DNA from: Escherichia coli | Lineage (GTDB): Bacteria; Pseudomonadota; Gammaproteobacteria; Enterobacterales; Enterobacteriaceae | Reading direction: 5' to 3' (one strand) | NCBI RefSeq assembly: GCF_001677475.2 | Contig: NZ_CP015229.1 | Length of the DNA stretch: 64,000 nt | Part shown: one piece after another, positions 1 through 64,000 of the stretch | Numbering within the stretch: position 1 is the first letter of the stretch | How the letters are laid out: every line of letters starts with the position of its first letter | Translations under genes and position numbers: made by a program | Notes under the pieces: generated by a model | Databases searched by the model: none | Told to the model about the DNA's origin: nothing | The model's input: only the letters and a program-made list of their open reading frames with translations

Positions 1-332
1 AATTCTTTATCAATGTTGCGAACAAAGACACCTTCCCGGTAATGACCTTCTTTAGTTCTGCACTGATTAACTTCGCCGTTCCGTCTGGTGGCGGTCACTG
101 GGTTATTCAGGGACCTTTCGTGATACCCGCAGCCCAGGCGCTGGGCGCTGATCTCGGTAAATCGGTAATGGCGATCGCCTACGGCGAGCAATGGATGAAC
201 ATGGCACAACCGTTCTGGGCGCTGCCAGCACTGGCAATCGCCGGGCTCGGTGTCCGCGACATCATGGGCTATTGCATCACTGCCCTGCTCTTCTCTGGCG
301 TCATTTTCGTCATTGGTTTAACGCTGTTCTGA
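1..332 (+). CDS. atoE: Short-chain fatty acid transporter AtoE, C-terminal fragment (5' end lies outside the window)
   Basis: Open frame runs from the window edge to a stop at 330-332; hydrophobic membrane-protein C-terminus directly upstream of atoB as in the ato operon. Confidence 0.7.
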   Translation, partial: FFINVANKDTFPVMTFFSSALINFAVPSGGGHWVIQGPFVIPAAQALGADLGKSVMAIAYGEQWMNMAQPFWALPALAIAGLGVRDIMGYCITALLFSGVIFVIGLTLF

Positions 333-362
333 CGGCAACTCTACAGACAGAAGGAATATAAA

Positions 363-1547
363 ATGAAAAATTGTGTCATCGTCAGTGCGGTACGTACTGC
401 CATCGGTAGTTTTAATGGTTCACTCGCCTCCACCAGCGCCATCGATCTGGGGGCAACAGTAATTCAGGCCGCCATTGAACGCGCAAAACTCGATTCACAA
501 CACGTCGATGAAGTGATTATGGGTAACGTATTGCAGGCCGGGCTGGGGCAAAATCCGGCTCGTCAGGCACTGCTAAAAAGCGGACTGGCAGAAACGGTGT
601 GCGGATTTACGGTCAACAAAGTATGTGGTTCTGGTCTGAAAAGCGTGGCGCTTGCCGCCCAGGCAATTCAGGCCGGTCAGGCACAGAGCATCGTAGCGGG
701 TGGAATGGAGAACATGAGTTTAGCGCCCTATTTACTCGATGCAAAAGCACGCTCTGGTTATCGTCTTGGAGACGGACAGGTTTATGACGTGATCCTGCGC
801 GATGGCCTGATGTGCGCCACTCACGGTTATCATATGGGTATTACCGCCGAGAACGTTGCCAAAGAGTACGGAATTACCCGTGAAATGCAGGATGAACTGG
901 CGCTACATTCACAGCGTAAAGCGGCAGCAGCCATTGAGTCCGGTGCTTTTACCGTCGAAATTGTCCCGGTAAATGTTGTCACACGGAAGAAAAACATCGT
1001 CTTCGATCGCGATGAATTCCCGAAAGTAGATTCTACTGCAGAAGCTCTTGCTGCATTGCGCCCGGCCTTCGACAAAGCCGGAACGGTCACCGCCGGGAAC
1101 GCGTCTGGCATTAACGATGGGGCTGCCGCACTGGTGATTATGGAAGAATCTGCGGCGCTGGCGGCAGGCCTAAAACCACTGGCACGCATTAAAAGCTATG
1201 CCAGCGGTGGCGTGCTCCCTGCATTGATGGGTATGGGGCCAGTACCTGCCACGCAAAAAGCGTTACAACTGGCGGGGCTGCAACTGGCAGACATTGATCT
1301 CATCGAAGCCAATGAAGCATTTGCCGCGCAGTTCCTTGCCGTTGGGAAAACCCTGGGCTTTGATCCTGAGAAAGTGAATGTCAACGGCGGAGCCATCGCG
1401 CTGGGGCATCCTATCGGCGCCAGCGGTGCACGTATTCTGGTCACACTATTACATGCAATGCAGGCTCGCGATAAAACGCTGGGTCTGGCGACGCTGTGCA
1501 TTGGCGGCGGTCAGGGAATTGCGATGGTGATTGAACGATTGAATTAA
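363..1547 (+). CDS. atoB: Acetyl-CoA acetyltransferase (thiolase II)
   Basis: 394-aa ORF with thiolase hallmarks (NKVCGSGLK active-site Cys region, C-terminal CIGGGQG); AGGAA ribosome-binding site upstream. Confidence 0.95.
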
Positions 1548-1555
1548 CCAACAAA

Positions 1556-1590
1556 AACGCCCGATAGCGAAAGTCATCGGGCGTTTTCTT
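1556..1590 (+). terminator. Intrinsic terminator downstream of atoB
   Basis: Hairpin aacgcccgat/atcgggcgtt followed by TTTTCTT immediately after the atoB stop. Confidence 0.6.
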
Positions 1591-1620
1591 AAACATCGAC
1601 AGTGAAAGTAACCTCATTAA

Positions 1621-2157
1621 TTACCAGTCAAAACTTTTCACCAGCGTCAGCTCGCCAGCATTACGCATCGGTACAATAAATGTTTCCTGTTTCTCATTGA
1701 CCGATCCTTCATCGGTGATCAGCGTCAGTTGGGCAGTGGTTAATTCCGTTTCGCTGCGTCCGCCATAGTAGTTGATATACACCTGATAGCGCCCGTGAAC
1801 TGGCGCTGGCATGGCGAAAATCTCGGGGCCGTACCCCGTCGTGACATCCATATCCAGTGCGCCACTGTTTTTCAGCACCGTGTTACCGTACCAGGCGTGT
1901 TCGCCATCAGGCGTGACAACATGGAGATCGAGATCGGTATTGTCCGTATCCCACGAGAGAACCAGCCGTAAACGTGCACGAATCGTTCCTGTACCCGGCG
2001 TTGAGTAAAACTGCATTTTTTGTCGGCTTTGCCCATCCGGGCTGATGACCTGCACGCTGTTGCTGCCTTCAATGCCCTGACGCCAGCGGAAAGTAGGGCT
2101 ATTGCACCAAAACCTACAAGGCCATAAAACCGCCAGCCTTTCGCCTTTTTTAACCAC
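1621..2157 (-). CDS. yfaP: YfaP-like (DUF2135) protein, probably a 5'-truncated remnant
   Basis: 178-aa ORF resembling the C-terminal part of YfaP; the upstream part continues in another frame (ORF 1872-2210) and the gyrA terminator lies only about 110 bp away. Confidence 0.45.
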   Translation of the reverse strand: MVKKGERLAVLWPCRFWCNSPTFRWRQGIEGSNSVQVISPDGQSRQKMQFYSTPGTGTIRARLRLVLSWDTDNTDLDLHVVTPDGEHAWYGNTVLKNSGALDMDVTTGYGPEIFAMPAPVHGRYQVYINYYGGRSETELTTAQLTLITDEGSVNEKQETFIVPMRNAGELTLVKSFDW

Positions 2158-2263
2158 TCATTGCCACATTCCTTGTGTAAAGCCAGCCATTTTTTATGGG
2201 CGATGCACAACTTTATCGCGTCCTAATACGACAAAAGCCCAGACTTTGCAGCCTGGACTTTTC

Positions 2264-2292
2264 AATTCAAAAAAGGGAGATGGCTCCCTTTT
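2264..2292 (-). terminator. Intrinsic terminator of gyrA
   Basis: On the minus strand, hairpin AAGGGAGCCATCTCCCTT followed by a T-run, just downstream of the gyrA stop. Confidence 0.6.
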
Positions 2293-2309
2293 GACATGAA
2301 TAAATAAAA

Positions 2310-4937
2310 TTATTCTTCTTCTGGCTCGTCGTCAACGTCCACTTCCGGAGCGATTTCATCGTCCCCTTCCGCAGCACTGCCGTCGATGGTATCCAGATCT
2401 TCCTCGTCAACCGGTTCAGCAACACGTTGCAGACCCACTACGTTTTCATCTTCCGCAGTACGGATGAGGATCACGCCCTGGGTGTTACGGCCCACGATGC
2501 TGATTTCTGAAACGCGAGTACGTACCAGCGTACCGGCATCGGTGATCATCATGATCTGGTCGCAATCATCTACCTGCACCGCGCCAACCACTAAACCGTT
2601 ACGTTCGGTGACCTTGATGGAGATAACCCCTTTCGTCGCACGTGACTTGGTTGGGTATTCCGCCACTGCGGTACGTTTACCATAACCGTTCTGCGTTGCG
2701 GTGAGGATTGCGCCATCGCCACGAGGCACGATCAGAGAGACGACTTTATCGCCTTCGCCTAAGCGAATACCGCGCACACCTGTGGTATTGCAGCCCATCG
2801 CACGGACAGAAGACTCTTTAAAGCGCACCACTTTACCTTCGGCGGAGAACAGCATTACTTCGTCTTCGCCACTGGTCAGGTCAACGCCGATCAGCTCATC
2901 GCCTTCAACCAGCTTGATCGCCACTTTACCGGCGGTACGCAGACGGTTGAATTCGGTGAGGACGGTTTTCTTCACAGTACCGTTAGCCGTCGCCATGAAG
3001 ACTTTCACGCCTTCTTCAAACTCGGTCACTGGCAGGATCGCGGTGATACGTTCGTCCTGCTCCAGGGGCAGCAGGTTGACGATCGGACGACCACGTGCAC
3101 CACGAGAGGCTTCCGGCAACTGATAGACTTTCATCGAATAGACACGGCCACGGCTGGAGAAGCACAGGATATGGTCGTGGGTGTTCGCCACCAGCAGTCG
3201 GTCGATAAAGTCTTCTTCTTTAATACGTGCGGCAGATTTACCTTTCCCGCCACGACGCTGCGCTTCGTATTCCGAAAGCGGCTGGTACTTCACGTAGCCC
3301 TGGTGAGAGAGCGTCACGACCACATCTTCCTGAGTGATCAGATCTTCCAGGTTGATGTCTGCGCTGTTGGCAGTGATTTCAGTACGACGTTTGTCGCCGA
3401 ACTGTTCACGAACCAGTTCCAGCTCTTCGCGGATCACTTCCATCAGACGATCGGCGCTACCCAGAATACGCAGCAGTTCCGCGATCTGATCCAGCAGCTC
3501 TTTGTATTCATCGAGCAGTTTTTCGTGCTCAAGGCCGGTCAGTTTCTGCAAACGCAGATCCAGAATTGCCTGAGCTTGCTGTTCGGTCAGGTAGTACAGA
3601 CCGTCACGCACGCCGAACTCTGGCTCCAGCCATTCCGGACGCGCAGCATCGTCACCCGCACGCTCCAGCATCGCGGCAACGTTGCCCAGCTGCCACGGAT
3701 TAGCAACCAGCGCGGTTTTCGCTTCTGCAGGCGTCGGCGCATGACGGATCAGTTCAATGATCGGGTCGATGTTCGCCAGTGCTACGGCTAATGCTTCAAG
3801 GATATGAGCACGATCGCGGGCTTTACGCAGTTCGAAAATGGTACGACGGGTCACCACTTCGCGACGGTGACGGACAAACGCAGCGATAATGTCTTTCAGG
3901 TTCATGATCTTCGGCTGACCATGGTGCAATGCCACCATGTTGATACCGAAAGAAACCTGCAACTGGGTCTGGGAGTAGAGGTTGTTGAGCACCACTTCAC
4001 CGACCGCATCGCGTTTAACTTCAATCACGATGCGCATACCGTCTTTGTCAGACTCGTCACGCAGCGCGCTGATGCCTTCCACGCGTTTTTCTTTTACCAG
4101 TTCCGCAATCTTCTCGATCAGGCGCGCTTTGTTCACCTGATACGGAATTTCGTGGACGATAATGGTTTCACGCCCGGTTTTGGCGTCAACCTCCACTTCA
4201 GCACGGGCGCGGATATATACCTTGCCGCGACCGGTACGGTAAGCTTCTTCAATACCGCGACGACCGTTAATGATTGCCGCCGTCGGGAAGTCCGGCCCCG
4301 GGATGTGTTCCATCAGCCCTTCAATGCTGATGTCTTCATCATCGATATACGCCAGACAACCGTTGATGACTTCCGTCAGGTTGTGCGGCGGGATGTTGGT
4401 TGCCATACCTACGGCGATACCGGAAGAACCGTTCACCAGCAGGTTAGGAATTTTGGTTGGCATGACGTCGGGAATTTTTTCCGTGCCGTCATAGTTATCA
4501 ACGAAATCGACCGTCTCTTTTTCGAGATCGGCCATCAGTTCATGGGCAATTTTCGCCAGACGGATTTCCGTATAACGCATTGCCGCCGCAGAGTCGCCGT
4601 CGATGGAACCGAAGTTACCCTGACCGTCTACCAGCATGTAACGCAGCGAGAATGGCTGCGCCATACGGACGATCGTGTCATAAACCGCCGAGTCACCATG
4701 GGGATGGTATTTACCGATTACGTCACCAACGACACGGGCAGATTTTTTATAGGCTTTGTTCCAGTCATTGCCTAGTACGTTCATGGCGTAAAGTACGCGA
4801 CGGTGTACCGGCTTCAGGCCATCTCGGACATCTGGCAGCGCACGGCCAACAATGACCGACATCGCATAATCCAGATAGGAGCTCTTCAGCTCTTCCTCAA
4901 TGTTGACCGGTGTAATTTCTCTCGCAAGGTCGCTCAT
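2310..4937 (-). CDS. gyrA: DNA gyrase subunit A
   Basis: 875-aa ORF; N-terminus [47 protein letters not shown], active-site Tyr region and acidic C-terminal tail. Confidence 0.97.
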
Positions 4938-5083
4938 CTAACCGCTATCCCTCTACTGTATCCCGGATTCAAAGGTCGCAAATTATAACACAGCCGCGCA
5001 GATTGAGGTAAACCTATACGCTTTATTCACATCCAATGCCTGATATACTCGTTTGTCTTGCCAATTACGGAGTAGAAGTGCCA

Positions 5084-5806
5084 ATGAATGCCGAAAAATC
5101 GCCGGTAAACCATAACGTAGACCACGAAGAGATCGCTAAATTTGAAGCCGTCGCCTCCCGCTGGTGGGATCTTGAAGGTGAGTTCAAACCGCTGCACCGC
5201 ATTAACCCGCTGCGTCTGGGCTATATTGCCGAGCGTGCTGGCGGTTTATTTGGCAAAAAGGTGCTCGATGTCGGTTGTGGCGGCGGCATTCTGGCCGAGA
5301 GTATGGCGCGCGAAGGCGCGACGGTGACCGGTCTGGATATGGGCTTTGAGCCATTGCAGGTGGCGAAACTGCACGCACTGGAAAGCGGCATTCAGGTAGA
5401 TTACGTGCAGGAAACCGTGGAAGAGCACGCGGTAAAACATGCCGGGCAATATGATGTGGTGACCTGCATGGAGATGCTGGAGCACGTCCCCGATCCGCAG
5501 TCAGTGGTCAGAGCCTGTGCACAACTGGTGAAACCGGGCGGCGATGTCTTTTTCTCGACGCTTAACCGCAACGGCAAGTCATGGCTGATGGCGGTGGTTG
5601 GTGCGGAATATATTTTGCGCATGGTGCCTAAAGGCACGCATGATGTGAAGAAGTTTATTAAACCGGCAGAGCTGCTTGGCTGGGTAGATCAGACAAGCCT
5701 TAAAGAGCGACATATAACCGGGCTACATTACAACCCGATCACTAATTCCTTTAAGCTTGGCCCCGGCGTGGATGTGAACTATATGCTGCACACGCAGAAT
5801 AAATAA
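5084..5806 (+). CDS. ubiG: Bifunctional 3-demethylubiquinone / 2-polyprenyl-6-hydroxyphenol O-methyltransferase
   Basis: SAM-methyltransferase motif [13 protein letters not shown]; start set at ATG 5084 ([11 protein letters not shown]...), giving 240 aa rather than the longer ORF-track start. Confidence 0.93.
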
Positions 5807-5813
5807 AATTGTT

Positions 5814-5848
5814 TGCCGGATAAGGTGCTCGCACCACATCCGGCTACA
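5814..5848. repeat. REP-like palindromic element between ubiG and yfaL
   Basis: tgccggataagg...catccggctac with inverted GCCGGAT/ATCCGGC halves, resembling enterobacterial REP units. Confidence 0.45.
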
Positions 5849-5866
5849 ATGCCGGACGCAAAGCAG

Positions 5867-8800
5867 CTACCATTTCACCGTCATCGTCAAAAACCCTGTA
5901 GTCTGGGCAAAATCATCACTCCCTTTCTGCCACGCCATGCTACCACGCAGCGAAACTCGCTGACTGATATTGCCCGTTACTCCAACTTTTATTTCACCCC
6001 GTTGCTTCACCGCATCGTCACTGATAGTGCTGCCATCCTCTTCAATTTCCGTCGCATGGGGATCGTGATAATAATTCAGATCTAACGTTGGTGTGACATG
6101 AACAGCGGTACGCCATTCGCTGTGTAAACCCAGCCGCGTCTGAATATCATCACCCTGCGATTGTGACACGCGTGCATGGTTAGCGGCGGTAAAGTCATCC
6201 TGCAGCACGCCCTGATAAATCACCTGCGCCTGCGGTTCAATCACCACACCACGCTCCGGTAACCACTGATACCCCGCCTCCAGCGAGGCGATAATCCCCG
6301 ACGAGTGGTAATGATCTGTGCCATCGTCTTGTTCGGAAACATCATTGTTAAACCACGCGTATTGCAGCCAGCTATCCAGCCAGGCCCCCTGCTTCTGATT
6401 ACCGTGCTGAAACCAGCTTGAGGTCAGCCCAACGGCAAAACCGTGGTTCTGGTTATCGGCGCGAGTTCCAGTCATATTCGAGCGGCTGTCGCCCTGGTTA
6501 TCGCTGTAGCCACCTACAATCCCAAGCATCCACTCGCCATCATCGCCCCAGCGCCCCCTAAACAGGTCACCGCTAAGCTGCACCGTAGAAGTGTCTTCAT
6601 GCTGAGCCAGTTGCCTTGCCGCCGTGTAATGATAACGTCCGCCGATAACACGTAAATTCAGCGTCTGACCATCGCCACCAGCGTGATCGCGTCGCTCCAT
6701 CACAAACGCCTGATTTGCCGCCCGCAGGTTATTGAGATAACCGCCAACTTTGGCATTCAGCACCGGCTGGTAAGCGGGGATTGGATCGGGTGTTGGGTCA
6801 GGATCGGGTGTTGGGTCCGGGTCTGGATCAGGTGGCGATGGCGGCGTTACTTCTTGCGATCGCAGATACCAGTCGTTGTTATCTTCCACCAGCGTGTAGT
6901 CATACGCTCCCATGTTGACGTAGCCACTGCCTGCCAGACTGAACTGCGCATTGTTTTGAAACTGCGTGGGATCAGCTGCGAAATCAACCACTTTAATGCC
7001 TGTAGATGTCGGCTCACCAATCCCTGTAATGGGGTTAACCACAACCGTGGTATTGCCAGCAGTATTACCGTTCAACACCAACTGGTCGCTTGCTGAGTCA
7101 TCGCCGTTTAATTCGCTGTCGAGCAGTAACGTACCGCCGCCGGTGTAATCACCGTTTACCGTCAGCGTATCGCCAACGACGCCATTTTGCAGGCTAACCG
7201 CACCGGATGTATTGGTCAGATCACCATTAACCGTCACATCGGCAAGATAGGTCAGGTTGTCAGTTTCAAGGTTGGTATTAAGCTCACCTGTCAACGTCAC
7301 GCCATCGGTGGCATTCACCAGCGTCCCATCGCCGTTAAACAGTGAGGCATTAAGGGCGACAGAAGTATCCTGCCCGGTCAGGCGCAAAACCGTACCATCG
7401 CTGATGTCGATAGTGCCGCTGGAAGTAGCATCAATTGACTGAATATCCTGATCCGAGCCAGTAACGAACGTTGCCCCATCACCGACCCACAGTGACGAAG
7501 CATAAGGAAGAATATCCGCAACATCACCTTTCAGGGTGCCTTCTTCGACACGTACCGCCGACTGCGTTGTACCGCTGGCGGTCAGCTCCAGCGTGCCTGC
7601 ACCGGTTTTCGTCAGTGTGGTTCCCGCGTCCTGGTGCTGTCCACTGCTGTCGGCCATCAATGCGCCCCACTGCGTGTCGACCCCCGCATCAACTGCCACT
7701 TCACCGTCGGCGCGCATTTCAATATCACGCCCATGCTCAGTCGTTGTAGAGCGAGTATCGACATTGGCAGTAATCTCCATCACGCTTTCTTGTTGATTAT
7801 CGGTAAAGATAACCTGGCGGTTGTAATGGGTATCTCCAAGCTGCGAGTTGTCGCTCACCATCAGCGTACCGGAGGCGATTTGCGTTGTGCCGAGGTATTG
7901 ATTGTCATTTGCCAGGCTGACCTGCCCGTCACCCGCATCGATCACCACGTAGACGCCATCTTTCCCGTCGCCGCCGATATGCATATCGTTTCCGCCTGCA
8001 AGATCCACCACATCCTGACTGCCGATAACCGTACCGCCGTTGCCGCTGACTTCAAGGCCATCGTTGTATGATGTGCCGCTCTGCCAGGTGGAGAAATCAG
8101 AGAGATCGAGCACACCGCCGTTTAACACAATCGACTGCGGATCGTCCTGGAGAGCGGCAAGATCTGCCGCGTCGCCTTCCAGTGAAAGCACCGCACCATC
8201 ATCAACGACTATATCGCCGGTTAGCGCCATCGACTGCGCCCCCGCCAGCACATAGCTGCCGTTTTGCGCAATGGTGAGCTGACCAGCACCTTTGATGGTG
8301 CCAGCAAAACTGCCTTGATTAACAGTAACATTGCCACCAGCATCGATATTTAAAGTGCCATTCTGAAAGCCCGTCAATGAGTGCACAAAGGTTTGTTGGG
8401 TGGAGCCAACATTTAGCTCTGCCTGATTCTGGTACTTATCAATACTCCCTATCGTCAGACCGTAGCAGTCTTGCGGATCGTCCTGGCAATGCGTATCGCC
8501 GACATTCATCAGGGAGTTGCTGCGGCCCAGGGTAACTTCACCGTTTTCAATCTGCATCTCACCAGTAAAGTCATTGTTATCTGCATTAAGTACCAGATCG
8601 CCGGAACCTGTTTTGGTGATTAACCCGGTACCTGCAATAGAGTCAACAGCTCCGTCATTCTCTGTATTGCCGATAACCAGCGTTTTTCCGTCGGCAATAT
8701 CAAAGGTAACTTCACTTAAGCCGAGATACATAAAGCCACCCGCCGCAGTAGAAGGACCATCTCCATAGCCTGCTGCGCTATTGTTCTCATCCACTAACAC

Positions 8801-9607
8801 GCCGCCGTTCTGGCTGTAGCTGTCATCAACAGAAATATCAATAAGATAGGGAGCCGTCGCGCTATTGGTATATATCGCCCCGCCATAACCTTCAGCAGTG
8901 TTATTTGTAAAGGCGGTGTTATTTATTATCGTATAACCTGAAGGATGCGTGATATCGCTATTATTATCTGTGACATCAATTGCGCCGCCATCGCCATCAC
9001 TGTAACTTGTTGATGTATATGCCTGGTTATTGTTAAAAATATCATCACTTAAATAGATATCATTATTGATGGTATAAATTGCACCACCTTTACCGTCATT
9101 AGCGATGTTATTGCTAAACACGGCGTTAGTGACACGTAAATCGACGGTACCAGTATCATTAGTACCAGAAGAATAGATTGCGCCACCATAACCGCCTGCG
9201 ACGTTACCAGAAAAAATAACATCAGTAAGATTCAGCGTTGAGTTTTCTTTAGCAAATATTGCCCCACCGTTATTATATTCTCCTGTAACGGTGTTATTGG
9301 CAAACAGAGTCATTCCTGTGTTATTTTCTGGTAATAGTGAAAATTCCGCTCCCTGTTGCAAAAATACGGCTCCTCCGCTGGCATTATTGGTCATATCAGA
9401 AAAAACCAGCCATTGCCCATCGGCGACACTCCAGTCCTGCGTAATGCCTGAAAGGCTTTGCCTGCTGGCGTGACAACTCGCTTTGATATCATATCCCTGG
9501 CATAAATCAATGGCCGCCGCGACACCGTTAGCAGAGAAAAGAGATGCAATCATTGACGGGAGTAGAGATAAATACTCCTTGCGTAGAAAGATAATCCGCA
9601 TATTCAT
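5867..9607 (-). CDS. yfaL: Autotransporter (type Va) adhesin: GGAIY-repeat passenger, Pro/Asp/Thr-rich linker, C-terminal beta-barrel
   Basis: 1246-aa ORF with signal peptide, repeated G(Y/K/D)GGAI(Y/F) motifs, PDPDPTPDP linker, and beta-barrel domain ending in ...TVKW. Confidence 0.9.
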   Translation of the reverse strand: MNMRIIFLRKEYLSLLPSMIASLFSANGVAAAIDLCQGYDIKASCHASRQSLSGITQDWSVADGQWLVFSDMTNNASGGAVFLQQGAEFSLLPENNTGMTLFANNTVTGEYNNGGAIFAKENSTLNLTDVIFSGNVAGGYGGAIYSSGTNDTGTVDLRVTNAVFSNNIANDGKGGAIYTINNDIYLSDDIFNNNQAYTSTSYSDGDGGAIDVTDNNSDITHPSGYTIINNTAFTNNTAEGYGGAIYTNSATAPYLIDISVDDSYSQNGGVLVDENNSAAGYGDGPSTAAGGFMYLGLSEVTFDIADGKTLVIGNTENDGAVDSIAGTGLITKTGSGDLVLNADNNDFTGEMQIENGEVTLGRSNSLMNVGDTHCQDDPQDCYGLTIGSIDKYQNQAELNVGSTQQTFVHSLTGFQNGTLNIDAGGNVTVNQGSFAGTIKGAGQLTIAQNGSYVLAGAQSMALTGDIVVDDGAVLSLEGDAADLAALQDDPQSIVLNGGVLDLSDFSTWQSGTSYNDGLEVSGNGGTVIGSQDVVDLAGGNDMHIGGDGKDGVYVVIDAGDGQVSLANDNQYLGTTQIASGTLMVSDNSQLGDTHYNRQVIFTDNQQESVMEITANVDTRSTTTEHGRDIEMRADGEVAVDAGVDTQWGALMADSSGQHQDAGTTLTKTGAGTLELTASGTTQSAVRVEEGTLKGDVADILPYASSLWVGDGATFVTGSDQDIQSIDATSSGTIDISDGTVLRLTGQDTSVALNASLFNGDGTLVNATDGVTLTGELNTNLETDNLTYLADVTVNGDLTNTSGAVSLQNGVVGDTLTVNGDYTGGGTLLLDSELNGDDSASDQLVLNGNTAGNTTVVVNPITGIGEPTSTGIKVVDFAADPTQFQNNAQFSLAGSGYVNMGAYDYTLVEDNNDWYLRSQEVTPPSPPDPDPDPTPDPDPTPDPIPAYQPVLNAKVGGYLNNLRAANQAFVMERRDHAGGDGQTLNLRVIGGRYHYTAARQLAQHEDTSTVQLSGDLFRGRWGDDGEWMLGIVGGYSDNQGDSRSNMTGTRADNQNHGFAVGLTSSWFQHGNQKQGAWLDSWLQYAWFNNDVSEQDDGTDHYHSSGIIASLEAGYQWLPERGVVIEPQAQVIYQGVLQDDFTAANHARVSQSQGDDIQTRLGLHSEWRTAVHVTPTLDLNYYHDPHATEIEEDGSTISDDAVKQRGEIKVGVTGNISQRVSLRGSMAWQKGSDDFAQTTGFLTMTVKW
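6783..6835. repeat. Imperfect 18-bp tandem repeat inside yfaL (encodes the PDPDPTPDPDPTPDP linker)
   Basis: ggatcgggtgttgggtca followed by ggatcgggtgttgggtcc and a degenerate third copy. Confidence 0.6.
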
Positions 9608-10134
9608 CTAACCATCATTTTATATAAGACGACGTATTTAATCGCATTATACGATATGGGTTATCTTTCTTTTGTAAATTGTTCAACCCGATGCAATGGC
9701 TATTTTGTTATTATTTGATGAATAGTATCAGTGCGTCATAATTCAAGTTAATAACCTTAAGGGATATCAGTTATATTTAAACTAAATTAAAGTAATGAAT
9801 AATTTTCTTATAATATAAGGTAAATTAACAAAATGGCTTCGCATTTAACAATAACCGAATAGAAAACAACCATTTCAGCATCAACAATCGCTTACATTCG
9901 CTTATATATTGACCACAACTGATACATCAGATTATGTGATGACTCGTGCTTAGATCAATTTTTGCAATGATTAGCAAAAAGATTAATAAACCATCTATAT
10001 CAATTTATCTAACCTATTCTGCCGTTCAAGAAATCGCCGAACAGTTATTTTTAACAAATTTTTCTCTTCCCATTGACTTTCCCGGACACCTTGTCTGACC
10101 TAAGGTGCGCGAAAGCCACTTTTTCCTTCCTGAG

Positions 10135-10155
10135 TTATCCACAAAGTTATGCACT
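10135..10155 (+). promoter_or_regulatory. Two adjacent DnaA-box-like sites upstream of nrdA
   Basis: TTATCCACA (10135-10143, matches TTATNCACA) and TTATGCACT (10147-10155, 8/9 match); DnaA control of nrdAB is established. Confidence 0.55.
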
Positions 10156-10173
10156 TGCAAGAGGGCCATTTTC

Positions 10174-10220
10174 ACACTATCTTGCAGTGAATCCCAAACA
10201 TACCCCCTATATATAGTGTT
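10174..10220 (+). promoter_or_regulatory. Two NrdR-box-like palindromes in the nrdA promoter/5' leader
   Basis: acactatcttgcagtg (10174-10189) and ccctatatatagtgtt (10205-10220), about three helical turns apart, upstream of the nrdA start at 10297. Confidence 0.5.
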
Positions 10221-10296
10221 CTAAGCAGCTTCCCGTACTACAGGTAGTCTGCATGAAACTATTGCGGAAAGAATTCCAAAAACAGGTACGACATAC

Positions 10297-12582
10297 ATGA
10301 ATCAGAATCTGCTGGTGACAAAGCGCGACGGTAGCACAGAGCGCATCAATCTCGACAAAATCCATCGCGTTCTGGATTGGGCGGCAGAAGGACTGCATAA
10401 CGTTTCGATTTCCCAGGTCGAGCTGCGCTCCCACATTCAGTTTTATGACGGTATCAAGACCTCTGACATCCACGAAACCATTATCAAGGCTGCCGCAGAC
10501 CTGATCTCCCGTGATGCGCCGGATTATCAGTATCTCGCCGCGCGCCTGGCGATCTTCCACCTGCGTAAAAAAGCCTACGGCCAGTTTGAGCCGCCTGCGC
10601 TGTACGACCACGTGGTGAAAATGGTCGAGATGGGCAAATACGATAATCATCTGCTGGAAGACTACACGGAAGAAGAGTTCAAGCAGATGGACACGTTTAT
10701 CGATCACGACCGTGATATGACCTTCTCTTATGCTGCCGTTAAGCAGCTGGAAGGCAAATATCTGGTACAGAACCGCGTGACCGGCGAAATCTACGAAAGC
10801 GCCCAGTTCCTTTATATTCTGGTTGCCGCGTGCCTGTTCTCGAACTACCCGCGTGAAACGCGCCTGCAATATGTGAAGCGTTTTTACGACGCGGTTTCCA
10901 CATTTAAAATTTCGCTGCCGACGCCAATCATGTCCGGCGTGCGTACCCCGACTCGTCAGTTCAGCTCCTGCGTACTGATCGAGTGCGGCGACAGCCTGGA
11001 TTCCATCAACGCCACCTCCAGCGCGATTGTGAAATATGTTTCCCAGCGTGCCGGGATCGGCATCAACGCCGGGCGTATTCGTGCGCTGGGTAGCCCGATT
11101 CGCGGTGGCGAAGCGTTCCATACCGGCTGCATTCCGTTCTACAAACATTTCCAGACAGCGGTGAAATCCTGCTCTCAGGGCGGCGTGCGCGGCGGTGCGG
11201 CAACGCTGTTCTACCCAATGTGGCATCTGGAAGTGGAAAGCCTGCTGGTGTTGAAAAACAACCGTGGTGTGGAAGGCAACCGCGTGCGCCATATGGACTA
11301 CGGGGTACAGATCAACAAACTGATGTATACCCGCCTGCTGAAAGGTGAAGATATCACTCTGTTCAGCCCGTCCGACGTACCGGGGCTGTACGACGCGTTC
11401 TTCGCCGATCAGGAAGAGTTTGAACGTCTGTATACCAAATATGAGAAAGACGACAGCATCCGTAAGCAGCGTGTGAAAGCCGTTGAGCTGTTCTCGCTGA
11501 TGATGCAGGAACGTGCGTCTACCGGTCGTATCTATATTCAGAACGTTGACCACTGCAATACCCATAGCCCGTTTGATCCGGCCATCGCGCCAGTGCGCCA
11601 GTCAAACCTGTGCCTGGAGATAGCCCTGCCGACCAAACCGCTGAACGACGTCAACGACGAGAACGGTGAAATCGCGCTGTGTACGCTGTCTGCTTTCAAC
11701 CTGGGCGCAATTAATAGCCTGGATGAACTGGAAGAGCTGGCAATTCTGGCGGTTCGTGCACTTGACGCGCTGCTGGATTATCAGGATTACCCGATCCCGG
11801 CCGCCAAACGTGGAGCGATGGGTCGTCGTACGCTGGGTATTGGTGTGATCAACTTCGCTTACTACCTGGCGAAGCATGGTAAACGCTACTCCGACGGCAG
11901 CGCCAACAACCTGACGCATAAAACCTTCGAAGCGATTCAGTATTACCTGCTGAAAGCGTCTAATGAGCTGGCGAAAGAGCAAGGCGCGTGCCCGTGGTTT
12001 AACGAAACCACTTACGCGAAAGGGATCCTGCCGATCGATACTTATAAGAAAGATCTGGATGCCATCGCTAATGAGCCGCTGCATTACGACTGGGAAGCTC
12101 TGCGTGAGTCAATCAAAACGCACGGCCTGCGTAACTCCACGCTTTCTGCTCTGATGCCCTCCGAGACTTCTTCGCAGATCTCTAACGCCACTAACGGTAT
12201 TGAACCGCCGCGCGGTTACGTCAGCATCAAAGCGTCGAAAGACGGTATTCTGCGCCAGGTGGTGCCGGATTACGAGCATCTGCACGACGCCTATGAGCTG
12301 CTGTGGGAAATGCCGGGTAACGATGGCTACCTGCAACTGGTGGGTATCATGCAGAAATTTATCGATCAGTCGATCTCTGCCAACACCAACTACGATCCGT
12401 CACGCTTCCCGTCAGGAAAAGTGCCGATGCAGCAGTTGCTGAAAGACCTGCTCACCGCCTACAAATTCGGGGTCAAAACGCTGTATTATCAGAACACCCG
12501 TGACGGTGCTGAAGACGCACAAGACGATCTGGTGCCGTCAATCCAGGATGATGGCTGCGAAAGCGGCGCATGTAAGATCTGA
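10297..12582 (+). CDS. nrdA: Ribonucleoside-diphosphate reductase 1 alpha subunit (class Ia)
   Basis: 761-aa ORF; N-terminal ATP-cone (MNQNLLVTKRDGSTERINLDKIHRVL), catalytic core, C-terminal Cys pair. Confidence 0.97.
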   Translation: MNQNLLVTKRDGSTERINLDKIHRVLDWAAEGLHNVSISQVELRSHIQFYDGIKTSDIHETIIKAAADLISRDAPDYQYLAARLAIFHLRKKAYGQFEPPALYDHVVKMVEMGKYDNHLLEDYTEEEFKQMDTFIDHDRDMTFSYAAVKQLEGKYLVQNRVTGEIYESAQFLYILVAACLFSNYPRETRLQYVKRFYDAVSTFKISLPTPIMSGVRTPTRQFSSCVLIECGDSLDSINATSSAIVKYVSQRAGIGINAGRIRALGSPIRGGEAFHTGCIPFYKHFQTAVKSCSQGGVRGGAATLFYPMWHLEVESLLVLKNNRGVEGNRVRHMDYGVQINKLMYTRLLKGEDITLFSPSDVPGLYDAFFADQEEFERLYTKYEKDDSIRKQRVKAVELFSLMMQERASTGRIYIQNVDHCNTHSPFDPAIAPVRQSNLCLEIALPTKPLNDVNDENGEIALCTLSAFNLGAINSLDELEELAILAVRALDALLDYQDYPIPAAKRGAMGRRTLGIGVINFAYYLAKHGKRYSDGSANNLTHKTFEAIQYYLLKASNELAKEQGACPWFNETTYAKGILPIDTYKKDLDAIANEPLHYDWEALRESIKTHGLRNSTLSALMPSETSSQISNATNGIEPPRGYVSIKASKDGILRQVVPDYEHLHDAYELLWEMPGNDGYLQLVGIMQKFIDQSISANTNYDPSRFPSGKVPMQQLLKDLLTAYKFGVKTLYYQNTRDGAEDAQDDLVPSIQDDGCESGACKI

Positions 12583-12608
12583 TAATCCCCCAGCCTTTGC
12601 ACCAAACC

Positions 12609-12648
12609 GTCCCCTCTCCCCTTGCGGGAGAGGGTTAGGGTGAGGGGT
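12609..12648. repeat. GC-rich palindromic element between nrdA and nrdB
   Basis: cccctctcccCTTGCgggagaggg followed by ttagggtgagggg; stem cctctccc/gggagagg. Confidence 0.4.
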
Positions 12649-12670
12649 AATAAAACCACAGGACACATTC

Positions 12671-13801
12671 ATGGCATATACCACCTTTTCACAGACGAAA
12701 AATGATCAGCTCAAAGAACCGATGTTCTTTGGTCAGCCGGTCAACGTGGCTCGCTACGATCAGCAAAAATATGACATCTTCGAAAAGCTGATCGAAAAGC
12801 AGCTCTCTTTCTTCTGGCGTCCGGAAGAAGTTGACGTTTCTCGTGACCGTATCGATTACCAGGCATTGCCTGAACACGAAAAACACATCTTTATCAGCAA
12901 CCTGAAATATCAGACGCTGCTGGACTCAATTCAGGGTCGCAGCCCAAACGTGGCACTGCTGCCGCTGATCTCGATCCCGGAACTGGAGACCTGGGTCGAA
13001 ACCTGGGCGTTCTCAGAAACGATTCATTCCCGTTCCTATACTCATATCATTCGTAATATCGTTAACGATCCGTCTGTTGTCTTTGACGATATCGTCACCA
13101 ACGAGCAGATCCAGAAACGTGCGGAAGGGATCTCCAGCTATTACGATGAACTGATCGAAATGACCAGCTACTGGCATCTGCTGGGCGAAGGCACCCACAC
13201 CGTTAACGGTAAAACCGTAACCGTTAGCCTGCGCGAGCTGAAGAAAAAACTCTATCTCTGCCTGATGAGCGTTAACGCGCTGGAAGCGATCCGCTTCTAC
13301 GTTAGCTTCGCTTGCTCCTTTGCGTTCGCCGAACGCGAACTGATGGAAGGTAACGCCAAAATTATTCGCCTGATTGCCCGCGACGAAGCCCTGCACCTGA
13401 CCGGTACTCAGCATATGCTGAATCTGCTGCGCAGCGGCGCGGATGATCCGGAGATGGCGGAAATTGCCGAAGAATGTAAGCAGGAGTGCTATGACCTGTT
13501 TGTCCAGGCGGCACAGCAAGAGAAAGACTGGGCGGATTATCTGTTCCGTGACGGTTCGATGATTGGTCTGAATAAAGATATTCTCTGCCAGTACGTTGAA
13601 TACATCACCAATATCCGCATGCAGGCAGTCGGTTTGGATCTGCCGTTCCAGACGCGCTCCAACCCGATCCCGTGGATCAACACCTGGTTGGTGTCTGATA
13701 ACGTGCAGGTTGCTCCGCAGGAAGTGGAAGTCAGTTCTTATCTGGTCGGGCAGATTGACGCGGAAGTGGACACCGACGATTTGAGTAACTTCCAGCTCTG
13801 A
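12671..13801 (+). CDS. nrdB: Ribonucleoside-diphosphate reductase 1 beta subunit
   Basis: 376-aa ORF with diiron-tyrosyl radical protein features; immediately downstream of nrdA. Confidence 0.97.
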
Positions 13802-14055
13802 TGGCCCGCGTTACCCTGCGCATCACTGGCACACAACTGCTGTGCCAGGATGAACACCCTTCCCTTCTGGCGGCGCTGGAATCCCACAATGTGGCGGTTG
13901 AGTACCAGTGCCGCGAAGGTTATTGCGGCTCCTGTCGCACCCGACTGGTCGCAGGTCAGGTGGACTGGATTGCCGAACCGTTAGCCTTTATTCAGCCGGG
14001 GGAAATTTTGCCCTGTTGTTGCCGGGCAAAAGGCGATATTGAAATCGAGATGTGA
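13801..14055 (+). CDS. yfaE: 2Fe-2S ferredoxin involved in NrdB cofactor maintenance
   Basis: 84-aa ORF with Cys cluster CREGYCGSC...CCC; start overlaps the nrdB stop. Confidence 0.88.
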   Translation: MARVTLRITGTQLLCQDEHPSLLAALESHNVAVEYQCREGYCGSCRTRLVAGQVDWIAEPLAFIQPGEILPCCCRAKGDIEIEM

Positions 14056-14071
14056 ATTGGTTGTTGTGCCA

Positions 14072-14103
14072 GATACAACGCTTATACGTCTTATCTGGCC
14101 TAC
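14072..14103. terminator. Hairpin between convergent yfaE and inaA (probable bidirectional terminator)
   Basis: Inverted repeat gccagata...tatctggc in the 53-bp convergent gap. Confidence 0.4.
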
Positions 14104-14108
14104 AACGA

Positions 14109-14759
14109 TTACATGGCGTAGTAATACGCTTTCACCTGCTCCCAGTCCGCTTTGGGGATTGGCTCCAGATATTTTTCCAGCTGGCGGAAGTCATGATTAA
14201 TCGCTTTATTGCGACGCAAGCGGCGACGACTTTTCTCCAGGTCAAGAAAACCAGATTCTGCTTTACCTTCTGTTTTCACATAGATATGGCGAACATAACA
14301 ACAGCCATGCTGACGATTAACGCTATGCATTTTCTTAAACGCCAGTGCCACTGCTTTCAACATGGCTTGCCGTACTTCGTCAGAATAAGGCGATACTGCA
14401 TGCTGGGCATACCAGTCAGCAATGCTGATGAACCCCGCCATATCTTCAGTCACCAGCAACGCGCGCCATTCACCCTCAATTTTCACCGCTTCACCAAAAA
14501 CGATCTTCGGCACGATGACACCGGCCCGTTCTAGTTCTTTAATTACCGCAACCTCACGGACAATCGTTGGTCGGCCGAACGGATAACGTACAGAATGAAA
14601 CAGATGATGTGTCATGCGCTTTACATACAGCTTTTTGCCGTTGCGCTCGACGCATTGCACACCGCTCATACCATTACGGCGATAGTTAGGCTCTTCAACC
14701 CAGTCGCCCTCTGTTGCCCACCAGTGATTAAATTCGTCGTACTTTGCTGAAACTGCCAT
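14109..14759 (-). CDS. inaA: Acid-inducible, Mar/Sox/Rob-regulated lipopolysaccharide-kinase-like protein InaA
   Basis: 216-aa ORF MAVSAKYDEFNHWWATEGDWVEEPNYRRNGMSGVQ... ending ...VKAYYYAM. Confidence 0.9.
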   Translation of the reverse strand: MAVSAKYDEFNHWWATEGDWVEEPNYRRNGMSGVQCVERNGKKLYVKRMTHHLFHSVRYPFGRPTIVREVAVIKELERAGVIVPKIVFGEAVKIEGEWRALLVTEDMAGFISIADWYAQHAVSPYSDEVRQAMLKAVALAFKKMHSVNRQHGCCYVRHIYVKTEGKAESGFLDLEKSRRRLRRNKAINHDFRQLEKYLEPIPKADWEQVKAYYYAM

Positions 14760-14973
14760 ACCCTATTGCCTGTCGTTTTTATTAACGACAATGACTATAG
14801 GTGGTTACCTGAGGAAAATCTTAATGAAACGTGTCGTATTAATGAATTTCTTTTGCCGCTACTAGTGTGACACCGCTTTTGCCCTTCATTTGCAGCGCAT
14901 AGATTCCACCAGCCACTACCACTAATAGTGCGCCCAGCAGATAAAATGTGAATTTAATCAGGCGGATACAGCG

Positions 14974-15180
14974 ATGAATTTTATGCGACAGGGATTAGGC
15001 ATCGCCTTATTACCAGAGTTAACGCTGAAAACCATTGCAGGTGAATTGTGTTCCGTTCCTCACGAACCAATCTTCTATCGACAGATTTCGTTGTTGGCTA
15101 AAGAAAAGCCGGTAGAAGGCAGTCCACTGTTTTTACTACAAACGTGTACGGAACAACTCGTGGTGAGTGGAAAAATTTGA
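14974..15180 (+). pseudogene. yfaH: LysR-family regulator fragment (substrate-binding domain C-terminus only)
   Basis: 68-aa ORF ...GLGIALLPELTLK... typical of a LysR-type C-terminal domain; no HTH-encoding N-terminus upstream. Confidence 0.55.
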
Positions 15181-15248
15181 TGTGAGACATGAGATTGATG
15201 ACAAATGTAAGATTGCCTGATTCGCCACACTTAGTTGGCCTGTAGTCT

Positions 15249-15338
15249 TTACCATGCGTAATAATTCGTTTTCACCTGATTTTGGTCCACTTTGTGAATT
15301 AGCGATATATATTTATCCAATTTAGGGAAGTGACAATG
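15249..15338 (-). pseudogene. Decayed 3' remnant of an inaA paralog
   Basis: Minus-strand translation HCHFPKLDKYISLIHKVDQNQVKTNYYAW* aligns with the InaA C-terminus HDFRQLEKYLEPIPKADWEQVKAYYYAM*; DNA also aligns with 14111-14190; an in-frame stop lies just upstream. Confidence 0.5.
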
Positions 15339-15645
15339 ACTCCAGGTAGAAACCGGTATGAAGCGCCCGACTCACTGTCAAAACCGATTGTTGAGAGTAA
15401 TGACACTCCGGCGAACAGTACACAGTTTACTCTGGAGCCATTCTCAATCTGCAAGTGGGATGCCTAATAACTTGTCAGGGAAGTTATCAATATCTGTTTG
15501 TTACTTATTACCGTGTTTATTAACAATAATGATACTTTCTAACATGCGTAAAGGTCTTCGTAATAAAATGAGCTAAATTTGATAGTGAATATATTCTGCA
15601 AAGATTAAATTGTATCTAGTTAACTCACAATACAAGGAATCATTT

Positions 15646-16716
15646 ATGCCAAATACATCTATTCAATTATCTCGCTGTAATATTTTACAAAATAATAAAT
15701 TGCAAACAGCAGAAATTTACAAAGAATCACAACAAACCGCGAAACTTGAGATTTTTTGCAATGAGTTTCTAAAAATATCTCAAAGTAGATTCGGGTTATC
15801 AACCTCAGCAGACAACATAGCTAATTTATTGGCTTTTTTCACGAAAGCCTCAGATGAAATTGATAGTATCAAAACCCAAAAAATTGACGTTCACAGTTAT
15901 GGTTTCGTACCAATAAGACATTTTGTCGAGCATGTCATAACGTATAAAAATGAATTTGCAGAAGATTATGAACCCTATACCCTTACCTTTACCCGAGGTG
16001 AAAACAACGAAGGTGTTTTGAGTATCGAAAGCAAAGAAGGGTTTCTTTCAGAAAGAACAATAAATTTAAATGAATATGAAACTGCAATTAACATCATCAA
16101 TGAGCATGTTGCAAAAGAAAATATCAATAACAAGATCCAAACATTGACAGACAAAGACACACCAAAAATAACCAACTCTGACAAAATTTATAAATTTATC
16201 CACGAGTTAAATATAAGAACTCAACTTTACAGCAAGCAAAAAGAATATACAGACCTGCTACTACATTCTGAGAAAAATACAGAATGGTACAAATACACAT
16301 CCTCCGAGGAACGCTATGATGTATTTAAGAATTCTTCTAAAAAAATTGAAAATACCTACAAGCAAATTGTGCAAGCGCAGAAAAAATTGAAGCAAATGAA
16401 ATACATCAATAAATTAAGTGGTGAGCTTATCGATATCGCCGACAAAAAGTTAGCACCATTAATAAATGATAGTTTCAGCTATACACGAGATTTCTTTGCT
16501 TACTCAAAAAATGAAAAAAATATCTTCACATTTGATAATTCTAAGTTTTTAGATCCAAAGGAAAAAGAAGGTTTAATGATACAACACAGCAATGGGCAAC
16601 TGGTTATTACTGGTAAATATTGCCCTGAAGGTATGCAAACAGCATTCACCCAAGAACAATATGATAAATTAATAAGATACATTAATATTTTCTTTACTTT
16701 CCAGAAATGCGAATAA
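15646..16716 (+). CDS. Hypothetical protein, AT-rich orphan, Lys/Asn/Glu/Ile/Tyr-rich, no signal peptide or TM segment
   Basis: Long intact ORF in a visibly AT-rich segment; ATG at 15646 preceded by AAGGAA (ORF-track start 15610 is TTG); no family recognised. Confidence 0.6.
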   Translation: MPNTSIQLSRCNILQNNKLQTAEIYKESQQTAKLEIFCNEFLKISQSRFGLSTSADNIANLLAFFTKASDEIDSIKTQKIDVHSYGFVPIRHFVEHVITYKNEFAEDYEPYTLTFTRGENNEGVLSIESKEGFLSERTINLNEYETAINIINEHVAKENINNKIQTLTDKDTPKITNSDKIYKFIHELNIRTQLYSKQKEYTDLLLHSEKNTEWYKYTSSEERYDVFKNSSKKIENTYKQIVQAQKKLKQMKYINKLSGELIDIADKKLAPLINDSFSYTRDFFAYSKNEKNIFTFDNSKFLDPKEKEGLMIQHSNGQLVITGKYCPEGMQTAFTQEQYDKLIRYINIFFTFQKCE

Positions 16717-16903
16717 TACTGTACATTATAAACTGCATTACAATTTATTATTGAGCCCTATTCATACTGTTTAAAGAATAACAATACCCAGTGTTAGCTT
16801 TCCTAACAAATGAGTTTTACGCAAATATGTTGGCATCTTTTTTAACAGGATGCTCAGGTGAATGAATAGAATAACCGGTAGTAGCATTATTTCGCTTTAG
16901 CTG

Positions 16904-16927
16904 AGGATGGCGCATGAACGCCATCCT
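16904..16927. terminator. Hairpin downstream of glpQ (end of glpTQ operon)
   Basis: Inverted repeat aggatggcg/cgccatcct just 3' of the glpQ stop; weak T-run. Confidence 0.4.
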
Positions 16928-16936
16928 GCAGTAGCA

Positions 16937-18013
16937 TTACTCTTTATTAAGGAATTTTACTGCCTTATCAGGGAAATCAGTAAACAGCCCATTTACACCC
17001 GCTTTGTCATACAGAACATCATATAACTGATTCACATCAGTAGTGTATTCAGGCAGTTTATCTGACCGCACGGTATAAGGATGCACTACCAGTTTATTCT
17101 GCTGAGCATCTTGCACCATGCCAGTGAGTTTGATATTACCCGGCTGCGATGTCTCCTCAATCAACATATGGTAATCCGGGCCAATACCATCTGCATATTC
17201 CGCCACCTGTTTCATGGCACCCGGCTTAAACATCCAGTCGTAGTTGTAATTAACCCAGCTTCCGTCCGGCTGTTTCTGCTGCGTTTCATTCCAGTCGGTA
17301 TAGGCAATCAGCTGTACCAGATTGAGATCCATGCCCATTTTAGGTTCCAGCTCATTCTTAATACGCTTCAGCTCATCAGCATCAAAACATTGTAAATAAA
17401 CTTTGTCGTCCTTACCGGTGTAACCATATTTCTTCAGCACTTCCAGCGTTTTTGCCGCAATATCCTTCCCTTCCTGATGATGGAACCACGGTGCTTTAAT
17501 TTCTGGATAGATACCGATATTTTTCCCGGTAGAGTGATTTAACCCCTGAACAAATTCAATCTCTTCTTCAAAGGTGTGCACCCGGAAGTCGGACTTACCC
17601 ATTGGGAAACGCCCCGGATAAGTCTGCACTTTTTTACCGTTTTCAATATCGAAACCTTCGGTAAATTTCAGCGACTTAATTTCATCCAGCGTGAAATCTA
17701 TCGCGTAGTAACGACCGTCTTTGCGCGCCCGATCCGGGAAACGATCGGCAACATCAGTAACACGATCGAGGTAATGGTCATGCAGAACAACCAGATGGTC
17801 GTCTTTGGTCATCACCAAATCCTGTTCCAGATAATCCGCTCCCTGCGCATACGCCATCGCTTTTGCTGGCAGCGTATGCTCCGGCAAATATCCACTGGCA
17901 CCGCGATGGGCGATGACTATTTTTTCGTTGCTGTCCGCCGCCATTGCACTGCTTCCCATGACTATAGTGCTCATCATGATCGCCATGCTAAGGTTTTTCA
18001 GCGTCAATTTCAT
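16937..18013 (-). CDS. glpQ: Periplasmic glycerophosphodiester phosphodiesterase
   Basis: Start MKLTLKNLSMAIMMSTIVMGSSAMA (signal peptide), HRG catalytic motif; start trimmed from ORF-track 18070 to 18013. Confidence 0.95.
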   Translation of the reverse strand: MKLTLKNLSMAIMMSTIVMGSSAMAADSNEKIVIAHRGASGYLPEHTLPAKAMAYAQGADYLEQDLVMTKDDHLVVLHDHYLDRVTDVADRFPDRARKDGRYYAIDFTLDEIKSLKFTEGFDIENGKKVQTYPGRFPMGKSDFRVHTFEEEIEFVQGLNHSTGKNIGIYPEIKAPWFHHQEGKDIAAKTLEVLKKYGYTGKDDKVYLQCFDADELKRIKNELEPKMGMDLNLVQLIAYTDWNETQQKQPDGSWVNYNYDWMFKPGAMKQVAEYADGIGPDYHMLIEETSQPGNIKLTGMVQDAQQNKLVVHPYTVRSDKLPEYTTDVNQLYDVLYDKAGVNGLFTDFPDKAVKFLNKE

Positions 18014-18017
18014 GCCA

Positions 18018-19376
18018 TTAGCCTCCGTTGCGTTTTTGCAGTAATTCCTGATGGCGACGTTTTTCACCAATCATCACAACAATCAACAAGATAACCGCCA
18101 GAATGCTGCCGCCAATCATTACCATAAAGCCGCCATCCCAGCCGAAGAAGTCCACGGTGTAGCCAACAATCGCGCTCGCCGCCACCGAACCGCCCAGGTA
18201 ACCAAACAGACCGGTAAAGCCCGCTGCCGTACCTGCCGCTTTTTTCGGTGCCAGTTCCAGCGCATGCAGACCGATCAGCATCACAGGACCGTAGATCAGG
18301 AAGCCGATAACAATCATACAAATCATATCGACGGTTGGGTTACCTGCCGGGTTCATCCAGTAAACGATAGTCGCGATGGTCACCAGTGTCATAAAGAAGA
18401 CGCCGGTTGCCCCACGGTTACCGCGGAAGACTTTATCCGACATCCAGCCGCACAGCAGAGTGCCCGGAATACCTGCATATTCATAAAGGAAGTAGGCCCA
18501 TGAGGATTTATCCAGCGCGAAGTGCTTAACCTCTTTCAGATAAGTCGGTGACCAGTCGAGGATGCCGTAACGCAGCAGATAAACGAACACGTTGGCGATG
18601 GCGATATACCACAGCAGTTTGTTCGGCAGCACGTACTGCATGAAGATTTGCTTCGCAGTCAGCTCCTGTTCCGCTTTTTCGTTATAGTCGTCTGGATAAT
18701 CATTTTTGTACTCTTCGATCGGCGGCAGGCCACAGGATTGCGGGGTATCGCGCATCATCGCAAAGGCGAATAATGCCACCAGAATGGCGCAGAAAGCGGG
18801 CATATAGAGCGCCGCGTGCCAGTCATTGAACCAGGCCATCCCCAGCAGGAACAGCAGCGGCGGAATACCACCACCGACGTTGTGCGCACAGTTCCACACT
18901 GACACAATGCCGCCACGTTCTTTCTGCGACCACCAGTGCACCATAGTACGACCACACGGCGGCCACCCCATCCCCTGGAACCAACCGCAGAGGAACAGAA
19001 GTACAAACATCACCGCAATGCTCGACGTCGCCCATGGCACAAAGCCCATAAACAACATCACTGCCGCCGCCAGAATCAAACCTGCGGGCAGGAAAACGCG
19101 CGGATTCGAGCGATCCGATACCGAACCCATGATGAATTTCGAAAATCCATAAGCAATCGAGATCCCCGAAAGGGCAAAACCTAAATCACCGCGTGAGAAT
19201 CCCTGCTCAACCAAATAAGGAATAGCGAGCGCAAAGTTCTTACGAACCAAATAGTAAGCAGCATAACCAAAGAATATCCCCAGGAAAATTTGCCAGCGCA
19301 ATCGACGATAAGTCGGATCGATCTCCGCGGCAGGTAAGCGCGCTTTGTGTGGCGCTGGTTTAAAAATACTCAACAT
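18018..19376 (-). CDS. glpT: Glycerol-3-phosphate:phosphate antiporter (MFS)
   Basis: 452-aa polytopic membrane protein [35 protein letters not shown]... Confidence 0.95.
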
Positions 19377-19648
19377 TGATAGCCTCCGTGGCCCGTGATC
19401 TTATTTATGATTAACAGCCTGATTCAGTGGGAGAACCTGCCGTTTCTTGAGTTGCCGCGATGTTAAGAAAACATTCATAAATTAAATGTGAATTACCGCA
19501 CACATTATTAAATACGATGGTGAAAATGTTCAGAATGACGCATGAAATCACGTTTCACTTTCGAATTATGAGCGAATATGCGCGAAATCAAACAATTCAT
19601 GTTTTTACTATGGCTAAATGGTAAAAAACGAACTTCAGAGGGATAACA
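19377..19648. promoter_or_regulatory. Divergent glpTQ / glpABC control region
   Basis: 272-bp AT-rich divergent intergenic region holding both promoters and their regulator-binding sites; includes tttcgaattatgagcgaata-like half-sites. Confidence 0.6.
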
Positions 19649-23713
<4,065 letters not shown>

Positions 23714-23721
23714 TCTTCACT

Positions 23722-23745
23722 GGCAGGACGTGAAAACCTCCTGCC
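23722..23745 (+). terminator. Hairpin after glpC
   Basis: ggcagga-cgtgaaaacc-tcctgcc immediately 3' of the glpC stop. Confidence 0.4.
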
Positions 23746-24085
23746 ATTCATATCCACGCTGAATATTTCAGAATAACTGCTCTCTATTTTTTTACTTAAC
23801 TTCACATTTCCATGTATTGACACTCGCTATCTAAAAGTAGCTTTATTATGTCCCTTCAGAAACTAATTGATATAAATAATAATATTCACCACCACATTAC
23901 CTAAAAGAATAATAATATACGATTATTAAAAATTAAACATATTCACCAGCATTATATGTTTAGAATTACTTTGATAGTTCCCGCAAAAAAAATGTTTATA
24001 AATATTTATTTGCGTATATAATCCCGTCTGTTTAATATATTAAAAACATAATATTATTCCATTCATCAATATAAAAGGAACTTAA

Positions 24086-24676
24086 GTGAAAGCAAAAATT
24101 CTCATTCCATCGTTATCTGTTCTCTTGATGGGTATATCGGCTTTAAGTTATGCGGACACTCCTGCCGGTAAAGTTCATTTCAATGGGCTAATTACTGCAT
24201 CAACTTGTGACTTAGAGCAAGGTACAGGCAAGGGACAGAATGACCAGACCGTAACGCTTCAGACAGTGGACGTTGCTGATTTTGGCGCTGCTGTAGGTAA
24301 TGAAGCAGCAAACTCTGCAACAGATTTTAATATTAATCTTACCGGTTGTACGACACAATTAGGTAGCATCAACCTTGAATTTAGCGGTAATACCACCGAT
24401 GCCACCGATAATACAGCCCTGGCAATTGACACCGGTGCAGATAAAGCAACAGGCGTAGGGATTCGTATTTATCGTGAAGGTGCTTCTTCACCGATTAATT
24501 TTGCTACTGATCGTACCGATGCAGAAAGCTCTGCGGTAACACTTTCATCCATTAGCCCAACCAATGGTGATGGCAAGCATAGCTTTAATTATAAAGCGGT
24601 TTATGTCAGAACAGCAGATACAATTACTGAAGGTCAGGGTAACGCGACTGCGGATTATCGTATCGCTTACTATTAA
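24086..24676 (+). CDS. Fimbrial major subunit (chaperone-usher pilin)
   Basis: 196 aa, signal peptide MKAKILIPSLSVLLMGISALSYA, Cys pair, C-terminal beta-strand ...YRIAYY; GTG start with AAGGAA RBS. Confidence 0.8.
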   Translation: MKAKILIPSLSVLLMGISALSYADTPAGKVHFNGLITASTCDLEQGTGKGQNDQTVTLQTVDVADFGAAVGNEAANSATDFNINLTGCTTQLGSINLEFSGNTTDATDNTALAIDTGADKATGVGIRIYREGASSPINFATDRTDAESSAVTLSSISPTNGDGKHSFNYKAVYVRTADTITEGQGNATADYRIAYY

Positions 24677-24733
24677 TGATATATTTCAAAGGGGTGAAAT
24701 TACTACACCCCTTAATTACTAAAGTAAAAATGC

Positions 24734-25438
24734 ATGAAAAAATACTCTTTATTACTGATTGTATTATTTGCCAACATTGCTTACGGGGGAGTGGTTATTC
24801 GGGGAACAAGAATTATTTACCCGTCCACGGCGCGGGAAATCCCTGTAGAAGTGACGAATCAAGATAAAGAGCGTTCATACCTTGTTCAGGCCTGGATGAG
24901 TGACTTTGCCAATGATGCAAATAAGAAAACGCCATTTGTACTCACTCCGCCGTTAGTTAAACTGGAAGCTCAGAAAAACACGCTTTTCCGCTTAATCTAT
25001 ACCGGTACGCAAAAATTGCCGGAGGATCGTGAATCCATTTTTTGGCTAAATGTAAAATCCATTCCTGGGATGTCAGAAGAGTCTTCACAGGTGCCGAATC
25101 AACTGCAATTTGCCGTTCAGAGCCAGCTCAAAGTTTTTTATCGTCCGCTGGGGCTTGCTGATGATGCCAATACCGCCTATAGCAAAATCGCTTTCCGGAT
25201 ACAAGGCAACAGGCTAATCGCCAAAAACCCAACACCTTACTTTGTCACCTTCCGCACTCTGGCAGTGAATGGTAAGCCCGTATCGTATAAAGGAAACGGC
25301 GTTGTGAAAATGATGCTCAATCCATTTGGCGAGCAAACATATACTCTGACCGCATCCTCTTCTGAAAACAATAGTGTTGAATGGTCAGCAATAAATGATT
25401 ACGGCGGTACGACAAATACCATAAAGACCCGGTTATAA
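24734..25438 (+). CDS. Periplasmic fimbrial chaperone (PapD-like)
   Basis: 234 aa, signal peptide, conserved chaperone motifs (GTRIIYP, LxQxW, FWLNVKSIP). Confidence 0.85.
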   Translation: MKKYSLLLIVLFANIAYGGVVIRGTRIIYPSTAREIPVEVTNQDKERSYLVQAWMSDFANDANKKTPFVLTPPLVKLEAQKNTLFRLIYTGTQKLPEDRESIFWLNVKSIPGMSEESSQVPNQLQFAVQSQLKVFYRPLGLADDANTAYSKIAFRIQGNRLIAKNPTPYFVTFRTLAVNGKPVSYKGNGVVKMMLNPFGEQTYTLTASSSENNSVEWSAINDYGGTTNTIKTRL

Positions 25439-25499
25439 GCGCAATAGATTGTTCAGGAAAACGACAGGAATTATCTCGTACAAGGAAAGTAATAATAAC

Positions 25500-27986
25500 A
25501 TGAACTCCTTACATCTATTTTGTTTGCATGTTGTTGTAACAATAGTGCCATTGACACTGTTACAAAACAGTTACGCCCGCGAGGTGTTTAATTACAAACT
25601 TTTAGAGTCAGGGGCTTCAGAAAGCGAACTGGAAGCCATTAAAAATTTTGACAAAAATGATGGCCTGGTGCCCGGTAAATATCGGGTCGATGTTTTTATG
25701 AATAATCAACGCATTACACGTAAAGATATTGATTTTGTCGTTGATGATAAAGCGAACAAACTCTTACCTGTGTTAAGCAAAAAAGAGTATATCGCTATGG
25801 GGGTTGCCGATAGCCCCTCCGCGTCATTTGCCACGCTGGCAAATGACGATATCGTGACGAATTTAGAAAATTATATTCCCTTTTCATCAGTGCGCTTTGA
25901 GCAAAGTTCGCTGCGTCTGTATCTGTCAGTTCCACAACTGGCGATGAACAATGCCGCAAACGGGTATATTGATCCGGTTTTATGGGATAATGGATTGCCT
26001 GCGTTGTTTACAAATTACTATTTTAGCGGCTCACATAATTGGCAAGATGGTCGTTCAGATAATAGTTCATATCTTAATCTGAATAATGGTATTAATCTTG
26101 GTCCCTGGCGTTTAAGAAATAACATTAATTATAACGATGGCACCTGGCAAAATATTGATACCTATATCTGGCGAAATATCCCTGCGTTAACCAGCAAACT
26201 CATTCTTGGCGATACCTGGACAGATTCAGCCGTTTTCGATAGTTTCCAGTTTCGCGGGGTAAAACTGGAAAGTAATGAAAATATGCTTCCTTACAGCATG
26301 AGAGGTTTTGCCCCCGTTATTCGCGGCGTTGCCAAAAGCAATGCGCAAGTGACGATTCGACAAAATAATTATATTATTTACCAAAGTACGGTATCCCCAG
26401 GTCCTTTCGAATTACATGATGTCTCTCCTGTTTCTTCTGGTGGGGATATGGAAGTCACGGTAAAAGAATCTGATGGTAGCGAACAAAAATATATTCAGGC
26501 ATCAGCTTCAATTCCTGTCATGCGCCGAGAAGGAGCCATGTCTTATAGTTTATCTGGCGGAGAATATCGCTCATCTGATAACTCCCATGATAAACCCGGC
26601 TTTGCTCAGGCGACGCTGATTTACGGTTTACCTGCAGGCATTACCCTCTATGGTGGCACAATTTTTGCCAGTGATTATCGTTCTGGCGCATTAGGTGCGG
26701 GTGTCGATTTACAACACTTTGGCTCGCTTTCAGCAGACATTACTCGTTCATATAGCCAGACGGTTGATGACAGTTCACAACAAGGACAATCTTACCGATT
26801 GCTTTACTCGAAAAATTTCTCCAGCACTGAAACGAATATCACGCTTGCTGGCTACCGTTATTCCACAGAGAATTTCTATACCTTTAGCGAAGCACAAAAT
26901 AATAAAGAGTATGATGAGGACGACGCGTTTTCATACCGTAACAACTATAACCGCCATCGTCGGTTACAACTTACCATTAATCAGGCGATCCCCTCGTTTG
27001 GTCAGTTCAATATTTCAGGCTATCAACAAGATTATTGGGGACTCGGGGGTAAAGAGCGCAGCCTCAGCGTAGGGTATAGTCATAGTTGGGAAAATGTGAG
27101 TTTTAGCCTAAGTTATTTACTGACACGAATGCCAGACAATAATAAGAACGATCAACAACTCTCACTTTCTGTCAGCGTTCCACTAGGAAAATGGTTACCT
27201 GGTGCGCATGTTAATTACAATAACACCAGCAGTAATAGCGGTCACACTTTAAACAGTGTGGCGCTTAACGGTACTGCGCTGGAAGATAATAATCTCAGTT
27301 ATAGTCTGCAACAAAGTCATGGCGATCAAGGTTATGGTGGCAATACGTCACTCAGTTATCGCTCCAGTAAAGGCGTAATAGGCGCAGGCTGGAACTATAG
27401 TCAGGATCAACGGCAATTAAATTACAATATGCAGGGCGCAATTGTTCTGCATCCGTATGGATTAACCCTTGCCCAGTCTTTAGGTGAATCATCGATTCTG
27501 GTGCGCGCCCCTGATGCCAGTGGGCTGGGCATTAACAGAGGAACGTCGGTTTATACCGACTGGCGAGGATACTCCATCATCCCTTACGCATCAGCATTTC
27601 AGCGCAACCGTATCGCCATCAATACGCAAACCTTGCCGTCAAATGTTGAAATACCGGAACCGGTACAAGAAGTTATTCCTACGGAAGGCGCATTAGTCGT
27701 AGCCAATTTTTCAACGCGATATGGTCAGAAATTACTTTTAACCTTAATGCATAAAGACAAATTTGTTCCCTTTGGAGCCGTAGTCACTGCTGAAGATGAG
27801 CAAATTTCAACCCTCGTTGGGCGAAACGGTGAAACGTATTTATCCGGCGTACAAGCTAATCAAAAATGGCAAGTCAAGTGGGGAAAATCGGCCACTGAAA
27901 GTTGCCAGGTTCATATATCACCAGAACTACTTCAGACACCGCAAAACATGACTAATCTTATTATTGCCACCGCAGCGTGTGATTAA
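25500..27986 (+). CDS. Outer-membrane fimbrial usher
   Basis: About 829 aa from ATG 25500 (ORF-track start 25449 is TTG); usher-sized beta-barrel protein with C-terminal Cys pair. Confidence 0.85.
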   Translation: MNSLHLFCLHVVVTIVPLTLLQNSYAREVFNYKLLESGASESELEAIKNFDKNDGLVPGKYRVDVFMNNQRITRKDIDFVVDDKANKLLPVLSKKEYIAMGVADSPSASFATLANDDIVTNLENYIPFSSVRFEQSSLRLYLSVPQLAMNNAANGYIDPVLWDNGLPALFTNYYFSGSHNWQDGRSDNSSYLNLNNGINLGPWRLRNNINYNDGTWQNIDTYIWRNIPALTSKLILGDTWTDSAVFDSFQFRGVKLESNENMLPYSMRGFAPVIRGVAKSNAQVTIRQNNYIIYQSTVSPGPFELHDVSPVSSGGDMEVTVKESDGSEQKYIQASASIPVMRREGAMSYSLSGGEYRSSDNSHDKPGFAQATLIYGLPAGITLYGGTIFASDYRSGALGAGVDLQHFGSLSADITRSYSQTVDDSSQQGQSYRLLYSKNFSSTETNITLAGYRYSTENFYTFSEAQNNKEYDEDDAFSYRNNYNRHRRLQLTINQAIPSFGQFNISGYQQDYWGLGGKERSLSVGYSHSWENVSFSLSYLLTRMPDNNKNDQQLSLSVSVPLGKWLPGAHVNYNNTSSNSGHTLNSVALNGTALEDNNLSYSLQQSHGDQGYGGNTSLSYRSSKGVIGAGWNYSQDQRQLNYNMQGAIVLHPYGLTLAQSLGESSILVRAPDASGLGINRGTSVYTDWRGYSIIPYASAFQRNRIAINTQTLPSNVEIPEPVQEVIPTEGALVVANFSTRYGQKLLLTLMHKDKFVPFGAVVTAEDEQISTLVGRNGETYLSGVQANQKWQVKWGKSATESCQVHISPELLQTPQNMTNLIIATAACD

Positions 27987-27990
27987 CATC

Positions 27991-29037
27991 ATGAAGATAA
28001 AAATCATCAGTACTTATAAAGTTACAAGTCGTGAAACGTTATTGCTGCTGGTTATTTTGATAGCAGCCTTTGTTCCTTCTCTTAGTTTCGCTAAAACATG
28101 TAGCTACGCCAGTGGTGGACCGGCATTAGTTTCATTTTCTGATATTTCGATCAATTCTGAATACAATAAAAATACAGCGCCAGGAACCATAATTTTTGAT
28201 CGAAGTTATCATTCCAGTCACTCAGGACAGATCACATGCTCAGACAATTATCCTGATTACAGTGAAGGGTTTGCCACTTCTCCTTCAACTTTAGTCGGCA
28301 GTGATATCTGTTTATTCAATGTACCTTTGACTAATGGAAAAAATTCTGGCATCGGCATTAAAATATTTTACGATTTAAAGAATAATAATACCACCCCAAA
28401 CAATTACTGCATGGAATACCCTAAACGTACCAGCACTGCAAATAAAAACAACTTTTCCGTTGAGGGTAATTTCCGCATACAATTAAAAGTCATCGGGGAA
28501 TTACAGAGTGGTGAAATTGATTTATCTCGTTTTAGTAATGCTGGCATTTGGTGGAATAATATTGAGGCATTTTCTCTCGAATTTAGCAACACCATTATTA
28601 ATCTTCACTCATTGAGCTGCGACCTGAACACGCCTGATGTTCCAGTTTCATTATCACCCGCCGCAGGAATTAATTCCGACATCACCTTCAAAGGGATTAA
28701 CTCCACTTCGGCGCTGGTAGATTTTAATATCGGACTAACGTGTGATCCGGGAACCAATGTCGCCATACGTTTTGAAGGCGATACGGTAAGTGGAAGTAAT
28801 AATTCAATCCTGAAGCTAACTCAACAGAATAATTCTGCCTCTGGGGTTGGCGTACAGATCTTAGATAAGAATAAAAATATTATCCCCCTTAATCAACCTG
28901 ATTACGTTTTACAGTTAAGTAATATTCAGCAATCAGCCACGTCGTTGAATTTTAGTGCGCGATATATTCAGACAGAAAGTAATGTAACGCCAGGAAAAGC
29001 GGATGCGGATGCGACATTTTATCTTTCGTTTCCGTAA
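27991..29037 (+). CDS. Fimbrial tip adhesin / minor subunit (two-domain)
   Basis: About 349 aa from ATG 27991; signal peptide, N-terminal lectin-like half and C-terminal pilin-like half; last gene of the operon. Confidence 0.65.
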   Translation: MKIKIISTYKVTSRETLLLLVILIAAFVPSLSFAKTCSYASGGPALVSFSDISINSEYNKNTAPGTIIFDRSYHSSHSGQITCSDNYPDYSEGFATSPSTLVGSDICLFNVPLTNGKNSGIGIKIFYDLKNNNTTPNNYCMEYPKRTSTANKNNFSVEGNFRIQLKVIGELQSGEIDLSRFSNAGIWWNNIEAFSLEFSNTIINLHSLSCDLNTPDVPVSLSPAAGINSDITFKGINSTSALVDFNIGLTCDPGTNVAIRFEGDTVSGSNNSILKLTQQNNSASGVGVQILDKNKNIIPLNQPDYVLQLSNIQQSATSLNFSARYIQTESNVTPGKADADATFYLSFP

Positions 29038-29060
29038 TGAACAGCAATAAACCCGCGAAC

Positions 29061-29084
29061 AGGTGCCGGAAGCATCCGGCACCT
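29061..29084. terminator. Bidirectional hairpin between the fimbrial operon and yfaY
   Basis: Perfect inverted repeat aggtgccgga-AGCA-tccggcacct in the 53-bp convergent gap. Confidence 0.5.
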
Positions 29085-29090
29085 GGAATA

Positions 29091-30296
29091 TTATTGCGGC
29101 GACAGTCTCAGCGACTCAACAACCTCAATCCAGCCATGCTCACTGGCGATGTTCTGCCCGTTCAGCCAGCGGCGCAGCATATTCAGTGCCATCATTGCGC
29201 ACACTTCCTGACGGATAGCCAGGCTGTAGCGCGTAGTGCTGAAACGCACACGCAGAGCGAAAGTGCCGTCTGGTGTGGCTAGCGCAAAGTTGAGATGTTC
29301 GTTCTCGAAACCAGAAACAGCCAGTGCCAGCCCGGCAAAATGGTTGGCCCGCCGTTCTGTAATCCAGTGTGCAGTTTGCGCCAGAGTTTCTTCCTGTGAA
29401 GGAACCACTTCACATGCCAGTAATGGCGCACCTGCGCGCGAGAGTTGCAAAGCCAATAAACCACCGGTGAATTGCTCACTTAACGTCAGGCTGAACTGGC
29501 GACTTTGCAGTTCGCGACTGATTTGTGCAGGCAGTCCTTCTGTGCCTTCGAAAATCATGCTTTGCCCGGCGACGCGTTTAACGTCCAGCCACAGTTTTTC
29601 CATCGCCTGTTGCTCGCTTGCCGGTCCAGTGAGTTTCAGTTCAATAATCGGCATGGAAGAGCGATAGCCCATCGTCACACCTGGCGGCAGTTGCAACACA
29701 TCCAGGCTTTGTGCCAGATCGCTTTCCGAACGACCAAAAGTGGTCAGCCGCAGGCAAACCGGCGGCTGCGGCAAAGAAAAACGCTCGCGCAGGCGCGGCA
29801 GGATTTCATGCTCGACCATCACCTTAAACTCCGACGGTACGCCGGGGGTAAAGAATATCAGGCAACGGTTAAGCTGCACGGCAAAACCACAAGCGGTGCC
29901 TACCGGGTTATTGATAAATTCAGCACTGGCTGGCAGCTCCGCCTGTTTGCGGTTGCTCGGCGCCATTACGCGACCACGTTCGCGGAAATAGCGTTCCATC
30001 TCATTGAGCCATGCTTCATGAAGAACCAGGTTTTCACCTTTGGCTGTCGCTGCGGCGAGTGCGCTTAAATCATCACTGGTCGGCCCCAGTCCGCCATTGA
30101 CGATCAGCACATCGGCGTGCTGACTACGTTCGCGCAGAATGGTGACTAAGTCATCAAGGTTATCCCCCACCGTATTGCGGCGAGATAATGGCAACCCCTG
30201 ATGAAAGAAAAAATCGGCCAGCCAGGCAGCGTTAGTGTCAACGATTTGCCCGTGTAACACTTCATCCCCGGTGGATAGCATTTCCACTTTTAACAT
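29091..30296 (-). CDS. yfaY: CinA-like (MoCF-binding / competence-damage) protein
   Basis: 401-aa ORF MLKVEMLSTGDEVLHGQIVDTNAAWLADFF... typical CinA N-terminal domain. Confidence 0.85.
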   Translation of the reverse strand: MLKVEMLSTGDEVLHGQIVDTNAAWLADFFFHQGLPLSRRNTVGDNLDDLVTILRERSQHADVLIVNGGLGPTSDDLSALAAATAKGENLVLHEAWLNEMERYFRERGRVMAPSNRKQAELPASAEFINNPVGTACGFAVQLNRCLIFFTPGVPSEFKVMVEHEILPRLRERFSLPQPPVCLRLTTFGRSESDLAQSLDVLQLPPGVTMGYRSSMPIIELKLTGPASEQQAMEKLWLDVKRVAGQSMIFEGTEGLPAQISRELQSRQFSLTLSEQFTGGLLALQLSRAGAPLLACEVVPSQEETLAQTAHWITERRANHFAGLALAVSGFENEHLNFALATPDGTFALRVRFSTTRYSLAIRQEVCAMMALNMLRRWLNGQNIASEHGWIEVVESLRLSPQ

Positions 30297-30395
30297 GGTT
30301 ATCTCCTGCTTTTGTTATCGAATCACTATAACGCAAAGGGAGATAAGGCGTAGTAAGAAACTGAATGGCGCGGCAGAATGCCGCGCCGGAAGGGA

Positions 30396-30938
30396 TCAGA
30401 AACTGGCGTTAACCCCCACATACGGGCCGTCAGCCACGGCGTTGTCGCGGTTACCGTCTTTACCCGACAGATTCAGGTAGCGATAACCCGCCTCAATACT
30501 GACTGGACGTATAATGGTGTAACGCGCGCCAGCATTCGCTTCCTCATAACTTTGAATACCGCTGGAGAGCGAATCCGGAGAGTAGTAATACTCGCCAAAC
30601 AAACGGAAGCTGTTGCCAATTTTCCACTGCAAACCACCTCCTACCGCTGCGGCATAACCTTCATCGCCGTAATTCGGGTTGGTGTAAACGCCTTTTCCGC
30701 CAACGGTCGCCATTAACGGCCCGAGAGGCAGATTCAACCCCAGCCCCACGCCCGCGACGTCACCGTCGTCGTCGTTATGTGTCCAGTTACCGCTTAACGC
30801 CAGGCCCGTCGATTCAGTCCCAAAACCGACACCAATATTGGTGTATTCTTTACCCGCCTGACCGCTGATGCTCATTGCATTGACCGATGCAGAAACCAAC
30901 AGCATTCCGGCCAGACCTGCTAGCGCAATTTTTTTCAT
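30396..30938 (-). CDS. yfaZ: Small outer-membrane beta-barrel protein YfaZ
   Basis: Start MKKIALAGLAGMLLVSASVNA (signal peptide), Gly/Tyr-rich beta-strands, C-terminal F. Confidence 0.8.
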   Translation of the reverse strand: MKKIALAGLAGMLLVSASVNAMSISGQAGKEYTNIGVGFGTESTGLALSGNWTHNDDDGDVAGVGLGLNLPLGPLMATVGGKGVYTNPNYGDEGYAAAVGGGLQWKIGNSFRLFGEYYYSPDSLSSGIQSYEEANAGARYTIIRPVSIEAGYRYLNLSGKDGNRDNAVADGPYVGVNASF

Positions 30939-31216
30939 TATCCCCTTTCCCACAAGCAATTAATCAAAATTCCCAAAGCTGCGGGATTGTACTGCCTGGC
31001 ACAGAGGATTCAATGAGCGAAAAAAGGGATCTAGTCACTTATTGTAACTAAATACTTCTTAAATAATTAAACGCCGAAAAAATAAACACACTTTATCGAT
31101 ACACACAAAAATAATAATAAGTACAGTTATCATCGCAAAAGAGATTACTGTCACTTTCACATATTTCTGAGTTACCGTATTCTCATGGTTTCTTTTAATT
31201 TATAAGGAATACCCCT

Positions 31217-31642
31217 GTGCGACAACGGACTATTGTATGCCCTTTGATTCAAAATGATGGTGCTTATTTGCTGTGTAAAATGGCCGACGATCGCGGCGTT
31301 TTCCCCGGTCAATGGGCGCTTTCGGGTGGCGGCGTGGAGTCTGGCGAACGAATTGAAGAGGCACTACGCCGCGAAATTCGCGAAGAACTGGGAGAACAGC
31401 TGCTTTTGACAGAAATCACGCCGTGGACCTTCAGCGATGATATTCGCACCAAGACGTATGCAGATGGTCGCAAGGAAGAGATTTATATGATTTACCTGAT
31501 TTTTGACTGCGTTTCTGCCAACCGAGAAGTGAAAATAAACGAAGAGTTTCAGGACTACGCGTGGGTAAAACCTGAAGATCTGGTGCATTATGATTTGAAT
31601 GTTGCCACCCGAAAAACGTTACGTTTGAAAGGTCTTCTTTAA
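31217..31642 (+). CDS. nudI: Nucleoside triphosphatase NudI (Nudix hydrolase)
   Basis: 141 aa with Nudix box [23 protein letters not shown]. Confidence 0.9.
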
Positions 31643-31649
31643 CAATGAT

Positions 31650-31669
31650 GACAGCCATCACTGGCTGTC
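31650..31669. terminator. Hairpin between convergent nudI and ais
   Basis: gacagcca-TCAC-tggctgtc. Confidence 0.4.
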
Positions 31670-31680
31670 AGATTGAAAAT

Positions 31681-32283
31681 TTAGTGGTTAACGAATTCCC
31701 CATCCAGATAAACTTTGCCTTTTTCCACATGCATGACTAAACCATCCAGATAATCAGGTTTAAATGTCGCATCACGCTTATCTTTAGCAATATATGTTAG
31801 GCAATGATTATGGGTAAAAATAACGATATTTTTATCAGGTGCTTTTCTTTGTAAGTCTTTAATTGCACTATAAATCTCATTACCGCATTGAAGAAGTCGT
31901 TTATCTACCGTCAGCTTTTTACCCGCTGAAAACCAGGTCGCCGACTGAATGGTCCGGACGGTATTACTGGAATAAAGATCGAAATCAGGGATATCAGCGC
32001 TAAAAGCGTTGCCCAGTTCACGGGCATCCTGGGTACCTTTAACCGTAATACCTGTTTTATCTGACAAGCATTGATTAGTTGAACGATCGCAACGTTCAGC
32101 ATGGCGAAACAAAACGACAACCGGGTGCTGCTGTGCCAGTCTGGCCAATGTTTTATTGTCGATACGTGGCAAACCATTGCTACTCCAGGCGGCATGAGTA
32201 CCCAGTCCGGCAATTGCAGCGAGCGCCAGTAAAATGATGAAATATTTTTTTGACTTCAATGATGAGCGGCAAAAAGCTAACAC
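31681..32283 (-). CDS. ais: PmrA-regulated LPS core heptose(II)-phosphate phosphatase Ais
   Basis: GTG start giving (M)[25 protein letters not shown]..., histidine-phosphatase RHAER motif; 200 aa. Confidence 0.85.
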
Positions 32284-32475
32284 GTAAACTCCACCTATAG
32301 ACAAGCGCAACCAGACAATTACCGTGAAATTGAGCGACATTTCTGGCAATAATTAGCAGTTGGTGTAATATTAAAAATCCTACGATGTCGGCAAAATGCC
32401 TCAAATTTTTGCCAAATGCAAAGCCTAAATAAGAAAAAATATAAAAATTTCAATATTTACGTCTAATATTAGTTT

Positions 32476-32492
32476 CTTAAGGTTAAGTTAAT
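32476..32492 (+). promoter_or_regulatory. PmrA (BasR) box of the arnB promoter
   Basis: CTTAAG-gttaa-GTTAAT direct repeat with 5-bp spacer, about 80 bp upstream of the arnB start. Confidence 0.6.
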
Positions 32493-32572
32493 ATTCTATC
32501 CTTAAAATTTCGCTCCAAATGGCAAAATATACACAACACTCTTTATAGAAAATATAAGTGGACAGGTATTCA

Positions 32573-33730
32573 ATGGCGGAAGGAAAAGCAATGTCAGAAT
32601 TTTTGCCTTTTTCGCGACCAGCAATGGGCGTGGAGGAACTCGCTGCAGTTAAAGAGGTTCTCGAATCCGGTTGGATCACAACCGGTCCGAAGAATCAGGC
32701 GCTTGAACAAGCCTTTTGCCAGTTGACGGGAAATCAGCATGCCATCGCGGTCAGTTCAGCCACCGCCGGAATGCATATCACGCTAATGGCGTTGGAAATT
32801 GGCAAGAGCGATGAAGTGATTACGCCTTCCCTGACCTGGGTTTCAACCCTCAATATGATTTCCTTGTTGGGTGCAACGCCGGTAATGGTGGATGTCGACC
32901 GCGATACGCTGATGGTCACGCCTGAAGCTATCGAGTCAGCCATTACGCCACGCACTAAAGCCATCATTCCGGTGCATTATGCCGGTGCGCCAGCAGATAT
33001 TGACGCCATTCGCGCCATTGGCGAACGTTACGGCATCGCAGTTATCGAAGATGCAGCCCATGCCGTCGGTACGTATTACAAAGGGCGACATATTGGCGCA
33101 AAAGGTACCGCTATTTTTTCGTTTCACGCCATCAAAAATATTACCTGTGCGGAAGGTGGCCTGATTGTTACTGATAATGAAAATCTTGCCCGCCAGCTAC
33201 GGATGCTGAAATTTCACGGTCTGGGTGTCGATGCCTATGACAGACAAACCTGGGGCCGTGCACCGCAGGCTGAAGTCTTAACGCCGGGCTATAAGTACAA
33301 TCTGACCGATATTAACGCCGCGATTGCCCTGACACAGTTAGTCAAATTAGAGCACCTCAACACCCGTCGGCGCGAAATTGCCCTGCAATACCAGCAAGCA
33401 CTGGCAGCTCTCCCCTTTCAGCCATTAAGCCTTCCCGCCTGGCCGCACGTTCACGCCTGGCATCTGTTTATTATTCGTGTCGATGAACAACGTTGTGGTA
33501 TCAGTCGCGATGCGTTGATGGAAGCGTTAAAAGAAAGAGGCATTGGTACCGGGTTACATTTCCGCGCCGCTCACACACAAAAATATTATCGCGAGCGTTG
33601 TCCCACGCTGTCGTTACCGAATACCGAATGGAATAGCGAACGCATCTGTTCGTTGCCGCTGTTCCCGGATATGACTACCGCCGATGCCGACCGCGTCATC
33701 ACAGCCCTTCAGCAACTCGCAGGACAATAA
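32573..33730 (+). CDS. arnB: UDP-4-amino-4-deoxy-L-arabinose--oxoglutarate aminotransferase
   Basis: Start [16 protein letters not shown]; DegT/ArnB-family PLP aminotransferase. Confidence 0.95.
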
Positions 33731-34701
<971 letters not shown>

Positions 34702-34702
<1 letters not shown>

Positions 34703-36684
34703 TGAAAACCGTCGTTTTTGCCTACCACGATATGGGATGCCTCGGTATTGAAGCCCTGCTGTCTGCCGGTTACGAAATTAGCGCCATTTTTACCCATACC
34801 GATAATCCCGGTGAAAAAGCCTTTTATGGTTCGGTGGCTCGTCTGGCGGCGGAAAGAGGCATTCCGGTTTATGCGCCGGATAACGTTAATCACCCGCTGT
34901 GGGTGGAACGTATTGCCCAACTCTCACCAGAGGTGATTTTCTCTTTTTATTATCGCCATCTTATTTGCGACGAGATTTTGCAGCTCGCTCCCGCAGGTGC
35001 ATTTAATCTGCATGGTTCGCTGTTACCAAAATATCGTGGTCGCGCGCCGCTGAACTGGGTGCTGGTGAACGGTGAAACGGAAACTGGCGTTACATTGCAC
35101 CGAATGGTGAAACGTGCCGATGCCGGGGCCATTGTGGCGCAACTGCGCATTGCCATTGCGCCAGACGATATCGCTATTACGCTGCATCATAAATTGTGCC
35201 ATGCCGCGCGCCAGCTACTGGAACAGACATTACCCGCCATTAAACACGGTAATATTCTGGAAATCGCCCAGCGCGAAAACGAAGCCACCTGTTTTGGTCG
35301 CAGAACGCCGGATGACAGTTTCCTCGAATGGCATAAGCCGGCATCTGTACTGCACAACATGGTGCGTGCCGTTGCCGATCCGTGGCCGGGTGCCTTCAGC
35401 TATGTTGGCAATCAGAAATTCACCGTCTGGTCGTCGCGTGTTCATCCTCATACCAGCAAAGCACAGCCGGGGAGCGTGATTTCTGTAGCGCCACTGCTGA
35501 TTGCCTGTGGCGATGGCGCGCTGGAAATCGTCACCGGACAGGCGGGCGACGGCATTACTATGCAGGGCTCGCAATTAGCGCAGACGCTGGGCCTGGTGCA
35601 AGGTTCACGCTTGAATAGCCAGCCTGTCTGCACCGCCCGACGCCGTACCCGGGTACTCATCCTCGGGGTGAATGGCTTTATTGGCAACCATCTGACAGAA
35701 CGCCTGCTGCGCGAAGATCATTATGAAGTTTACGGTCTGGATATCGGCAGCGATGCGATAAGCCGTTTTCTGAATCATCCGCATTTTCACTTTGTCGAAG
35801 GCGATATCAGTATTCATTCCGAATGGATTGAGTATCACGTCAAAAAATGTGATGTCGTCTTGCCGCTGGTGGCGATAGCCACGCCGATTGAATATACCCG
35901 CAACCCACTGCGCGTATTTGAACTCGATTTTGAAGAGAATCTGCGCATTATCCGCTACTGCGTGAAGTACCGTAAGCGAATCATCTTCCCATCAACTTCA
36001 GAAGTTTATGGGATGTGTAGCGATAAATACTTCGATGAGGACCATTCTAATTTAATCGTCGGCCCGGTGAATAAACCACGCTGGATTTATTCGGTGTCAA
36101 AACAATTACTTGATCGGGTTATCTGGGCCTATGGCGAAAAAGAGGGTTTACAGTTCACCCTCTTCCGCCCGTTTAACTGGATGGGACCACGACTGGATAA
36201 CCTTAATGCGGCACGAATCGGCAGCTCCCGCGCTATTACGCAACTCATTCTCAATCTGGTAGAAGGTTCACCGATTAAGCTGATTGATGGCGGAAAACAA
36301 AAACGCTGCTTTACTGATATTCGCGATGGTATCGAGGCGTTATACCGCATTATCGAAAATGCGGGAAATCGCTGCGACGGCGAAATTATCAACATTGGCA
36401 ATCCTGATAACGAAGCGAGCATTGAGGAACTGGGCGAGATGCTGCTGGCGAGCTTCGAAAAACATCCGCTGCGCCATCACTTCCCACCGTTTGCGGGCTT
36501 TCGCGTTGTCGAAAGTAGCAGCTACTACGGCAAAGGATATCAGGACGTAGAGCATCGTAAACCGAGCATCCGCAATGCCCGCCGCTGCCTGGACTGGGAA
36601 CCCCAAATTGATATGCAGGAAACCATCGACGAAACGCTGGATTTCTTCCTGCGCACCGTTGATCTTACGGATAAACCATCATGA
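34702..36684 (+). CDS. arnA: Bifunctional UDP-glucuronate decarboxylase / UDP-Ara4N formyltransferase
   Basis: 660 aa; N-terminal formyltransferase and C-terminal SDR decarboxylase domains. Confidence 0.95.
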
Positions 36685-37571
36685 CCAAAGTAGGCTTACG
36701 CATTGATGTCGATACCTTTCGTGGCACCCGTGAAGGCGTGCCGCGTCTGCTGGAAATCTTGAGTAAGCATAATATTCAGGCCAGCATTTTTTTCAGCGTC
36801 GGCCCGGACAATATGGGCCGCCATCTCTGGCGACTGGTGAAGCCACAGTTTTTGTGGAAGATGCTGCGCTCAAACGCGGCATCGCTTTATGGCTGGGATA
36901 TTTTACTGGCAGGTACGGCCTGGCCGGGTAAAGAGATTGGTCATGCCAATGCCGATATCATTCGTGAAGCAGCTAAACATCACGAAGTCGGCCTGCACGC
37001 CTGGGATCACCATGCCTGGCAAGCCCATAGCGGTAACTGGGATCGGCAAACATTGGTCGACGATATTGCACGCGGCCTTCGCACTCTGGAAGAGATTATC
37101 GGTCAACCGGTAACCTGTTCTGCCGCTGCGGGCTGGCGTGCCGACCAGCAGGTGATCGAAGCAAAAGAAGCGTTCCATTTGCGCTACAACAGCGATTGTC
37201 GTGGGGCCATGCCGTTTCGGCCACTGCTCGAATCAGGAAACCCTGGCACTGCGCAAATTCCGGTGACCTTACCCACCTGGGATGAAGTGATTGGTCGGGA
37301 TGTGAAAGCAGAAGATTTTAACGGTTGGTTACTCAACCGCATCCTGCGAGATAAAGGCACGCCGGTTTATACCATTCATGCCGAAGTTGAAGGCTGCGCT
37401 TATCAGCATAATTTTGTGGATCTCCTGAAACGCGCAGCCCAGGAAGGCGTGACATTTTGCCCTTTAAGCGAACTGTTATCAGGGACGTTGCCGCTCGGAC
37501 AAGTTGTTCGCGGAAATATTGCCGGACGTGAAGGCTGGCTGGGTTGCCAACAAATTGCGGGTAGTCGCTGA
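36681..37571 (+). CDS. arnD: 4-deoxy-4-formamido-L-arabinose-phosphoundecaprenol deformylase
   Basis: 296-aa polysaccharide-deacetylase-fold ORF, overlapping the arnA stop. Confidence 0.93.
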
Positions 37572-39223
37572 TGAAATCGGTACGTTACCTTATCGGCCTC
37601 TTCGCGTTTATTGCCTGCTATTACCTGTTACCGATCAGCACGCGTCTGCTATGGCAACCCGATGAAACGCGTTATGCGGAAATCAGTCGGGAAATGCTGG
37701 CATCCGGCGACTGGATTGTGCCCCATCTGTTAGGGCTACGTTATTTTGAAAAACCCATTGCCGGATACTGGATTAACAGCATTGGGCAATGGCTATTTGG
37801 CGCGAATAACTTTGGTGTGCGGGCAGGCGTTATCTTTGCGACCCTGTTAACTGCCGCGCTGGTGACCTGGTTTACTCTGCGCTTATGGCGCGATAAACGT
37901 CTGGCTCTACTCGCCGCAGTGATTTATCTCTCATTGTTTATTGTCTATGCCATCGGCACTTATGCCGTGCTCGATCCGTTTATTGCATTCTGGCTGGTGG
38001 CGGGAATGTGCAGCTTCTGGCTGGCAATGCAGGCACAGACGTGGAAAGGCAAAAGCGCGGGATTTTTACTGCTGGGAATCACTTGCGGCATGGGGGTGAT
38101 GACCAAAGGTTTTCTCGCCCTTGCCGTGCCGGTATTAAGCGTGCTTCCATGGGTTGCATCGCAAAAACGCTGGAAAGATCTCTTTATTTACGGCTGGCTG
38201 GCGGTTATCAGTTGCGTACTGACGGTTCTCCCCTGGGGACTGGCGATAGCGCAGCGGGAGCCTGACTTCTGGCACTATTTTTTCTGGGTTGAGCATATTC
38301 AACGCTTTGCAATGGATGATGCTCAGCATAGAGCTCCGTTCTGGTACTACTTGCCGGTCATCATTGCCGGTAGCCTGCCGTGGCTGGGATTACTCCCCGG
38401 AGCACTGTACGCAGGCTGGAAAAACCGCAAGCATTCCGCAACCGTCTATTTGTTGAGCTGGACGATAATGCCGCTGCTGTTTTTCTCCGTCGCTAAAGGC
38501 AAATTGCCCACCTATATTCTTTCCTGCTTTGCACCTCTGGCAATGCTGATGGCGCATTACGCTTTGCTGGCAGCAAAAAATAATCCTCTGGCGCTGCGGA
38601 TTAATGGCTGGATTAACATCGCTTTTGGTGTCACTGGCATTATTGCCACATTTGTGGTCTCCCCATGGGGACCAATGAACACGCCAGTGTGGCAAACCTT
38701 CGAGAGCTATAAAGTCTTTTGTGCCTGGTCGATTTTTTCGCTATGGGCATTTTTCGGCTGGTACACCTTAACAAACGTCGAAAAGACCTGGTCTTTTGCC
38801 GCGCTTTGCCCGCTGGGGCTGGCGTTGCTGGTAGGATTTTCAATTCCTGACAGAGTCATGGAAGGAAAACATCCGCAATTTTTTGTCGAGATGACACAAG
38901 AATCACTTCAGCCAAGCCGCTATATTCTTACTGATAGCGTCGGTGTTGCCGCAGGTCTGGCATGGAGCCTGCAACGCGATGACATCATCATGTATCGCCA
39001 GACAGGTGAGTTGAAATACGGCCTTAATTATCCGGATGCGAAAGGGAGATTTGTCAGCGGTGATGAGTTCGCAAACTGGCTTAATCAACATCGTCAGGAG
39101 GGGATTATTACACTCGTGCTTTCGGTTGACCGCGATGAAGATATCAACAGTCTCGCCATTCCGCCCGCAGATGCCATCGATCGTCAGGAGCGTCTGGTGC
39201 TGATTCAGTATCGGCCCAAATGA
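37571..39223 (+). CDS. arnT: Undecaprenyl-phosphate-alpha-L-Ara4N : lipid A arabinosyltransferase
   Basis: 550-aa polytopic GT-C membrane protein. Confidence 0.95.
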
Positions 39224-39555
39224 TCTGGCTAACATTAGTCTTTGCCAGCTTGCTTAGCGTTGCCGGGCAGTTGTGTCAGAAACAAGCAACCTGCTTTGTG
39301 GCGATAAACAAACGGCGCAAACATATCGTGCTGTGGCTGGGACTGGCGCTGGCTTGTCTTGGTCTTGCCATGGTGCTCTGGCTGCTGGTCTTGCAGAACG
39401 TACCGGTAGGCATTGCCTACCCGATGTTAAGTCTGAATTTTGTCTGGGTGACGCTGGCTGCAGTAAAACTGTGGCACGAGCCGGTATCACTGCGTCACTG
39501 GTGTGGGGTGGCATTCATTATTGGCGGCATTGTGATCCTCGGGAGTACGGTGTAA
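39220..39555 (+). CDS. arnE: Undecaprenyl-phosphate-Ara4N flippase subunit ArnE
   Basis: 111-aa four-TM small-multidrug-resistance-like protein; overlaps the arnT stop. Confidence 0.9.
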
Positions 39556-39941
39556 TGGGCCTGATGTGGGGATTATTCAGCGTCATTATTGCCTCAGCTG
39601 CGCAATTAAGCCTGGGTTATGCGGCGAGTCATCTACCGCCGATGACGCACTTATGGGATTTTATCGCGGCGCTGTTAGCTTTTGGCCTGGATGCCCGGAT
39701 ACTGTTACTCGGGCTGCTGGGTTATCTGCTTTCCGTTTTTTGTTGGTATAAAACGCTACATAAACTTGCGTTAAGCAAAGCCTATGCCTTGCTCAGTATG
39801 AGCTATGTGCTGGTATGGATTGCATCAATGATACTTCCCGGCTGGGAAGGAACTTTTTCGCTGAAGGCACTACTGGGAGTTGCTTGTATTATGAGCGGGT
39901 TGATGTTGATTTTCCTGCCCACGACAAAACAACGTTACTGA
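39555..39941 (+). CDS. arnF: Undecaprenyl-phosphate-Ara4N flippase subunit ArnF
   Basis: 128 aa from ATG 39555 (TAATG overlap with arnE); [28 protein letters not shown]... Confidence 0.9.
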
Positions 39942-40201
39942 GTTTTCCCTGCCGCTGTACACTGCCGTTCCCACTCATCGGGGCTATAACTGCTTGCCGA
40001 GAGGACTTTAACCGTATGCAGCTTTTCACGATTAATACAGTAAAGGGCATTCTGCAAAGGCGAGAGTAAATCCCCCACTTTCACGGCGAAGTCACTCTTC
40101 ACTTCGGCGATCATTTTTATCGCGCCGCCAGCATCGCAGAGCATAAGTACATGTCTGTTATCTTGTTTATTGCAGCACGATTTTTTGACCAGCCATTCCA
40201 T
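39935..40201 (-). CDS. pmrD: Signal-transduction connector protein PmrD
   Basis: Start [30 protein letters not shown]...; 88 aa. Confidence 0.85.
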
Positions 40202-40310
40202 TGCATTATCCTGTTTGCTAAGAGTTTTCACATCAATTTACAGATTAACAGATAAACTCTTTATCAACGGCAATGGAATGGCAGAAATGAGAAGTGAAAC
40301 GGATGGTTAA

Positions 40311-41666
40311 TTATTGCTGGCGTTGCACCCACTCTTTTAGCGCCTGACGTGAAATTTTAATACCACCGTTTTTCAGTTCAGGTGGAAGCGTCAGCCAACG
40401 CACCGGTTGTTGAAAACGGGCCAGCTTATCTTTCACCCATTCGCCAAGATCAACGGTTTGCTGGTCATACTCCACCACCGCTACCGGTCGATGACCAAAC
40501 TCCTTGTCGGCAACGGGAACGATAAACACCTGCAAAACCGCAGGATGTGCAGCAATAACGCGCTCGACTTCTTCTGGCTGAATGCCTTCGCCACCACTGA
40601 AGAACAGATTGTCTAAACGTCCGACAATGGTCAGCTTGCCATTATGCATCTCACCGCGATCGCGCGTGGCGTACCAGCCTTCGTCATTAACCAGTGGAAC
40701 CAGTTGCCCGTTACGCCAGTAACCTTCTGCCATGCTGGCAGCCCGCAGCCACACTTCGTCGTTTACGATTTTCACTTCCCGACCCGGCAGCGGCGAACCG
40801 ACGTCTGCCAGACCGTCGGCTTCTTTCGCACACACCGTGGAGGCAAACTCGGTCAGACCATAGCCGCAAAAGCAACGAATCCCCTGCTCGCGCGCCTGTT
40901 CCGTCAACTCGACCGGAATTGCCGCACCGCCAAGTAACACCGCTTTCAGGGAAACGGAACTGCGGTTAACCAGCAAACGCCAGAGTTGTGTTGGCACCAG
41001 TGAAGCGTGAGTACAGCCTGCCAGCATTTGCTCCAATGGCTGTTTATCACGTACCGTCATCCGCGCACCAGCGTATAACCAGCGCCACATAATTCCCTGA
41101 CCGGAGACGTGAAACAGCGGTAAAGAGAGCAACCAGTCATCGTGCTCGCCAAACGGTATCAGCGATAACACACCTTGCGCACTGGCAAGATGGGCCTGAT
41201 AAGTATGAACAGCGGCTTTCGGCAAACCGGTAGAGCCGGAGGTCAACGTCATTGAGCACAGACGCGTCGGCTGCCACGCAGCGGCATGTGCGCCTTCAAC
41301 CAGCTGAATGTGCAGCGACGTTAACGCCGGAAACGTGTTTTCCCCATCCGGCACCAGCGCAAATTGCAGCGTCAGATTGGGCAGCAATTCTTCAAGCAAC
41401 GGTTGCGGCAGCTGAGGGTTCACGGGCAACACCCGCGCCCCGCATTGCAGTAACGCCAGCCAGGCGAGCAGCGTTTGCGGCGTATTCCACGCCCGCAACA
41501 TCACGCCGCTGCCCTCAACCACACCCTGCGCCGCAAAGCCGGAGGCTAATTCATCGACGCGAGCACAAAGCTCGCGCCAGTTGAGTTGCTCGTCATTAAG
41601 ACGTAAGGCGATGGCTTCTCCCCGCACTTGCCGCCAGTGACGCCACGGCCAGTCAGAGAAGATCAT
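40311..41666 (-). CDS. menE: o-Succinylbenzoate--CoA ligase
   Basis: 451-aa adenylate-forming enzyme with TSGSTGLPK motif. Confidence 0.93.
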
Positions 41667-42625
41667 AACAACCGCTCCAGTGCATCAACTTCCACGACAG
41701 GCAGCGTGCTACCCGGCCAGCGACGTACCTGCTGCGCCTGCATCAGATCCAGCGTGTCCAGCCCTGGAATGGTGTCCGGCGTTAACCAGGCGGCAATCCG
41801 CGCCAGTTGCGTTAAGCCTAAGCTCGATTCAATGGAAGAACTGATCACCGCCGTCAGCCCCACCGCGTGCGCCGCCTGTACCTGCTCGCGTACTTTTTCC
41901 AGACTGCCCGTGAGCGTGGGTTTGATAACTACCGCGCGCACGCCCTCTTCAGCCACAAAGGCAAAATCCGGCTCGCGCAGGCTTTCATCCCAGGCAATGG
42001 CAATGCCGGTTTCACGGGCAAACGCTCGCGAATCATCGCGGGTTTTGCACGGCTCTTCGAGAAACGCGATGCGGTCGCGATAATCCGGGTTAACGTATTT
42101 GGCAAACTGCTGACCTTTCAGCGGTGTCCAGGCGCGATTTGCGTCAAGACGCAAATGCAGATCCGGAATTGCCTCCAGCAACAGATTCACCACCATGCCG
42201 TCGCGCACCGCTTCGTACAATCCCACTTTGACCTTCGCCACTTTCTCGCCAGGCATATCGGCAAGTTTGAGGATCAGATCGTCCGGATCGCCATTACACA
42301 GTGGTGCCGTACGGTAATTGGCCGCCTGCGGGAGCGTATCTGCCAGCTCCGCCAATGCACAGCTTACGCCAAAGGCGACGGAAGGCAGCTGCGGTAATTC
42401 GCAATCGCCTGCCAGCCAGTTATTTACCCAGGCAAGCAGCACACTTTGCGCCTCTTCCCAGGTTTCCTGACTGAAGCCCGGCAGTGGGGAGATCTCCCCC
42501 CACCCTTCGCGCTCGCCTTCACGCAGGCAAACATACAGCCCGTCGCGGGTTTTTAACCGCCTGTCGCGCAGAACCACCCCCGCGTCCATGGGGATCTGCC
42601 AGCGGTATACCTGCGCGCTACGCAT
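41663..42625 (-). CDS. menC: o-Succinylbenzoate synthase
   Basis: 320-aa enolase-superfamily ORF, overlapping menE. Confidence 0.93.
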
Positions 42626-43482
42626 TACGGATTCCGTTTAAATTTGCTGAAATCAGGCTGACGTTTCTGGTTGAAGGCGTTGCGACCTTCCTGACCTTCT
42701 TCCGTCATGTAGAACAGCATGGTGGCGTTGCCCGCCAGCTCCTGCAGACCTGCCTGACCGTCACAGTCGGCGTTCAGTGCAGCTTTCAGGCAGCGCAGCG
42801 CCATCGGGCTGTTTTGCAGCATTTCGCGGCACCAACGGACGGTTTCTTTTTCCAGATCCGCCAGCGGTACCACGGTGTTCACAAGGCCCATATCCAGCGC
42901 CTGTTTTGCGTCGTACTGACGGCACAGGAACCAGATTTCACGCGCTTTTTTCTGTCCGACGATGCGAGCCATGTAGGAAGCGCCCCAGCCGCCGTCGAAG
43001 GAACCGACTTTCGGGCCAGTCTGACCGAAGATGGCATTATCTGCCGCGATAGTCAGGTCGCACATCATGTGCAGAACGTGACCGCCGCCGATGGAGTAGC
43101 CAGCCACCATCGCGACAACCGGTTTCGGACAGGTACGGATCTGACGCTGGAAGTCCAGCACGTTCAGGTGATGTACGCCGGAATCATCTTTATAGCCGCC
43201 GTAATCACCACGCACTTTCTGGTCACCACCGGAGCAGAACGCTTTATCGCCTGCGCCAGTCAGAATGATCACCCCGACATTATCGTCATAACGCGCATCT
43301 GCCAGTGCCTGGATCATCTCTTTTACCGTCAGAGGACGGAAGGCATTGCGCACCTGCGGACGATTAATGGTGATTTTTGCGATACCGTCGGTGGATTTTT
43401 CATAACGAATGTCCTCAAAGCCTTCGGAGCAGTCGTGCCATTCAACCGGTGCGTAAAGCATTGCTTCATCAGGATAAATCAT
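42625..43482 (-). CDS. menB: 1,4-dihydroxy-2-naphthoyl-CoA synthase
   Basis: 285-aa crotonase-fold [33 protein letters not shown]... Confidence 0.95.
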
Positions 43483-43496
43483 ATTGTGTCCTTTAG

Positions 43497-44255
43497 TCAG
43501 AAACGCAAGATCTGCGCCAGACTTGCGATTACGCCAGCGGGATTTTCCCGGTGCGCGTTATGTCCGGCGCGAGGAATGACATGGCAGTCGGCAGCCAGTT
43601 CCGTCGCCAGGGCGCGGAATTTGCTGTCACGTTCACCACATAAATAATAAAACGCAAATGTGCGGGCGCTAAGGTTAGCACGTAAATCAGGCTGAACGGC
43701 GAGAGAAGTCGCCTCCAGCATGGCGGCAAGGGTTGCGCCATTATTGTTGCTGCGCAGCGCCACCAGCTCCCGGCGTTGATCGTCATTGAGTGAGGCAAAA
43801 ACAGGCTGTTGATACCAGTCGGCAAATACCGCCGTTAACGGTTCTGTGAGAAAACGCTGCACCCATTGGCGATCGGAACGCTGACGTTCCGCACGTTGTT
43901 CAGCATTTTGCAGCCCCGGATGCCCGCCTTCGACAACAACCCCACAAAGCCCCGCCAGCCCCTGGCAAGCCGCCATCATCGCCACCCGTCCGCCAAGCGA
44001 GTACCCCACCAGCCAGAAGTCAAGGATGTTGTAACTAACCAAGGTTTTACGCAGTAAGTCGGTGACATCATCAAATCCATCGACGCTAATCGCCGCCGAA
44101 CCACCGTGACCTGGGAGATCAACATACAACCGTGAGTAGTCGGCAAACACCTCGCCCACTTCTTGCCATTCATGGCAATCGCCGGAAAAACCGTGCAAAA
44201 ACACCAGCCAGGGTAAACCTGGTTTACCGTGTTTTGCCTGCGCGTGCAGGATCAT
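43497..44255 (-). CDS. menH: 2-succinyl-6-hydroxy-2,4-cyclohexadiene-1-carboxylate synthase
   Basis: 252-aa alpha/beta-hydrolase ORF with GYSLGGR nucleophile elbow. Confidence 0.9.
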
Positions 44256-45922
44256 AAATGGCTTACCTGCGCCAGCAGTTGCTGGAGTGTTTGCGCACCA
44301 TCGGTGTCGTTAACCACCATTTCAATTACCGTGGTGGTCGGCGTGCGCCAGGCATCGGCAAGTGCAGTTTCAAGTTCCTGCCAGTTTTGCGGACGATGAT
44401 ATTTCAGCTCGAACATCGCGGCGGCGTGCTCAAAATGGACGTTTTGCGGCATCAGATAGAAACGCTCGCGCTCGTTTTTCGGCGTTGGCAACAGCGAGAA
44501 AATTTGCCCGCCGTTGTTGTTCACCACAATTAATACCAGCGGCGCGGAAACCTGACGTAATAACGCCAGCGCGTTGAGATCGTAAAGAGCTGAGAGATCG
44601 CCCACTATCGCCAGCGTCGGTTTGCCGCTTGCCCGCTGTACGCCTGCGGCGGTCGAAAGCAGTCCGTCGATACCGCTGGCCCCACGGTTGCTGTACACCG
44701 GGAAACCAGCCGGAAGTTGCGAAAGCGCATCTATCAAACGTACCACCAGGCTGTTGCCAACAAACAGTTGCCCCTGTTCAGGTAAATAGTCGCAGATGCG
44801 ATGCGCCAGTTGTGCTTCGCCAAACGCATCGCGACGGGCAATAACCGCCTGCATTGCCTGTTCCGCCAGGCGCGGAATTTCAACGCACCAGGGCTGGCGT
44901 TTTTCTGCCGGATGCTGCTCCAGCCAGTCGGCAATATTGGCAATTAAGCGACGTCCGCGATGGTGTGCCGGATCAAGTCGCCCTTCGATGTCATCAACAA
45001 TCCAGTACTCTTCCGGTTCACAGCTTGCCTGCCATTGCAGGAGCCGTTTGCCCGTCAGGCTGCTTCCCAGTTGCACCACAATTTGTGCCTGTTGCAGTTC
45101 GCTGGTCGCTTTGGCATTGCCTAACCAGAGATCGGCACACGGCAGCGGCTGTCCGGTTTGCGACAGCACGTCGCCAATCAGCGGCCAGCCAAGAGTTTGC
45201 GCCCACAGTGCAACTTTTTTGCCCTCTTCCGCACTCATGCGCCCGGCAACCACCACGCCGCGCTTTTGTCGCCAGAAGAACCAGTCGCGCTGTTTTTCAC
45301 TTTCCAGACGAGGCGCTTCACGCAGCCACGGTTTGTCGTCCTGCCACCAGTCGCCCAGCCGCTGTTGCCAGCTAAGCCCGGTGTCGTCCATTTCGCCATA
45401 CAGCGGTTCAGCAAACGGGCAGTTGATATGGACTCCACCAGCATGAAGCGTACCGAGAGCGTGGTCGATGGTAGAAACCAGCCAACGTGCGGGGATATCC
45501 TGGGTCGGGCGCGGCAGTGAAATACTATGCGTGGGGTGAGAGGCGAACATTCCCGGCTGACGAATCGCCTGATTCGCGCCGCAGTCAATTAGCTCCGGCG
45601 GGCGATCGGCGGTTAACAGGATCAGTTTTTCTCCGGTTAACCCGGCTTCAATCAGTGCAGGATAGAGATTTGCTACCGCCGTGCCGGAGGTCACAATCAC
45701 AGCCACCGGCTGCTTGCTGACTTTCGCCAGCCCCAGCGCCAGATGCCCCAGTCCACGCTCATCGAAATGGGTGTGGTGAATGAATGCGGAATTCTCCGCC
45801 GCCGCTAACGTTAACGGTGTAGAACGCGAGCCAGGGGCGATACAGATGTGTCTGACGCCGTGACGCGTTAATGCTTCCAGAATGACCGCCGCCCAGCGTC
45901 GGTTAAATGCGCTTACTGACAT
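44252..45922 (-). CDS. menD: 2-succinyl-5-enolpyruvyl-6-hydroxy-3-cyclohexene-1-carboxylate synthase (ThDP-dependent)
   Basis: Start [37 protein letters not shown]; ORF-track start at 46273 is an in-frame upstream extension. Confidence 0.93.
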
Positions 45923-46010
45923 GAGTTTGTCCGGTATCAATATTGCGGCTAAGTATAAGGAGCTACAAAAATAGATTATTGATATGAATCGGTAATGATG
46001 CGACTCATTA

Positions 46011-47306
46011 CTATTCCATTTGTAATAAAGTACGCAGCCCTGCCGCTTTGTTGTCGATTTCCTGCCACTCTTGCTCGGGGTCGGAACCACGGACAATGCC
46101 CGCGCCAGCATATAGCCGCACGACATTGCCGCTAATTTTTGCTGAGCGCAGGGAAACGCAGAATTCGCTTTGTTGTAATGAGAGATAGCCCGCAGAACCG
46201 GCGTACCATTCTCGGGTGAACGGTTCGTGACGGGCGATAAACTGTCGCGCCAGATCGCGCGGTAAGCCAGCAACTGCTGCCGTTGGCTGCAACTGATGTA
46301 AACAGATCACATCATCCGCTTTGTTGAGTGCAGTCCAGATACAGCGGCGAAGATGCTGCACTTTACGCAGACGCAGTACCTGCGGCGGTAAAACATCCAG
46401 CGTCAGGGTATCGGCCTGCAATCGTTGGCAGATATCTTCCACCACCAACATGTTCTCACGCTGGTTTTTATCATCTGCCATCAGCCACTCACCTAGCTGC
46501 TGCGCCTGCTTGTCATCAGGATGATTTGCTACCGTTCCCGCCAGCGCTTCAGTACGCAGCGCTTTGTCACGCCGCCGCCATAACCGTTCCGGTGAAGAGC
46601 CAAGAAAAGCATTTTCGCCATCAAAGGCCATGTAAAAATGGTAGCAGTTCAGATTAAGCCGACGACTGGCAGCCATCATCGCTGCCGCATTGACCGGACT
46701 TGCGAAATGCAGGTCAGTTGCCCGAGCAAGCACCACTTTGTCGAGCTCACCTTCGGCGATGGTTTTCGTTGCCAGTTCGATTAATTGCGTCCAGCCCGAT
46801 TTATCCGGCCAGTGTTGTTCTCGCGTGGTGGTTAAATGTAACCCAGACAAAGGCTTGATACTCACCAGTGCGGCGATAAATTCTTTTGCCTTGATTGCAT
46901 CGTGCTGAAGGGAGCTTTCGCTGAATAGCGTTAGCCGCAGCGTGGCTTTACCGCCACAACGTCGCCATTCCAGGCGTGGTAAAAGTAAATTGCCCTGCGA
47001 CGGGTCAAACGCATTCAGCCCCCAGATGCGTAAGTCGGCGTGTTCCGGGTGCTGACGAAGAAAACATTGTGCCTGGTCCAACGACGTAAAACGGGTAATC
47101 GCGCCCAGGACAGCAGCTTCTTCATCACCATTACGTTGTTGCCAGTAGAATTGCGGGTACGTTTGCTGACTGGCCAGCCAGCTCAAGGCATCAAAAGCGT
47201 CATTGAGAGGGAAAGGAATATCAATAACCCGAATGCCGGGTGTCGCCGGAATCTCTTGCGACAAATGGCGCAGTAGATTTTCCAGCGCCGTAGTAAGTGA
47301 TTGCAC
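46011..47306 (-). CDS. menF: Isochorismate synthase (menaquinone-specific)
   Basis: 431-aa chorismate-binding ORF. Confidence 0.93.
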
Positions 47307-47384
47307 GCGGACCTCTCCCTGTTAAAAGCCTCACATTATACGGGGTACTACAAAAAAAATGCAGTACCCCGGTGTAGGGAGGTT

Positions 47385-47690
47385 TTAACGGCGTGCCAGC
47401 AACAGTCCTAGTACCAGCCCAACGGCCGCGCCCACACCAATTCCTTGCCAGGGTTTTTCGTGGACGTAGTCATCAGCACGATAAACAGCCTGCTTCGCCC
47501 GATAGTAATAACTGTCTGAAGCCTGGCTAACCCGTTTTTTCACATCATCCAGCGCTTTTTCTGCACGCGCTTTCAGCTCAACATATTTCTGATCGGCGGG
47601 ATCGCCAGAGGAGCGGAGCACCTCTTCCAGTGTTTCACTAAGCAGCGTCAGGTCATCATCGATACGTGTATCACCAAACTGATTAGACAT
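47385..47690 (-). CDS. elaB: Ribosome-associated tail-anchored membrane protein ElaB
   Basis: 101 aa, DUF883 pattern with C-terminal TM GIGVGAAVGLVLGLLLARR. Confidence 0.9.
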   Translation of the reverse strand: MSNQFGDTRIDDDLTLLSETLEEVLRSSGDPADQKYVELKARAEKALDDVKKRVSQASDSYYYRAKQAVYRADDYVHEKPWQGIGVGAAVGLVLGLLLARR

Positions 47691-47744
47691 TCTCGTTCTC
47701 CATTTGCGTAAAACCTGTCACTAACTATAGACAAGGGTTATTGA

Positions 47745-48206
47745 TTACGCCTGAATTACCTCGCGTGCCATCCCAATGTGTGGGATACCATCTTCTTCAT
47801 AGACCTCCGTCACAGGGATAAAGCCAAAACTCTGGTAGAAGTTTTGCAGATGCGCCTGCGCCCCGAGGTAAACAGGTTTATCAGGCCAGTGACGCGTACA
47901 TGTTTCGAGTGTTTTATTCATCAGCTGCTGCCCCACTTTTTCGCCACGCAACGCTTCACTAACAATCACCCGACCAATAACGACCGGCTCAAGATCATCA
48001 TCACTTTTCAGAATCCTCGCATACGCCACCAGTTCATCATTTTTCCAACCGAGAATATGGCGATTATCCCCCGTCAAATCATCACCATCGATATCCTGAT
48101 AAGGGCAATTCTGCTCAACAACAAACACCGCGCAACGCAGTTGTAATAAGGCATAAAGCTGGGAAACCGATAATTCAGAGTGATGCAGATCTTGCCATTC
48201 AATCAT
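47745..48206 (-). CDS. elaA: GNAT-family N-acetyltransferase ElaA
   Basis: 153-aa ORF with acetyl-CoA-binding motif. Confidence 0.9.
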   Translation of the reverse strand: MIEWQDLHHSELSVSQLYALLQLRCAVFVVEQNCPYQDIDGDDLTGDNRHILGWKNDELVAYARILKSDDDLEPVVIGRVIVSEALRGEKVGQQLMNKTLETCTRHWPDKPVYLGAQAHLQNFYQSFGFIPVTEVYEEDGIPHIGMAREVIQA

Positions 48207-48270
48207 AATGCTCTCCTTTTAGATGTATGCCTTATACTAGCCGGAATATTTTTTGAAACGTGATGAACTC

Positions 48271-49188
48271 ATGGAATTAATTTTTTTAGGTACTTCAGCC
48301 GGTGTGCCAACCCGTACGCGCAATGTCACGGCAATATTGCTTAACCTGCAACATCCGACCCAGAGCGGACTTTGGTTGTTTGACTGCGGTGAAGGCACCC
48401 AGCATCAGCTACTGCATACCGCCTTTAACCCTGGAAAACTGGATAAGATTTTTATCAGCCACCTTCATGGCGATCATCTCTTTGGTTTACCCGGCTTGCT
48501 GTGCAGTCGTTCTATGTCAGGCATTATCCAACCCTTAACGATTTATGGTCCGCAAGGTATCCGTGAATTTGTGGAGACTGCGCTGCGGATTAGCGGCTCA
48601 TGGACCGATTATCCGCTGGAAATTGTCGAAATTGGCGCTGGCGAAATTCTCGATGATGGCCTGCGCAAAGTAACCGCTTATCCGCTGGAACACCCACTGG
48701 AATGTTATGGCTATCGTATTGAAGAACATGATAAACCGGGTGCATTAAATGCCCAGGCATTAAAAGCTGCTGGCGTGCCGCCTGGCCCACTGTTTCAGGC
48801 ATTAAAAGCGGGCAAAACAATCACGCTGGAAGATGGAAGGCAGATTAACGGCGCAGATTACTTAGCTGCTCCAGTGCCAGGTAAAGCGCTCGCTATTTTC
48901 GGCGATACCGGCCCCTGCGATGCCGCACTTGACCTGGCTAAAGGTGTCGATGTCATGGTGCACGAAGCGACGCTGGATATAACCATGGAAGCCAAAGCCA
49001 ATAGTCGCGGCCATAGCTCTACACGCCAGGCTGCGACACTGGCCCGTGAGGCTGGAGTCGGTAAGCTAATCATTACCCACGTCAGCTCGCGCTATGATGA
49101 CAAAGGTTGTCAGCACCTGTTACGTGAATGTCGGTCAATTTTCCCGGCGACTGAACTGGCGAATGATTTCACCGTGTTTAACGTTTAA
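48271..49188 (+). CDS. rbn: Ribonuclease BN / RNase Z (metallo-beta-lactamase fold)
   Basis: Start [18 protein letters not shown]; HLHGDH zinc-binding motif. Confidence 0.93.
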
Positions 49189-49206
49189 CTCTGCTTACTA
49201 CTAAAA

Positions 49207-49230
49207 ACAGGGCGAAACTTGCCCTGTTAT
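49207..49230 (+). terminator. Hairpin after rbn
   Basis: acagggc-GAAACTT-gccctgt followed by TTAT. Confidence 0.45.
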
Positions 49231-49375
49231 CGCAACCCGCGCTACATATATCCACCCACACGGGAATATTGAGCGATTTTTGATATTTATTCATCTCCTC
49301 ACGCACTATATTCAGAGCAATAAGTTGCCTCTTTTTATCTTCATTCAGCACAACCTTTGCAACTAAAAGGAGCCT

Positions 49376-50599
49376 ATGATGGTTACAGTTGTCAGCAATT
49401 ATTGTCAATTATCTCAAACCCAACTCTGTCAGACATTTGCAGAAAGATTTACTGTGACCGAGGAATTACTGCAGTCTTTAAAAAAAACAGCGTTATCCGG
49501 AGATGAAGAAAGCATTGAGTTACTGCATAATATTGCGTTAGGTTATGATGAATTTGGAAAAAAAGCTGAAGATATTCTTTACCATATTGTTAGAACCCCA
49601 ACAAATGAAACCCTATCGATTATCCGACTTATCAAAAATGCCTGTTTAAAATTATATAATTTGGCACATGCCGCAACCAACTCCCCCCTTAAACCAGCTG
49701 GTCCGGACAATTCAGATGATCTCCTGTTCAAAAAGCTATTCTCCCCGTCAAAATTAATGACAATTATCGGTGATGAAATTCCTCTTATATCAGAAAAACA
49801 GTCGCTTTCAAAGGTACTTTTAAATGATAAGAATAATGAACTGAGCGATGGTACAAACTTCTGGGATAAAAATCGTCAATTAACCACGGATGAAATAGAT
49901 TGCTATCTTCAGAAGATCGCCGCTAATGCAAAAAATACTCAAGTCAATTATCCTACTGGTCTCTACCTCCCCGATTCCAACAGCACTTACCTGGAAATCG
50001 CTCTCAATGATAATATTAAGAGCGATCCATCATGGCCGAAAGCAGTCCAGTTATTCCCCATAAATACTGGCGGACACTGGATATTAGTTTCGCTACAAAA
50101 AATAGTTAATGAAAAAAATAACACACAACAAATAAAATGCGTCATATTCAACTCATTACGTGCACTAGGCCATGATAAAGAAAATTCACTTAAGCGTGTC
50201 ATTAATAGTTTCAATTCTAAATTCATGGGGGAAATGCCGAATAATGATAATATAACAGATCATTTAACTGAACCAGAGATAATATTTTTACATGCCGATC
50301 TTCAGCAATATTTAAGCCAAAGTTGCGGTGCATTTGTGTGCATGGCAGCCAAAGAAGTAATTGAACAAAGGGAAAGCAATTCTGACAGCGCCCCCTATAC
50401 GTTATTAAAAAACTATGCTGACAGATTTAAAAAATATTCAGCAGAAGAGCAGTACGAAATTGATTTTCAACATCGACAGGTAAACAGAAATTGTTATTTA
50501 GATAAATATGGCGATGCAAATATCAATGATTATTATAGAGACTTAGAAATAAAACACTCACAACCCCAAAACAGAGCATCAGGCAAAAGAGTAAGTTAA
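49376..50599 (+). CDS. elaD: Deubiquitinase-like cysteine protease ElaD (ULP/CE clan)
   Basis: AT-rich [22 protein letters not shown]... with catalytic region ...[10 protein letters not shown]... and downstream Cys. Confidence 0.85.
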
Positions 50600-50616
50600 C
50601 ATCATTGTTAGTCAAT

Positions 50617-50648
50617 TCGACCAGTCAGCAAATATGCTGACTGGTCGA
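50617..50648. repeat. Perfect inverted repeat (13-bp arms) downstream of elaD
   Basis: tcgaccagtcagc-AAATAT-gctgactggtcga; no adjacent T-run. Confidence 0.5.
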
Positions 50649-50988
50649 ACATAGTTTGCTAAAAAGTCATCACTGACTGATGCCAGTCACACCATCCGCC
50701 AGTTCAATCTGCGGGTATTTCCAGCGTATCGCGGCACGCGATTGCTGGTCTGTTGATGTAGTGGATTGTTGTTGCTGACTTTTCTTACCCTCAGATTTCT
50801 GCACCCTGTCAATTCAATCTACCAATATATAACATAATTATTTTTTATTTCTCATATGAATTCCTTTTTAAAATAGCGAAGTCACTGAAAAAATATTTTT
50901 TGTATATTCCTACCAACCGTAATAAAATAAACGTTCATAACTCATTATAAATAATAATGAAATAACGCCTTTTATTAATAATTTACAT

Positions 50989-51960
50989 ATGAAAAAAATA
51001 ACACCTCTTTGTTTTATATCATTACTACTATCACTTCCTTTTATTATTTTTTACCAACCCTGGGTCAATGCATTACCGCCAACGCCCCGACACGCAAGTC
51101 CTGAGCAATTAGAAAAAACAGTTCGTTATCTTACACAAACTGTGCATCCCCGTAGTGCCGACAATATTGATAATCTGAAAAGGTCCGCAGAGTATATAAA
51201 AGAGGTCTTTGTCAGTAGCGGTGCCAGAGTTACCGCGCAGGACGTCCCCATTACGGGTGGCCCCTACAAAAACATTGTTGCTGATTATGGTCCTGCCGAT
51301 GGACCGCTGATTATTATTGGTGCGCACTATGACTCTGTCAGTAGTTATGAAAATGATCAATTGACCTATACGCCGGGCGCGGATGATAACGCCAGCGGCG
51401 TGGCAGGATTACTCGAACTGGCACGTTTGTTACAGCAGCAAGCACCGAAAACTGGCGTGCAGCTGGTCGCCTATGCGTCGGAAGAACCGCCCTTCTTTCG
51501 TAGCGATGAAATGGGGAGCGCGGTACATGCAGCTTCGCTTGAGCGTCCAGTGAGATTAATGATAGCGCTGGAGATGATTGGCTATTACGACTCTGCGCCT
51601 GGTAGTCAGGATTACCCTTACCCGGCAATGTCCTGGCTTTATCCCGATCGGGGAGACTTTATTGCCGTGGTCGGCAGAATGCAGGATATCAACGCCGTTC
51701 GTCAGGTAAAAACGGCATTGTTGTCATCCCGGGATTTATCTGTTTATTCTATGAATGCCCCTGGGTTTATTCCCGGTATTGATTTCTCTGATCACCTTAA
51801 TTATTGGCAACACGATATTCCCGCCGTAATGATTACCGACACCGCTTTTTATCGTAATAAACAATACCACTTGCCCGGTGATACCGCAGACAGATTGAAT
51901 TATCAGAAAATGGCTCAGGTAGTGGATGGGGTTATAACTTTGTTATACAACAGTAAATAA
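50989..51960 (+). CDS. yfbL: Secreted M28-family aminopeptidase-like protein
   Basis: 323 aa, signal peptide, GAHYDS and DDNASGVA metal-ligand motifs. Confidence 0.8.
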   Translation: MKKITPLCFISLLLSLPFIIFYQPWVNALPPTPRHASPEQLEKTVRYLTQTVHPRSADNIDNLKRSAEYIKEVFVSSGARVTAQDVPITGGPYKNIVADYGPADGPLIIIGAHYDSVSSYENDQLTYTPGADDNASGVAGLLELARLLQQQAPKTGVQLVAYASEEPPFFRSDEMGSAVHAASLERPVRLMIALEMIGYYDSAPGSQDYPYPAMSWLYPDRGDFIAVVGRMQDINAVRQVKTALLSSRDLSVYSMNAPGFIPGIDFSDHLNYWQHDIPAVMITDTAFYRNKQYHLPGDTADRLNYQKMAQVVDGVITLLYNSK

Positions 51961-52062
51961 TAAAAATTTCTCGAGGCGGGTCCAGAAAAAGCGACATGTA
52001 CATTTTATTTTCCCTCGTCTGTTTTAAGATGCGAAACATGAAATTCAACGGAGGAAAATAAA

Positions 52063-52566
52063 ATGGGAATGATTGGCTATTTTGCAGAAATTGACTCAGA
52101 AAAGATTAACCAACTGCTTGAGTCTACTGAAAAACCCTTAATGGACAATATTCATGACACGCTTTCAGGATTACGCCGACTGGATATTGATAAACGCTGG
52201 GATTTTTTACATTTTGGCCTGACAGGCACCTCTGCTTTTGATCCCGCGAAGAATGATCCGCTGAGTCGTGCCGTGCTTGGTGAACACAGCCTCGAAGATG
52301 GCATAGATGGCTTCCTGGGATTGACCTGGAATCAGGAGTTAGCCGCGACAATCGATCGCCTGGAATCACTGGATCGAAGTGAGCTGCGTAAACAGTTTTC
52401 CATTAAACGACTCAATGAAATGGAGATTTACCCTGGTGTGACCTTTTCAGAAGAGTTAGAGGGGCAGCTCTTTGCTTCGATCATGCTTGATATGGAAAAG
52501 CTGATTAGTGCATATCGACGTATGCTGCGACAAGGGAATCATGCGCTGACGGTTATTGTTGGGTGA
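52063..52566 (+). CDS. yfbM: DUF1877-family protein YfbM
   Basis: 167-aa ORF MGMIGYFAEIDSEKINQLLESTEKPLMDNIHDTL... Confidence 0.8.
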   Translation: MGMIGYFAEIDSEKINQLLESTEKPLMDNIHDTLSGLRRLDIDKRWDFLHFGLTGTSAFDPAKNDPLSRAVLGEHSLEDGIDGFLGLTWNQELAATIDRLESLDRSELRKQFSIKRLNEMEIYPGVTFSEELEGQLFASIMLDMEKLISAYRRMLRQGNHALTVIVG

Positions 52567-52583
52567 TGGGGTCAGGGCACCAT

Positions 52584-52616
52584 AAAAAAACCGCCGAACA
52601 TGTCGGCGGCTTTCTG
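52584..52616. terminator. Bidirectional intrinsic terminator (nuo operon end / yfbM)
   Basis: aaaaaaa-ccgccga-ACATG-tcggcgg-ctttctg; on the minus strand the hairpin is followed by a T7 run directly after the nuoN stop. Confidence 0.65.
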
Positions 52617-52633
52617 ACTTACAAACTGACTGC

Positions 52634-54091
52634 TTACATCAGCGGCATTGCCAACCGCACAATGCTAATCAGCGGTTGCGGCCATACACCCAGCACCAGT
52701 ACCAACAGTGCAGAGATCAGCACCACGATACCGCCCGCGCTGTACTGCCAGTTTGACGGTGCATCGCGACCCGGTTGTTCCGGTGCGTGCAGGTACAGGC
52801 TCACCGCCACGCGCAGGTAGTAGTAGAGGCCGATTGCCGAACCGACAACCACGGCACCCACCAGCCACCACAAGTGTGCCTGGACACCGACCGCCAGCAC
52901 GTAGAACTTACCGATAAAGCCCAGCGTCATCGGGATACCGGCCAGAGACAGCATCATCACCGTCATCACTGCCGCGAGGATCGGACGATGCCAGAACAGA
53001 CCGCGGTAAGAGAACAGGGAATCAGCATCTGGGCCACGATACGGGCTGGACATCAGGCTGACCACGCCGAATGCGCCGAGGCTGCTGAACAGATAACCGG
53101 CCAGGTAAACCCCTACCGCTTCCATCGACATCTCGCCGGTTTGCAGCGCAATCAGCGCCACCAGCAGATAGCCGAGGTGAGAGATAGACGAGTAACCGAG
53201 CAGACGTTTGATGTTGGTCTGGCTCAGCGCCATCAGGTTACCGAAGATGATAGAGGCAAAGGCGATAATCGCCAGCACCACGCGAATCGCTTCGCTGTCA
53301 CCCACCGGTGCGTAGAGGAACAGACGCATCACCACACCGAAGATAGCGATTTTGCTCGCCGTCGCCAGGAAAGTGGAAACCGGCGCAGGCGCGCCCTGGT
53401 ATACGTCTGGCGTCCACAGGTGGAACGGCACCAGAGAGAGTTTGAAGCCGAGGCCAACAATCATCAGGCCGAAACCTGCCAGCAACAGCGGCTCGTTGAG
53501 CATACCGTCGCCGAGGTTTTTACCCAACGCGACAAACGACAGGTCGCCAGACTGCGCATACACCAGCGCCATACCAAACAGCAGGAAAGAAGACGCTGCG
53601 GCAGAGAGAATGGTGTATTTGATACTGGCTTCCAGCGAACGTTTCTGGCGGAAAGCGTAACCGACCAGGCCAAACAGCGGCAAAGAGATCAGTTCGATAC
53701 CGAGGAACAGAGACGCCAGATGGTTGGCATTCGCCAGCAGGATCCCGCCCAGGGCGGCAATTAACACCAACAGGTAGAACTCGTCCTTGTTGTCGTTATA
53801 GCCTTCAAGCCACGGGTAGGCGAAAGTACAGGTGGCGAGGCTCGCCAACAATACCAGCCCGGTGTAAAGCATGGCGAAACCATCAACGCGCATCAGTGGC
53901 GTAACGTCCATAGCGCCCGCCTGGCCGACAAACCAGAGCGAAACCAGCGCCGCGTTAAGCCCAATAACCGAGAGCGTAGCGTTGAGGAAATGATTGCGTC
54001 GCCACGCAATGGAGAGCATCACAACCACCACCGTCAAGCCGACGATCAGCAACGGTAGCAGTGCGATCAGGTTTTGTGGAGTTATTGTCAT
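52634..54091 (-). CDS. nuoN: NADH:quinone oxidoreductase subunit N
   Basis: 485-aa polytopic antiporter-like subunit. Confidence 0.95.
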
Positions 54092-54097
54092 GGCGAT

Positions 54098-55627
54098 TTA
54101 CGGCCTTGTAGTAGTAACGGAATTAACAAACCACTGCTGGATATTGCCAATCGCGGAATGCGAGGTATCCAGAATCGGCTGCGGATAGAAGCCCAGCAGT
54201 ACCAGCAGCACCACCAGCAACAGGATCATAAACAGCTCACGCAGCGACATCCCTGGCAGTTCCTGGCTGGCAATCTGGCTTTTCGCTTTACCGAAGTAAG
54301 CGCGATGCAACATCGCCAGCGAATAAACAGATGCAAAGACCAGCCCAAAGGTAGAGATAACGGTAATCACCGGGACAACCTGGAAGCTGCCGAACAGAAT
54401 CATAAATTCGCCGACGAAGTTACCGGTACCAGGCATCCCAAGCGTTGCCACCGCAAAGAACAGTGACAGTGCTGGCAGCCATTTCATCTTGCTCCACAGA
54501 CCGCCCATCATGCGCATGTCGCGGGTATGGATACGTTCATAAAGCTGACCGCAGAGAATAAACAGACCCGCCGCCGACAAGCCGTGCGCAATCATCTGGA
54601 TTACCGCGCCCTGGTAGGCCAACTGGCTGCCGGTATAGATAGCAATCAGCACGAAGCCCATGTGGGAAACCGAGGTGTAGGCGATCAGACGTTTGATATC
54701 GGTCTGGGCGAAGGCCATCCACGCACCGTAGAAGATGCCGATAACACCCAGCCACATGGCGATTGGCGCGAACTCTGCCGACGCGTTCGGGAACAGCGGC
54801 AGTGAGAAACGCAGCAGACCGTAAGCAGCGGTTTTCAGCAAGATCCCCGCGAGGTCCACGGAACCGGCGGTCGGAGCCTGGGAGTGCGCATCCGGTAGCC
54901 AACCATGCAGCGGCACCACTGGCATTTTGACCGCGAAGGCGATGAAGAAGCCCAGCATCAACAGATATTCCACACCACTGGACATTGGCGTATTCAACAG
55001 CTCTTCATAGTTGAAGGTCCAGACGCCGGTCGCATTGTAGTGAACAAAAACCAGCGCCAGGATGGCGATCAACATCACCAGACCACTCGCCTGGGTGTAA
55101 ATGAAGAACTTGGTTGCCGCCGTGATACGCGTTTTACCGTCAGAGGCTTTATGCCCCCACAGTGCGATCAGGAAGTACATCGGCACCAGCATCATTTCCC
55201 AGAAGAAGAAGAACAGGAACATGTCGATGGCAAGGAACACGCCGATAACACCGCCCAGGATCCACATCAGGTTGAGGTGGAAGAAGCCCTGATATTTTTC
55301 GATCTCTTTCCACGAACAGAGTACCGCCAGCACACCGAGCAGACCGGTCAGCACGACCATCAGCAACGACAGCCCGTCAATGGCGAGATGAATAGAGATA
55401 CCAAAACGCGGGATCCACGGCATGTCGAATTCAGACTGCCACTGCGGGATTCCGGCGGATTGCGTCAGTGAATAACCGCCCTGCAACCACAGTTGCAGCG
55501 ACAGCGCCAGCGTCAATCCCATGGTGATCAGCGCGATCCAGCGCGGCACCTTGACGCCAAAGCGTTCGGTCTGCCAGCACAGGAAGCCGCCAATAAAGGG
55601 GATTAGTATTAACCAGGGTAATAACAT
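54098..55627 (-). CDS. nuoM: NADH:quinone oxidoreductase subunit M
   Basis: 509-aa antiporter-like subunit. Confidence 0.95.
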   Translation of the reverse strand: MLLPWLILIPFIGGFLCWQTERFGVKVPRWIALITMGLTLALSLQLWLQGGYSLTQSAGIPQWQSEFDMPWIPRFGISIHLAIDGLSLLMVVLTGLLGVLAVLCSWKEIEKYQGFFHLNLMWILGGVIGVFLAIDMFLFFFFWEMMLVPMYFLIALWGHKASDGKTRITAATKFFIYTQASGLVMLIAILALVFVHYNATGVWTFNYEELLNTPMSSGVEYLLMLGFFIAFAVKMPVVPLHGWLPDAHSQAPTAGSVDLAGILLKTAAYGLLRFSLPLFPNASAEFAPIAMWLGVIGIFYGAWMAFAQTDIKRLIAYTSVSHMGFVLIAIYTGSQLAYQGAVIQMIAHGLSAAGLFILCGQLYERIHTRDMRMMGGLWSKMKWLPALSLFFAVATLGMPGTGNFVGEFMILFGSFQVVPVITVISTFGLVFASVYSLAMLHRAYFGKAKSQIASQELPGMSLRELFMILLLVVLLVLLGFYPQPILDTSHSAIGNIQQWFVNSVTTTRP

Positions 55628-55857
55628 AGCTAAGTATGTCCCTTATATTTACTCCTGCTCAGGCTATCTCACTCGCCAGCCCGAATCCCGGCAGTGCTCG
55701 CAATCCTCACGTACTTAAGTACGCTCCGGTTGCTGTGCGCTGGCGGTATCCGGTCTGACTTCGCCGATGACGCCTGTACTTCAGGAACAGTTACCTAAAA
55801 TTTATTCTTAGTTCACAGACCCGGCGCAACGCCGGGTATATTCACTCAGCCAACAAC

Positions 55858-57699
55858 TCAACGCAGTACCATCAACAGTGCCAGCACCACGACCGCACCG
55901 ATGCTCATGGATGCCACATACCAGCGCAGATAACCGTTCTCGCTTAACAGCAGACCTTTACCTGCAAAGCGGGAAAGGACAGCCGGGATGTTCATCATTG
56001 AGTTCAGCGGATCGCGTTTCAGCAACCAGGCAATACCCAGGAACGACTTGACGAACACTTTGTCATACAGCCAGTCAAATCCCCAGGCGTTGTACCACCA
56101 GGTGCCCAGCAGACGGCCCGGCGCACTGTTGGCGATGGAAGTCACCAGAGTACGTTTACCCAGCCACAGCCAGGCTGCCAGCAGAATGCCGACCACCGCG
56201 ACCACGCCAGAGGTAATTTCCAGGGTCAACATGCTGCCGTGCGCCAGCTCCGTCGTTTGCGGGAGCACGCCCTGCAGCGGCGGTACAATCAGTGCGCCAA
56301 CGAAGGTGGAAAGGATCAGCAGCACAATCAGCGGCAGGCTGTGAGTTATCCCTTTCACGGCGTGAGCGTGAATTTGTTCTTTTCCGTGGAAGACGATGAA
56401 AATCATACGGAAGGTGTAAAGCGAGGTCATAAACGCACCGACCAGACCTGCCACCATCAGATTGATATGACCATTCGCCATCGCACCCGCGAGGATCTCA
56501 TCCTTACTGAAGAAGCCCGCAGTGACCAGCGGCAGTGCCGACAGTGCTGCGCCACCCACCAGGAAGCAGAGATAAACCAGCGGAATAGATTTACGCAGAC
56601 CGCCCATCTTGAAGATGTTCTGTTCGTGATGGCAGGCCAGAATGACGGAACCGGATGCCAGGAACAGCAGCGCTTTAAAGAACGCGTGAGTCATCAAGTG
56701 GAAAATCGCCGCATCCCATGCCTGCACGCCAAGCGCGAGGAACATGTAGCCAATCTGGCTCATGGTAGAGTAAGCGAGAACACGTTTGATATCAGTCTGT
56801 ACCAGCGCGGCAAAACCGGCCAGCAGCAGCGTAACCGCCCCGACAATGCCCACCAGATGCAGAACTTCCGGGGTCATCAGGAACAGGCCGTGGGTACGGG
56901 CGATCAGGTAGACACCTGCGGTTACCATCGTTGCGGCGTGGATCAGCGCGGAGACAGGCGTCGGGCCCGCCATCGCGTCGGCAAGCCATGTCTGCAACGG
57001 CAACTGCGCAGATTTACCGACCGCACCGCCCAGCAGCATCAGCGTCGCCCACATCAGCATGTTATTGCCGTCAGCAAAGTGCGCTGGTGCCAGTTCCACC
57101 ATTTCGCGGAAGTTCAGGGTGCCCAGTTCGTTGTAAAGAATGAACAGCGCGAAAGCGAGGAAGACGTCACCCACACGGGTCACGACGAACGCTTTCATTG
57201 CCGCTGCGCCATTCTTCGGATCGGTGTAATAGAAACCGATCAGCAGATAGGAGCACAGGCCCACGCCTTCCCAGCCGAGGTACATCAACAGCAGGTTATC
57301 GGCAAGCACCAGAACTACCATGCTGGCGATGAACAGGTTGGTGTAAGCGAAGAAGCGAGAGTAGCCCTCTTCACCGCGCATATACCAGGAGGCGTACATG
57401 TGAATAAGGAAACCCACACCAGTGACCACCGAGAGCATGGTCAGCGACAGGCCGTCCAGCACCAGGTTAAAACCGATGTTAAAGTCGCCTACCGACATCC
57501 ACGTCCACAGCGGCTGGCTATATGCCTGCTCACCGTTAGCGAAGAAGTCAACGCCGATAAAGGCGGTTACCAGCGCCGCCAGGCCCACAGAGCCAACGCC
57601 GACGATCGCTGAGACGTTTTCAGACCAGCGCCCACGGGAGAACGCCAGCAGGACGAAGCCAATCAATGGCAAAATAATGGTTAAGGCAAGCATGTTCAT
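55858..57699 (-). CDS. nuoL: NADH:quinone oxidoreductase subunit L
   Basis: 613-aa antiporter-like subunit with long C-terminal extension. Confidence 0.95.
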
Positions 57700-57998
57700 C
57701 CGCGCATCTCACTTACTGAATCGATGTTCAGGTTCTGGCGACGACGGTGAAGTTGCAGCAGCAGCGCAAGGCCGATACTTGCTTCTGCCGCCGCGAGGCT
57801 GATGGCGAGAATGTACATCACCTGACCGTCGGTCTGGCCCCAGTAGCTTCCGGCGACCACAAAGGCCAGCGCGGAGGCGTTAATCATGATTTCCAGACCA
57901 ATCAGCATAAACAGCAGATTGCGACGGATAACCAGACCGGTTAAGCCAAGAACGAATAAGATTGCCGCGAGGATCAGTCCATGTTGTAAGGGGATCAT
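57696..57998 (-). CDS. nuoK: NADH:quinone oxidoreductase subunit K
   Basis: 100-aa three-TM subunit. Confidence 0.95.
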
Positions 57999-58549
57999 GC
58001 GTGCTCCTCCGTTTTTCTTTTCGCGCTGTCGTCTTTACGATTGCTCAGCACTTCACCCGCTCGCTCTTCACGACCAACGTGGAAGGCCACAACCAGACCC
58101 GCGAGCAGCAGCATAGAAGCCAGTTCCACCGCCAGTACGTAAGGCCCGAACAGCGTAATACCCACTGCTTTAGCACTGATTGGCGTACCGTCGATACCCT
58201 GATCGTTAACACCGAGAATGGCGTAAACAATCACCACCAGCATGATGGCCGACAAAATTGCCGGACCAATCCACACCTGCGGTTTCAGCCACTGGCGTTC
58301 CTGTTCAATTTCTGAACCGCCCAGGTTGAGCATCATCACCACGAACACGAACAGCACCATAATGGCACCCGCGTAGACGATAATTTCCAGCGCACCGGCG
58401 AAGTAAGCGCCCAGTGAGAAGAACACCCCAGAGATCGCCAGCAGCGAAATAATCAGGTACAGCAGTGCGTGTACCGGATTGGTATGGGTGATCACTCGCA
58501 AGGTCGCAAGTATGGCTATCAGGCCACAGATATAAAAAGCGAACTCCAT
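57995..58549 (-). CDS. nuoJ: NADH:quinone oxidoreductase subunit J
   Basis: 184-aa membrane subunit. Confidence 0.95.
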
Positions 58550-58560
58550 TGCCCCTCTCC

Positions 58561-59103
58561 TTACGGTAACAGGCTCTTGACGTCGATAGGCTTGGCTTCG
58601 TTCTCTGCTTCGCCCTTATCTTTGCCGTCGATTGCCATACCTGCCATCCGGTAGAAGTTATATTCCGGGTATTTGCCCGGACCGGAGATCAGCAGATCCT
58701 CTTTCTCGTAAACCAGATCCTGGCGCTTGTATTCCCCCATTTCGAAATCCGGGGTTAACTGAATCGCCGTGGTCGGACAGGCTTCTTCGCACAGACCACA
58801 GAAAATGCAGCGTGAGAAGTTGATGCGGAAAAATTCCGGATACCAGCGACCGTCTTTGGTTTCTGCTTTTTGCAGCGAGATACAGCCGACCGGGCAGGCT
58901 ACCGCGCAGAGGTTACAGGCTACGCAACGCTCTTCGCCGTCCGGATCGCGGGTCAGAACGATACGACCACGATAACGGGGCGGCAGATAGACCGGCTCTT
59001 CCGGGTACATTCGCGTTTCGCGTTTGGCGAACGCGTGCAGGCCGATCATCCAGATACTACGAACCTGGGTGCCGAAACCTACTAACAATTCTTTTAAGGT
59101 CAT
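58561..59103 (-). CDS. nuoI: NADH:quinone oxidoreductase subunit I (2x[4Fe-4S])
   Basis: 180 aa with two CxxCxxCxxxCP motifs. Confidence 0.95.
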
Positions 59104-59117
59104 GGTCTTATTGCCCC

Positions 59118-60095
59118 TTATTGCGCCTGCCAGAGAATGACAGCCGCCGTTACCAGCAAGTTGATCAGCGTCAGCGGCAGGCAGATTTTCCAGCCGAAGG
59201 ACATTACCTGGTCATAACGCGGACGCGGTAACGACGCACGAATCAAAATGAACATCATCATAAAGAACGCGGTTTTCAGCGCGAACCAGATGAATGGCGG
59301 TAACAACGGGCCTTGCCAGCCACCGAAGAACAGCGTCACCATCAGTGCAGAGATGGTCACAATCCCGATGTACTCACCCACGAAGAACAGACCGAACTTC
59401 ATGCCGGAATATTCAATGTGGTAACCATCCGCCAGTTCCTGCTCGGCTTCCGGCTGGTCAAACGGGTGACGGTGACACACCGCCACGCCCGCGATGGCAA
59501 AGGTAATAAAACCAAAGAATTGCGGGATGACGTTCCACACATGCGCCTGGCTGTTGACGATGTCGGTCATGTTGAATGAACCGGCCTGCGCCACCACGCC
59601 CATCAGGGAAAGCCCGAGGAACACTTCGTAGCTCAGAGTCTGCGCAGAAGCACGCATCGCCCCCAGCAACGAGTATTTGTTGTTACTTGACCAGCCCGCA
59701 AACAGCACCGCGTAGACCGCCAGACCGGCCATCATCAGGAAGAACAAAATCCCGATGTTCAGGTCGGCAACCACCCAACCTGGGCTGACTGGCACAATCG
59801 CAAAGGCCAGCAGCAGCGAGGTAAAGGCAATCATCGGTGCCAGGGTAAAGATGACGCGATCCGAGAATTTCGGGATCCAGTCTTCTTTGAAGAACATCTT
59901 GATCATGTCCGCGACCAGCTGGAGCGAACCGCCCCAGCCAACACGGTTAGGTCCGTAACGGTTCTGGAACAGACCCAGCAGGCGACGTTCGCCAAAGCTC
60001 ATGAATGCCCCACAGGTGACAACCACCAGCAGGATCACCACCGCTTTGAGGATGGTCAGCAGGATCTCAATCAGTTCCGGTGATATCCAACTCAT
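59118..60095 (-). CDS. nuoH: NADH:quinone oxidoreductase subunit H
   Basis: 325-aa membrane subunit. Confidence 0.95.
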
Positions 60096-62824
60096 TGTTG
60101 TGCCTCCTTGAGATCCTCAAGATGCGCGCCAGCCAGCACCGGAGCAATGCCGGACATACCCATCGGCAAGCCAACCTGCCCTGCCGTCAGCCCTTCGGCG
60201 ATTTCAACCGGCAGCGTGACCGTGTTGCCATCGTAGCTAAAGGAGACACGAGTGCCCGCGTTCACACCCAACTTCGCGGCATCCGCCGGGTTAAGTTTGA
60301 TGTACGGCTGTGGCATACGGCTCTGGAAAACCGGAGCACGCTGTGACAATTCATCGCTGCCAAACAGGTGGTAGTACGGCGCGATACGCCATTTCCCTGC
60401 CTGCGGCTGGAAGCGTGCCGGTACGCTGGTGAAGTAATCCAGACCATTTTCGCTGGTTTCAAACAGACGCACACCTGGATCGCCAAAGCGCAGTTTGCCG
60501 CCCACTTCGTCCTGGAATTTGTTCCACGCCTGCGGGGAGTTCCAGCCCGGTGCCCAGGCAAACGGCACTTGCGAACGGTGCGCGGTCGGCTGGTTGTTAC
60601 CTTCCATCGAGAAGGTGAACATGGTGTCAATATCCTGCGGCTGACGCGGCTCATGAACGCTGATATTGGCGCGCATGGCGGTACGACCGCTGTAACGGTG
60701 CGGTTCACGGGCCAATTTCTGCCCACGAATACGGAATGTCGCATCCGGCGCAGCATCTTTGATACCCGCCAGTTCGGGGATTTTCGCCACAACAGCGTCA
60801 ATCACATGGTCGAGCTGCGTCCAGTCCACTTCACGGCTCAGCAGGGTGCTGTGCAGCGAGTGCAGCCAGCGCCAGCTTTCCAGCATGACAGTTTTGCTGT
60901 CGTAATAAGCCGGATCGTAAACCTGGAAGAAACGTTGGGCGCGGCCTTCGTTGTTGATCACCGTACCGTCGCTTTCAGCAAAGCTGGCAGCAGAAAGTAC
61001 CAGATGGGCGTTTTCCATAATCGCTGTGCGTTGATGGTCAACCACCATCACCAGCGGCGCTTTAGCCAGCGCAGCATTCACGCGGGTAGCGGAAGCGTGA
61101 CGATGCAGATCGTTTTCCAGCACCACCACCGCGTCGGCGCGTCCGGTTTCCAGTTCGGTCAACGCTTCTTCAAGCGAACCGCCCCCCATAATGCCCAGCC
61201 CCATGCTGTTTACAGAGCGAGCAATCATGGTGATACCAACGTCAGCGCCGCGACCTTTCAGGGCTTTTGCGACGTTAGCCGCAGCCTGAATCACTTCAGC
61301 GCTACCGGCGTTTGTCCCGGAGATAATCAACGGTTTCTTCGCACCTGCCAGTGCCTGCACGATGACATCGATTTTGCTTTGCAGCTCAGGTTCGATACCG
61401 TCAACCGCTGGTGCGGAGTTGTCCAGCGCATGAGCGATGGCAAAACCTAAACGCGCCTGATCTTCAACCGGTGCGCGGTAAGTCCACGCCGCGATATCAT
61501 CCAGACGGGTGTCATCAACGTTGGTAACAAACAGCGGATGCTTCGCACGTTGGCCGATGTTGAGGATTGCCGCAATTTGCCAGTCAGCCACTTTCTGTGC
61601 TGCCGCCATTTCGCGCGCTTTACCTTTCACCGCCTGACGCACCGCCAGTGCGACACGAGCGCCAGTCTGAGTAACGTCTTCGCCCAGCACCAGTACCGCA
61701 TCGTAAGATTCGATTTCGCGCAGAGCCGGAGTATAAATGCCGCCTTCACGCAGCACTTTTAGTGCCAGTTGCAGACGTTCCTGCTCACCGTGAGCGATAC
61801 CGGTATAGAAGTTTTCTTCGCCCACCAGCTCACGCAGCGCAAAGTTGCTTTCCACGCTGGCACGCGGAGAACCAATACCGATCACTTTCTTCGACTGACG
61901 CAGAATATCTGCCGCGCCCTGCATTGCCTGTTCGGCGTTGAGGGTAATGAAATCATCGCCACGACGCTGTACTGGCTGACGCGGACGATCTTTCAGGTTG
62001 ACGTAGCCGTAACCGAAACGACCACGGTCGCAGAGGAAGTAGTGGTTTACTGTACCGTTGTAACGGTTTTCGATTCGACGCAGTTCGCCATAACGCTCGC
62101 CGGGGCTGATGTTACAGCCGATGGAACATTGCTGGCAGATGCTCGGCGCAAACTGCATATCCCATTTACGGTTGTAACGCTCGGAGTGCGTTTTGTCGGT
62201 GAATACGCCGGTCGGGCAAATTTCGACCAGGTTACCGGAAAATTCGCTTTCCAGCGTGCCGTCTTCCGGGCGACCGAAGTAGACGTTGTCGTGCGCACCG
62301 TAAACGCCCAGATCTGTACCGTCAGCGTAATCTTTGTAGTAACGCACGCAGCGGTAGCAGGCGATGCAGCGGTTCATTTCGTGAGAGATGAACGGCCCCA
62401 AATCCTGATTACGGTGGGTACGTTTGGTGAAACGGTAGCGACGGAAGCTGTGTCCGGTCATCACGGTCATATCCTGAAGATGACAGTTACCGCCTTCTTC
62501 ACATACCGGACAATCGTGCGGGTGGTTGGTCATTAACCACTCGACCACACTTTCACGGAACTGTTTCGCTTCTTCGTCGTCAATGGAAATAAAGGTGCCA
62601 TCGGAAGCCGGTGTCATACAGGACATCACCAGGCGACCACGCGTGTCTTCCGCGTTTTGGTATTGCTTCACCGCACACTGGCGGCAAGCACCGACGCTTC
62701 CCAGCGCCGGATGCCAGCAAAAGTAAGGAATATCAAGGCCCAGAGACAGACAAGCTTCCAGCAAGTTGTCCGCTCCGTTGACCTCGTATTCTTTGCCGTC
62801 TACATGAATTGTAGCCATTAGCAT
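60092..62824 (-). CDS. nuoG: NADH:quinone oxidoreductase subunit G
   Basis: 910 aa; N-terminal 2Fe-2S/4Fe-4S Cys clusters and molybdopterin-oxidoreductase-like domain. Confidence 0.95.
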
Positions 62825-62870
62825 GCTTCCAGTTTTCTCAGTCAGAGACTGAGCGTTAATCGAAATTCGG

Positions 62871-64000
62871 TTACCAGCGCTCTTTCAGCAGGTTCGGCTG
62901 AATCCCATTAATCAAATGGGTATTGCTGAACGGCTGTTTGATTCCCGCCTCAAATTCTTCGCGGAAATATTTGATGGCGCTCTGTAACGGCTCCACTGCA
63001 CCAGGTGCGTGGGCACAGAAAGTTTTACCCGGGCCTAAGAATCGACACAGTTGCTCAAGTGTTTCGATATCGCCCGGCTGACCTTCGCCACGCTCCAGCG
63101 CACGCAGAATTTTCACGCTCCACGGCAGACCGTCGCGGCACGGCGTACACCAGCCGCAGGACTCACGGGCGAAAAACTCTTCCAGGTTACGCACCAGCGA
63201 CACCATGTTGATCTCATGGTCAACCGCCATCGCCAGCGCCGTACCCAGACGGCTGCCCGCTTTACCGATGCTTTCGAATTCCATCGGCAGGTCAAGGTGC
63301 GCTTCGGTCAGGAAGTCGGTGCCCGCGCCGCCTGGCTGCCAGGCTTTGAATTTCAGACCGTCACGCATACCACCGGCGTAATCTTCGAGGATCTCGCGTG
63401 CGGTGGTGCCGAACGGCAGTTCCCACAGACCCGGATTTTTCACCCGACCGGAGAAGCCCATCAGCTTGGTGCCAGCATCTTTACTTTTCGAGATGTTCTT
63501 ATACCACTCCACGCCGTTAGCAAGGATTGCCGGAACGTTACACAGGGTTTCGACGTTGTTGACGCAGGTTGGTTTACCCCATGCGCCGGAGGTTGCCGGG
63601 AAGGGGGGCTTCGAGCGCGGGTTAGCGCGACGCCCTTCCAGGGAGTTGATTAACGCTGTTTCTTCCCCGCAGATGTAGCGCCCTGCCCCGGTATGGACGA
63701 ACAGTTCGAAGTCGAAACCTGTTCCCATAATGTTTTTGCCAAGTAGACCCGCTTCGGTGGCTTCGGCAATGGCACGGCGTAGATTCACTGCCGCTTCGAT
63801 ATATTCGCCGCGCAGGAAGATATAGCCACGGTAAGCTTTCAGCGCAAACGCGGAGATGAGCATGCCTTCCACCAGCAGGTGCGGCAGTTGCTCCATCAGC
63901 AGGCGGTCTTTATAGGTGCCCGGCTCCATTTCATCCGCGTTACACAGCAGGTAACGGATGTTCATGGATTCGTCTTTCGGCATCAGGCTCCACTTCAGAC
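62871..64000 (-). CDS. nuoF: NADH:quinone oxidoreductase subunit F, partial (N-terminus beyond window end)
   Basis: C-terminal ~375 codons of the NADH/FMN-binding 51-kDa subunit ([12 protein letters not shown] 4Fe-4S motif); frame stays open to the window edge. Confidence 0.9.

Follow-up and report, generated by a model that had tools for sequence, protein, structure and literature searches.

In Escherichia coli, the 762 bp that separate atoB from gyrA in the genome studied here (NCBI RefSeq assembly GCF_001677475.2, contig NZ_CP015229.1) are the scar of an 8,736-bp deletion from an ancestral yfaA-yfaT-yfaS-yfaQ-yfaP operon (b2230-b2225 in K-12). The window, i.e., the whole stretch of 64,000 nucleotides that we analysed, carries the scar at positions 1548-2309. 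We regard it as likely that the full explanation holds: a deletion scar made by two short-repeat joints, an accidental reading frame running across it, and the loss of the YfaS complex.

The atoB-gyrA interval retains both ends of the yfa operon

The genes of this part of the window are, in order, the 3' end of atoE, atoB, a 178-codon open reading frame (ORF), gyrA, ubiG and yfaL. According to the ORF list, the atoB stop is at 1547 and gyrA at 2310, in line with the gap of about 760 bp given in an earlier note on this sequence. The corresponding interval of K-12 MG1655 measures 9,499 bp and its annotation contains the block named in that note, the minus-strand genes yfaP, yfaQ, yfaS, yfaT and yfaA, with yfaS as a pseudogene. 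The K-12-like layout is also found in six other complete E. coli genomes, where a 1,504-aa gene of the alpha-2-macroglobulin (A2M) family is intact.

The deletion and its endpoints can be read directly from the blastn alignment to K-12, a comparison that the earlier note had proposed for locating the junction. Window 1-2071 corresponds to K-12 2,325,747-2,327,817 and window 2070-5802 to K-12 2,336,552-2,340,285; 8,736 bp are missing relative to K-12, plus one base in a homopolymer run, and the K-12 spacing is not short. The lost DNA includes the whole of yfaT, yfaS and yfaQ, the larger part of yfaA and the first 40% of yfaP, counted from its 5' end. No yfaQ, yfaS or yfaT sequence was found within 1548-2309 by blastn against K-12. 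The left endpoint lies inside yfaP, as the earlier note had suggested, with the stop codon and the last 150 codons kept (1621-2071). The right endpoint, which was absent from that note together with the composite short-repeat junction described below, lies inside yfaA, with which the operon begins; the ATG, some 30 codons and the whole yfaA-gyrA intergenic region are kept (Table 1). The retained 451 nt of yfaP and 90 nt of yfaA are collinear with intact alleles, and these stubs are 90-97% identical to K-12. There is no insertion sequence (IS), filler or foreign DNA at the junction: the blastn blocks abut with a 2-5 nt overlap and every base belongs to yfaP or yfaA.

Table 1. Features of the atoB-gyrA interval, sites involved in the junction and domains of the intact Yfa proteins. 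Positions are those of the window unless another locus is named.
Feature	Position	Strand	Sequence or domain	Basis and remarks
atoB (acetyl-CoA acetyltransferase)	363-1547	+		ORF list, K-12 annotation; left flank of the scar
Hairpin between convergent atoB and yfaP, intact	1554-1587	both		Folding
178-codon chimeric ORF	1621-2157	-		ORF list; GTG start at 2157
yfaP 3' remnant (stop codon and YfaP residues ~113-259)	1621-2060	-	DUF2135/YfaP_C included	blastn, Pfam
Junction 22-mer	2061-2082	-	TGCTGCCTTCAATGCCCTGACG	Site comparison, direct-repeat family D11
yfaA 5' remnant	2083-2161	-		ATG at 2161-2159; alignment, start-region comparison, SNP table
yfaA-gyrA intergenic region, kept	2162-2309	-		Folding, divergence
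gyrA	2310-4937	-		ORF list; right flank; 97.1% identity to K-12
yfaP breakpoint, intact alleles			...CACGCTGT TGCTGCCTTCA GTGAAAA...	
Site A, in the deleted part of yfaA	11333-11354 of the K-12 locus (L001)		...GACGAA TGCTGCCTTCA ATGCCCAGACG ATCGGC...	
yfaA breakpoint (site B), intact alleles			...ATATTGCA ACGCCCAGACG CCAGCGGAAAG...	
YfaA			DUF2138	Pfam, intact relative L002
YfaT			DUF1175	Pfam, intact relative L002
YfaS			MG2, A2M bait region (A2M_BRD), A2M, bMG10	Pfam, intact relative L002
YfaQ			DUF2300	Pfam, intact relative L002
YfaP			DUF2135	Pfam, intact relative L002

Since stubs of both end genes remain, the block was once present. This excludes the second option of the earlier note, that the strain never acquired it and that the short atoB-gyrA spacing is ancestral. 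The block is indeed missing, with no yfaP or yfaA stub left, from certain complete E. coli genomes (N3, SW4848, 1190, 19KM1831 and others), as that option would have it, but the window keeps collinear pieces of both genes and of the yfaA-gyrA intergenic region, and the block is near-universal in the species; we give the idea practically no weight. A collapse or mis-join in one assembly is just as far-fetched. Nothing speaks for it, and the same 70-nt junction occurs in nine independent NCBI and Logan assemblies and, with one base difference, in an ENA contig that is 2% diverged from the window (OLSJ01000009.1, hereafter L023).

The yfaA remnant has changed further since the block was intact. 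The A-run at 2151-2146 has lost 1 nt (A7 to A6) in both the window and L023, and codon 4 (2152-2150) has become TAA by a lineage-specific G-to-T change that is absent from loci L005-L008 and from L023. Judged by this distribution, the TAA is younger than the scar.

The flanks of the scar keep features that look like transcription terminators. The hairpin next to atoB has a folding energy of -20.7 kcal/mol (z = -6.2) on the plus strand and an identical stem on the minus strand, and is probably a bidirectional terminator shared by atoB and yfaP. Two strong minus-strand hairpins just 3' of the gyrA stop (2234-2261 and 2262-2299; -32.1 kcal/mol, z = -5.8) are the likely gyrA terminators; they sit about 75-140 bp from the start of the 178-codon ORF, and the earlier note had placed a gyrA terminator about 110 bp beyond it. 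These hairpins emerged only by folding, as a scan of the locus for consensus promoters and terminators returned nothing relevant. No Rfam family scored above threshold in the locus (STnc310 on the atoB terminator reached 24.5 bits, for a gathering score of 40).

The flanking genes also differ in their similarity to other strains. For atoB, identity to K-12 and to six further E. coli alleles is only 91.6%, against 97.6% for the atoE 3' end and 97.1% for gyrA, and the gene differs from that of the diverged relative L023 at 6 of 1,185 sites; it looks like a divergent allele moved by recombination. Over the 238 bp at 2072-2309, i.e., the yfaA stub and the intergenic region, divergence from seven E. 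coli reference alleles is 9-10%, which exceeds that of the flanking gyrA (~2%) and of the yfaP stub (1-6%). Either a foreign haplotype or a relaxation of constraint following the deletion could account for this. The gyrA of the window has the wild-type Ser83 and Asp87.

The junction is a composite of short direct repeats

The window junction reads ...CACGCTGT TGCTGCCTTCA ATGCCCTGACG CCAGCGGAAAG... and can be compared directly with three sites of the intact operon (Table 1). The first 11 nt of the junction 22-mer are common to the yfaP breakpoint and to an internal yfaA site (site A) that lies in the deleted DNA; the last 11 nt are common to site A and to the yfaA breakpoint (site B). Site A shares 11 nt with the former breakpoint and 9-13 nt with the latter: TGCTGCCTTCA is found at yfaP and site A, and GCCCAGACG (13/15 nt when extended) at sites A and B. 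The three sites are all preserved across seven diverse intact alleles. The repeats at the breakpoints are thus present in the intact progenitor and one copy is left at the junction, which is the pattern of a deletion between short repeats.

The resemblance between the junction and site A is close. The 22-mer matches K-12 site A at 21 of 22 positions, and the version of L023, which has A and not T at 2078, matches at 22 of 22; on this comparison the T at 2078 is a later substitution and L023 keeps the older state. We simulated 20,000 random deletions within the K-12 interval and compared each junction 22-mer with the DNA removed by the same deletion; none matched at more than 19 of 22 positions. 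Direct repeats of at least 11 nt form only 24 families in the 9.5-kb interval, and the pair made by yfaP and site A is one of them (D11, with a spacing of 8,525 bp).

We infer from these sequences that the junction probably arose by slipped misalignment at two adjacent short-direct-repeat joints. In joint 1, the 11-nt repeat in yfaP would have been joined to the same 11-mer at site A, removing 8,525 bp. In joint 2, GCCCAGACG (CAAYGCCCAGACG) at site A would have been joined to its copy 211 bp further in yfaA, at site B, removing 211 bp. The two joints may correspond to successive slippage deletions, in either order, or to a single replication event in which the template was switched twice. The codon phase is equal at both 11-mers, as given by their coordinates, and the joint between yfaP and site A alone would therefore produce an in-frame YfaA(1-101)::YfaP(110-259) fusion. 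The 211-bp loss shifts this frame and, together with the 1-nt loss in the A-run and the TAA that this sub-lineage has at codon 4, destroys the yfaA frame.

Slipped misalignment between short repeats yields deletions independently of RecA; the lacI deletion spectra of E. coli are the classic example. The deletion in the window resembles the short-direct-repeat deletions of these spectra in that repeats, here of 9-13 nt, flank the lost DNA in the intact progenitor, one copy is kept and there is neither filler nor IS. It differs from them in having two joints back to back, 11 nt apart, an arrangement more typical of serial template switching.

If the deletion took place in two steps, intermediate alleles would be expected, whose junctions would be CACGCTGTTGCTGCCTTCAATGCCCAGACGATCGGC for joint 1 only and GACGAATGCTGCCTTCAATGCCCAGACGCCAGCGG for joint 2 only. 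The joint-1-only allele (yfaP to site A) was found in 0 of 5,426 complete E. coli genomes. The BLAST query for the 211-bp-only deletion did not separate the alleles, since its two halves are joined in intact genomes. An exact pattern scan of the GTDB species representatives, able to detect the 211-bp-only intermediate and not the yfaP-site A one, found no junction, and a pattern scan of metagenome contigs with the same reach found only the final junction.

As no intermediate allele was found among the complete genomes (for joint 1) or in the pattern scans, a single-step join is still a live rival. Illegitimate recombination or end-joining would in that case have linked yfaP (...CCTTCA|) directly to site B (|A[C/T]GCCC...) through 1-2 bp of microhomology (CA), and the likeness to site A would be a coincidence. 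The blastn output fits such a join, with just two collinear blocks overlapping by 2-5 nt, and the T at 2073 can be explained by a site B allele like that of strain C8. It leaves unexplained, however, why the 11 nt before the yfaP breakpoint are identical to those that precede a near-copy of site B in the deleted DNA, and none of the 20,000 simulated deletions reached even 20/22, against the 21-22/22 observed. We hold the one-step join to be possible and clearly less probable than the two short-repeat joints.

The base at 2073 was also considered as proof that the junction had passed through site A. It is T in the window and C at site B of six of the seven intact alleles. We rejected this argument, because site B of strain C8 carries T as well and the window shares further C8-like variants nearby in the yfaA stub; the base is not decisive. 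The nearest genome with an intact block would be informative in this respect: CAACGCCC at its site B would support passage through site A, and CAATGCCCAGACG would not discriminate between the two explanations.

The 178-codon ORF most likely arose by accident

The ORF that spans the scar starts at a GTG that follows the yfaA ATG by 4 nt and has the native AGGA in front of it. It consists of 28 out-of-frame yfaA codons and then follows the yfaP frame from the junction on. Its residues 29-178 are identical to residues 110-259 of intact YfaP (strains WCHEC020031 and O157:H7), and it matches Pfam PF09906 (DUF2135/YfaP_C) over residues 119-164 (E = 1.7e-18, 66.9 bits for a cut-off of 22), in agreement with the earlier description of this ORF as resembling the C-terminal part of YfaP. 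It is not a full-length YfaP, which has about 258-259 aa including a signal peptide. The deletion took away the N-terminal region (MRKIFLPLLLVALSPVAHS...) and the 90 residues that follow it, so that the signal peptide and the 109 N-terminal residues are gone, and neither yfaQ nor the A2M-family gene adjoins the remnant. The overlapping ORF 1872-2210 (minus strand), which the earlier note took for the upstream portion of YfaP continuing in another frame, does exist, but it has a different identity: its conserved part, KKAKGWRFYGLVGFGAIALLSAGV, corresponds to residues 5-28 of K-12 YfaA, i.e., to the YfaA N-terminus.

With the yfaA frame destroyed, the ORF most likely owes its 178 codons to a chance fusion of reading frames across a pseudogene remnant. 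We infer its lack of function from its composition: loss of function is expected because the signal peptide, the 109 N-terminal residues and the operon partners are all missing.

The other possibility is that the ORF is a functional, selected gene that produces a cytoplasmic YfaP_C/DUF2135 domain from the yfaA promoter and ribosome-binding site, which would fit any mechanism of deletion. The ORF is open in both diverged lineages, and its start codon sits behind the native AGGA. All five SNPs that loci L006 and L007 have in it are synonymous, the pN/pS of the yfaP remnant between the window and L023 is 0.11, and the remnant shows zero amino-acid differences from some intact alleles. This synonymous bias is mostly made of standing polymorphisms, clustered like recombination patches: 11 of the 15 differences between the window and L023 in the yfaP stub are standing polymorphisms of intact yfaP alleles, and the lineage-unique changes (two non-synonymous and two synonymous) have no power either way. 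The product would moreover lack a signal peptide and its partner proteins and begin with 28 out-of-frame yfaA codons, and the probability that 29 codons stay open by chance is about 0.25. A functional gene is therefore very improbable. A further reading is a shade less probable still: the template would have been switched twice in a row during a single replication event (yfaP to site A, then to site B, with 11 nt copied between), and a deep-branching E. coli clade would express the resulting 178-aa ORF and keep it as a DUF2135 protein that stands alone.

Purifying selection on the stub ORF was considered separately and rejected. The SNPs of L006 and L007 cluster at 1538-1924, and the differences from L023 are mostly polymorphisms found among intact alleles; recombination with donors that have an intact yfaP accounts for this pattern, and selection on the stub need not be invoked. 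L006 and L007 have nine substitutions within ~390 bp of this segment, which covers the end of atoB, the terminator and the yfaP stub, and none in gyrA; the cluster looks like a short recombination patch from a strain with intact yfaP.

In public assemblies the stub goes under the name 'DUF2135 domain-containing protein', with a length of 178 or 150 aa; the label of pseudogene remnant would be more appropriate.

The scar marks a rare and deep-branching lineage

The distribution of the block and of the junction was established by direct counts. The whole K-12 yfa block, used as query, is covered over at least 80% of its length in 5,179 of the 5,426 complete E. coli genomes, and at least in part in 5,397 of them. 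This presence/absence survey, suggested by the earlier note, makes the block ancestral and near-core in E. coli. The junction of the window, on the other hand, is found in 0/5,426 of these genomes. Its carriers are at least ten independent draft assemblies, including GCA_018683295.1, GCA_018683435.1, GCA_016118665.1, GCA_040939905.1 and OLSJ01, and the Logan runs ERR10434976, ERR2138142, ERR2135263, SRR32301445 and SRR22006506. The exact 178-aa product is present in 44 blocks of the public assembly collection, and the 150-aa call in 43 contigs labelled E. coli.

Nine carrier loci differ from the window by 0-15 substitutions (the stretch compared being at most window 1-5806). The tenth, L023, is more distant, with differences at 60 of 2,628 gyrA positions (2.3%). 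L023 shares the junction, the A7-to-A6 loss and the unusual right-flank haplotype, and the scar is thus identical by descent and not recent. These shared features support a single origin of the junction in the nine close assemblies and L023.

The lineage is an unusual one: the highest identity that it reaches with a complete E. coli genome is 98.3% for 20 kb of men/nuo, and 95.6% for window 1-12000. A lineage-specific 26-mer of gyrA had no match among the GTDB species representatives. The junction provides a clean identical-by-descent marker for this rare, deep-branching E. coli lineage, which is absent from the 5,426 complete RefSeq genomes.

The lost system is an alpha-2-macroglobulin operon

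The yfa operon encodes the A2M-family protein YfaS, presumed to be of type II, and four accessory proteins (Table 1). None of the YfaS domains (MG2, A2M_BRD, A2M and bMG10) is present in the interval of the window, and the accessory genes are reduced to the 90-nt stub of the DUF2138 gene and the C-terminal DUF2135 part. The carrier lineage lacks the YfaS complex.

The mag operon of Pseudomonas aeruginosa is, like yfa, organised around a large periplasmic A2M-family protein, and the two are presumably equivalent gene for gene (e.g., YfaP would be MagF). The window has lost the yfa system and does not represent a variant of mag. In magABCDEF, the thioester-less type II A2M MagD works as a multi-protein periplasmic complex and depends on the partners encoded in its operon; it forms an inner-membrane-associated assembly with MagA, MagB and MagF, and traps a protease (PMC5764988). 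MagD also shields against some type VI secretion system (T6SS) effectors that target peptidoglycan (PMC12663445). If these P. aeruginosa data carry over, strains with the scar would be without one periplasmic layer against proteases and some peptidoglycan-targeting T6SS effectors. Our literature search on yfaS and yfaP returned nothing on this locus, and the papers on the mag operon make no mention of yfa.

Other strains have lost parts of the locus in different ways. The complete genome of MLI110 has a yfaQ'-'yfaS deletion together with a yfaA frameshift, and strain 300490 has a yfaS-yfaT-'yfaA deletion; the endpoints of both are unlike those of the window. In KFu022, a deletion from atoE' through yfaA' leaves a yfaA 5' stub, as in the window, but its endpoints differ. 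The class of N3, SW4848, 1190 and 19KM1831 has neither block nor stubs, a non-homologous atoB-gyrA spacer of about 110-140 bp and a different gyrA 3' end. These alleles are independent losses and none has the junction of the window. An O157:H7 strain has a stop in yfaQ. The repeated erosion of the operon (yfaS in K-12, yfaQ in O157 and at least four other deletion alleles) suggests that the system is dispensable in many niches. The scar of the window is an ordinary lineage-specific loss, a known kind of event that leaves current understanding unchanged, and is notable only for its tidy short-repeat junction.

The atoB-gyrA spacer of the N3/SW4848 type (L017 1647-1758 and L020 1648-1759, in N3, SW4848 and similar genomes) shows no homology to K-12 and contains a hairpin of its own, and the gyrA of these genomes encodes 879 aa versus 875. 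The spacer may be a replacement by foreign DNA.

Other differences from K-12 in the window

Several further segments of the window differ from K-12. Between a yfaH pseudogene fragment and glpQ, 1.7 kb at 15190-16903 are absent from K-12 and contain an ORF of 368 aa (15610-16716) with no Pfam match. The segment is annotated as a hypothetical protein and a LysR-family regulator, and since it is present in 1,044 of the 5,426 complete E. coli genomes, K-12 has the deleted form there. At 23704-29112, the window has a chaperone-usher fimbrial operon of four genes in the place that rpnE-ypaA-yfaU-yfaV-rhmD-yfaX (the L-rhamnonate cluster) occupy in K-12. Its products are a fimbrial subunit, a chaperone of the PapD type, an usher of 845 aa and a fimbrial/adhesin-like protein of 357 aa. 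Two K-12 segments are without counterpart in the window, yfbK (1.56 kb, at ~50709-50730) and yfbN-yfbO-yfbP (2.56 kb, at ~52567-52586), and the yfbL-yfbM segment between these gaps is only 92.3% identical to K-12.

Closer to the scar, the longest ORF of ubiG (5036-5806) begins 48 nt upstream of the annotated start of the 240-aa protein, and gene callers take the 240-aa form. The product of yfaL (5867-9607) varies between 1,222 and 1,258 aa among otherwise near-identical members of the lineage, which suggests variation in repeat number in this autotransporter.

Follow-up and report, generated by a model that had tools for sequence, protein, structure and literature searches.

Does the short tandem repeat that lies within an autotransporter gene of this E. 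coli chromosome change in copy number between strains, and does the encoded protein change in length with it? We examined the repeat and its gene in the whole stretch of DNA analysed (64 kb, hereafter the window) and compared the gene across complete E. coli genomes. The ORF that carries the repeat has ubiG and gyrA as neighbours, and the gene order gyrA-ubiG-yfaL is common to the window, K-12 and at least 20 other genomes. Of 5,426 complete E. coli genomes, 5,419, K-12 and O157:H7 included, have a homologue annotated as "AIDA-I family autotransporter adhesin YfaL/EhaC". Together, these neighbours and annotations support the identification of the gene as the YfaL autotransporter in an earlier note on this DNA. 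Pfam analysis of the ORF returned PF03797, PF18883 (AC_1), PF12951 (PATR) and PF02415 (Chlam_PMP). Based on position and sequence, with a best identity of 96.3%, the assignment of the ORF as the orthologue of yfaL/EhaC, a type Va (classical) autotransporter of the AIDA-I family, is supported. In the closest alleles the RefSeq start lies two codons downstream of the first ATG, which gives a protein of 1244 aa, and the N-terminus, MNMRIIFLRKEYLSLLPSMIASLFSANGVAAA, looks by eye like an extended signal peptide.

The passenger contains the motifs GYGGAIY, GKGGAIY, GDGGAID and GYGGAIY at residues 139, 172, 205 and 240; one more GGAI lies at residue 114. A regular-expression search recovered the repeated G(Y/K/D)GGAI(Y/F) motifs that had been described previously, and these match the Pfam Chlam_PMP repeat. 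With PF12951 (PATR), PF02415 (Chlam_PMP) and five GGAI motifs, the YfaL passenger is predicted to consist of beta-helical repeats. Downstream of the passenger, the AC_1 domain ends in a conserved DWYLRS strand just upstream of a proline-rich spacer, TPPSPPDPDPDPTPDPDPTPDPIP, whose 24 residues include 13 Pro, 6 Asp and 3 Thr. An AlphaFold model covering the C-terminal 450 residues of YfaL (mean pLDDT 86.6) places, in fragment numbering, a beta-rich autochaperone domain first, followed by a coil at 125-149, a helix at 156-170 and the barrel strands. The coil corresponds to the spacer; it is the sole low-confidence coil of the model, with 10-residue block means of pLDDT 62, 48 and 52, and it holds all stretches with pLDDT below 50. 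The helix, according to the model, should plug the barrel pore. The placing of the linker between passenger and beta-barrel was thus supported, since the spacer (residues 921-944) falls between AC_1 (797-906) and the barrel domain (985-1223), and the AlphaFold model agrees. The features are collected in Table 1.

Table 1. Coordinates of the yfaL/ehaC gene, its domains and its tandem repeat in the window
Feature	Position	Strand	Evidence and remarks
yfaL/ehaC CDS	5867..9607	minus	ORF list and translation; 1246 aa from first ATG; Pfam; annotated homologous loci
Passenger region with five GGAI motifs, residues 114-246	8870..9268	minus	Regular expression; Pfam PF02415, E=1.9e-11
Autochaperone domain AC_1 (PF18883), residues 797-906	6890..7219	minus	Pfam E=9e-18; 4MEE alignment; model beta strands
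Proline-rich spacer coding region, residues 921-944	6776..6847	minus	24 aa, TPPSPPDPDPDPTPDPDPTPDPIP; indel hotspot of the gene
Exact 18-bp tandem repeat	6783..6817	minus	Tandem Repeats Finder (TRF): 1.9 copies, 100% matches, score 70
Repeat unit 1	6817..6800	minus	GACCCAACACCCGATCCT
Repeat unit 2	6799..6782	minus	GACCCAACACCCGATCCA; final base unlike unit 1
Predicted alpha-helix, fragment residues 156-170	6710..6754	minus	AlphaFold secondary structure; 4MEE alignment
Autotransporter beta-barrel translocator domain PF03797, residues 985-1223	5939..6655	minus	Pfam E=6.5e-33; AlphaFold strands

The period-18 repeat of yfaL is the only TRF array scoring at least 50 in the 64-kb window. On the minus strand, exactly two copies of the 17-mer GACCCAACACCCGATCC are present, at 6801..6817 and 6783..6799. 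Searching the 64 kb for this 17-mer with a tolerance of up to two mismatches gave these 2 matches alone, where shuffled sequence predicts 0.01. Since the unit is found nowhere else in the 64 kb, gene conversion from another copy in the window was rejected. On the coding strand, 6840..6776 reads CA TCG CCA CCT GAT CCA GAC CCG / GAC CCA ACA CCC GAT CCT / GAC CCA ACA CCC GAT CCA / ATC CCC, where the slashes mark the exact repeat register. This stretch translates to SPPDPDPDPTPDPDPTPDPIP, which contains exactly the linker peptide PDPDPDPTPDPDPTPDP that had been proposed; the tract from CCT GAT onwards encodes PDPDPDPTPDPDPTPDPIP. An 18-bp tandem repeat at 6776-6840 had been correctly located, as TRF detects an exact period-18 array at 6783..6817. 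Its description as two almost perfect units and a degenerate third one also stands, but the register does not: the exact repeat is shifted from the PDPDPT frame, in which the first two units differ at three synonymous positions, and it is followed by the degenerate partial copy ATC CCC.

To characterize the variation in copy number, the 311 bp around the spacer were used as a query against a survey set of 5,426 complete E. coli genomes, with matches in 5,419. The subject spans were 305, 311, 313, 328/329 and 335 bp, so the spacer is polymorphic in length, and in twelve alleles sampled across the ranking the DWYL-to-YQP segments measured 93, 99, 102, 117 and 123 nt. Among the sampled types, the exact DNA repeat is confined to the window-type allele, defined as the one that ends in PDPIPAYQP. 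Synthetic forms of the window allele carrying one or three units served as search queries, and both retrieved natural alleles of exactly those structures. In the retrieved alleles, GAC CCA ACA CCC GAT CCT is present in 1, 2 or 3 copies and the rest of the tract is unchanged. Within the best 60 matches, exactly one unit was found in 22 genomes and exactly three units in 10. The two-unit type accounts for about 1,198 genomes when counted as the band of at least 95% identity, in which nine of nine sampled rows span 311 bp; the one-unit count was taken from the listing, as the identity bands of that query are swollen by places pieced together from two partial matches. Variants with other than two units therefore make up about 32 of about 1,230 genomes of the window allele type (~2.6%). 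A synthetic four-unit query returned no window-type allele with four units among its best 15 matches, only two-unit alleles as overlapping two-piece matches, and a four-unit case with divergent flanks may exist.

The comparison of copy number across E. coli genomes that the earlier note had suggested thus revealed that the number is not identical in all alleles. The length variation it predicted was found in alleles with one, two and three copies of the 18-bp unit, some of them on nearly identical gene backgrounds, and the linker changes in length with the repeat number as had been claimed, with spacers of 18, 24 or 30 residues for one, two and three units. The view of the repeat as prone to slippage was upheld in part: the variation is real, but with only about 32 of about 1,230 genomes varying the locus is not hypermutable. 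Since the variation is infrequent, "prone to" is better read as an ordinary minisatellite-like hotspot than as a hypermutable contingency locus.

The spacer also varies in other allele types. In K-12-type and B2-type alleles, a (PDPDPT)3-4 peptide repeat is encoded by synonymously diverged codons. The K-12-type allele of CFS3246 carries an exact 18-bp duplication of GATCCTGATCCCACGCCG, which gives a segment of 135 nt, and that of WP2-S18-ESBL-08 carries an in-frame 6-bp GATCCT duplication; judged from their sequences, we regard these duplications as fresh, independent events. Allele L020 has the exact two-unit repeat inside a K-12-like frame and is plausibly an intermediate between K-12-type and window-type alleles. 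Across 21 alleles up to ~18% divergent, nearly all indels fall in the spacer stretch of ~75 bp; those beyond it are one 6-bp site, one 3-bp site and a 168-bp deletion that reaches into the spacer with its 3' end. At least nine in-frame spacer lengths exist in E. coli, with DWYL-to-YQP segments that include 81, 93, 99, 102, 117, 123 and 135 nt, and a 129-nt form occurs in Escherichia sp. Length differences among intact alleles are always multiples of 3 bp. Frame-breaking spacer variants occur in L019 (11-bp deletion) and L028 (1-bp loss), both annotated as pseudogenes in "CM" shotgun-chromosome records, and these may be sequencing errors. A contig scan with a gapped anchor pattern gave no matches, although the pattern fits the window and 19 of 20 yfaL loci, and a scan with an ungapped 21-mer anchor gave one divergent E. 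coli record only (L021). In the literature searched, no paper on repeat polymorphism in yfaL/EhaC was found, which is not proof of novelty.

Based on these results, we consider it probable that the YfaL/EhaC spacer contains an in-frame tandem repeat whose whole units are gained or lost by occasional slippage or unequal exchange, resulting in length polymorphism. The spacer would link the beta-helical passenger, at its autochaperone end, with the barrel-plugging helix; this would place it where the barrel opens at the cell surface, and it may act there as a flexible or polyproline-like stalk. Because adjacent units are identical and lie in a low-complexity run of CCN-GAY/ACN codons, occasional misalignment during replication would add or remove whole units, either by slipped-strand mispairing or by unequal exchange between adjacent identical units. 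The expected outcome would be the alleles with one, two and three units and their spacers of 18, 24 and 30 residues. As the unit is six codons long, its gain or loss preserves both frame and protein and shifts the spacer by 6 residues per unit. The frame is always kept, which makes this a length polymorphism and not a phase-variation switch; on/off phase variation was rejected because every intact variant is a multiple of 3 bp. The rarity of copy-number variants implies a low rate of slippage, with a single length fixed in most lineages. The repeat itself, where it lies and the natural series of copy numbers on almost identical backgrounds were all observed directly, and slippage is the mutational mechanism that we infer. 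The polyproline-II conformation extends by ~0.31 nm per residue, and each unit would alter the stalk by ~1.9 nm if the spacer formed a polyproline-II rod. A change in spacer length could conceivably alter the reach of the passenger, and the copy-number variation may be neutral.

Given the position of the repeat between passenger and barrel, we compared it with known autotransporter systems. Among solved structures, the one closest to the C-terminal 450 residues of YfaL is the AIDA-I transport unit (PDB 4MEE; E=4.4e-36), which shares the autochaperone strand WYL[T/R]S, the pore helix and the barrel, and aligns on either side of the YfaL spacer. AIDA-I has ~10 residues at this site that are not proline-rich, whereas YfaL has 24 (18-30 in the window allele type); the spacer thus behaves as an insertion of variable length that the family tolerates. 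In TibA, the order is passenger, junction, proline-rich domain (627-677) and membrane-embedded domain (PMC3835316). TibA and YfaL both belong to the AIDA-I family and have a proline-rich tract between the junction or autochaperone region and the membrane domain. The proline-rich domain of TibA is, however, ~50 residues long against 24 in YfaL, and the portions of the literature consulted report no TibA copy-number series. In pertactin of Bordetella (prn), the copy number of region 2, (PQP)n, and of region 1, (GGFGP)n, drives much of the allelic variation (PMC3966384). Both pertactin and YfaL are type Va autotransporters with short, in-frame, proline-containing repeats that vary in number between isolates, and the Pfam Pertactin family PF03212 is among the precomputed matches on YfaL fragments. 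The pertactin units are 9 bp (PQP) or 15 bp (GGFGP) in contrast to the 18-bp PDPDPT-type unit of YfaL, and the YfaL tract, unlike the pertactin repeats, follows the autochaperone domain and directly precedes the pore helix. The likeness of the YfaL tract to the TibA and pertactin tracts is one of position and composition only. Bacterial VNTR or contingency loci share with YfaL the head-to-tail identical units, the gain and loss of whole units and the homoplasy across backgrounds. The YfaL tract differs from them in having only 1-3 units of 18 bp, changes that stay in frame, a low population frequency and no on/off switch.

The spacer site was also compared in about a dozen distant AIDA-I-type homologues (~30% identity), obtained from a word-indexed protein search dominated by E. 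coli/Shigella fragments. Between (N/D)WYL(R/T)S and Y(Q/R)P these proteins have ~8 to ~60 residues. The site is Pro-rich in P0081, P0092, P0098, P0106 and P0115, with an array of ~8 units, PDPEPTPDPDPT..., in P0081 and the sequence PDPTPDPTP in P0092. The varied size of the spacer among distant homologues marks the site as a family-wide, length-tolerant insertion point.

It is possible, though in our judgement unlikely, that spacer length is functionally tuned or immune-selected, either for projection past the LPS/O-antigen or as an exposed epitope; such selection would add to slippage and not replace it. The coexistence of at least nine in-frame spacer lengths in E. coli with the frame almost always kept, the spacers of ~8 to ~60 residues at the same site in distant homologues, including (PDPxPT)n arrays of ~8 units, and the variation of pertactin in PQP/GGFGP repeat number (PMC3966384) are all in line with selection on length. 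However, purifying selection on the downstream barrel would by itself be expected to keep lengths in frame, length variants are rare, and AIDA-I functions with almost no spacer. A change in an exposed epitope has been proposed for the pertactin repeats; YfaL showed no evidence of immune- or vaccine-driven selection.

The backgrounds of the length variants bear on whether the repeat itself mutates. Alleles L011 (two units) and L015 (one unit) are separated by 3 SNPs over the part of the 3.7-kb CDS outside the spacer and by 4 over the 6.3-kb locus, none of them within 600 bp of the spacer. The three-unit allele L018 matches both of them at the proximal left-flank sites and the right-flank sites. 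Allele L014 (one unit) differs from L016 and L017 (three units) by 24-29 SNPs, and the flanks of 600 bp on either side differ at no more than one variable site. The one-unit alleles L013, L014 and L015 have gene backgrounds 168-185 SNPs apart, and one-unit alleles span at least five flank-identity classes. Among O26/O111 EHEC strains, DEC9B and O111:H8 TW05614 have one unit, and O26 RM10386, O26 RM8426 and O111:H11 88-19539 have two. Taken together with the events in K-12-type alleles and the concentration of indels in the spacer, these backgrounds favour several independent gains and losses of whole units.

Alternatively, the length classes could be old, stable alleles scattered solely by homologous recombination, with a repeat that does not mutate on observable timescales. 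The gene yfaL is strongly mosaic: over its full length the window allele reaches no more than 96.3% identity to any E. coli allele, but in the 311 bp that surround the spacer the figure rises to 99.7%, and short recombination tracts could, given this mosaicism, account for some of the sharing of copy number across haplotypes. Such a history would also suit the three-unit allele L018, which has proximal left-flank and right-flank sites in common with L011 and L015 and thus shares their flank haplotype only in part, as well as the ~97% of window-type alleles that carry two units. A conversion tract between L011 and L015, however, which differ by one unit and 3-4 SNPs, would have to carry the unit alone. 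The presence of one-unit alleles in at least five flank classes speaks against recombination as the sole source, as do the K-12-type alleles L026 and L027, which duplicate their own local sequence exactly and for which no other allele class seen could be the donor. Exchange of old alleles alone is therefore, in our opinion, a rather improbable explanation.

In its strongest form, the selective reading would make the spacer a tunable stalk in which frequent unit change produces mixed-length subpopulations within each culture and length co-varies with O-antigen or capsule thickness, setting the projection of the adhesin. We hold this to be very unlikely; if true, the mixed subpopulations could account for the ragged breaks in the tract that hundreds of short-read Shigella sonnei and E. 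coli assemblies show. Errors of sequencing or assembly in a low-complexity, GC-rich tract are a scarcely credible source of the copy-number differences, for although the frame-breaking L019 and L028 come from "CM" whole-genome-shotgun records and are possibly errors, and contigs assembled from short reads of Shigella sonnei and of some E. coli end within the tract, the identical one-unit allele is found in 11 complete genomes from various laboratories and countries and the three-unit allele in 10 genomes, the differences are exact whole units in genes annotated as intact, and the 18-bp period is far below any read length.

The occasional gain and loss of whole units, which we favour, makes the YfaL repeat an ordinary, low-frequency, in-frame minisatellite in the spacer of a known adhesin, a kind of feature that is well known. 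It adds one further documented in-frame minisatellite in a surface adhesin, which on its own matters little. The different YfaL lengths of strains (1238-1256 aa for intact alleles) are mostly due to the 75-bp tract and so should not be taken for truncations. Within STEC/B1-type lineages, where for example O26/O111 strains divide into one-unit and two-unit forms, the tract might serve as an inexpensive marker for typing. YfaL serves as a surface-display scaffold, and the natural alleles indicate that spacers of 18 to ~36 residues are tolerated. If spacer length were shown to tune the exposure of the adhesin, the locus would offer a simple natural model of how autotransporters cope with LPS thickness.

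Comparison over the whole yfaL coding sequence, in which the fetched loci L005, L006, L007 and L012 were set against L001 and others, revealed that E. coli alleles of this autotransporter gene fall into two deeply divergent families, a B2/APEC/UPEC-type and a K-12/O157/B1-type. The two families differ at ~640–690 of 3,750 sites (~17–18%), which is unusually high for an E. coli chromosomal gene; in contrast, the adjoining ubiG and gyrA are conserved.

A K-12-like allele from strain VTB97022v (L008) lies a single SNP from K-12 yfaL, apart from an in-frame deletion of 168 bp that leaves a product of 1194 aa. The deletion is bounded by two 12-bp direct repeats (CTGATCCCACGC), one located in the autochaperone domain (ADPTQ) and the other within the proline-rich spacer that precedes the pore helix and barrel, and it removes the DWYLRS strand. 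A metagenomic protein (P0008) carries a similar deletion, with GAYDYT fused to PAYQP. A mechanical listing of open reading frames also returned one antisense to yfaL, although nothing suggests that it is a real gene.

Coordinates of the deletion allele and of the antisense open reading frame
Feature	Sequence	Position	Strand	Description
L008 yfaL	NZ_CP178670.1, strain VTB97022v	locus 370..3954		K-12-like allele with deletion
ORF, 137 codons, GTG start	window	6683..7096	+	overlaps the spacer, antisense to yfaL

Frameshifts located within the spacer were observed in two yfaL variants: L019 (NZ_CM160084.1), a 3-unit allele, has lost 11 bp, and L028 (NZ_CM136148.1), which is of the K-12 type, lacks a single base pair. 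Proteins P0023, P0027, P0028, P0057, P0067 and P0074 were grouped with these variants, and the repeat is read out of frame in several Logan/ENA fragments, e.g., TQHPILTQHPIQ. These frameshifts represent either genuine inactivating slippage or homopolymer errors in the C-rich tract. An ENA metagenome contig encodes a 624-aa protein (P0031) that consists of a B2-type YfaL passenger and the start of the spacer, up to PDPEPTPDP, followed by an unrelated Asn/Lys-rich sequence of a different Pfam family (PF25833); it is probably a chimeric assembly with its junction at the proline-rich tract.

The spacer is also a breakpoint in hundreds of Shigella sonnei draft assemblies and in some from E. coli (proteins P0012 and P0024–P0075; loci L022–L025, from S. 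sonnei short-read assemblies). The upstream contigs stop at varying points, with each residue between DWYLRSQ and TPDPDPTPDP represented among their ends, while the downstream contigs start at APTPAYQP. No IS sequence was visible in the contig ends read at the broken spacer, and the upstream contig, 1.9 kb long, is truncated on its far side as well. The breaks may be due to IS insertion, coverage dropout or length heterogeneity.

Among 5,426 complete E. coli genomes, no close match was found to the gyrA, ubiG and yfaL segment of the window (2310..9607), the best identities being 97.9% for gyrA-ubiG and 96.3% for yfaL. Despite lower whole-gene identity, E. coli PE164 is 99.7% identical over 311 bp around the spacer. 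Judged from these alignments, the window seems to derive from an Escherichia lineage not represented among the E. coli genomes compared, and its yfaL looks like a mosaic, recombinant allele.

Follow-up and report, generated by a model that had tools for sequence, protein, structure and literature searches.

The 689-bp spacer upstream of nrdA in the analysed stretch of Escherichia coli DNA (64,000 nucleotides, hereafter the window) contains the nrdAB control region, which is real, intact and already known. We regard it as highly probable that the sites found here make up the established control elements of this operon, namely a DnaA double box at the −35 element and three helically phased NrdR boxes, which we call box 0, box 1 and box 2. 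That the sites are present, how they score, their registers and spacing, and their conservation were observed in the sequences analysed; DnaA occupancy, NrdR affinities and nucleotide dependence are carried over from the literature. A phased array of three NrdR boxes is the most likely reading of the region, and within it the exact start site and the role of box 0 are the parts that we infer. Judging from its sequence, box 0 is probably a conserved weak auxiliary NrdR box, because 77 species retain the pair that it forms with box 1, its position 6 is never A, and a full box 2 is almost confined to the Escherichia clade.

The gene order of the window is that of the E. coli K-12 annotation (yfaL–ypaB–nrdA–nrdB–yfaE), with the following features around the control region:

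5867–9607, minus strand: yfaL, from the list of open reading frames.
9608–10296: spacer between yfaL and nrdA, 689 bp.
10026–10169, minus strand: ypaB, a 47-aa open reading frame annotated in K-12 and in other RefSeq genomes, antisense over both DnaA boxes and the −35 element.
10297–12582, plus strand: nrdA, 761 aa, first gene of the controlled operon (10297–14055).
12671–13801, plus strand: nrdB, an open reading frame of the nrdA operon.
13801–14055, plus strand: yfaE, an open reading frame of the nrdA operon.

Matches covering at least 80% of the spacer were present in 5,423 of 5,426 complete E. coli genomes, with a best identity of 98.5%, and the 126-nt core of the control region (10130–10255) was present at an identity of at least 95% in 5,425 of the 5,426. 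In some complete E. coli genomes the core is identical, although the whole spacer is at most 98.5% identical. Over positions 10121–10296 the window differs from K-12 at a single position, 10166 (C in the window, T in K-12), which lies in the spacer between the −35 and −10 hexamers, and the statement of an initial annotation of this DNA that the regulatory region is intact is therefore borne out. The ypaB frame is likewise intact, and the SNP at 10166 accounts for a change in its second codon (T2A relative to K-12). The nrdR and dnaA genes both lie outside the 64-kb window; nrdR is located far away from nrdAB on the E. coli chromosome.

Several further observations concern the locus in other E. 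coli records. NZ_OL790696.1, a 4.8-Mb E. coli replicon held in a plasmid database, is 100% identical to the window over 10040–10300. The spacer between nrdA and nrdB (12583–12670) measures 88 bp in the window versus 233 bp in K-12, and it contains a G/C-rich inverted repeat, CCCCTCTCCCCTTGCGGGAGAGGGTTAGGGTGAGGGG, in place of the REP-type repeats and the tiny yoaM open reading frame of K-12. Thirteen nucleotides of the nrdA leader, CGGAAAGAATTCC (window 10265–10277, in the interval between box 2 and the ribosome-binding site), are missing from some E. coli, for example from BEN2908, an APEC strain, and from about 550 records that fall in the 80–90% identity band; yfaL is an annotated pseudogene in BEN2908.

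The promoter and leader elements of the region are as follows (Type I denotes one of two arrangements among Enterobacterales that are described below):

10155–10160, plus strand: −35 hexamer TTGCAA of nrdAp, read from the sequence and kept as cacTTGCAA in all Type I species.
10178–10183, plus strand: −10 hexamer TATCTT, separated from the −35 hexamer by 17 bp and invariant in 30 Type I species.
10187–10190, plus strand: approximate transcription start, predicted from the hexamer geometry and the published placement of box 0 over the start site.
10284–10287, plus strand: likely Shine–Dalgarno sequence AGGT, 9 nt before the ATG, proposed on reading the leader.
10082–10097: proposed HusR (YnfL) site CCGGACACCTTGTCTG, in the ypaB/nrdA gSELEX peak (PMC12844172), positioned here by eye.
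10117–10132: proposed HusR (YnfL) site CACTTTTTCCTTCCTG, from Table 1 of PMC12844172, directly upstream of DnaA box A and overlapping the 5′ end of the interval that was annotated initially (10121–10296).

As judged from these hexamers, nrdAp would be a weak sigma-70 promoter that reads into nrdA. The arrangement TTGCAA–17 bp–TATCTT agrees with the sigma-70 consensus at 8 of 12 positions, and because this falls under the threshold of 9 of 12 used in our consensus promoter scan, nrdAp was not reported by the scan; the matches returned for the spacer were confined to its AT-rich upstream part. In that upstream half (9700–9960) eight sigma-70-like matches were found on both strands, versus 3.9 expected, and this stretch would correspond to the part where the nrd literature puts Fis sites and an AT-rich cell-cycle element. 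A start at 10187–10190 would give a leader of about 107–110 nt, and Tuggle and Fuchs reportedly described a 110-nt nrdA leader in 1986. The string 'acaggta' ahead of the ATG is kept in nearly all of the 79 species compared below. A search of positions 9600–10400 against Rfam returned no RNA family, the one hit being a chance snoRNA match (E = 0.16), and folding of the leader RNA revealed no unusual structure (z = +1.08). An RNA element as the explanation of box 2 was rejected on these two results. Published work places box 0 over the −10 element and the transcription start site (PMC12176259; bioRxiv 10.64898/2026.05.11.724285), and a 2026 gSELEX study names ypaB as a HusR target (PMC12844172).

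Two co-oriented DnaA boxes adjoin this promoter on its upstream side:

10135–10143, plus strand: DnaA box A, TTATCCACA, a perfect consensus box, whose 14.4 bits are the highest single-box score in the window.
10147–10155, plus strand: DnaA box B, TTATGCACT, two mismatches, 6.9 bits; it shares its final base with the start of the −35 hexamer.

Two DnaA-box strings lying 3 bp apart upstream of nrdA had been noted in the initial annotation, and TTATCCACA and TTATGCACT each occur once in the window, at these positions and with AAG (10144–10146) between them. A position weight matrix (PWM) was built from 24 boxes of 12 ChIP-seq double-box sites other than nrdA and applied to both strands of the window. 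The pair scored 21.3 bits and ranked first, with the runner-up at 14.0 bits, and of 200 random sequences of 64 kb only 2 scored as high. Single 9-mers resembling TTATCCACA (at most one mismatch) were not enriched in the window (9 found versus 13 expected). Because the pair abuts the −35 element it anchors the position of the promoter, as had been claimed. Box B is invariant among E. coli K-12, the B2-like strain BEN2908, E. albertii and Pseudocitrobacter.

The window pair is identical to the K-12 nrdA site gTTATCCACAaagTTATGCACTt, which is occupied by DnaA in ChIP-seq, with a peak at K-12 position 2344805 that corresponds approximately to window position 10237 (PMC11317965). DnaA sites used in vivo are pairs of boxes 2–3 bp apart, both of which are required (PMC11317965), and nrdA is among the 16 DnaA ChIP-seq regions of Stringer, Fitzgerald and Wade (2024). 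The window pair resembles the sites of that regulon in that its two 9-mers point the same way, are separated by 3 bp and include a perfect TTATCCACA. Its order, a strong box followed by a weak one, is shared with rpoH and dnaA, whereas most sites of the regulon have the weak box first. A review credits nrdAB with three DnaA boxes, of which two are nucleotide-independent and one is specific for DnaA-ATP; according to it, the operon is activated by DnaA-ADP or low DnaA-ATP and repressed by high DnaA-ATP. The third, DnaA-ATP-specific box was not located in the control region, and reviews give no coordinates for it. We considered TTCCTTCCT (10123–10131) as a candidate and rejected it at about −3.6 bits, a value obtained by subtracting the 14.4 bits of box A from the double-box score of 10.8 for 10123–10143; we treat it as a degenerate relic. 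It lies 3 bp before box A, at the position that a weak upstream DnaA box occupies in other Type I species. The strong DnaA box is 10 bp nearer to the −35 element in the Escherichia clade than in other Type I species. On the most likely reading of the region, a DnaA dimer would bind cooperatively to the two co-oriented boxes (10135–10155), which touch the −35 element; following the literature, DnaA-ADP or low DnaA-ATP would then aid RNA polymerase, and DnaA-ATP at high levels would spread across the promoter and repress it. Control of this kind would tie dNTP synthesis to the initiation of replication.

The NrdR box is a 16-mer with key positions C4, A6, A8, T9, T11 and G13 (bioRxiv 10.64898/2026.05.11.724285). 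We ranked 63,985 positions of the window with a PWM whose only input was the four nrdHIEF and nrdDG boxes of E. coli (sequences from PMC12176259), and three boxes were located 47–125 nt upstream of the nrdA ATG:

10172–10187: NrdR box 0, TCACACTATCTTGCAG, the classical 'box 1', overlapping the −10 element and the transcription start site; 7.7 bits, rank 13; five of six key positions (C at position 6, not A).
10204–10219: NrdR box 1, CCCCTATATATAGTGT; 17.0 bits, rank 1; six of six key positions.
10235–10250: NrdR box 2, GTACTACAGGTAGTCT; 11.4 bits, rank 2; five of six key positions (G at position 9), with a central AG.

Box 0 and box 1 are joined by a 16-bp linker and box 1 and box 2 by a 15-bp linker, so that the starts are 32 and 31 bp apart. 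The two best-scoring NrdR pairs in the window were 10204 with 10235 (28.3 bits) and 10172 with 10204 (24.7 bits), followed by a pair of 12.5 bits, and neither of the two leading scores was reached in 100 random windows. Taken singly, boxes 0 and 2 score below the chance maximum for random 64-kb sequence (mean maximum 13.0 bits), and what sets them apart is solely their phasing with box 1.

The initial annotation had proposed as NrdR-like boxes a pair of palindromic strings about three helical turns apart, ACACTATCTTGCAGTG (10174–10189) and CCCTATATATAGTGTT (10205–10220). Both strings are present, each once in the window, and their starts are 31 bp apart, or about three helical turns; their registers are off by +2 and +1 nt. 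As written they score −3.5 bits (rank 4427) and −21.6 bits (rank 62370), and in the corrected registers, which are those of box 0 and box 1, they score 7.7 and 17.0 bits. No NrdR box in the window is stronger than the second of the two, whereas the first, taken together with it, is bound very weakly (Kd above 6 µM), and the strong partner, the downstream box 2, had been missed. The fit to replication-coupled and dNTP-feedback control that had been drawn from these sites stands for the DnaA part and is half right for the NrdR part. The pair of box 0 and box 1 as an annotation is said to go back to Rodionov and Gelfand (2005) and Torrents (2007), and it is now historical because work of 2025–26 redefines the operator as boxes 1 and 2.

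In that work, E. coli NrdR in the presence of ATP and dATP bound box 0 with box 1 at a Kd above 6000 nM versus about 113 nM for box 1 with box 2 (PMC12176259), and the mapped high-affinity operator is for this reason placed partly elsewhere than the initial pair. Rozman Grinberg et al. (2025) named the upstream classical box 'box 0' and identified boxes 1 and 2 as the true site; in an earlier gel-shift study, mutation of box 0 had no effect and mutation of box 1 abolished NrdR binding (PMC12176259). A 2026 preprint by authors of the 2025 study states that NrdR requires two boxes and that E. coli NrdR does not recognise box 0, attributes this to the C at position 6, and reports a 10-fold higher affinity when this base is changed (C6A) (bioRxiv 10.64898/2026.05.11.724285). 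In Salmonella, mutation of either NrdR1 (box 0) or NrdR2 (box 1) raised nrdAB expression; the NrdR2 mutant alone reached the level of a ΔnrdR strain, and the NrdR1 mutant was partly derepressed (PMC2892513). A 2025 regulon study still uses the classical NrdR pairs.

The nrdA loci of 80 Enterobacterales species, of which 79 were usable, were then compared. In each species the anchor was the single best NrdR match upstream of nrdA, with no pair demanded; anchors that required a pair, which is circular, gave the same conservation result. The best match is a box with six of six key positions in 77 of the 79 species. Of the 79 species, 77 have a second box with at least five of six key positions at a distance of 31–32 bp on the upstream side, corresponding to a linker of 15–16 bp, versus 0.3% at control offsets; 31–32 bp downstream of the anchor such a box was found in only four of 79. 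At position 6 the upstream box has C in 70 species, T in eight and G in one, and never A, whereas the anchor has A there in 78 of 79. A full box 2 was present only in E. coli, E. albertii, Pseudocitrobacter and Rouxiella. Its left half alone (aCACTAc) occurs in 19 of 31 Type I species, scored as at least 4.4 bits and compared with a background of 2%. Members of the Escherichia clade share the core of box 2, CACTAC..GT[AT]G, and a linker length of 15 bp, whereas the sequence of the linker diverges.

Two arrangements of DnaA and NrdR sites were distinguished, both located about 60–220 nt upstream of the nrdA ATG. Type I (31 species, including Escherichia, Pseudocitrobacter, Yersinia, Serratia, Hafnia, Edwardsiella, Dickeya, Rahnella, Xenorhabdus and others) has TTATCCACA upstream of cacTTGCAA and box 0 over TATCTT. 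Type II (44 species, including Citrobacter, Enterobacter, Raoultella, Kluyvera, Erwinia, Pantoea, Pectobacterium and others) is without the upstream DnaA box and has TTATCCACAgagTTAGTCACA and an inverted TGTGGATAA directly after box 1; a three-box DnaA cluster abuts the downstream side of this NrdR box. A conserved TTG...TAGAAT lies just upstream of box 0 in Type II and may represent a different, upstream promoter; its −35 and −10 elements were assigned by eye only, because the consensus promoter scan of one Type II and one Serratia locus gave nothing useful. Type II regions resemble the window in the box 0–box 1 pair with its 16-bp linker, in the leader end 'acggacaggta' and in the co-occurrence of DnaA and NrdR sites, and they differ from it in having neither box 2 nor the upstream DnaA box. 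The distribution of the two types is patchy, with Escherichia and Pseudocitrobacter set against Citrobacter and Enterobacter, and Pectobacterium against Dickeya and Brenneria.

These data bear on how NrdR uses the three boxes. In the arrangement that we favour, box 1 (10204–10219) would be the anchor of the NrdR operator, and box 2 (10235–10250), which lies in the transcribed leader, would be its high-affinity partner in E. coli. Box 0 (10172–10187) would be a weak third box in helical phase, placed over the −10 element and the start. As an auxiliary contact it could allow NrdR bound at box 1 to occlude the promoter, which is the least certain step of the scheme. The classical model instead makes box 0 and box 1 (at the −10 element and at +15 to +30) the whole operator, acting by occlusion of RNA polymerase, with box 2 irrelevant. 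In its favour are the presence of this pair, with its 16-bp linker, in 77 of 79 Enterobacterales species, its place as second-best pair in the window (24.7 bits), the increase of nrdAB expression in both Salmonella mutants (PMC2892513) and the retention of the classical pairs in the 2025 regulon study. The measured affinities, above 6000 nM for box 0 with box 1 and 113 nM for box 1 with box 2, nevertheless point the other way (PMC12176259), as does the failure of E. coli NrdR to recognise box 0 (bioRxiv 10.64898/2026.05.11.724285), and box 2 ranks second in the window and is kept in the Escherichia clade despite divergence of its flanks. We consider this model unlikely. It is also plausible, although less likely than the favoured arrangement, that NrdR acts through the leader boxes 1 and 2 only and that box 0 reflects constraint on the −10, discriminator and start-site sequence. 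The in vitro affinities agree with such an operator (PMC12176259; bioRxiv 10.64898/2026.05.11.724285), box 0 alone scores at chance level, and in Type I, the window included, every base of CACTATCTTG is invariant, non-key NrdR positions among them, so that promoter constraint alone could explain the conservation of box 0 there. Type II argues against it: in that group box 0 lies downstream of the −10 element assigned by eye (TAGAAT), and yet its key positions are invariant and the linker remains 15–16 bp. Among 43 distinct Type II sequences, C4, A8, T9, T11 and G13 of box 0 do not vary and positions 10 and 12 do, a pattern that fits an NrdR box but would not be expected if the sequence served as a −10 element. 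The partial derepression of the Salmonella box 0 mutant (PMC2892513) also speaks against an operator of boxes 1 and 2 only. A full box 2, moreover, is present in only four of 79 Enterobacterales species; since it is absent from most and NrdR needs two boxes, box 1 would be without a partner in those species.

A further reading keeps all three boxes and gives them a history, in which box 0 would be a maintained, sub-optimal ancestral partner of box 1, box 2 would have been gained in the Escherichia clade, and the DnaA boxes would have shifted position. We hold it tentatively, at somewhat less than even chances. Under it, box 2 would nucleate high-affinity binding in the leader and box 0 would provide an occlusion of the −10 element and start that is graded by dATP, and the DnaA boxes would have moved between a site upstream of the −35 element (Type I) and one just downstream of box 1 (Type II). 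If this reading is true, the two DnaA-box positions would imply that relatives as close as Citrobacter and Enterobacter have a different interplay of DnaA and NrdR. That the motifs match by chance within AT-rich intergenic sequence is, by comparison with any of these, a negligible explanation. The count of single DnaA-like 9-mers (9 found versus 13 expected) and the unremarkable scores of boxes 0 and 2 taken singly are what chance would give, but the double DnaA box exceeded 198 of 200 random windows and the NrdR pairs exceeded all 100, the sites are kept across 77 species, and the identical K-12 sequence is bound experimentally (PMC12176259; PMC11317965). The phased array of three boxes, with box 0 as a probable auxiliary element, is the reading that we retain.

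The nearest known system is nrdAp of E. coli K-12 (NC_000913.3, approximately 2,344,690–2,344,864), in which the DnaA pair, the −35 and −10 hexamers, boxes 0, 1 and 2 and the leader are identical to those of the window. The E. coli nrdHIEF and nrdDG operators resemble that of nrdAB: their boxes are 16 bp long, partly palindromic and marked by C4...G13, the linker measures 15 bp, and they are bound by an NrdR tetramer in a dATP- and ATP-dependent manner with a Kd similar to that for nrdAB (PMC12176259). The nrdAB region differs from them in having three phased boxes and not two, a central AG in box 2 and C at position 6 of box 0, and in that its high-affinity pair lies wholly downstream of the start site. 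Phages P1 and P7 carry a partial copy of the region that is 83–95% identical to window 10044–10173 and keeps both DnaA boxes and the −35 element. The homology ends exactly at the start of box 0, and the copy is without NrdR boxes and without a downstream ribonucleotide reductase (RNR) gene; it adjoins hot/upfN–upfO, hot being a homologue of the theta subunit of Pol III. It also includes the region of the proposed HusR sites. M95666.1 and AF234173.1 annotate this copy as 'nrdA-like promoter' and 'dnaA box'. E. coli genomes contain plasmid-borne promoter copies of the P1/P7 type at about 235 places, and 317 PLSDB records also carry such copies; we considered whether the approximately 235 plasmid matches represent a new mobile copy of the promoter and rejected this, as they correspond to the annotated P1/P7 'nrdA-like promoter'.

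For the annotation of the window, these results fix the nrdAB promoter and indicate that replication-coupled control by DnaA and dNTP-feedback control by NrdR are intact; the control region adds nothing new to the biology of E. coli. For nrdAB, the NrdR pair given in textbooks has been superseded as the accepted operator, and box 1 and box 2 should be annotated in its place, whether by eye or automatically. The conservation of the box 0–box 1 pair in 77 of 79 species, with position 6 of box 0 never A, fits awkwardly with the non-recognition of box 0 in vitro. Together, the conservation of box 0 and the placement of the DnaA boxes offer a modest lead for specialists in RNR and NrdR.

Follow-up and report, generated by a model that had tools for sequence, protein, structure and literature searches.

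The window analyzed here, a 64,000-nt stretch of Escherichia coli DNA, carries nrdA, nrdB, and yfaE in this order on the + strand, and the intercistronic spacer between nrdA and nrdB contains a GC-rich repeat (Table 1). The complete spacer reads TAATCCCCCAGCCTTTGCACCAAACCGTC-CCCTCTCCC-CTTGC-GGGAGAGGG-TTA-GGGTGAGGGG-TAATAAAACCACAGGACACATTC. The ribosome-binding region of nrdB lies 12 nt past the end of the repeat and is mostly unpaired in the predicted fold (unpaired probabilities, 0.5 to 0.9); the CAGGAC core of this stretch is also found in nine of the 10 other genera that we sampled, the exception being Cedecea. ORFs that run antisense through the spacer were weighed as possible genes and dismissed, the inserted repeat being taken as their source. 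The GC skew on the + strand of the window is negative; therefore, nrdAB would be oriented head-on to replication. The G-rich strand of the repeat is the non-template strand for nrdAB transcription and, judging from the GC skew, probably the leading-strand template for replication.

Table 1. Coordinates of genes, repeat parts, and signals at the nrdA-nrdB junction of the window
Feature	Coordinates	Strand	Basis or remark
nrdA, class Ia ribonucleotide reductase alpha subunit	10297..12582	+	761-aa ORF; matching stretch annotated nrdA in E. coli genomes
nrdA stop codon TGA	12580-12582	+	sequence
nrdA-nrdB intercistronic spacer, 88 nt	12583..12670	+	sequence, ORF list, annotation
C-rich left arm of weaker outer RNA helix (predicted)	12587..12596	+	pairs with 12637-12647 (loop 2 and block 3) in MFE and centroid folds
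Whole repeat copy	12596-12650	+	one BoxC/PIT/TM_ECO type A/HPG1 unit
5' extension of repeat unit, TTTGCACCAAACCGTC	12596..12611	+	resembles ycjD-fabI copy TTTGCACAATACGGTC
Block 1, pyrimidine arm CCCTCTCCC	12612..12620	+
Loop 1, CTTGC, 5 nt	12621..12625	+	makes the copy recognizable in Table S8 of Holder et al.
Block 2, purine arm GGGAGAGGG	12626..12634	+	Watson-Crick partner of block 1, 9/9 complementary
Four-tract G-quadruplex motif, GGG AGA GGG TTA GGG TGA GGGG	12626..12647	+	sense strand; equals HPG1
Loop 2, TTA	12635..12637	+	defines type A; polymorphic in E. coli (TTA or GAC)
Block 3, GGGTGAGGG(G)	12638..12647	+	third strand of potential intrastrand triplex
nrdB ribosome-binding region	12660..12673	+	AGGA at 12660-12663, ATG at 12671-12673; sequence
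nrdB, beta subunit, downstream gene	12671..13801	+
yfaE, next after nrdB	13801-14055	+

Anatomy and predicted folds of the spacer repeat

Positions 12612 to 12647 read CCCTCTCCC-CTTGC-GGGAGAGGG-TTA-GGGTGAGGG(G), i.e., a perfect 9-bp hairpin with arms that are 100% complementary and a loop of 5 nt, followed by a third G-rich block. As RNA, the hairpin alone is predicted to fold with −18.6 kcal/mol and the whole spacer with −30.4 kcal/mol, which confirms the original prediction of a stable, GC-rich hairpin in the 88-nt spacer (9/9 pairs). Block 3 is also 90% complementary to the C-rich arm, and GGGTGAGGGG nearly repeats the sequence of the 3' arm. The left arm of the weaker outer helix begins 4 nt past the nrdA stop codon; the pairing probability of this helix is just moderate, and it is absent in a second E. 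coli allele with GAC in loop 2 (the GAC allele; see below). Upstream of block 1, the 5' extension ends in CCGTC, the counterpart of the cGGTC consensus in type A copies of K-12, and BLAST matches to other copies start at spacer positions 14 to 17. The upstream C-run at 12587 to 12591 was considered as a conserved fourth block and rejected for E. coli, the copy close to fabI being without it.

We compared the three blocks with two criteria. First, a triplex repeat was defined by pyrimidine-purine-purine blocks of 6 to 15 nt separated by loops of 1 to 6 nt; the stretch at 12612 to 12646 has blocks of 9, 9, and 9 nt and loops of 5 and 3 nt, and when block 3 is folded antiparallel on block 2, nine of nine triplets are of the kinds permitted in a purine motif (G·G:C, A·A:T, and T·A:T), with 0 mismatches. 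Second, a G-quadruplex (G4) motif was defined by four runs of ≥3 G separated by loops of 1 to 7 nt; GGGAGAGGGTTAGGGTGAGGGG is also such a four-tract motif, with the loops AGA, TTA, and TGA. The original prediction had missed that the tail is a third structural block with which the hairpin can make up a perfect purine-motif triplex; it had likewise overlooked the G4 motif. Triplex and G4 are the features for which the repeat family is known. When both structures were evaluated as RNA using ViennaRNA, the G4 scored −12.6 kcal/mol compared to −18.6 kcal/mol for the hairpin (a difference of ~6 kcal/mol in favor of the hairpin), and the MFE fold with G4 formation allowed still retained the hairpin.

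Among 21,319 overlapping 45-nt stretches in the window, the region ranks 4th in stability, and the z-score of the whole-spacer fold relative to shuffles is only −1.84. A 9-bp inverted repeat is not rare per se, with ~1.5 expected in 64 kb by our own estimate. The feature is non-random because of its sequence identity: in shuffles, 0 matches are expected for the hairpin pattern and likewise 0 for the 21-mer at 12626 to 12646, which is identical to a repeat described in the literature. Allowing up to three mismatches, we found no further copies in the 64-kb window, in which this 21-mer is single. A covariance-model scan of positions 12000 to 13200 against Rfam at a permissive threshold returned chance matches only (E ≥ 2.3, far under the gathering scores).

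A strong GC hairpin between two genes could act as an intrinsic terminator or attenuator that reduces read-through into nrdB, and in Atlantibacter, Cronobacter, and Mangrovibacter, a plain hairpin just past the nrdA stop codon is indeed followed by a T-rich tail. In the window, the stem is followed by TTAGGGTGAGGGGTAATAAAACC, which contains no T-run, and a scan of the + strand of the spacer called neither terminator-like nor promoter-like sites. Members of the repeat family had no promoter or terminator activity in the tests of Hoyne & Maher, to the extent that these are summarized by Holder et al. (PMC4666352). We therefore agree with the original prediction that the element is not a terminator and attach almost no weight to this function.

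One repeat family under four names

By its sequence, the spacer element is a copy of the repeat described as BoxC, PIT, TM_ECO type A, and HPG1. The 21-mer GGGAGAGGGTTAGGGTGAGGG equals both the HPG1 motif and published TM_ECO type A sequences, and a 36-mer of the spacer appears unchanged in Table S8 of Holder et al. 2015, for example as entry 89 (strain E24377A, 2526240-2526275), which maps between nrdA (end, 2526210) and nrdB (start, 2526299). The four names denote one object, and the copy at nrdA-nrdB has already been catalogued and so is already known; Holder et al. 2015 (PMC4666352) list it without discussing it by gene. According to the same authors, TM_ECO is the motif that was originally described as BoxC and that Hoyne and Maher subsequently found again and called the PIT element. 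Table 1 of Holder et al. contains 23 copies in K-12, with TTA as loop 2 in type A and CCG in type B, and they had already reported the motif from >260 genomes (PMC4666352). HPG1 (dGGGAGAGGGTTAGGGTGAGGG), for which Kaplan et al. 2016 (PMC5100583) reported 13 identical copies in K-12 with a C-rich region upstream, was proposed to function as a G-quadruplex-hairpin-duplex switch; a K+-dependent G4 signature and, in CD, ion-dependent switching in vitro were reported. That study makes no connection of HPG1 to the BoxC or triplex literature (PMC5100583).

Compared with BoxC/PIT/TM_ECO type A, the nrdAB copy has the same three blocks, identical blocks 2 and 3 and loop 2, and the same intergenic, multi-copy character, and we see no essential difference. 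Compared with HPG1, the 21-mer is identical and a competing C-rich hairpin region lies upstream in both, i.e., the two differ in name only. Within the type A copies, it differs from the "A mm" copies of K-12 (n = 13) in being of the rarer perfect type, with CCCTCTCCC instead of CCCTCGCCCC as block 1. Its loop 1 is CTTGC, and it is located within an operon on the sense strand, at a position where K-12 has no copy. BoxC/PIT/TM_ECO elements are reportedly also treated in Bergler 1992 and Bachellier 1999.

With regard to function, published work on the family has mostly been negative. Holder et al. (PMC4666352) report that family members fold in vitro into an intrastrand triplex that is stable, as analyzed by CD and NMR, and block DNA polymerase in vitro; that DMS footprinting in vivo detected no triplex; that RNA polymerase was unaffected; and that the published in vivo tests were without effect. 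They also report that a purine-motif triplex is unable to form in RNA and that rearrangement between E. coli strains affects TM loci more than it does control loci (PMC4666352). Across the family, orientation was unbiased, the distance to genes was inconsistent, and no general regulatory activity was found (PMC4666352). In our alignment with 16 K-12 copies, 16 of the 18 columns of the G blocks were identical in 20/20 sequences and the other two were conserved in ≥90%; in block 2, eight of the nine columns were invariant and the ninth was ≥90% conserved. The G-block pairs are uninformative with regard to covariation, being invariant and also fixed by the scan pattern. Block 3 is conserved family-wide yet superfluous for a plain hairpin, which argues that the upkeep of the family is not simply via an RNA stem-loop.

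The core of the repeat matched at a median of 17 and a maximum of 30 places per genome in 5426 complete E. coli genomes. The best match in K-12 is located between ycjD and fabI and is TM_ECO no. 9 in the K-12 list of Holder et al. This fabI copy alone shares the extended 5' similarity TTTGCAC..A.AC.GT with the nrdAB copy; four other K-12 copies share just cGGTC. A 56-bp BoxC unit was not confirmed in the comparison of the nrdAB copy, the fabI copy, and these four copies. Overall, the E. coli copies share just ~45 nt, consisting of cGGTC, the TM module, and GGGGaaaa, with no terminal inverted repeats (TIR) or target-site duplications visible around them.

In a scan of contigs of representative genomes, the hairpin-plus-tail module was found in at least ~15 genomes; all listed matches are in non-enterobacterial metagenome-assembled genomes (MAGs) with several copies each. 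The matches listed include Afipia, Pseudolabrys, Hyphomicrobiales, two Deltaproteobacteria, Ca. Contendobacter, another gammaproteobacterium, an unclassified bacterium, and Ca. Gracilibacteria; they illustrate breadth and do not give a proper taxonomic distribution. Two of the MAGs have the module as a core within longer repeats that are specific to the respective genome, in one case with inverted-repeat-like ends. In the Gracilibacteria MAG, 14 of the 20 copies lie within open frames of >700 nt (code 25); both strands and several reading frames are represented. The motif is also present in 566 plasmid records, mostly of large Rhizobium, Klebsiella, Sinorhizobium, and Azospirillum replicons, and is essentially absent from phages (8/50,697 records). 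This breadth extends known facts and is not a new finding.

These observations bear on the possibility that the element is mobile, either MITE-like or REP-like, and was inserted by transposition, perhaps with a preference for hairpin or REP sites. The multiple copies in alpha-, gamma-, and deltaproteobacterial MAGs and the Gracilibacteria MAG among the matches listed, the longer repeats with inverted-repeat-like ends, the copies in open frames, and the plasmid records are in agreement with mobility, as are the extra 5' stretch that the nrdAB and fabI copies have in common and the location of the nrdAB copy in exactly the slot of a REP-containing element (BIME) in other strains (see below). The E. 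coli copies argue against it, in that they show no visible target-site duplication or TIR and share only ~45 nt; moreover, Holder et al. (PMC4666352) never found a transposase or integrase near TM copies, and phages are nearly free of the motif. Together, we consider transposition of such an element quite improbable.

Spacer alleles in E. coli and related genera

The 88-nt TM spacer is present in 1683 of the 5426 complete E. coli genomes (about 31%). All other genomes in a 60-row sample, i.e., those without TM, have a REP/BIME spacer of 145, 189, 226 (O157:H7), or 233 nt (K-12). The slot that holds either BIME or TM is bordered by TGATA on the left and the nrdB ribosome-binding region on the right, and the spacer type does not vary with the similarity of the flanking genes. 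The REP consensus palindrome (of the GCCGGATG...CGCCTTATCCGGCCTAC type, often clustered) is not in the spacer of the window, which has no REP sequence in common with the REP-carrying spacers of K-12, O157, LR-62-2, and SCU-101. The original prediction had assigned the element to a small family of interspersed intergenic repeats and had proposed a genome-wide motif search and a comparison of the spacer across strains; the former identified a multi-copy repeat (median of 17 and up to 30 places per E. coli genome) published as BoxC/PIT/TM_ECO/HPG1, and the latter a presence/absence polymorphism. A motif unique to this locus and unconserved in relatives, which was to speak against that assignment, is clearly not what we found.

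At least six alleles that differ in length or sequence exist at the locus, and two of them contain TM. The TM-TTA allele of the window has the consensus loop 2 of the family, and 151 genomes match the spacer of the window exactly; for the TM-GAC allele, 547 genomes are identical to the sequence of strain ZH063. In the GAC allele, CCGTC of the 5' flank pairs with GACGG, and CCGTCCCCTCTCCC and GGGAGAGGGGACGG form a perfect 14-bp palindrome. The predicted local hairpin accordingly has −34 kcal/mol in the GAC allele versus −25 kcal/mol in the TTA allele, and the distance from the stop codon is 24 nt for the 14-bp stem and 29 nt for the main stem of the TTA allele. Template switching at quasi-palindromes is a known mutational mechanism in E. 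coli. The change from TTA to GAC, with three adjacent substitutions complementary to the 5' flank CCGTC, is what such an event would be expected to produce; this likeness rests on two alleles, and gene conversion from another copy could explain a change in the reverse direction.

To compare the spacer beyond E. coli, we analyzed spacers of ten other Enterobacteriaceae found through YfaE homologues. REP-like elements are present in the spacers of the locus L130, K. oxytoca, Phytobacter, Yokenella, and Cronobacter; Salmonella has other hairpins; and Cedecea and Buttiauxella have the TM/BoxC module in the same orientation as in E. coli. Because the REP-like elements in Yokenella, Phytobacter, K. 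oxytoca, and the locus L130 have flanks that resemble those of the E. coli BIME, REP is probably the older occupant. We infer that TM probably replaced an older REP/BIME within Escherichia.

A further point of comparison is the REP spacer of K-12. It occupies the same slot, and both elements are GC-rich palindromic interspersed repeats within nrdAB mRNA. They differ in that the K-12 REP belongs to an unrelated family, is present in three copies in a 233-nt spacer, and begins 9 nt past the nrdA stop codon, whereas the TM of the window is a single copy in 88 nt with its stem 29 nt from the stop. The REP at nrdAB in K-12 has been reported as an example of ribosome stalling by REPs that lie at a distance of ≤15 nt from a stop codon (PMC12306157, presenting Liang, Rudd & Deutscher 2015). 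The effect of REP on translation has been tested experimentally, whereas the element of the window is known from its sequence and predicted folds, and its main stem, at 29 nt (in the GAC allele, 24 nt), lies farther from the stop codon than the 15 nt within which REPs are reported to act.

A stable GC hairpin was predicted in 10 of the 10 spacers from other genera (best local fold, −16.6 to −26 kcal/mol), with families that differ between genera. Including the E. coli alleles, all 15 spacer alleles from 11 genera have a strong local hairpin (−16.6 to −34 kcal/mol), and a fold of −16.6 kcal/mol is reached by only ~16% of 100-nt segments taken at random from the window; this background is mostly coding sequence, so that the enrichment is overstated, and the lineages are not independent of each other. 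Block 3 in Cedecea and Buttiauxella is predicted to pair with high probability with a degenerate upstream CCCTCACC-like arm, giving a long hairpin 4 to 7 nt past the stop codon. In Cedecea and both E. coli alleles, the predicted folds leave the nrdB ribosome-binding site unpaired; for Buttiauxella, a small local hairpin is predicted in which the CAGGAC stretch itself is paired. The pattern of structured spacers across the sampled genera is suggestive, and the repeat in Cedecea and Buttiauxella in the same orientation is hard to square with insertion of a random passenger and hints at retention, site preference, or selection.

One explanation, in line with the mRNA stabilization or modulated nrdA:nrdB ratio put forward in the original prediction, is that a stable helix near the nrdA stop codon is selected for control of nrdAB expression, in that it protects nrdA mRNA or stalls terminating ribosomes and thereby sets the NrdA:NrdB ratio. 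In addition to the strong hairpins in all 15 alleles, the start of the helix within ~10 nt of the stop codon in most alleles, the published translation-regulating role of the K-12 REP at this site (as presented in PMC12306157), the repeat in the spacers of three genera in one orientation, and the ribosome-binding sites left unpaired in both E. coli alleles and Cedecea are consistent with this explanation. Intergenic spacers are, however, the normal habitat of REP and BoxC, so that occupancy is no proof of function, and the limits of the structural background and of the non-independent lineages apply here as well. Moreover, the family studies found no consistent gene distance, orientation bias, or regulatory activity, and a stop-to-stem distance that varies from 4 to 29 nt across alleles is odd for a tuned device. 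We consider selection of such a helix unlikely. It is similarly improbable that unrelated families (REP/BIME, BoxC/TM, and plain hairpins) have been recruited interchangeably to supply it, and we would give an equally small chance to the notion that the E. coli alleles (one to three REPs, TM-TTA, and TM-GAC) set different NrdA:NrdB outputs via stem strength and the 4- to 29-nt distance.

A probable passenger repeat in nrdAB mRNA and its DNA-level potential

We consider, with reasonable confidence, that the BoxC/PIT/TM_ECO type A/HPG1 copy is most likely a passenger without an nrdAB-specific function and that its RNA hairpin serves only as a structured spacer of a generic kind. The element, whose G-rich strand is the sense strand, would be transcribed within nrdAB mRNA. 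A purine-motif triplex is unable to form in RNA, and the element in the mRNA should therefore be the hairpin, with an RNA G4 as a less favored alternative. The main hairpin together with the weaker outer helix, reaching to 4 nt past the nrdA stop codon, would leave the nrdB ribosome-binding site free. As is expected of any stable stem-loop between cistrons, it may shield the nrdA segment by blocking 3'-to-5' exonucleases and might also slightly hinder ribosomes that terminate, a role resembling the one that is published, as far as presented in PMC12306157, for the K-12 REP in the same slot. Any effect at the RNA level is inferred from predicted folds, and a tuned influence on the NrdA:NrdB ratio would be conceivable.

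At the DNA level, block 3 could fold back to form a purine-motif intrastrand triplex or join the purine arm in a G-quadruplex, and this potential for non-B DNA plausibly explains the strain-to-strain variability of the site. Taken further, the element might matter as DNA alone, with the exposed G-rich strand forming a triplex or G4 that causes polymerase stalling, repair, template switching, and rearrangement, and with no role of the RNA. The formation of triplex and the block to DNA polymerase by family members in vitro, their K+-dependent G4 signature, and the more frequent rearrangement of their loci relative to controls support this idea, and so do features of the nrdAB site itself: the at least six alleles, the three adjacent substitutions from TTA to GAC that perfect a 14-bp palindrome, and the position of the G-rich strand as the non-template strand for nrdAB and, by GC skew, the leading-strand template. 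On the other hand, DMS footprinting found no triplex in vivo, nor was an effect seen in the in vivo tests that have been published. BIMEs themselves vary in copy number, and the variability of the site need not stem from the TM repeat. A role confined to the DNA is possible, albeit doubtful; it overlaps with the preferred explanation of a passenger repeat and does not exclude it.

The recognition that four names denote one object is possibly useful, since the G-quadruplex study omitted the work on BoxC and the triplex. In about 31% of E. coli genomes, a TM repeat occupies the slot of the K-12 experimental model for REP-mediated control of translation, and BIMEs with one to three REPs, TM-TTA, and TM-GAC constitute a natural allelic series in which the effect of BoxC/TM on expression can be tested. 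Every sampled genus keeps a strong hairpin in the spacer, and a structural requirement in nrdAB mRNA is therefore worth testing. If the E. coli alleles do set different NrdA:NrdB outputs, this would be the first concrete cellular role for BoxC/TM and would explain its recurrence in Escherichia, Cedecea, and Buttiauxella.

Alleles and K-12 relatives of the nrdAB repeat

The three-block repeat (C arm, loop 1, G arm, loop 2, and block 3) in the nrdA-nrdB spacer occurs in E. coli as two alleles that are distinguished by loop 2, which reads TTA or GAC. The two differ by three adjacent substitutions that are complementary to the 5' flank, and in the GAC allele CCGTCCCCTCTCCC/GGGAGAGGGGACGG becomes a perfect 14-bp palindrome. 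Judged from the sequence, the TTA/GAC change looks like the outcome of quasi-palindrome template switching. Among E. coli genomes, exact matches to the GAC spacer were found in 547 genomes and exact matches to the spacer of the window in 151.

Features in and around nrdAB and in the compared loci
Feature	Location	Strand or orientation	Detail
Loop 2 of nrdAB repeat	window 12635-12637		TTA in window; GAC in other strains; compared loci L127, L128, L129 (E. coli S87, AVS0362, ZH063)
Extra 5' stretch, nrdAB copy	window 12596-12611		TTTGCAC.A.AC.GTC
Extra 5' stretch, ycjD-fabI copy	L003 1501-1516		TTTGCAC.A.AC.GTC
pstA-pstB copy of K-12	L141, NC_000913.3 3908495-3908530	G-rich strand antisense to pst transcription	within-operon copy
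Module in Cedecea nrdA-nrdB spacer	L135 about 810-845	same as E. coli	loop 2 TCA
Module in Buttiauxella nrdA-nrdB spacer	L138 about 806-841	same as E. coli	loop 2 TTA
yoaM of K-12	L002 551-586	antisense	11 codons, MSVSCWEFNAG
44-codon antisense frame	window 12538-12672	minus	opened by the ATG of yoaM; crosses the repeat

The window is probably from a divergent Escherichia lineage. Over the 20 kb at 30000-50000, none of the 5,426 complete E. coli genomes exceeded 98.1% identity with it; the nrdA-nrdB junction (window 12283-12970) is about 96.5% identical to K-12, and the best nrdAB matches (window 12000-13200) were environmental isolates.

Because the nrdAB and ycjD-fabI copies have in common an extra 5' stretch that is missing from four other K-12 copies, we suggest that these two are kin via duplication or conversion. 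The pstA-pstB spacer of K-12 holds a further within-operon copy; unlike in the nrdAB copy, its G-rich strand is antisense, and therefore orientation relative to the transcript is not fixed among within-operon copies.

Hairpins in other nrdA-nrdB spacers

The nrdA-nrdB spacers from 10 other Enterobacteriaceae (L130-L140; 53-182 nt) all contain a stable GC hairpin, and in most of them a helix starts at most about 10 nt from the nrdA stop codon. The hairpin families are unrelated. The E. coli module (TM/BoxC) is found in the Cedecea and Buttiauxella spacers. The sequence on either side of it there cannot be aligned with that of E. coli, and upstream of each copy lies a degenerate CCCTCACC-like arm, with block 3 as its pairing partner.

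Separately, the top local fold anywhere in the window (−26.9 kcal/mol) is at about 50611-50655, within which lies a near-perfect long palindrome, TTCGACCAGTCAGCA...TGCTGACTGGTCGAA.

The module in distant bacteria and plasmids

Among the genomes listed in a scan of representative genomes, the AT-rich Ca. Gracilibacteria MAG JALNXF01 carries about 20 GC-rich module copies, around which no conserved flanks were seen (L079-L095). Fourteen of 20 copies are inside open frames of >700 nt if UGA is taken as sense (code 25), on both strands and in several frames, and the peptides they would encode include PHPNPLPEGEG, ALTPTLSQRERE, and SLSLWERVGVR; this arrangement suggests insertion into genes. In MAG GL140_5 (L005-L032) and the LacPavin deltaproteobacterium (L050-L062), longer repeats specific to each genome have the module at their core. 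The GL140_5 repeat, with two subfamilies, is conserved over about 65 nt on the upstream side of the module and 22 nt on the downstream side. The LacPavin flanks, ttaatgagtgcagaaa ... tttccgctcccattaataa, resemble terminal inverted repeats. In gammaproteobacterial MAGs (L034-L038 and L063-L074), many copies have a second, inverted copy about 20 nt further on (CCCTCACCC NNN CCCTCTCCC), which is the same paired inverted layout as reported for five K-12 sites.

In the plasmid collection, the module was found in 566 records at 1555 places, with the caveat that several top matches labelled as plasmids are 4-5 Mb and evidently chromosomes. These records are mostly large replicons of Rhizobium, Klebsiella, Sinorhizobium, Azospirillum, Aeromonas, and Enterobacter.

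An antisense frame through the spacer

The small ORF yoaM, annotated in K-12, has a start that overlaps the nrdB start codon, and in the window its ATG opens a longer frame. As read from the sequence, the predicted product of this antisense frame is wholly set by whichever repeat occupies the nrdA-nrdB spacer.

Follow-up and report, generated by a model that had tools for sequence, protein, structure and literature searches.

The window, that is, the whole stretch of 64,000 nucleotides of the Escherichia coli contig NZ_CP015229.1 that was analysed, has the gene order nrdA-nrdB-yfaE-inaA-yfaH-(insert)-glpQ-glpT. The subject of this analysis is yfaH, a short open reading frame (ORF) flanked by inaA and glpQ, both of which run on the other strand (Table 1). 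The left neighbour is named inaA in the annotation of K-12 and of further strains. The first-pass annotation of this DNA had described about 68 codons of a LysR-type substrate-binding domain in frame at this place, and the ORF list of the window confirmed a frame of exactly 68 codons running from an ATG to a TGA. In E. coli K-12 MG1655, the collinear 207-nt ORF in the inaA/glpQ interval is annotated as the pseudogene yfaH, b2238, and in other RefSeq genomes PGAP labels the yfaH ORF as "LysR family transcriptional regulator" or "LysR substrate-binding domain-containing protein" with the remark "incomplete; missing N-terminus". The reading of the ORF as a C-terminal fragment of a LysR-type regulator is therefore correct and was already known. 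K-12 yfaH and its counterpart in the window agree in their position between inaA and glpQ, the 207-nt ORF, the deletion junction described below and five substitutions next to that junction. They differ by about 4% in nucleotide sequence, the changes I>M, L>H and T>I being specific to the window, and while the K-12 ORF lies 42 bp from glpQ, that of the window is separated from glpQ by an insert of 1.7 kb.

Table 1. Features of the inaA-glpQ interval, in coordinates of the window, with the basis of each assignment.
Feature	Position	Strand	Basis
inaA (lipopolysaccharide kinase family), intact left neighbour, 216 aa	14109..14759	-	ORF list; PF06293, E=9e-77
inaA upstream intergenic region	14760..14838		Collinear with the 80 bp between inaA and the MFS gene in intact genomes; 37% G+C
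MFS transporter gene 3′ remnant, last 34 codons (363-396 of 396) and stop	14839..14943	-	tblastn
Deletion junction, single CAGATAAA copy, 8-bp microhomology	14938..14945		BLAST overlap; octamer positions; in-silico deletion
LysR-type regulator gene 3′ remnant, residues 214-292 and stop	14941..15180	+	tblastn; alignment to six intact alleles
Five-substitution cluster (14948, 14961, 14962, 14976, 14978)	14948..14978	+	Deletion versus intact alleles
68-codon ORF (ATG to TGA, 68 aa) = K-12 pseudogene yfaH (b2238)	14974..15180	+	ORF list; collinear K-12 annotation; NCBIfam NF007272
A+T-rich segment absent from K-12, context of yfaH and not part of it	15193..16903		K-12 alignment breaks at 15192/16904
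inaA-like C-terminal tail, 25 aa	15255..15329	-	13/25 identical
Orphan ORF, 368 aa, 31% G+C	15610..16716	+	ORF list

A Pfam search with the 68-aa ORF alone gave a sub-threshold match to LysR_substrate (E=0.11, 12.3 bits versus a cut-off of 28), and therefore the homology was shown by way of an intact orthologue and of NCBIfam. The NCBIfam family NF007272/PRK09729, which is 68 positions long and which we take to be a model of E. coli YfaH, matched the ORF over positions 1-68 of 68 with 153.1 bits, the curated cut-off being 139. A tblastn search of the window with the full-length LysR protein of strain HZ13 placed residues 214-290 at 14941-15171 on the plus strand (79% identity over 77 aa, E=6e-35). 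The homology begins 33 nt upstream of the ATG, in a frame that is open from position 14929, and a full-length gene is not recovered with any alternative start, as had been stated before. The earlier observation that the N-terminus encoding the helix-turn-helix is missing was borne out as well, since residues 1-213 left no trace anywhere in the 64-kb window at E≤10, and the DNA-binding family HTH_1 (PF00126) had no match in the ORF when Pfam was searched. What survives is the end of the effector-binding domain only. In a functional LysR-type regulator (LTTR) this domain would be complete (PF03466, about 209 positions); the Pfam match of the ORF covers only profile positions 145-187. Residues 214-292 are only the final part of a two-lobed effector domain without the DNA-binding part, and for this reason neither independent folding nor regulation would be expected of them.

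The space upstream of the fragment had been assigned to the inaA promoter region. This held for the 79 nt next to inaA, which are retained in intact and deleted alleles alike, and failed for the remainder up to 14943, which turned out to be the end of a gene for a transporter of the major facilitator type (MFS) on the minus strand. With the MFS protein as the query, tblastn aligned residues 363-396 at 14943-14842 (-) with 91% identity (E=8e-13), followed by a stop codon at 14841-14839; the translation of the tail ends with LLGALLVVVAGGIYALQMKGKSGVTLVAAKEIH and the stop. In other strains, PGAP attaches the remark "incomplete; missing N-terminus" to the corresponding 105 nt as well. For annotators, this means that the 105 nt labelled "hypothetical protein" beside yfaH are the MFS tail left by the same deletion. 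A consensus scan of 14650-15700 for sigma-70 promoters and terminators found none, a result below the count in shuffled sequences. A match to the Mar/Sox/Rob box consensus lies upstream of inaA at 14819-14837 (-), but at three mismatches this search yielded 134 matches versus 141 expected and is not discriminating. An Rfam scan of 13800-17200 at E≤1 found no RNA family.

In E. coli HZ13, O157:H7 Vac_07.1 and MMC-J-0091, the slot between inaA and glpQ is occupied by both complete genes, an MFS transporter of 396 aa on the minus strand and a LysR-type regulator of 292-299 aa on the plus strand, which are divergent and have their starts 151-164 bp apart. Pfam assigned the transporter to MFS_1 and found HTH_1 at residues 3-63 and LysR_substrate at residues 88-267 of the regulator (profile positions 2-188, 124.9 bits). 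Residues 214-292 of the O157:H7 regulator (WP_000176738.1, 292 aa) and residues 363-396 of the O157:H7 transporter (WP_000660231.1, 396 aa) align with the two remnants of the window, which in comparison with this pair is devoid of MFS residues 1-362 and LysR residues 1-213 as well as of the 151-bp promoter region between the two divergent genes. A LysR-type regulator gene divergent from its neighbour is the typical layout of a regulator and its target. The intact orthologue shares the N-terminal helix-turn-helix, the LysR substrate-binding domain and the divergently transcribed neighbour with the characterised LTTRs GltC, CidR, AlsR, CynR and HcaR. However, it scored far under their equivalog cut-offs (for example, 129 versus 350 for GltC and 119 versus 277 for CynR). 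Neither the intact LysR nor the intact MFS protein reached any NCBIfam equivalog cut-off, and therefore both are uncharacterised.

A wider search for the intact regulator, in one genome per species, found it, together with the adjoining MFS gene, immediately following nrdB-yfaE(-inaA) in Escherichia sp. MOD1-EC7003, Escherichia sp. E1V33, E. whittamii, Kluyvera georgiana, Kluyvera genomosp. 3 and a Pseudocitrobacter metagenome-assembled genome. Because the pair is syntenic in Escherichia species, Kluyvera and Pseudocitrobacter, it represents the ancestral state of this site, from which the fragment is derived. In Kluyvera genomosp. 3 YDC799 (locus L014, 3193-4067), a frameshift at about codon 59-60 interrupts the orthologous LysR gene, so that this regulator has also been inactivated independently in a genus other than Escherichia. 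Within E. coli, LysR alleles that are highly divergent occur side by side, which is suggestive of import by recombination: the HZ13 LysR gene has a 3′ end (locus L003, 10135-10358) with only 75% DNA identity to window positions 14941-15164 and to the O157-type alleles, as against about 96.6% for the flanking inaA and MFS tail.

The point at which the two remnants meet was mapped by aligning the window with the O157 allele (locus L004). The nucleotide alignment consists of two collinear blocks that overlap at 14933-14945. In the O157-type allele, CAGATAAA is found twice at a distance of 1,879 bp: the first octamer (2126-2133) belongs to the MFS gene and the second (4005-4012) to the LysR gene. 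The window has a single copy. The repeat at the junction can be extended to 11 matches in 13 bp. In-silico removal of the 1,879 bp between the O157 octamers yields the junction of the window save for point differences, and the alignment of K-12 with the window is identical through the junction. Comparison with intact genomes had been suggested, besides a TBLASTN search to map frameshifts or deletions; what it brought out was a single deletion of 1,879 bp, and frameshifts had no part in it.

We propose that the ancestral locus had nrdB-yfaE-inaA followed by the MFS gene (-), the divergent LysR gene (+) and glpQ, and that a single deletion of 1,879 bp took place between the CAGATAAA copies, located at about codon 362 of the MFS gene and codons 213-215 of the LysR gene. 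The event took out MFS codons 1-362 and the 151 bp of divergent promoter region. From the LysR gene it removed codons 1 to about 213, which encode the entire winged helix-turn-helix and the greater part of the effector-binding domain. The anatomy of the junction points to slipped misalignment or illegitimate recombination at the 8-bp repeat as the mechanism. The lost LysR protein probably regulated the adjacent MFS gene. The remnant, predicted to be unable to bind DNA or to form a complete effector domain, has drifted neutrally since the deletion, which seems to have arisen once and is now the majority allele of E. coli.

The evolution of the remnant was assessed over the shared 79 codons in a small sample of nine deletion alleles (six distinct remnant sequences) and six intact alleles. 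The intact alleles showed 29 nonsynonymous and 57 synonymous variants, a ratio of about 0.15, and are under constraint. The remnants, in contrast, showed 15 nonsynonymous and four synonymous variants on 182:55 sites, a ratio of about 1.1, and that of GF153 carries an additional frameshift. A ratio near 1.1 together with a tolerated frameshift is the signature of a neutrally evolving pseudogene, and the neutral pattern since the deletion argues against a present function of yfaH. Taken at the level of sequence comparison, the 68-codon ORF is, with a probability of about 95%, what it is already known as, namely yfaH, the non-functional 3′ end of a LysR-type regulator gene.

The distribution of fixed differences between the nine deletion and the six intact alleles does not fit drift alone in every respect. 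These differences are exactly the five positions of the cluster in Table 1, which lie within 38 nt of the junction and are followed by 199 nt without a fixed difference; with random placement, we calculated a chance of about 1e-4 for all five to fall in the first 38 of 237 nt. All five changes are nonsynonymous (Y>C, H>Q, P>A/S, I>M and S>N), and the residues that they hit (YEFNHP) are conserved out to Kluyvera and Pseudocitrobacter. The cluster is non-random, and simple neutral drift does not predict such clustering. It was absent from the intact alleles, both from the six that were aligned directly and from the 1,117 genomes reached by a chimeric probe, in which the intact upstream sequence was joined to the cluster and which matched 1,117 of 5,426 genomes over at least 80% of its length; its best full-length match was 96.5%, equal to five mismatches. 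A gene-conversion patch was also considered and rejected, as blastn with a 51-nt query at E≤10 found the yfaH/LysR locus alone in E. coli genomes, with a median of one place per genome. That the cluster records mutagenic, error-prone or templated repair accompanying the deletion, or else a short-lived selection through which an ATG and a weak ribosome-binding site came into being and a 68-aa LysR C-terminal peptide was temporarily expressed, is a conjecture to which we give a small chance.

A further step would be exaptation, in which a burst of substitutions after the deletion built a start codon and a ribosome-binding site and the C-terminal LysR peptide is expressed as a small protein. The position and kind of the substitutions would agree with it: all five are specific to the remnant and close to the junction, none of the intact alleles reached in the 5,426-genome search has the cluster, the change 14976 C>G (ATC>ATG) makes the start codon of the yfaH ORF, and a CC>GG change strengthens the computed anti-Shine-Dalgarno pairing from -3.3 to -5.8 kcal/mol. 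A common variant has GT instead of GG, though, and forfeits this gain. Exaptation is also opposed by the nearly neutral variation of the remnants, by the occurrence of at least one frameshifted allele and by the incompleteness of the fragment, which corresponds to part of a two-lobed domain. The published mentions of yfaH divide in the same manner. In a transcriptome table, yfaH is listed with a 7.7-fold change in one CpxR comparison (PMC9600279), which indicates that the region is transcribed and does not by itself imply a function, and in K-12 the gene was replaced by a resistance marker and used purely as a neutral linked site (PMC2714960). A literature search for "yfaH" returned these incidental mentions only, the marker site and the single row of an expression table. 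Taken together, exaptation appears very improbable.

Two other histories of the fragment have next to no probability. Decay in place by frameshifts and nonsense mutations is a common route, and the frameshift near codon 59-60 in the Kluyvera genomosp. 3 orthologue provides an instance for this very gene, but it would have left a degraded N-terminal half upstream, where instead LysR residues 1-213 were untraceable and the sequence lines up with the inaA spacer and MFS 3′ end found in intact genomes; the mapping of the breakpoint led us to reject it. That the fragment is a partial gene at the edge of a horizontally imported segment rather than the remnant of a resident gene might be suspected in an interval that is A+T-rich, structurally variable and directly followed by a foreign-looking insert of 1.7 kb, but it is contradicted by the synteny of the full MFS-LysR pair after nrdB-yfaE(-inaA) across several Escherichia species, Kluyvera and Pseudocitrobacter, by the location of both deletion endpoints within resident genes and by K-12, which carries yfaH without the insert, and was rejected too.

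The deletion between the CAGATAAA copies remains the preferred reading, and what the present analysis adds to the known pseudogene is descriptive: the remnant is tied to an ancestral gene pair in which a LysR protein presumably regulated an MFS transporter, the truncation of both genes is traced to one microhomology deletion of 1,879 bp, and the frequencies of the alleles are given for 5,426 complete E. coli genomes. A 201-nt junction probe, required to match over at least 80% of its length in one piece, found the junction in 3,130 genomes (58%). The deleted 1.8-kb segment was present in 1,217-1,233 genomes (about 22%), which have kept the intact pair, and in 1,064 (about 20%) neither side of the junction probe was matched. 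The exact 27-nt junction pattern had no match among the GTDB species representatives. The significance of yfaH itself is small.

The description of the surroundings as a zone of gene decay and replacement agrees with the diversity of the interval, for which at least five structural forms were found in E. coli, and with the inaA-like tail and the 31% G+C orphan ORF in the insert that K-12 does not have. In LI60C3, the inaA-glpQ gap is about 200 bp long and consists of 20 nt of the MFS 3′ end followed by a 70-bp filler (locus L006, 2161-2230) that is unrelated to the MFS and LysR genes. This is a second, separate loss allele, and, judged from their match pattern, Nissle-type strains apparently share it. 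Further derived forms have an IS5 insertion in the MFS gene, an IS1 element within the interval (strain S1-IVC-02-A), or an IS1 directly upstream of inaA with the interval through glpQ absent and nudI next. The several distinct loss forms indicate that the MFS-LysR pair was lost repeatedly and by different routes. The interval is thus a clean example of the recurrent loss of a dispensable regulator/transporter pair, and it can serve as a convenient multi-allelic marker.

The A+T-rich 1.7-kb insert downstream of yfaH was found in about 1,044 of the 5,426 genomes; E. whittamii and E1V33 are without it. The form of the window, with the deletion and the insert downstream of yfaH, was present in 335 genomes (6%). 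The insert accompanies the intact LysR gene (O157) as well as the deletion (the window and strain 2013C-4282), which indicates recombination between the forms. Near its yfaH-proximal end, the insert encodes an inaA-like tail, FPKLDKYISLIHKVDQNQVKTNYYA followed by W and a stop located exactly at the end of InaA. The similarity had an E value of 0.012 when searched against the window and 4e-4 against 2 kb, and the tail looks like the end of a second inaA-like gene that would have been lost. The orphan ORF found no family match in Pfam, NCBIfam, PADLOC or PHROGs. In O157:H7, a version of 356 aa is annotated as a hypothetical protein, and in strain 2013C-4282 the ORF is frameshifted.

Two observations concern the genomes themselves. 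In the two regions that were compared, 14700-17000 and 40000-44000, the window is at most about 98% identical to any of the 5,426 complete E. coli genomes, the core men genes included, and 91-94.5% identical to other Escherichia species. It probably stems from a divergent E. coli-like lineage that has no representative among these genomes. A contig of 3.5 kb deposited as "MAG: Collinsella sp." (JAIJJM010000334.1, locus L008) carries the O157-type MFS and LysR genes, the orphan ORF and the end of glpQ with 93-99% protein identity, and is almost certainly a wrongly binned Escherichia contig.

Follow-up and report, generated by a model that had tools for sequence, protein, structure and literature searches.

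InaA is a lipopolysaccharide kinase of the Kdo/WaaP kinase family, represented by the curated NCBIfam model NF007383. In the Escherichia loci sampled, the stop codon of inaA is followed by a REP element, a member of a repeat class that is associated with the end points of rearrangements. The interval between inaA and glpQ can also hold a gene for an MFS transporter and a gene for a LysR-family regulator, which are complete in some strains and reduced to 3′ remnants in others; the LysR remnant of K-12 is the pseudogene yfaH. This study concerns a further decayed element of the same interval, which lies beside an orphan gene and is very probably a non-functional remnant of the 3′ end of inaA.

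The window, the whole 64,000-nt stretch of DNA that was analyzed, belongs to a chromosome of the E. coli/Shigella type, and among complete E. coli genomes the best match to its glpQ–glpT–glpA stretch reaches 98.7% identity. Its genes run in the order nrdA, nrdB, and yfaE (plus strand), inaA (minus), an MFS stub (minus), a LysR stub (plus), the relic, the orphan gene (plus), and glpQ (minus). The features on which the following description depends are these:

14060–14106, minus strand: intact REP hairpin immediately 3′ of inaA, folding at -23.9 kcal/mol (z = -6.0).
14109–14759, minus strand: intact inaA, encoding the lipopolysaccharide kinase InaA of 216 aa (NF007383, E = 9e-154 over positions 1–216/216; RefSeq annotation of matching loci); the relic derives from a gene of this type.
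14840–14944, minus strand: 3′ remnant of the MFS transporter gene (annotation transferred from L001 and L003; tblastn with the XH990 MFS protein).
14939–15180, plus strand: 3′ remnant of the LysR-family regulator gene (the yfaH pseudogene of K-12), with a deletion junction identical to that of K-12.
15193–16903, no strand: presence/absence segment of 1,711 bp, with the relic at its left end, about 120 nt at ~42% GC, then AT-rich DNA and the orphan gene (alignments of the window with K-12, XH990, and L005).
15213–15248, minus strand: probable decayed copy of the inaA-flanking REP hairpin, with a 7-nt gap relative to the intact REP (Escherichia-only extended nhmmer profile, model positions 770–814).
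15249–15336, minus strand: relic of the inaA end, covering the last ~29 codons and the stop codon, the latter at 15249–15251 (alignments, NCBIfam); not a gene.
15646–16716, plus strand: orphan ORF of 356 aa and ~30% GC, without a family match, inside the same indel as the relic.
16904–16925, minus strand: glpQ terminator hairpin, the right boundary of the indel (alignments).
From 16937, minus strand: glpQ (gene order).

The minus-strand translation of 15249–15338 is HCHFPKLDKYISLIHKVDQNQVKTNYYAW*, exactly as an earlier, sequence-only reading of this DNA had given it, and the core of the relic includes sequence such as AAAATCAGGTGAAAACGAATTATTACGC. Local DNA alignment of the relic with the inaA 3′ end (14109–14196 plus the DNA downstream) gives a score of 37, compared with a mean of 10.5, a standard deviation of 1.3, and a maximum of 16 in 500 shuffled controls, so the resemblance claimed in that reading is well above what shuffling yields. 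Searched with an nhmmer profile built from 20 inaA genes, the relic is the second-best match in the window after inaA itself, at E = 2.8e-4 over model positions 569–650/651. The sister alleles of two other strains reach E = 4e-8 and 1e-6 over model positions 568–650/651 in a 16.8-kb search. Weak nhmmer matches at 43.6–45.4 kb lie within the men operon and are dismissed as chance. At the protein level, the relic peptide matches one of the 18,950 NCBIfam models, that of InaA, at its C-terminal positions 190–215/216, with E = 0.007 when the peptide comes from the window and 4e-4 when a consensus-like allele is used.

Upstream, the homology stops abruptly near 15336, and six aligned relic alleles share identical boundaries. 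Eleven further sense codons (VGRFIPVSTWS), which lack InaA homology, precede the HCHF motif, and the in-frame stop said to lie immediately upstream of the fragment in fact stands 11 codons upstream of HCHF. Over 87 nt, the relic is 68% identical to inaA in the window allele and 70% in a consensus of three alleles. Identity over the same 87 nt is highest with inaA genes from Escherichia (64–73%), lower with those of Citrobacter and Pseudocitrobacter (54–68%), and lowest with those of Hafnia (46–51%). Among 150 representatives of the InaA family, the relic peptide matches solely the E. coli-type cluster, and a distant paralog family was rejected as the source of the relic. The identity ranking, the family-cluster match, and the restriction of a REP 3′ of inaA to the Escherichia loci sampled together indicate that the source was an Escherichia-type inaA locus.

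The homology probably extends beyond the stop codon as well: a profile restricted to Escherichia and lengthened by flanking DNA aligns with 15213–15336 at 27.9 bits, with one 7-nt gap. Tested alone, the part beyond the stop shows 10 matches out of 12 in register and is not significant (z = 1.3). The corresponding DNA folds at -5.7 kcal/mol (z = +0.4), and thus lacks the stable hairpin by which a REP is recognized. REP elements stand directly after inaA in E. coli and in loci L004–L006 and L028; they are absent after inaA in Citrobacter, Pseudocitrobacter, Hafnia, and the other genera sampled. In Citrobacter, the end of yfaE lies within ~10 nt of the inaA stop, and in Pseudocitrobacter a different, GC-rich hairpin follows it. 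On these alignments, the minus strand of 15213–15336 is homologous to the final ~87 nt of inaA with the stop codon and, probably, to the REP hairpin behind it.

The relic has no present function and is drifting neutrally. Its substitutions relative to inaA are spread evenly over the three codon positions (10/8/8); for the same codons, the comparison of Citrobacter inaA with E. coli inaA gives 3/1/12. A 2-nt deletion shifts the frame in the XH990/O157:H7-type alleles, which are common. We found no start codon for the relic and no ORF of at least 25 aa in its frame, nor did it show any promoter or terminator consensus or any match in Rfam. The description of the stretch as a decayed, non-coding 3′ fragment of an inaA-derived gene is thus borne out, as is its antiquity, since the fragment is ~30% diverged with substitutions falling evenly on all codon positions. 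It displays what is expected of a pseudogene, namely significant collinear homology anchored at the stop codon, neutral evolution, and dispensability, and it has neither the start codon and ORF nor the pattern of purifying selection of a functional gene. As a gene, it is not a member of the InaA family: the peptide scores 15.8–19.9 bits against NF007383, whose curated cut-off is 235 bits, and the intact inaA scores 509 bits.

Dispensability is evident from the distribution of the relic. Of 5,426 complete E. coli genomes, 1,049 carry the region and 4,377 (81%) lack it; 29 of 30 sampled RefSeq records leave it without annotation. In strain 042, it was removed by a separate deletion, together with the 3′ end of the LysR gene. 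Where present, the relic is more polymorphic than its flanks, with 14 differences per 120 nt between the window and XH990 compared with 1–3 per 60 nt outside. The haplotype of strain 2013C-4282 is almost the same as that of the window over 1.7 kb, except for seven differences that fall within ~45 nt of the relic (15273–15332); strain cq9 carries the version found in the window. The alleles seem to form two classes with some mosaic forms, a pattern suggestive of recombination over short tracts and not of conversion from inaA. As an explanation of this polymorphism hot spot, gene conversion by inaA is unsupported: by our reading of the aligned alleles, the inaA-like states are scattered among them instead of being arranged in tracts.

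Comparison of haplotypes shows how the relic came to lie so near to inaA. The XH990-type order is inaA, complete MFS gene, complete LysR gene, relic, orphan, and glpQ, with the relic ~2.4 kb from inaA. An undeleted MFS–LysR pair separates inaA from the relic in XH990 and in L002. The MFS gene is intact (396 aa) in XH990, Escherichia whittamii, and Escherichia sp. E1V33, and so is the LysR gene. In the window, a deletion has fused the 3′ stubs of the two genes, and K-12 has the same junction. The 490-bp spacing between relic and inaA in the window is therefore the outcome of a later deletion of most of MFS and LysR. The sequence-only reading had taken the fragment as a sign of an ancient tandem duplication of inaA; an inaA-derived copy is indeed present, but the word tandem is not supported, with two complete genes standing between the copies in XH990 and L002.

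The DNA that is gained or lost with the relic is sharply delimited. K-12 (L003) lacks 15193–16903 and has the LysR stop, ~12 nt, and then the glpQ terminator hairpin. E. whittamii (L006) and Escherichia sp. E1V33 (L005), which keep MFS and LysR intact, have the same empty junction as K-12. The segment thus spans exactly the distance from the end of the LysR gene to the glpQ terminator hairpin. The relic begins ~20 nt inside its left edge and makes up its left-terminal ~125 nt, and from ~15460 onward the GC content is ~30%. The segment has no mobility genes; its ends show neither a target-site duplication nor a significant terminal repeat, and a search for relatives of the segment on plasmids and phages found none. 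A direct repeat, TAATGCTACTRCMGG (D11), occurs at 16875–16889 and 16925–16939 and brackets the glpQ terminator hairpin. One copy lies at the stop codon of glpQ, its partner within the segment close to the right edge. The partner could be read as a decayed copy of the end of glpQ with its terminator, but the match is not significant, since 16–39 of 500 shuffles score as high.

Other haplotypes of the interval are shorter. In phylogroup B2 (ATCC 25922, L032), glpQ is followed by 202 nt and then inaA. The GTDB representative E69 (L007) also has glpQ adjoining inaA, and since the final ~20 nt of the MFS gene remain in its spacer, the arrangement in E69 is a deletion derivative. The haplotype of ATCC 25922 and E69 has a glpQ–inaA spacer of ~200–240 nt and lacks MFS, LysR, relic, and orphan. 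About 1,049 E. coli genomes have no match to the inaA–glpQ interval of the window and may carry this B2-type haplotype. In strain 042, the MFS gene contains an internal stop and the LysR gene is truncated. In Citrobacter, glpQ adjoins inaA. A Pseudocitrobacter genome carries, beside inaA, an MFS gene 87% identical to that of E. coli, indicating that the MFS–LysR pair is probably ancestral in the neighborhood. All four combinations of MFS–LysR intact or deleted with segment present or absent exist, which shows that recombination has shuffled the locus and blurred its history. At least five haplotypes occur in the inaA–glpQ interval, which is decaying and prone to deletion.

The inaA gene next to this interval shows a steep gradient of divergence among Escherichia lineages from its 5′ to its 3′ end (window versus L028, L005, and L006). 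In L028, identity rises from 67% at the 5′ end of inaA to 96% at the 3′ end, and the flanking yfaE, nrdB, and glpT proteins are 99–100% identical. This gradient suggests a recombination boundary inside inaA, adjoining the variable interval.

The orphan ORF shares the indel with the relic and has homologues only in E. coli-named sequences. It has no match in NCBIfam, PHROG, PADLOC, or Pfam, and no relatives were found on plasmids or phages, the single “plasmid” match being a 4.9-Mb chromosome. Between the window and XH990, its dN/dS is 0.72 (inaA 0.08, glpQ 0.04) and its dS is 0.13 (inaA and glpQ 0.06–0.10). The similarity of its dS to that of its neighbors indicates that the segment is old within E. 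coli. Protein divergence among alleles of the orphan reaches 16%, and several strains carry a version that RefSeq records as frameshifted; the gene is either nearly unconstrained or diversifying. It includes a hypervariable patch at 16113–16232, where the window and 2013C-4282 differ from XH990 at 31 positions in 120 nt, with 1–4 differences per 60 nt elsewhere. A metagenome contig from ENA (L030) encodes a predicted protein of 408 aa (P0023) that joins a nucleotidyltransferase of the HIGH_NTase1 type to 125 residues 90% identical to the N-terminus of the orphan. The neighboring genes on L030 are unlike those around the E. coli locus, and the contig is most likely a chimeric assembly; P0023 was accordingly rejected as evidence of a donor context for the orphan.

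A fuller second inaA was sought at several levels. Beside the relic, neither nucleotides 1–569 of inaA nor its upstream region has a homologue, so the notion of a once full-length second copy finds no support there. Compared directly, inaA nt 1–569 and the stretch 15339–15650 show no similarity (z = -1.2). A tblastn search of InaA on three relic alleles gave noise beyond the relic, and the rest of the segment (15337–16903), compared on both strands with the REP–inaA–MFS–LysR unit, shows no similarity and no MFS or LysR remnants. Two candidate signals were discarded: a decayed inaA promoter near the relic, which is AT-rich noise (15515–15599, z = 3.5–3.7, but nhmmer E = 2.7), and the direct repeats D2 and D4, whose seed matches are at chance level.

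In other genomes, a distant-mode search with the 5′ 560 nt of inaA found 5,444 places in 5,425 E. coli genomes, a surplus of 19 places. Among the 12 rows listed from that search, one record has two places, apparently because its inaA is split. For the 5,426 E. coli genomes, the matches listed include no full-length second inaA, and none of 26 inaA loci from other genomes, including Escherichia, Citrobacter, Pseudocitrobacter, and Hafnia, has a second inaA within 8 kb. A tandem duplication would be marked by adjacent copies and by a full-length second copy surviving somewhere, and neither was seen in the haplotypes and matches compared. The genome with a full-length paralog at the syntenic site that the sequence-only reading anticipated is thus missing from the E. 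coli matches listed and from the 26 other loci, and the case for duplication of the whole gene in tandem is weakened. A collection of 5.8 billion protein sequences, queried with 40 aa and requiring three shared 5-residue words, held no candidate for a living protein with the C-terminus of the relic. Nor did we find a donor locus in which a complete inaA adjoins the orphan. A literature search for inaA together with yfaH returned nothing on the relic and one unrelated paper.

With moderate confidence, we favor the account in which the relic arrived with the 1,711-bp segment or arose in the same illegitimate recombination event. The segment would have been cut from another Escherichia-like inaA/REP locus in which orphan DNA lay beside inaA or had replaced most of it; alternatively, within the same account, the inaA tail and REP may have been copied during the insertion event. 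Either way, a 1.7-kb unit would have entered once between LysR and glpQ. A single insertion is the simplest reading because both edges match an empty site common to K-12 and two other Escherichia species and because the unit holds no other remnant of a second copy. We infer the direction of the event, insertion as opposed to precise deletion, from the shared empty site alone. Later deletions then produced three derived states, which the haplotype comparison displays directly. In the window, removal of most of MFS and LysR put the relic within 490 bp of inaA; the K-12-type state has the same MFS/LysR deletion without the segment; and strain 042 represents the third. It had been suggested that the event that brought in the orphan may have destroyed a resident second copy. 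The physical linkage of relic and orphan in one indel stands, but the identical empty site favors their joint arrival over destruction of a resident. Several considerations weigh against joint arrival: recombination has shuffled the locus, the REP part of the homology is not significant by itself, the segment is old and could be an ancient resident that was lost repeatedly, and the search for a donor locus yielded none, with the ~30% divergence being compatible with a divergent donor as well as with long decay in place.

A more specific version of joint arrival, which we put forward tentatively and consider rather doubtful as a whole, treats the relic as a “shipping label”. The donor of the segment would be a deep, unsampled Escherichia-like lineage with an inaA/REP locus where the orphan DNA had taken the place of most of inaA; the segment would have been excised there and inserted between LysR and glpQ of the E. 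coli ancestor by REP-associated illegitimate recombination.

The strongest rival places the origin within the resident locus, and we regard it as unlikely, albeit with real points in its favor. An Escherichia ancestor would have duplicated inaA, or the whole REP–inaA–MFS–LysR unit, in tandem; orphan-bearing DNA would then have replaced all but the last ~125 nt of the second copy, and the segment would have been lost later in some lineages. The two copies are direct repeats on the same strand, and the left edge at 15193 falls where a tandem junction, joining the DNA downstream of LysR to the REP flank, would lie. The ~30% divergence and its even spread over codon positions resemble long decay in place, and the locus is prone to deletion, the K-12, 042, and B2 haplotypes all being deletion derivatives. 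However, 15337–16903 retains no trace of a second MFS or LysR gene or of the 5′ part of inaA, and the replacement would have had to end exactly at an old boundary, the glpQ hairpin. Nor did a full-length or longer copy turn up in the 5,426 E. coli genomes (among the matches listed), the 26 other loci, or the protein collection, and K-12 shares an identical empty site with two other Escherichia species. In-place duplication also needs more steps, namely a duplication, an exact replacement, and losses in several lineages.

It is improbable, in our assessment, that a second inaA never existed and that ~125 nt of the resident inaA 3′ end and REP were merely copied, as filler or by template switching. 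The sharp end of the homology near 15336, with nothing beyond it, fits such a short partial duplication, and so does the inclusion of the REP, given the general tie between this class and rearrangement end points. On present data, this origin is indistinguishable from the others, and the ~30% divergence demands an old event, yet the segment is missing from the sister Escherichia sampled.

Least credible by far is that the resemblance to inaA arose by chance, which the alignment score against shuffles, nhmmer, and the NCBIfam match exclude, or that the stretch has a function of its own, whether as a small protein, a small RNA, or a terminator of the LysR gene: its frame is open for 40 codons in the window and it lies directly downstream of the LysR gene, but common alleles are frameshifted, no start codon yields at least 25 aa, no stable hairpin, terminator, promoter, or Rfam match is present, polymorphism exceeds that of the flanks, and most E. 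coli genomes do without it.

For the E. coli pan-genome map, the relic is one more pseudogene fragment without annotation, an ordinary result of small practical value, and the tests run on it gave no indication of a function or of a new mechanism. Its interest lies in its use as a marker. It indicates that the AT-rich orphan travelled with, or integrated beside, a piece of an inaA/REP locus, and it thereby constrains where the orphan came from. If the “shipping label” version is true, the relic would make it possible, as is rarely the case, to trace how a taxonomically restricted orphan gene came into E. coli.

Set against the known systems, the relic is closest to inaA (NF007383; Kdo/WaaP kinase family), since it matches the last 26–29 codons, the stop codon, and the downstream REP of Escherichia-type inaA. 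It differs from that gene in holding 13% of its length, without a start codon or kinase core, in its neutral pattern of substitution, and in being frameshifted in many strains. With REP elements, it shares the alignment of its distal 36 nt to the REP that flanks inaA, at the same 7-nt offset from the stop codon; unlike an intact element, its palindrome no longer folds, and it is best described as a dead REP, probable in its ancestry and neither functional nor mobile. The 3′ remnants of yfaH (LysR) and of the MFS gene are comparable in kind: each, like the relic, is a 3′-terminal stub in the deletion-prone inaA–glpQ interval and varies among strains. Those remnants are annotated pseudogenes with intact parents at the same position in other strains, whereas the relic is unannotated, has no intact copy at its position in any genome examined, and has a parent-type gene that is still intact 0.5–2.4 kb away.

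Follow-up and report, generated by a model that had tools for sequence, protein, structure and literature searches.

An intact four-gene chaperone-usher fimbrial operon in an Escherichia coli genome, apparently imported from a related Escherichia species

The region between glpC and yfaY in the analysed window, a stretch of 64,000 nucleotides from the E. coli contig NZ_CP015229.1, is an intact and minimal four-gene chaperone-usher (CU) fimbrial operon, ordinary in kind and rare in type. The data as a whole are best explained by a minimal γ1 CU operon, present as an E. ruysiae-like allele that was imported by recombination, and a probability of roughly 0.85 is given to this reading.

ORF calling returned four uninterrupted ORFs without internal stops or frameshifts (Table 1). 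This is the gene arrangement that the earlier note on this DNA had proposed, and its gene assignments are supported by family and structure matches. With an usher, a chaperone, a major subunit and a two-domain adhesin, the components of a classical CU fimbrial operon are present; it has no gene for a FimF/FimG-like adaptor or for a terminator subunit. Independently called homologues agree on the start sites and on lengths of 196/234/828/348-351 AA; the 828 AA of the usher are counted from an internal ATG, its ORF opening at TTG 25449. None of the alleles examined has a broken frame, the gene lengths are conserved across genera, and purifying selection acts on each of the four genes, with dN/dS values of 0.05-0.07 for allele A vs. 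allele B (pilin 0.07). The intact frames and these low ratios lend indirect support to the idea that the operon may assemble surface fibres. Its GC content of 41.9 % is lower than that of glpABC (56.0 %) and yfaY (54.6 %), and the spacer in front of it has only 27.4 %, which agrees with the AT-richness that had been described for the operon and for about 370 bp upstream of it. As had also been claimed, no regulator or recombinase ORF was found with the operon in the window, and mobile-element genes are found neither within nor adjoining it. The convergent neighbour was identified by the NCBIfam YfaY equivalog with 801 bits (cut-off 496).

Table 1. Positions of the operon, its genes and associated features in the window
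Feature	Position	Strand	Remarks
Apparent introgressed tract, approximate limits	21900..30200	.	3' part of glpB, glpC, operon, most of yfaY
Upstream control region, AT-rich	23714..24085	+	372 bp, 27.4 % GC
Hairpin just 3' of the glpC stop	23721..23746	+	Inverted repeat TGGCAGGACGT-GAAA-ACCTCCTGCCA; weak terminator candidate
Sigma-70-like promoter candidate	23995..24022	+	TTTATA-16 nt-TATAAT; ~64 nt upstream of the pilin start
Pilin, major fimbrial subunit	24086..24676	+	196 AA, GTG start
Chaperone, PapD/FimC-like, periplasmic	24734..25438	+	234 AA, short-loop (FGS) type
Usher, outer-membrane, γ1-type	25500..27986	+	828 AA
Adhesin, two-domain tip	27991..29037	+	348 AA
Adhesin signal peptide	residues 1-34
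Adhesin receptor-binding domain	residues 35-207, nt 28093-28611	+
Adhesin pilin domain	residues 208-348, nt 28612-29034	+	No N-terminal extension
In-frame (GCGGAT)2.5 repeat encoding (Ala-Asp)n	28999..29013	+	Near the adhesin C-terminus; Tandem Repeats Finder
G+C-rich hairpin, 11-bp stem	29060..29085	.	Between convergent adhesin and yfaY; conserved terminator of yfaY
yfaY, CinA-family, convergent neighbour	29091..30296	-	401 AA; mostly donor-species allele type

The pilin has a signal peptide ending in ...SYA, the donor-strand extension GKVHFNGLI, a Cys pair and the C-terminus ...YRIAYY. An alignment with FimA of Salmonella covers both the GKVHFNGL donor strand and the Cys pair. Its NCBIfam matches to LpfA, LpfE and FimA all remain below the equivalog cut-offs, while those of the LpfA/FimA type span residues 1-195. 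With the signal peptide, the donor strand and a putative incomplete-Ig pilin fold, it fits a major subunit. Its start codon is ATG in allele B vs. GTG here. The chaperone is PapD-like and two-domain: its best NCBIfam matches are LpfB, FimC and similar families, it matches FimC in the PDB with E=8e-40, and homologues almost identical to it have the Pfam domains PapD_N and PapD_C. Its motifs GTRIIYP and NVKSIP are aligned to ATRVIYP and NVKAIP of FimC, so that the subunit-anchoring Arg and Lys are conserved.

For the usher, the near full-length NCBIfam alignments (residues 21-806 of 828) to PRK15193 (739 bits), LpfC (700) and FimD (659) are all below the cut-offs. The PDB matches are FimD with 612 bits (residues 47-806, 41 % identity) and PapC with 273, and a 99 % identical homologue carries Pfam PapC_N, Usher and PapC_C. 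The clade placement was addressed with a neighbour-joining tree of 12 sequences, from which references for γ2, γ3, κ, α and σ were left out. With 100 % bootstrap, this tree separates HtrE(Yad) and YfcU from a cluster that joins the usher to FimD, SfmD and a Bcf-like usher. As BcfC, FimD and LpfC are among the γ1 references (PMC9238391 Table 2), the usher appears to fall among the γ1 references of the Nuccio and Bäumler scheme, but as a separate sub-lineage.

The two-domain nature of the tip adhesin, which the earlier note had also recognised, is supported by a Pfam Fimbrial match confined to residues 230-347, by an AF2 model with two beta-rich domains (pLDDT 88) and by top Foldseek matches to the two-domain adhesins CupB6 and FimH. 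The alignment of its pilin domain starts at the Cys after the donor strand of FimA. The adhesin gene has no obvious Shine-Dalgarno sequence. The copy number of its (GCGGAT) repeat varies between strains, with one extra unit in the genome E69, accession CP089930.1, and the 90 % cluster of the adhesin contains forms of 348, 350 and 352 AA. A gene call in L009 gave a "208-aa adhesin"; a pseudogene was rejected there, as the 348-AA frame is intact and the short call is a gene-caller artefact.

Structure prediction of the receptor domain places its fold nearest to Abp1D/Abp2D and MrkD, not FimH, at 9-14 % sequence identity. It has no Pfam match to the FimH mannose-binding domain or to PF22003 (MrkDrd), and no FimH lectin domain appears among its top fold matches. 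The domain forms a tiny sequence family, its cluster being one of six among 1.84 billion representative proteins. Its predicted resemblance to Abp1D/Abp2D/MrkD weakly favours a distal pocket for a glycoprotein, for a ligand of the matrix type or for a polymer over the binding of mannose. Residue R128 hardly varies within the family and is a candidate equivalent of the pocket arginine, R86 in Abp and R105 in MrkD.

The leader upstream of the pilin is 98.4-99.2 % identical to donor-species genomes and contains no GATC site, no ORF of at least 60 AA on the + strand and no credible repeats of an invertible switch. An invertible or Dam-type phase switch was rejected, since there is neither a recombinase nor a GATC site and the inverted repeats are merely low-complexity AT-rich sequence; the absence of an evident inversion switch had likewise been stated before. 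The leader was also searched for genes of small regulators and RNAs; a single ORF of 21 AA was obtained, and Rfam gave no match at E<=1. Because of its 27 % GC, the leader is a likely target of H-NS-type silencing, which suggests expression under particular conditions only. The promoter candidate, purely a consensus match, is the top-scoring site with 10/12 matches, and shuffled sequence yields at least as many promoter-like sites in total. The TATAAT-like element of the candidate is preserved in allele B and almost so in Citrobacter. A hairpin at the position of the one after the glpC stop is also found in L009. At the other end, 53 nt separate the adhesin stop from the convergent yfaY stop. 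The hairpin that had been thought to be shared by the two genes is present there, but it is the conserved terminator of yfaY itself, because its core GTGCCGG...CCGGCAC is kept in K-12, which has no operon, as well as in both L022 copies, L009 and L018. It possibly acts in both directions.

In K-12, the glpC-yfaY interval holds rpnE(yfaD)-ypaA-yfaU-yfaV-rhmD-yfaX, in agreement with the yfaD and rhm genes named in the earlier note, and a tblastn search for operon remnants at this locus gave nothing. No allele of the operon was found in 5,426 complete E. coli genomes. For this reason, it is unlikely to be one of the 38 E. coli CU types catalogued by Wurpel et al. 2013, and the running text of that paper (PMC3559732) names none of glpC, yfaY or yfaD. 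Among the catalogued types, EFER_1138/SARI_01025 might correspond to the cassette that [Enterobacter] lignolyticus carries at ndh-mfd. A scan of GTDB representatives with the adhesin recovered only E69, by a peptide-pattern method that finds close relatives only, so that absence elsewhere in GTDB is uninformative. Two further deep alleles also adjoin yfaY, namely B in a lineage at ~90 % and C in another E. coli lineage. With no more than 67-80 % nucleotide identity to the window, allele C lies between rhmR and yfaY, alongside rpnE-rhm, and the 3' end of yfaY is present on either side of it as a direct repeat of ~150 bp. Owing to this coexistence, the operon and rpnE-rhm do not strictly exclude each other, and the interval comprises at least two independent present/absent segments, rpnE-rhm and the fimbrial cassette.

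The window backbone is 97-99.6 % identical to K-12. A tract of ~8.2 kb (~21.9-30.2 kb) is instead 97-99.7 % identical to the genomes L016-L021. The backgrounds of these genomes reach only 93-94 % identity with K-12, and outside the tract they are 85-93 % identical to the window. When the sites discriminating K-12 from L018 were scored along the window, about 200 donor-type sites vs. 5 K-12-type sites were counted at 22,000-23,749 and 29,000-29,999, and more than 90 % of those outside the tract were K-12-type. The switches between alleles are sharp (21,750-22,000 in glpB and 30,000-30,250 in yfaY), and yfaY is 93.1 % identical to K-12 and 97.6-98.7 % to the donor-species genomes. As judged from these sequence patterns, the data show the tract to be an interspecies recombination import into an E. 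coli backbone. The locus had previously been described as a strain-variable replacement; K-12 does differ here, but the exchange takes the form of an ~8.2-kb interspecies introgression that includes part of glpB, glpC and most of yfaY.

The donor species, ~93 % identical to K-12, is probably E. ruysiae, as indicated by the local levels of identity and by the name of a single protein: the adhesin cluster includes a member named Escherichia sp. TW14182, a strain of cryptic clade IV (PMC7716201), and clades III and IV form E. ruysiae with an ANI to E. coli of 92-92.8 % (PMC8346766). Because the tract is short within an otherwise E. coli-like 64-kb window, we infer transfer from the donor species to E. 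coli; an unsampled donor lineage is possible. E69 was considered as a second recipient of the tract and rejected, as it is a member of the donor species (98.8-99.7 % identical to L016/L018/L020). Its operon is truncated and destroyed by IS1.

An unlikely alternative is vertical inheritance. On this view, the Escherichia ancestor already had the operon next to yfaY, mainstream E. coli lost it later, and the divergent flanks go back to an old polymorphism of the locus instead of a recent import. This would fit the three deep alleles that all adjoin yfaY in three Escherichia backgrounds and form a single clade vs. Citrobacter. Allele C fits as well, as it lies beside rpnE-rhm in E. coli between its repeats: a deletion between these would restore the K-12 layout, which makes an ancient presence in the genus plausible. 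However, vertical descent does not predict a sharply bounded tract that is 97-99.7 % identical to genomes of only 85-93 % identity outside it. Furthermore, the allele C of E. coli itself is highly diverged from the window, and the dS between operon alleles (1.1-1.9) exceeds that of the flanking genes (0.52-0.55).

The same repeats around allele C look like a Campbell-type integration, and could point to a small mobile island inserted by site-specific or transpositional recombination, as could the lower GC content of the cassette than of its host and its occurrence at three unrelated sites in Escherichia, Citrobacter and [Enterobacter] lignolyticus. Yet neither the window nor the relatives examined have an integrase, a transposase, an IS element, a tRNA gene or a short target duplication next to the cassette, and the integrase, transposase, tRNA/att site and short direct repeats of an integrase- or tRNA-associated island are absent from the window and the carrier loci. 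Moreover, E. coli homology stops within glpC and yfaY and not at a discrete element end, and donor-type sequence continues for 1.8 kb and 1.1 kb within the housekeeping genes on the two sides, which makes an island very unlikely. A third rival is that the operon is a decaying remnant that no longer makes fimbriae. In its favour, many E. coli CU operons are known to be silent in the laboratory (Korea et al. 2010, as cited in PMC3466228), there is no dedicated activator, the pilin starts with GTG, the adhesin gene is without an obvious Shine-Dalgarno, and IS1 has destroyed the copy in E69. The four intact frames, the lengths conserved across genera and the dN/dS of 0.05-0.07 make such decay very unlikely.

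For the imported operon, the data support a course of events in which the allele resided beside yfaY in an E. ruysiae-like species at ~93 % and entered the E. coli backbone by homologous recombination of the ~8.2-kb tract with crossovers in glpB and yfaY, an event that removed rpnE-rhm. By analogy with Fim and Pap, all four proteins would be exported by Sec, the chaperone would cap each subunit by donor-strand complementation, and the usher would take the chaperone-adhesin complex first and then polymerise the pilin beneath it by donor-strand exchange. The resulting fibre would bear the receptor-binding domain at its tip.

Fimbrial adhesins determine bacterial attachment sites. Since this adhesin is missing from every complete E. 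coli genome searched and its receptor domain is almost without sequence relatives, its attachment specificity may be one for which E. coli has no described precedent. A more far-reaching reading, possible although on balance doubtful, is that of an uncharacterised γ1 fimbria of environmental or cryptic Escherichia, with an Abp/MrkD-like orphan domain for a non-mannose ligand such as a glycoprotein of the host, a component of the matrix or a polymer from the environment, whose introgression gives E. coli a new attachment specificity. The locus is an unusually clean and base-resolved case of gene flow from a cryptic Escherichia species to E. coli, with homologous recombination taking place in the housekeeping genes on either side. 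The understanding of CU systems is unchanged by it.

Compared to type 1 fimbriae (fimAICDFGH), the operon has the same class of assembly machinery, as seen in the FimC and FimD matches (E=8e-40 and 612 bits), its pilin and the pilin domain of its adhesin resemble FimA and FimF, and both systems have a two-domain tip adhesin. However, it consists of four genes only, without FimI, FimF, FimG and the fimB/fimE invertible switch, its receptor domain is not FimH-like in Pfam or fold matches, and all NCBIfam Fim equivalog cut-offs are missed (FimD 659 vs. 975), which sets it apart from type 1 fimbriae proper. The same applies to Lpf (lpfABCDE), with LpfC at 700 vs. 1271, LpfB at 179 vs. 360 and LpfA at 56 vs. 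221 and no fifth gene. Lpf/Bcf-type γ1 operons, such as the bcf-like cluster beside glgP in E. coli 042, lie at another chromosomal locus and share only ~41 % usher identity, and the operon lacks the extra minor subunit or second chaperone. Abp1D/Abp2D of Acinetobacter baumannii and MrkD of Klebsiella type 3 fimbriae have a similar predicted receptor-domain fold, but belong to γ4 systems (PMC9942807), in contrast to the γ1-type usher found here. A Salmonella cassette (L015) was rejected as an orthologue, being another four-gene cassette with an usher identity of 44-45 % and an MrkDrd-annotated adhesin. Orthologue-level cassettes with the same gene order are those of Citrobacter portucalensis/braakii (196/234/828/351 AA; usher 70 %, receptor domain 51 %) and [Enterobacter] lignolyticus SCF1 (196/228/848/354 AA; usher 58 %, receptor domain 41 %). 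Both are uncharacterised and located at other sites, the former between rimL-like and ydcH-like genes and the latter between ndh/ycfJ and ldtC/mfd.

In the ORF listing of the window, all four operon genes are unbroken and in the same orientation, at exactly the coordinates given in the earlier note, whose description of the operon proved correct overall. They form a minimal chaperone-usher gene set with intergenic gaps of 57, 61 and 4 nt. glpA, glpB and glpC lie upstream, and yfaY is followed by yfaZ, nudI, ais and arnB. The stop codons of the adhesin gene and yfaY are 53 nt apart. The described AT-richness was confirmed, as GC content is 41.9 % in the operon (38.4 % in the adhesin gene) and 27.4 % in the 372-bp spacer preceding it, compared to 56.0 % in glpABC and 54.6 % in yfaY.

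Features of the fimbrial operon and its surroundings in the window
Feature	Coordinates	Strand	Remarks
Promoter-like candidate	23995-24022		TTTATA-16 nt-TATAAT; best consensus match
ORF 1, major pilin	24086-24676	+	GTG start, 196 aa; ORF listing
ORF 2, PapD-type chaperone	24734-25438	+	234 aa; ORF listing
ORF 3, usher	25500-27986	+	828 aa; ORF listing
ORF 4, adhesin	27991-29037	+	348 aa; ORF listing
Hairpin	29060-29085		11-bp stem, between adhesin stop and yfaY stop
yfaY	29091-30296	convergent to operon	downstream neighbour

In line with the earlier note, K-12 carries rpnE (yfaD), ypaA, yfaU, yfaV, rhmD and yfaX between glpC and yfaY, and the operon is not at this position. The window loses homology to E. 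coli 7 nt before the glpC stop and regains it within the 3' end of yfaY. The backbone, which is 97-99.6 % identical to K-12 over most of the 64 kb, is that of E. coli, and identity to K-12 falls to ~90-93 % over ~1.8 kb left and ~1.1 kb right of the operon. A near-identical form of the adhesin was found by exact match in numerous assemblies (205 index blocks); of these, L016-L021 were examined. All six show glpC-operon-yfaY without rpnE-rhm, in backgrounds with 93-94 % identity to K-12. The window matches them at 97-99.7 % over a tract running from distal glpB (~21.9 kb) across glpC and the operon as far as yfaY; beyond it, identity is only 93 % to the left and 85.5-92.8 % to the right. Scoring 1,302 sites that discriminate K-12 from L018, one of the six, revealed clean switches of allele type at 21,750-22,000 and 30,000-30,250, with ~200 donor-type and 5 K-12-type sites in between. 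The tract is an ~8.2-kb interspecies import by homologous recombination, which refines the suspected strain-variable replacement. The same arrangement is found in L001 (GCA_037967675.1), whose identity to the window is 99.4 % across 21 kb. A patch in glpA (20750-20999), set off from the tract by K-12-type sequence, has 14 donor-type sites out of 28 and may represent either a further short segment of recombination or mosaic repair.

The donor is probably E. ruysiae, since one member of the adhesin cluster is named Escherichia sp. TW14182, a strain of cryptic clade IV (PMC7716201), and E. ruysiae comprises clades III and IV, with an ANI to E. coli of 92-92.8 % (PMC8346766). E69 (L006, CP089930.1), although titled E. 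coli, is 98.8-99.7 % identical to the carriers from the ~93 %-identity species and is a member of the donor species. IS1 has left it only the final 254 nt of the adhesin gene. Its two inverted IS1 copies (1288-2055 and ~5004-5771; 768 bp each, 99.9 % identical) truncate the operon and lie between nudI and ais, respectively.

Megablast with the window locus or with allele C did not detect the operon in any of 5,426 complete E. coli genomes, and a sensitive blastn search with the usher gene agreed, returning only a 270-nt core of other ushers at ~70 % identity. No paper naming both yfaY and "fimbrial" was found, and the locus is not mentioned in the text of Wurpel's catalogue.

Two further alleles were identified besides that of the window (allele A). 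Allele B (L009, L010) occupies the same glpC-yfaY site in a host lineage only 88-90 % identical to K-12 and shares 84 % identity in the usher and 77 % in the adhesin with the window. Allele C (L022, L023; 75 % and 63 %) comes from genomes of E. coli background (97.3-97.5 % to K-12) that also possess rpnE-rhm, and is located between rhmR and yfaY. The yfaY-adjacent site has a three-allele structure that is independent of rpnE-rhm. In L022 (GCA_011317775.1), allele C is flanked by direct repeats of ~150 bp (6888-7031 and 12693-12840) comprising the yfaY terminator and the last 69 nt of yfaY. The copies are 81 % identical, one being K-12-like and the other divergent. Such repeats look like the signature of a Campbell-type or duplicative integration, and deletion between them would yield the K-12 layout. 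Related cassettes lie between rimL-like and ydcH-like genes in Citrobacter portucalensis and C. braakii, and between ndh/ycfJ and ldtC/mfd in [Enterobacter] lignolyticus. The usher tree unites the three Escherichia alleles in one clade; Citrobacter, lignolyticus and a Salmonella four-gene cassette branch off successively further out.

No frameshifts were found: the window and every relative examined have all four frames intact, with near-constant protein lengths (196/234/828-829/348-351 aa). Compared with allele B (L009), the window allele shows dN/dS values of 0.05-0.07 per gene, including the receptor domain; the genes are maintained and are not debris. Going by the high dS between alleles A and B (1.1-1.9 in the operon, 0.52-0.55 in flanking genes), the operon alleles may predate the split of their hosts, or weak codon bias in the operon genes may account for these values.

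Neither a regulator nor a recombinase gene accompanies the operon, the leader contains no GATC site and no Rfam match, and its inverted repeats are only AT-rich and of low complexity, in agreement with the noted lack of an evident inversion switch. The -10 element of the promoter candidate is kept in allele B and nearly kept in Citrobacter; promoter-like sites across the leader region are no more frequent than in shuffled sequence. From base composition, H-NS-type silencing is a reasonable inference. The hairpin indeed lies between the operon and yfaY stops, but its core (GTGCCGG...CCGGCAC) is conserved 3' of yfaY in K-12, the allele-B and allele-C genomes and the donor species. It is thus yfaY's own terminator, abutted by the operon, rather than a shared element, and may also stop operon transcripts.

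The window differs from K-12 at other positions. A 1.7-kb segment absent from K-12 (15193-16903), between the yfaH pseudogene position and glpQ, carries one AT-rich orphan ORF (15610-16716, +; 368 aa, Lys/Asn/Glu-rich) with no NCBIfam or PADLOC family. At ~2070, the yfaP-yfaQ-yfaS-yfaT-yfaA cluster is missing (alpha-2-macroglobulin locus, 8.7 kb, K-12 2327820-2336552), and the DNA next to it on the atoB side shows unusual divergence (90-95 % to K-12). yfbK (1.5 kb) and yfbN-yfbO-yfbP (2.5 kb) are absent at ~50720 and ~52575. Identity in the flanks of the yfbK gap is down to 84-94 %, a pattern of divergence also seen beside the operon.

NCBIfam classes the products as fimbrial major subunit, PapD-type chaperone, usher and fimbrial subunit, with no score reaching an equivalog cut-off. 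The top families for the usher are PRK15193 (739 bits), LpfC (700) and FimD (659). Among solved structures, the chaperone matches FimC (E=8e-40; conserved GTR...YP and NVK motifs aligned) and the usher FimD (612 bits) and PapC (273 bits), while the pilin aligns with Salmonella FimA, including the GKVHFNGL donor strand. In a small neighbour-joining tree, the usher joins FimD, SfmD and the Bcf-like usher adjoining glgP in E. coli 042 in one group, within which it and its relatives form a separate branch of four-gene cassettes. HtrE (Yad) and YfcU fall outside with 100 % bootstrap. With BcfC, FimD and LpfC as γ1 references (PMC9238391), the machinery is of the γ1 type. Among complete E. coli genomes, the nearest resident usher at DNA level is the Bcf-like one of E. 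coli 042 (L024), with matches in 3,508 of 5,426; it belongs to a seven-gene operon (NC_017626.1 3910346-3917538) whose first chaperone is frameshifted in this strain.

The C-terminal 140 residues of the adhesin resemble FimA and FimF in solved-structure searches, with the alignment beginning just past the donor-strand position. Pfam recognizes only this pilin domain and no family in residues 1-229. Relatives are limited to 13 clusters in a word-indexed search of 5.8 billion proteins, and to 6 for the N-terminal domain alone (full HMMER scan, 1.84 billion representatives, E<=1e-3). Consistent with the proposed two-domain tip adhesin, an AlphaFold2 model (14-sequence alignment, pLDDT 88) has two domains and, in the PDB, best matches CupB6 and FimH, both tip adhesins of two domains, together with FimA-like pilin domains. 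Modelled alone, as also suggested earlier, the receptor-binding domain (residues 35-207) reached a pLDDT of 92 and a pTM of 0.87, and the FimH lectin domain was not among its top fold matches. This domain diverges most, sharing 75 % identity with its counterpart in allele B, 51 % with that in Citrobacter and 41 % with that in lignolyticus. An in-frame (GCGGAT)n repeat coding for (Ala-Asp)n (28999-29013) varies in copy number among strains, giving adhesins of 348, 350 and 352 aa, with one additional unit in E69; being in frame, it provides no frameshift switch.

The operon is a new, uncharacterised example of a very well-known type of system. What the analysis adds is the clean interspecies import, the three-allele yfaY site, its independence from rpnE-rhm, and an orphan receptor domain, Abp/MrkD-like in its modelled fold, on γ1 machinery. 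The ligands of Abp domains are fibrinogen, collagen IV and mucin-type glycoproteins, bound via a distal pocket with an anterior loop at its border (PMC9942807); going by the modelled fold, the domain of this operon may bind a ligand of this class. Abp adhesins are assigned to γ4 (PMC9942807), whereas the machinery of this operon is of the γ1 type.
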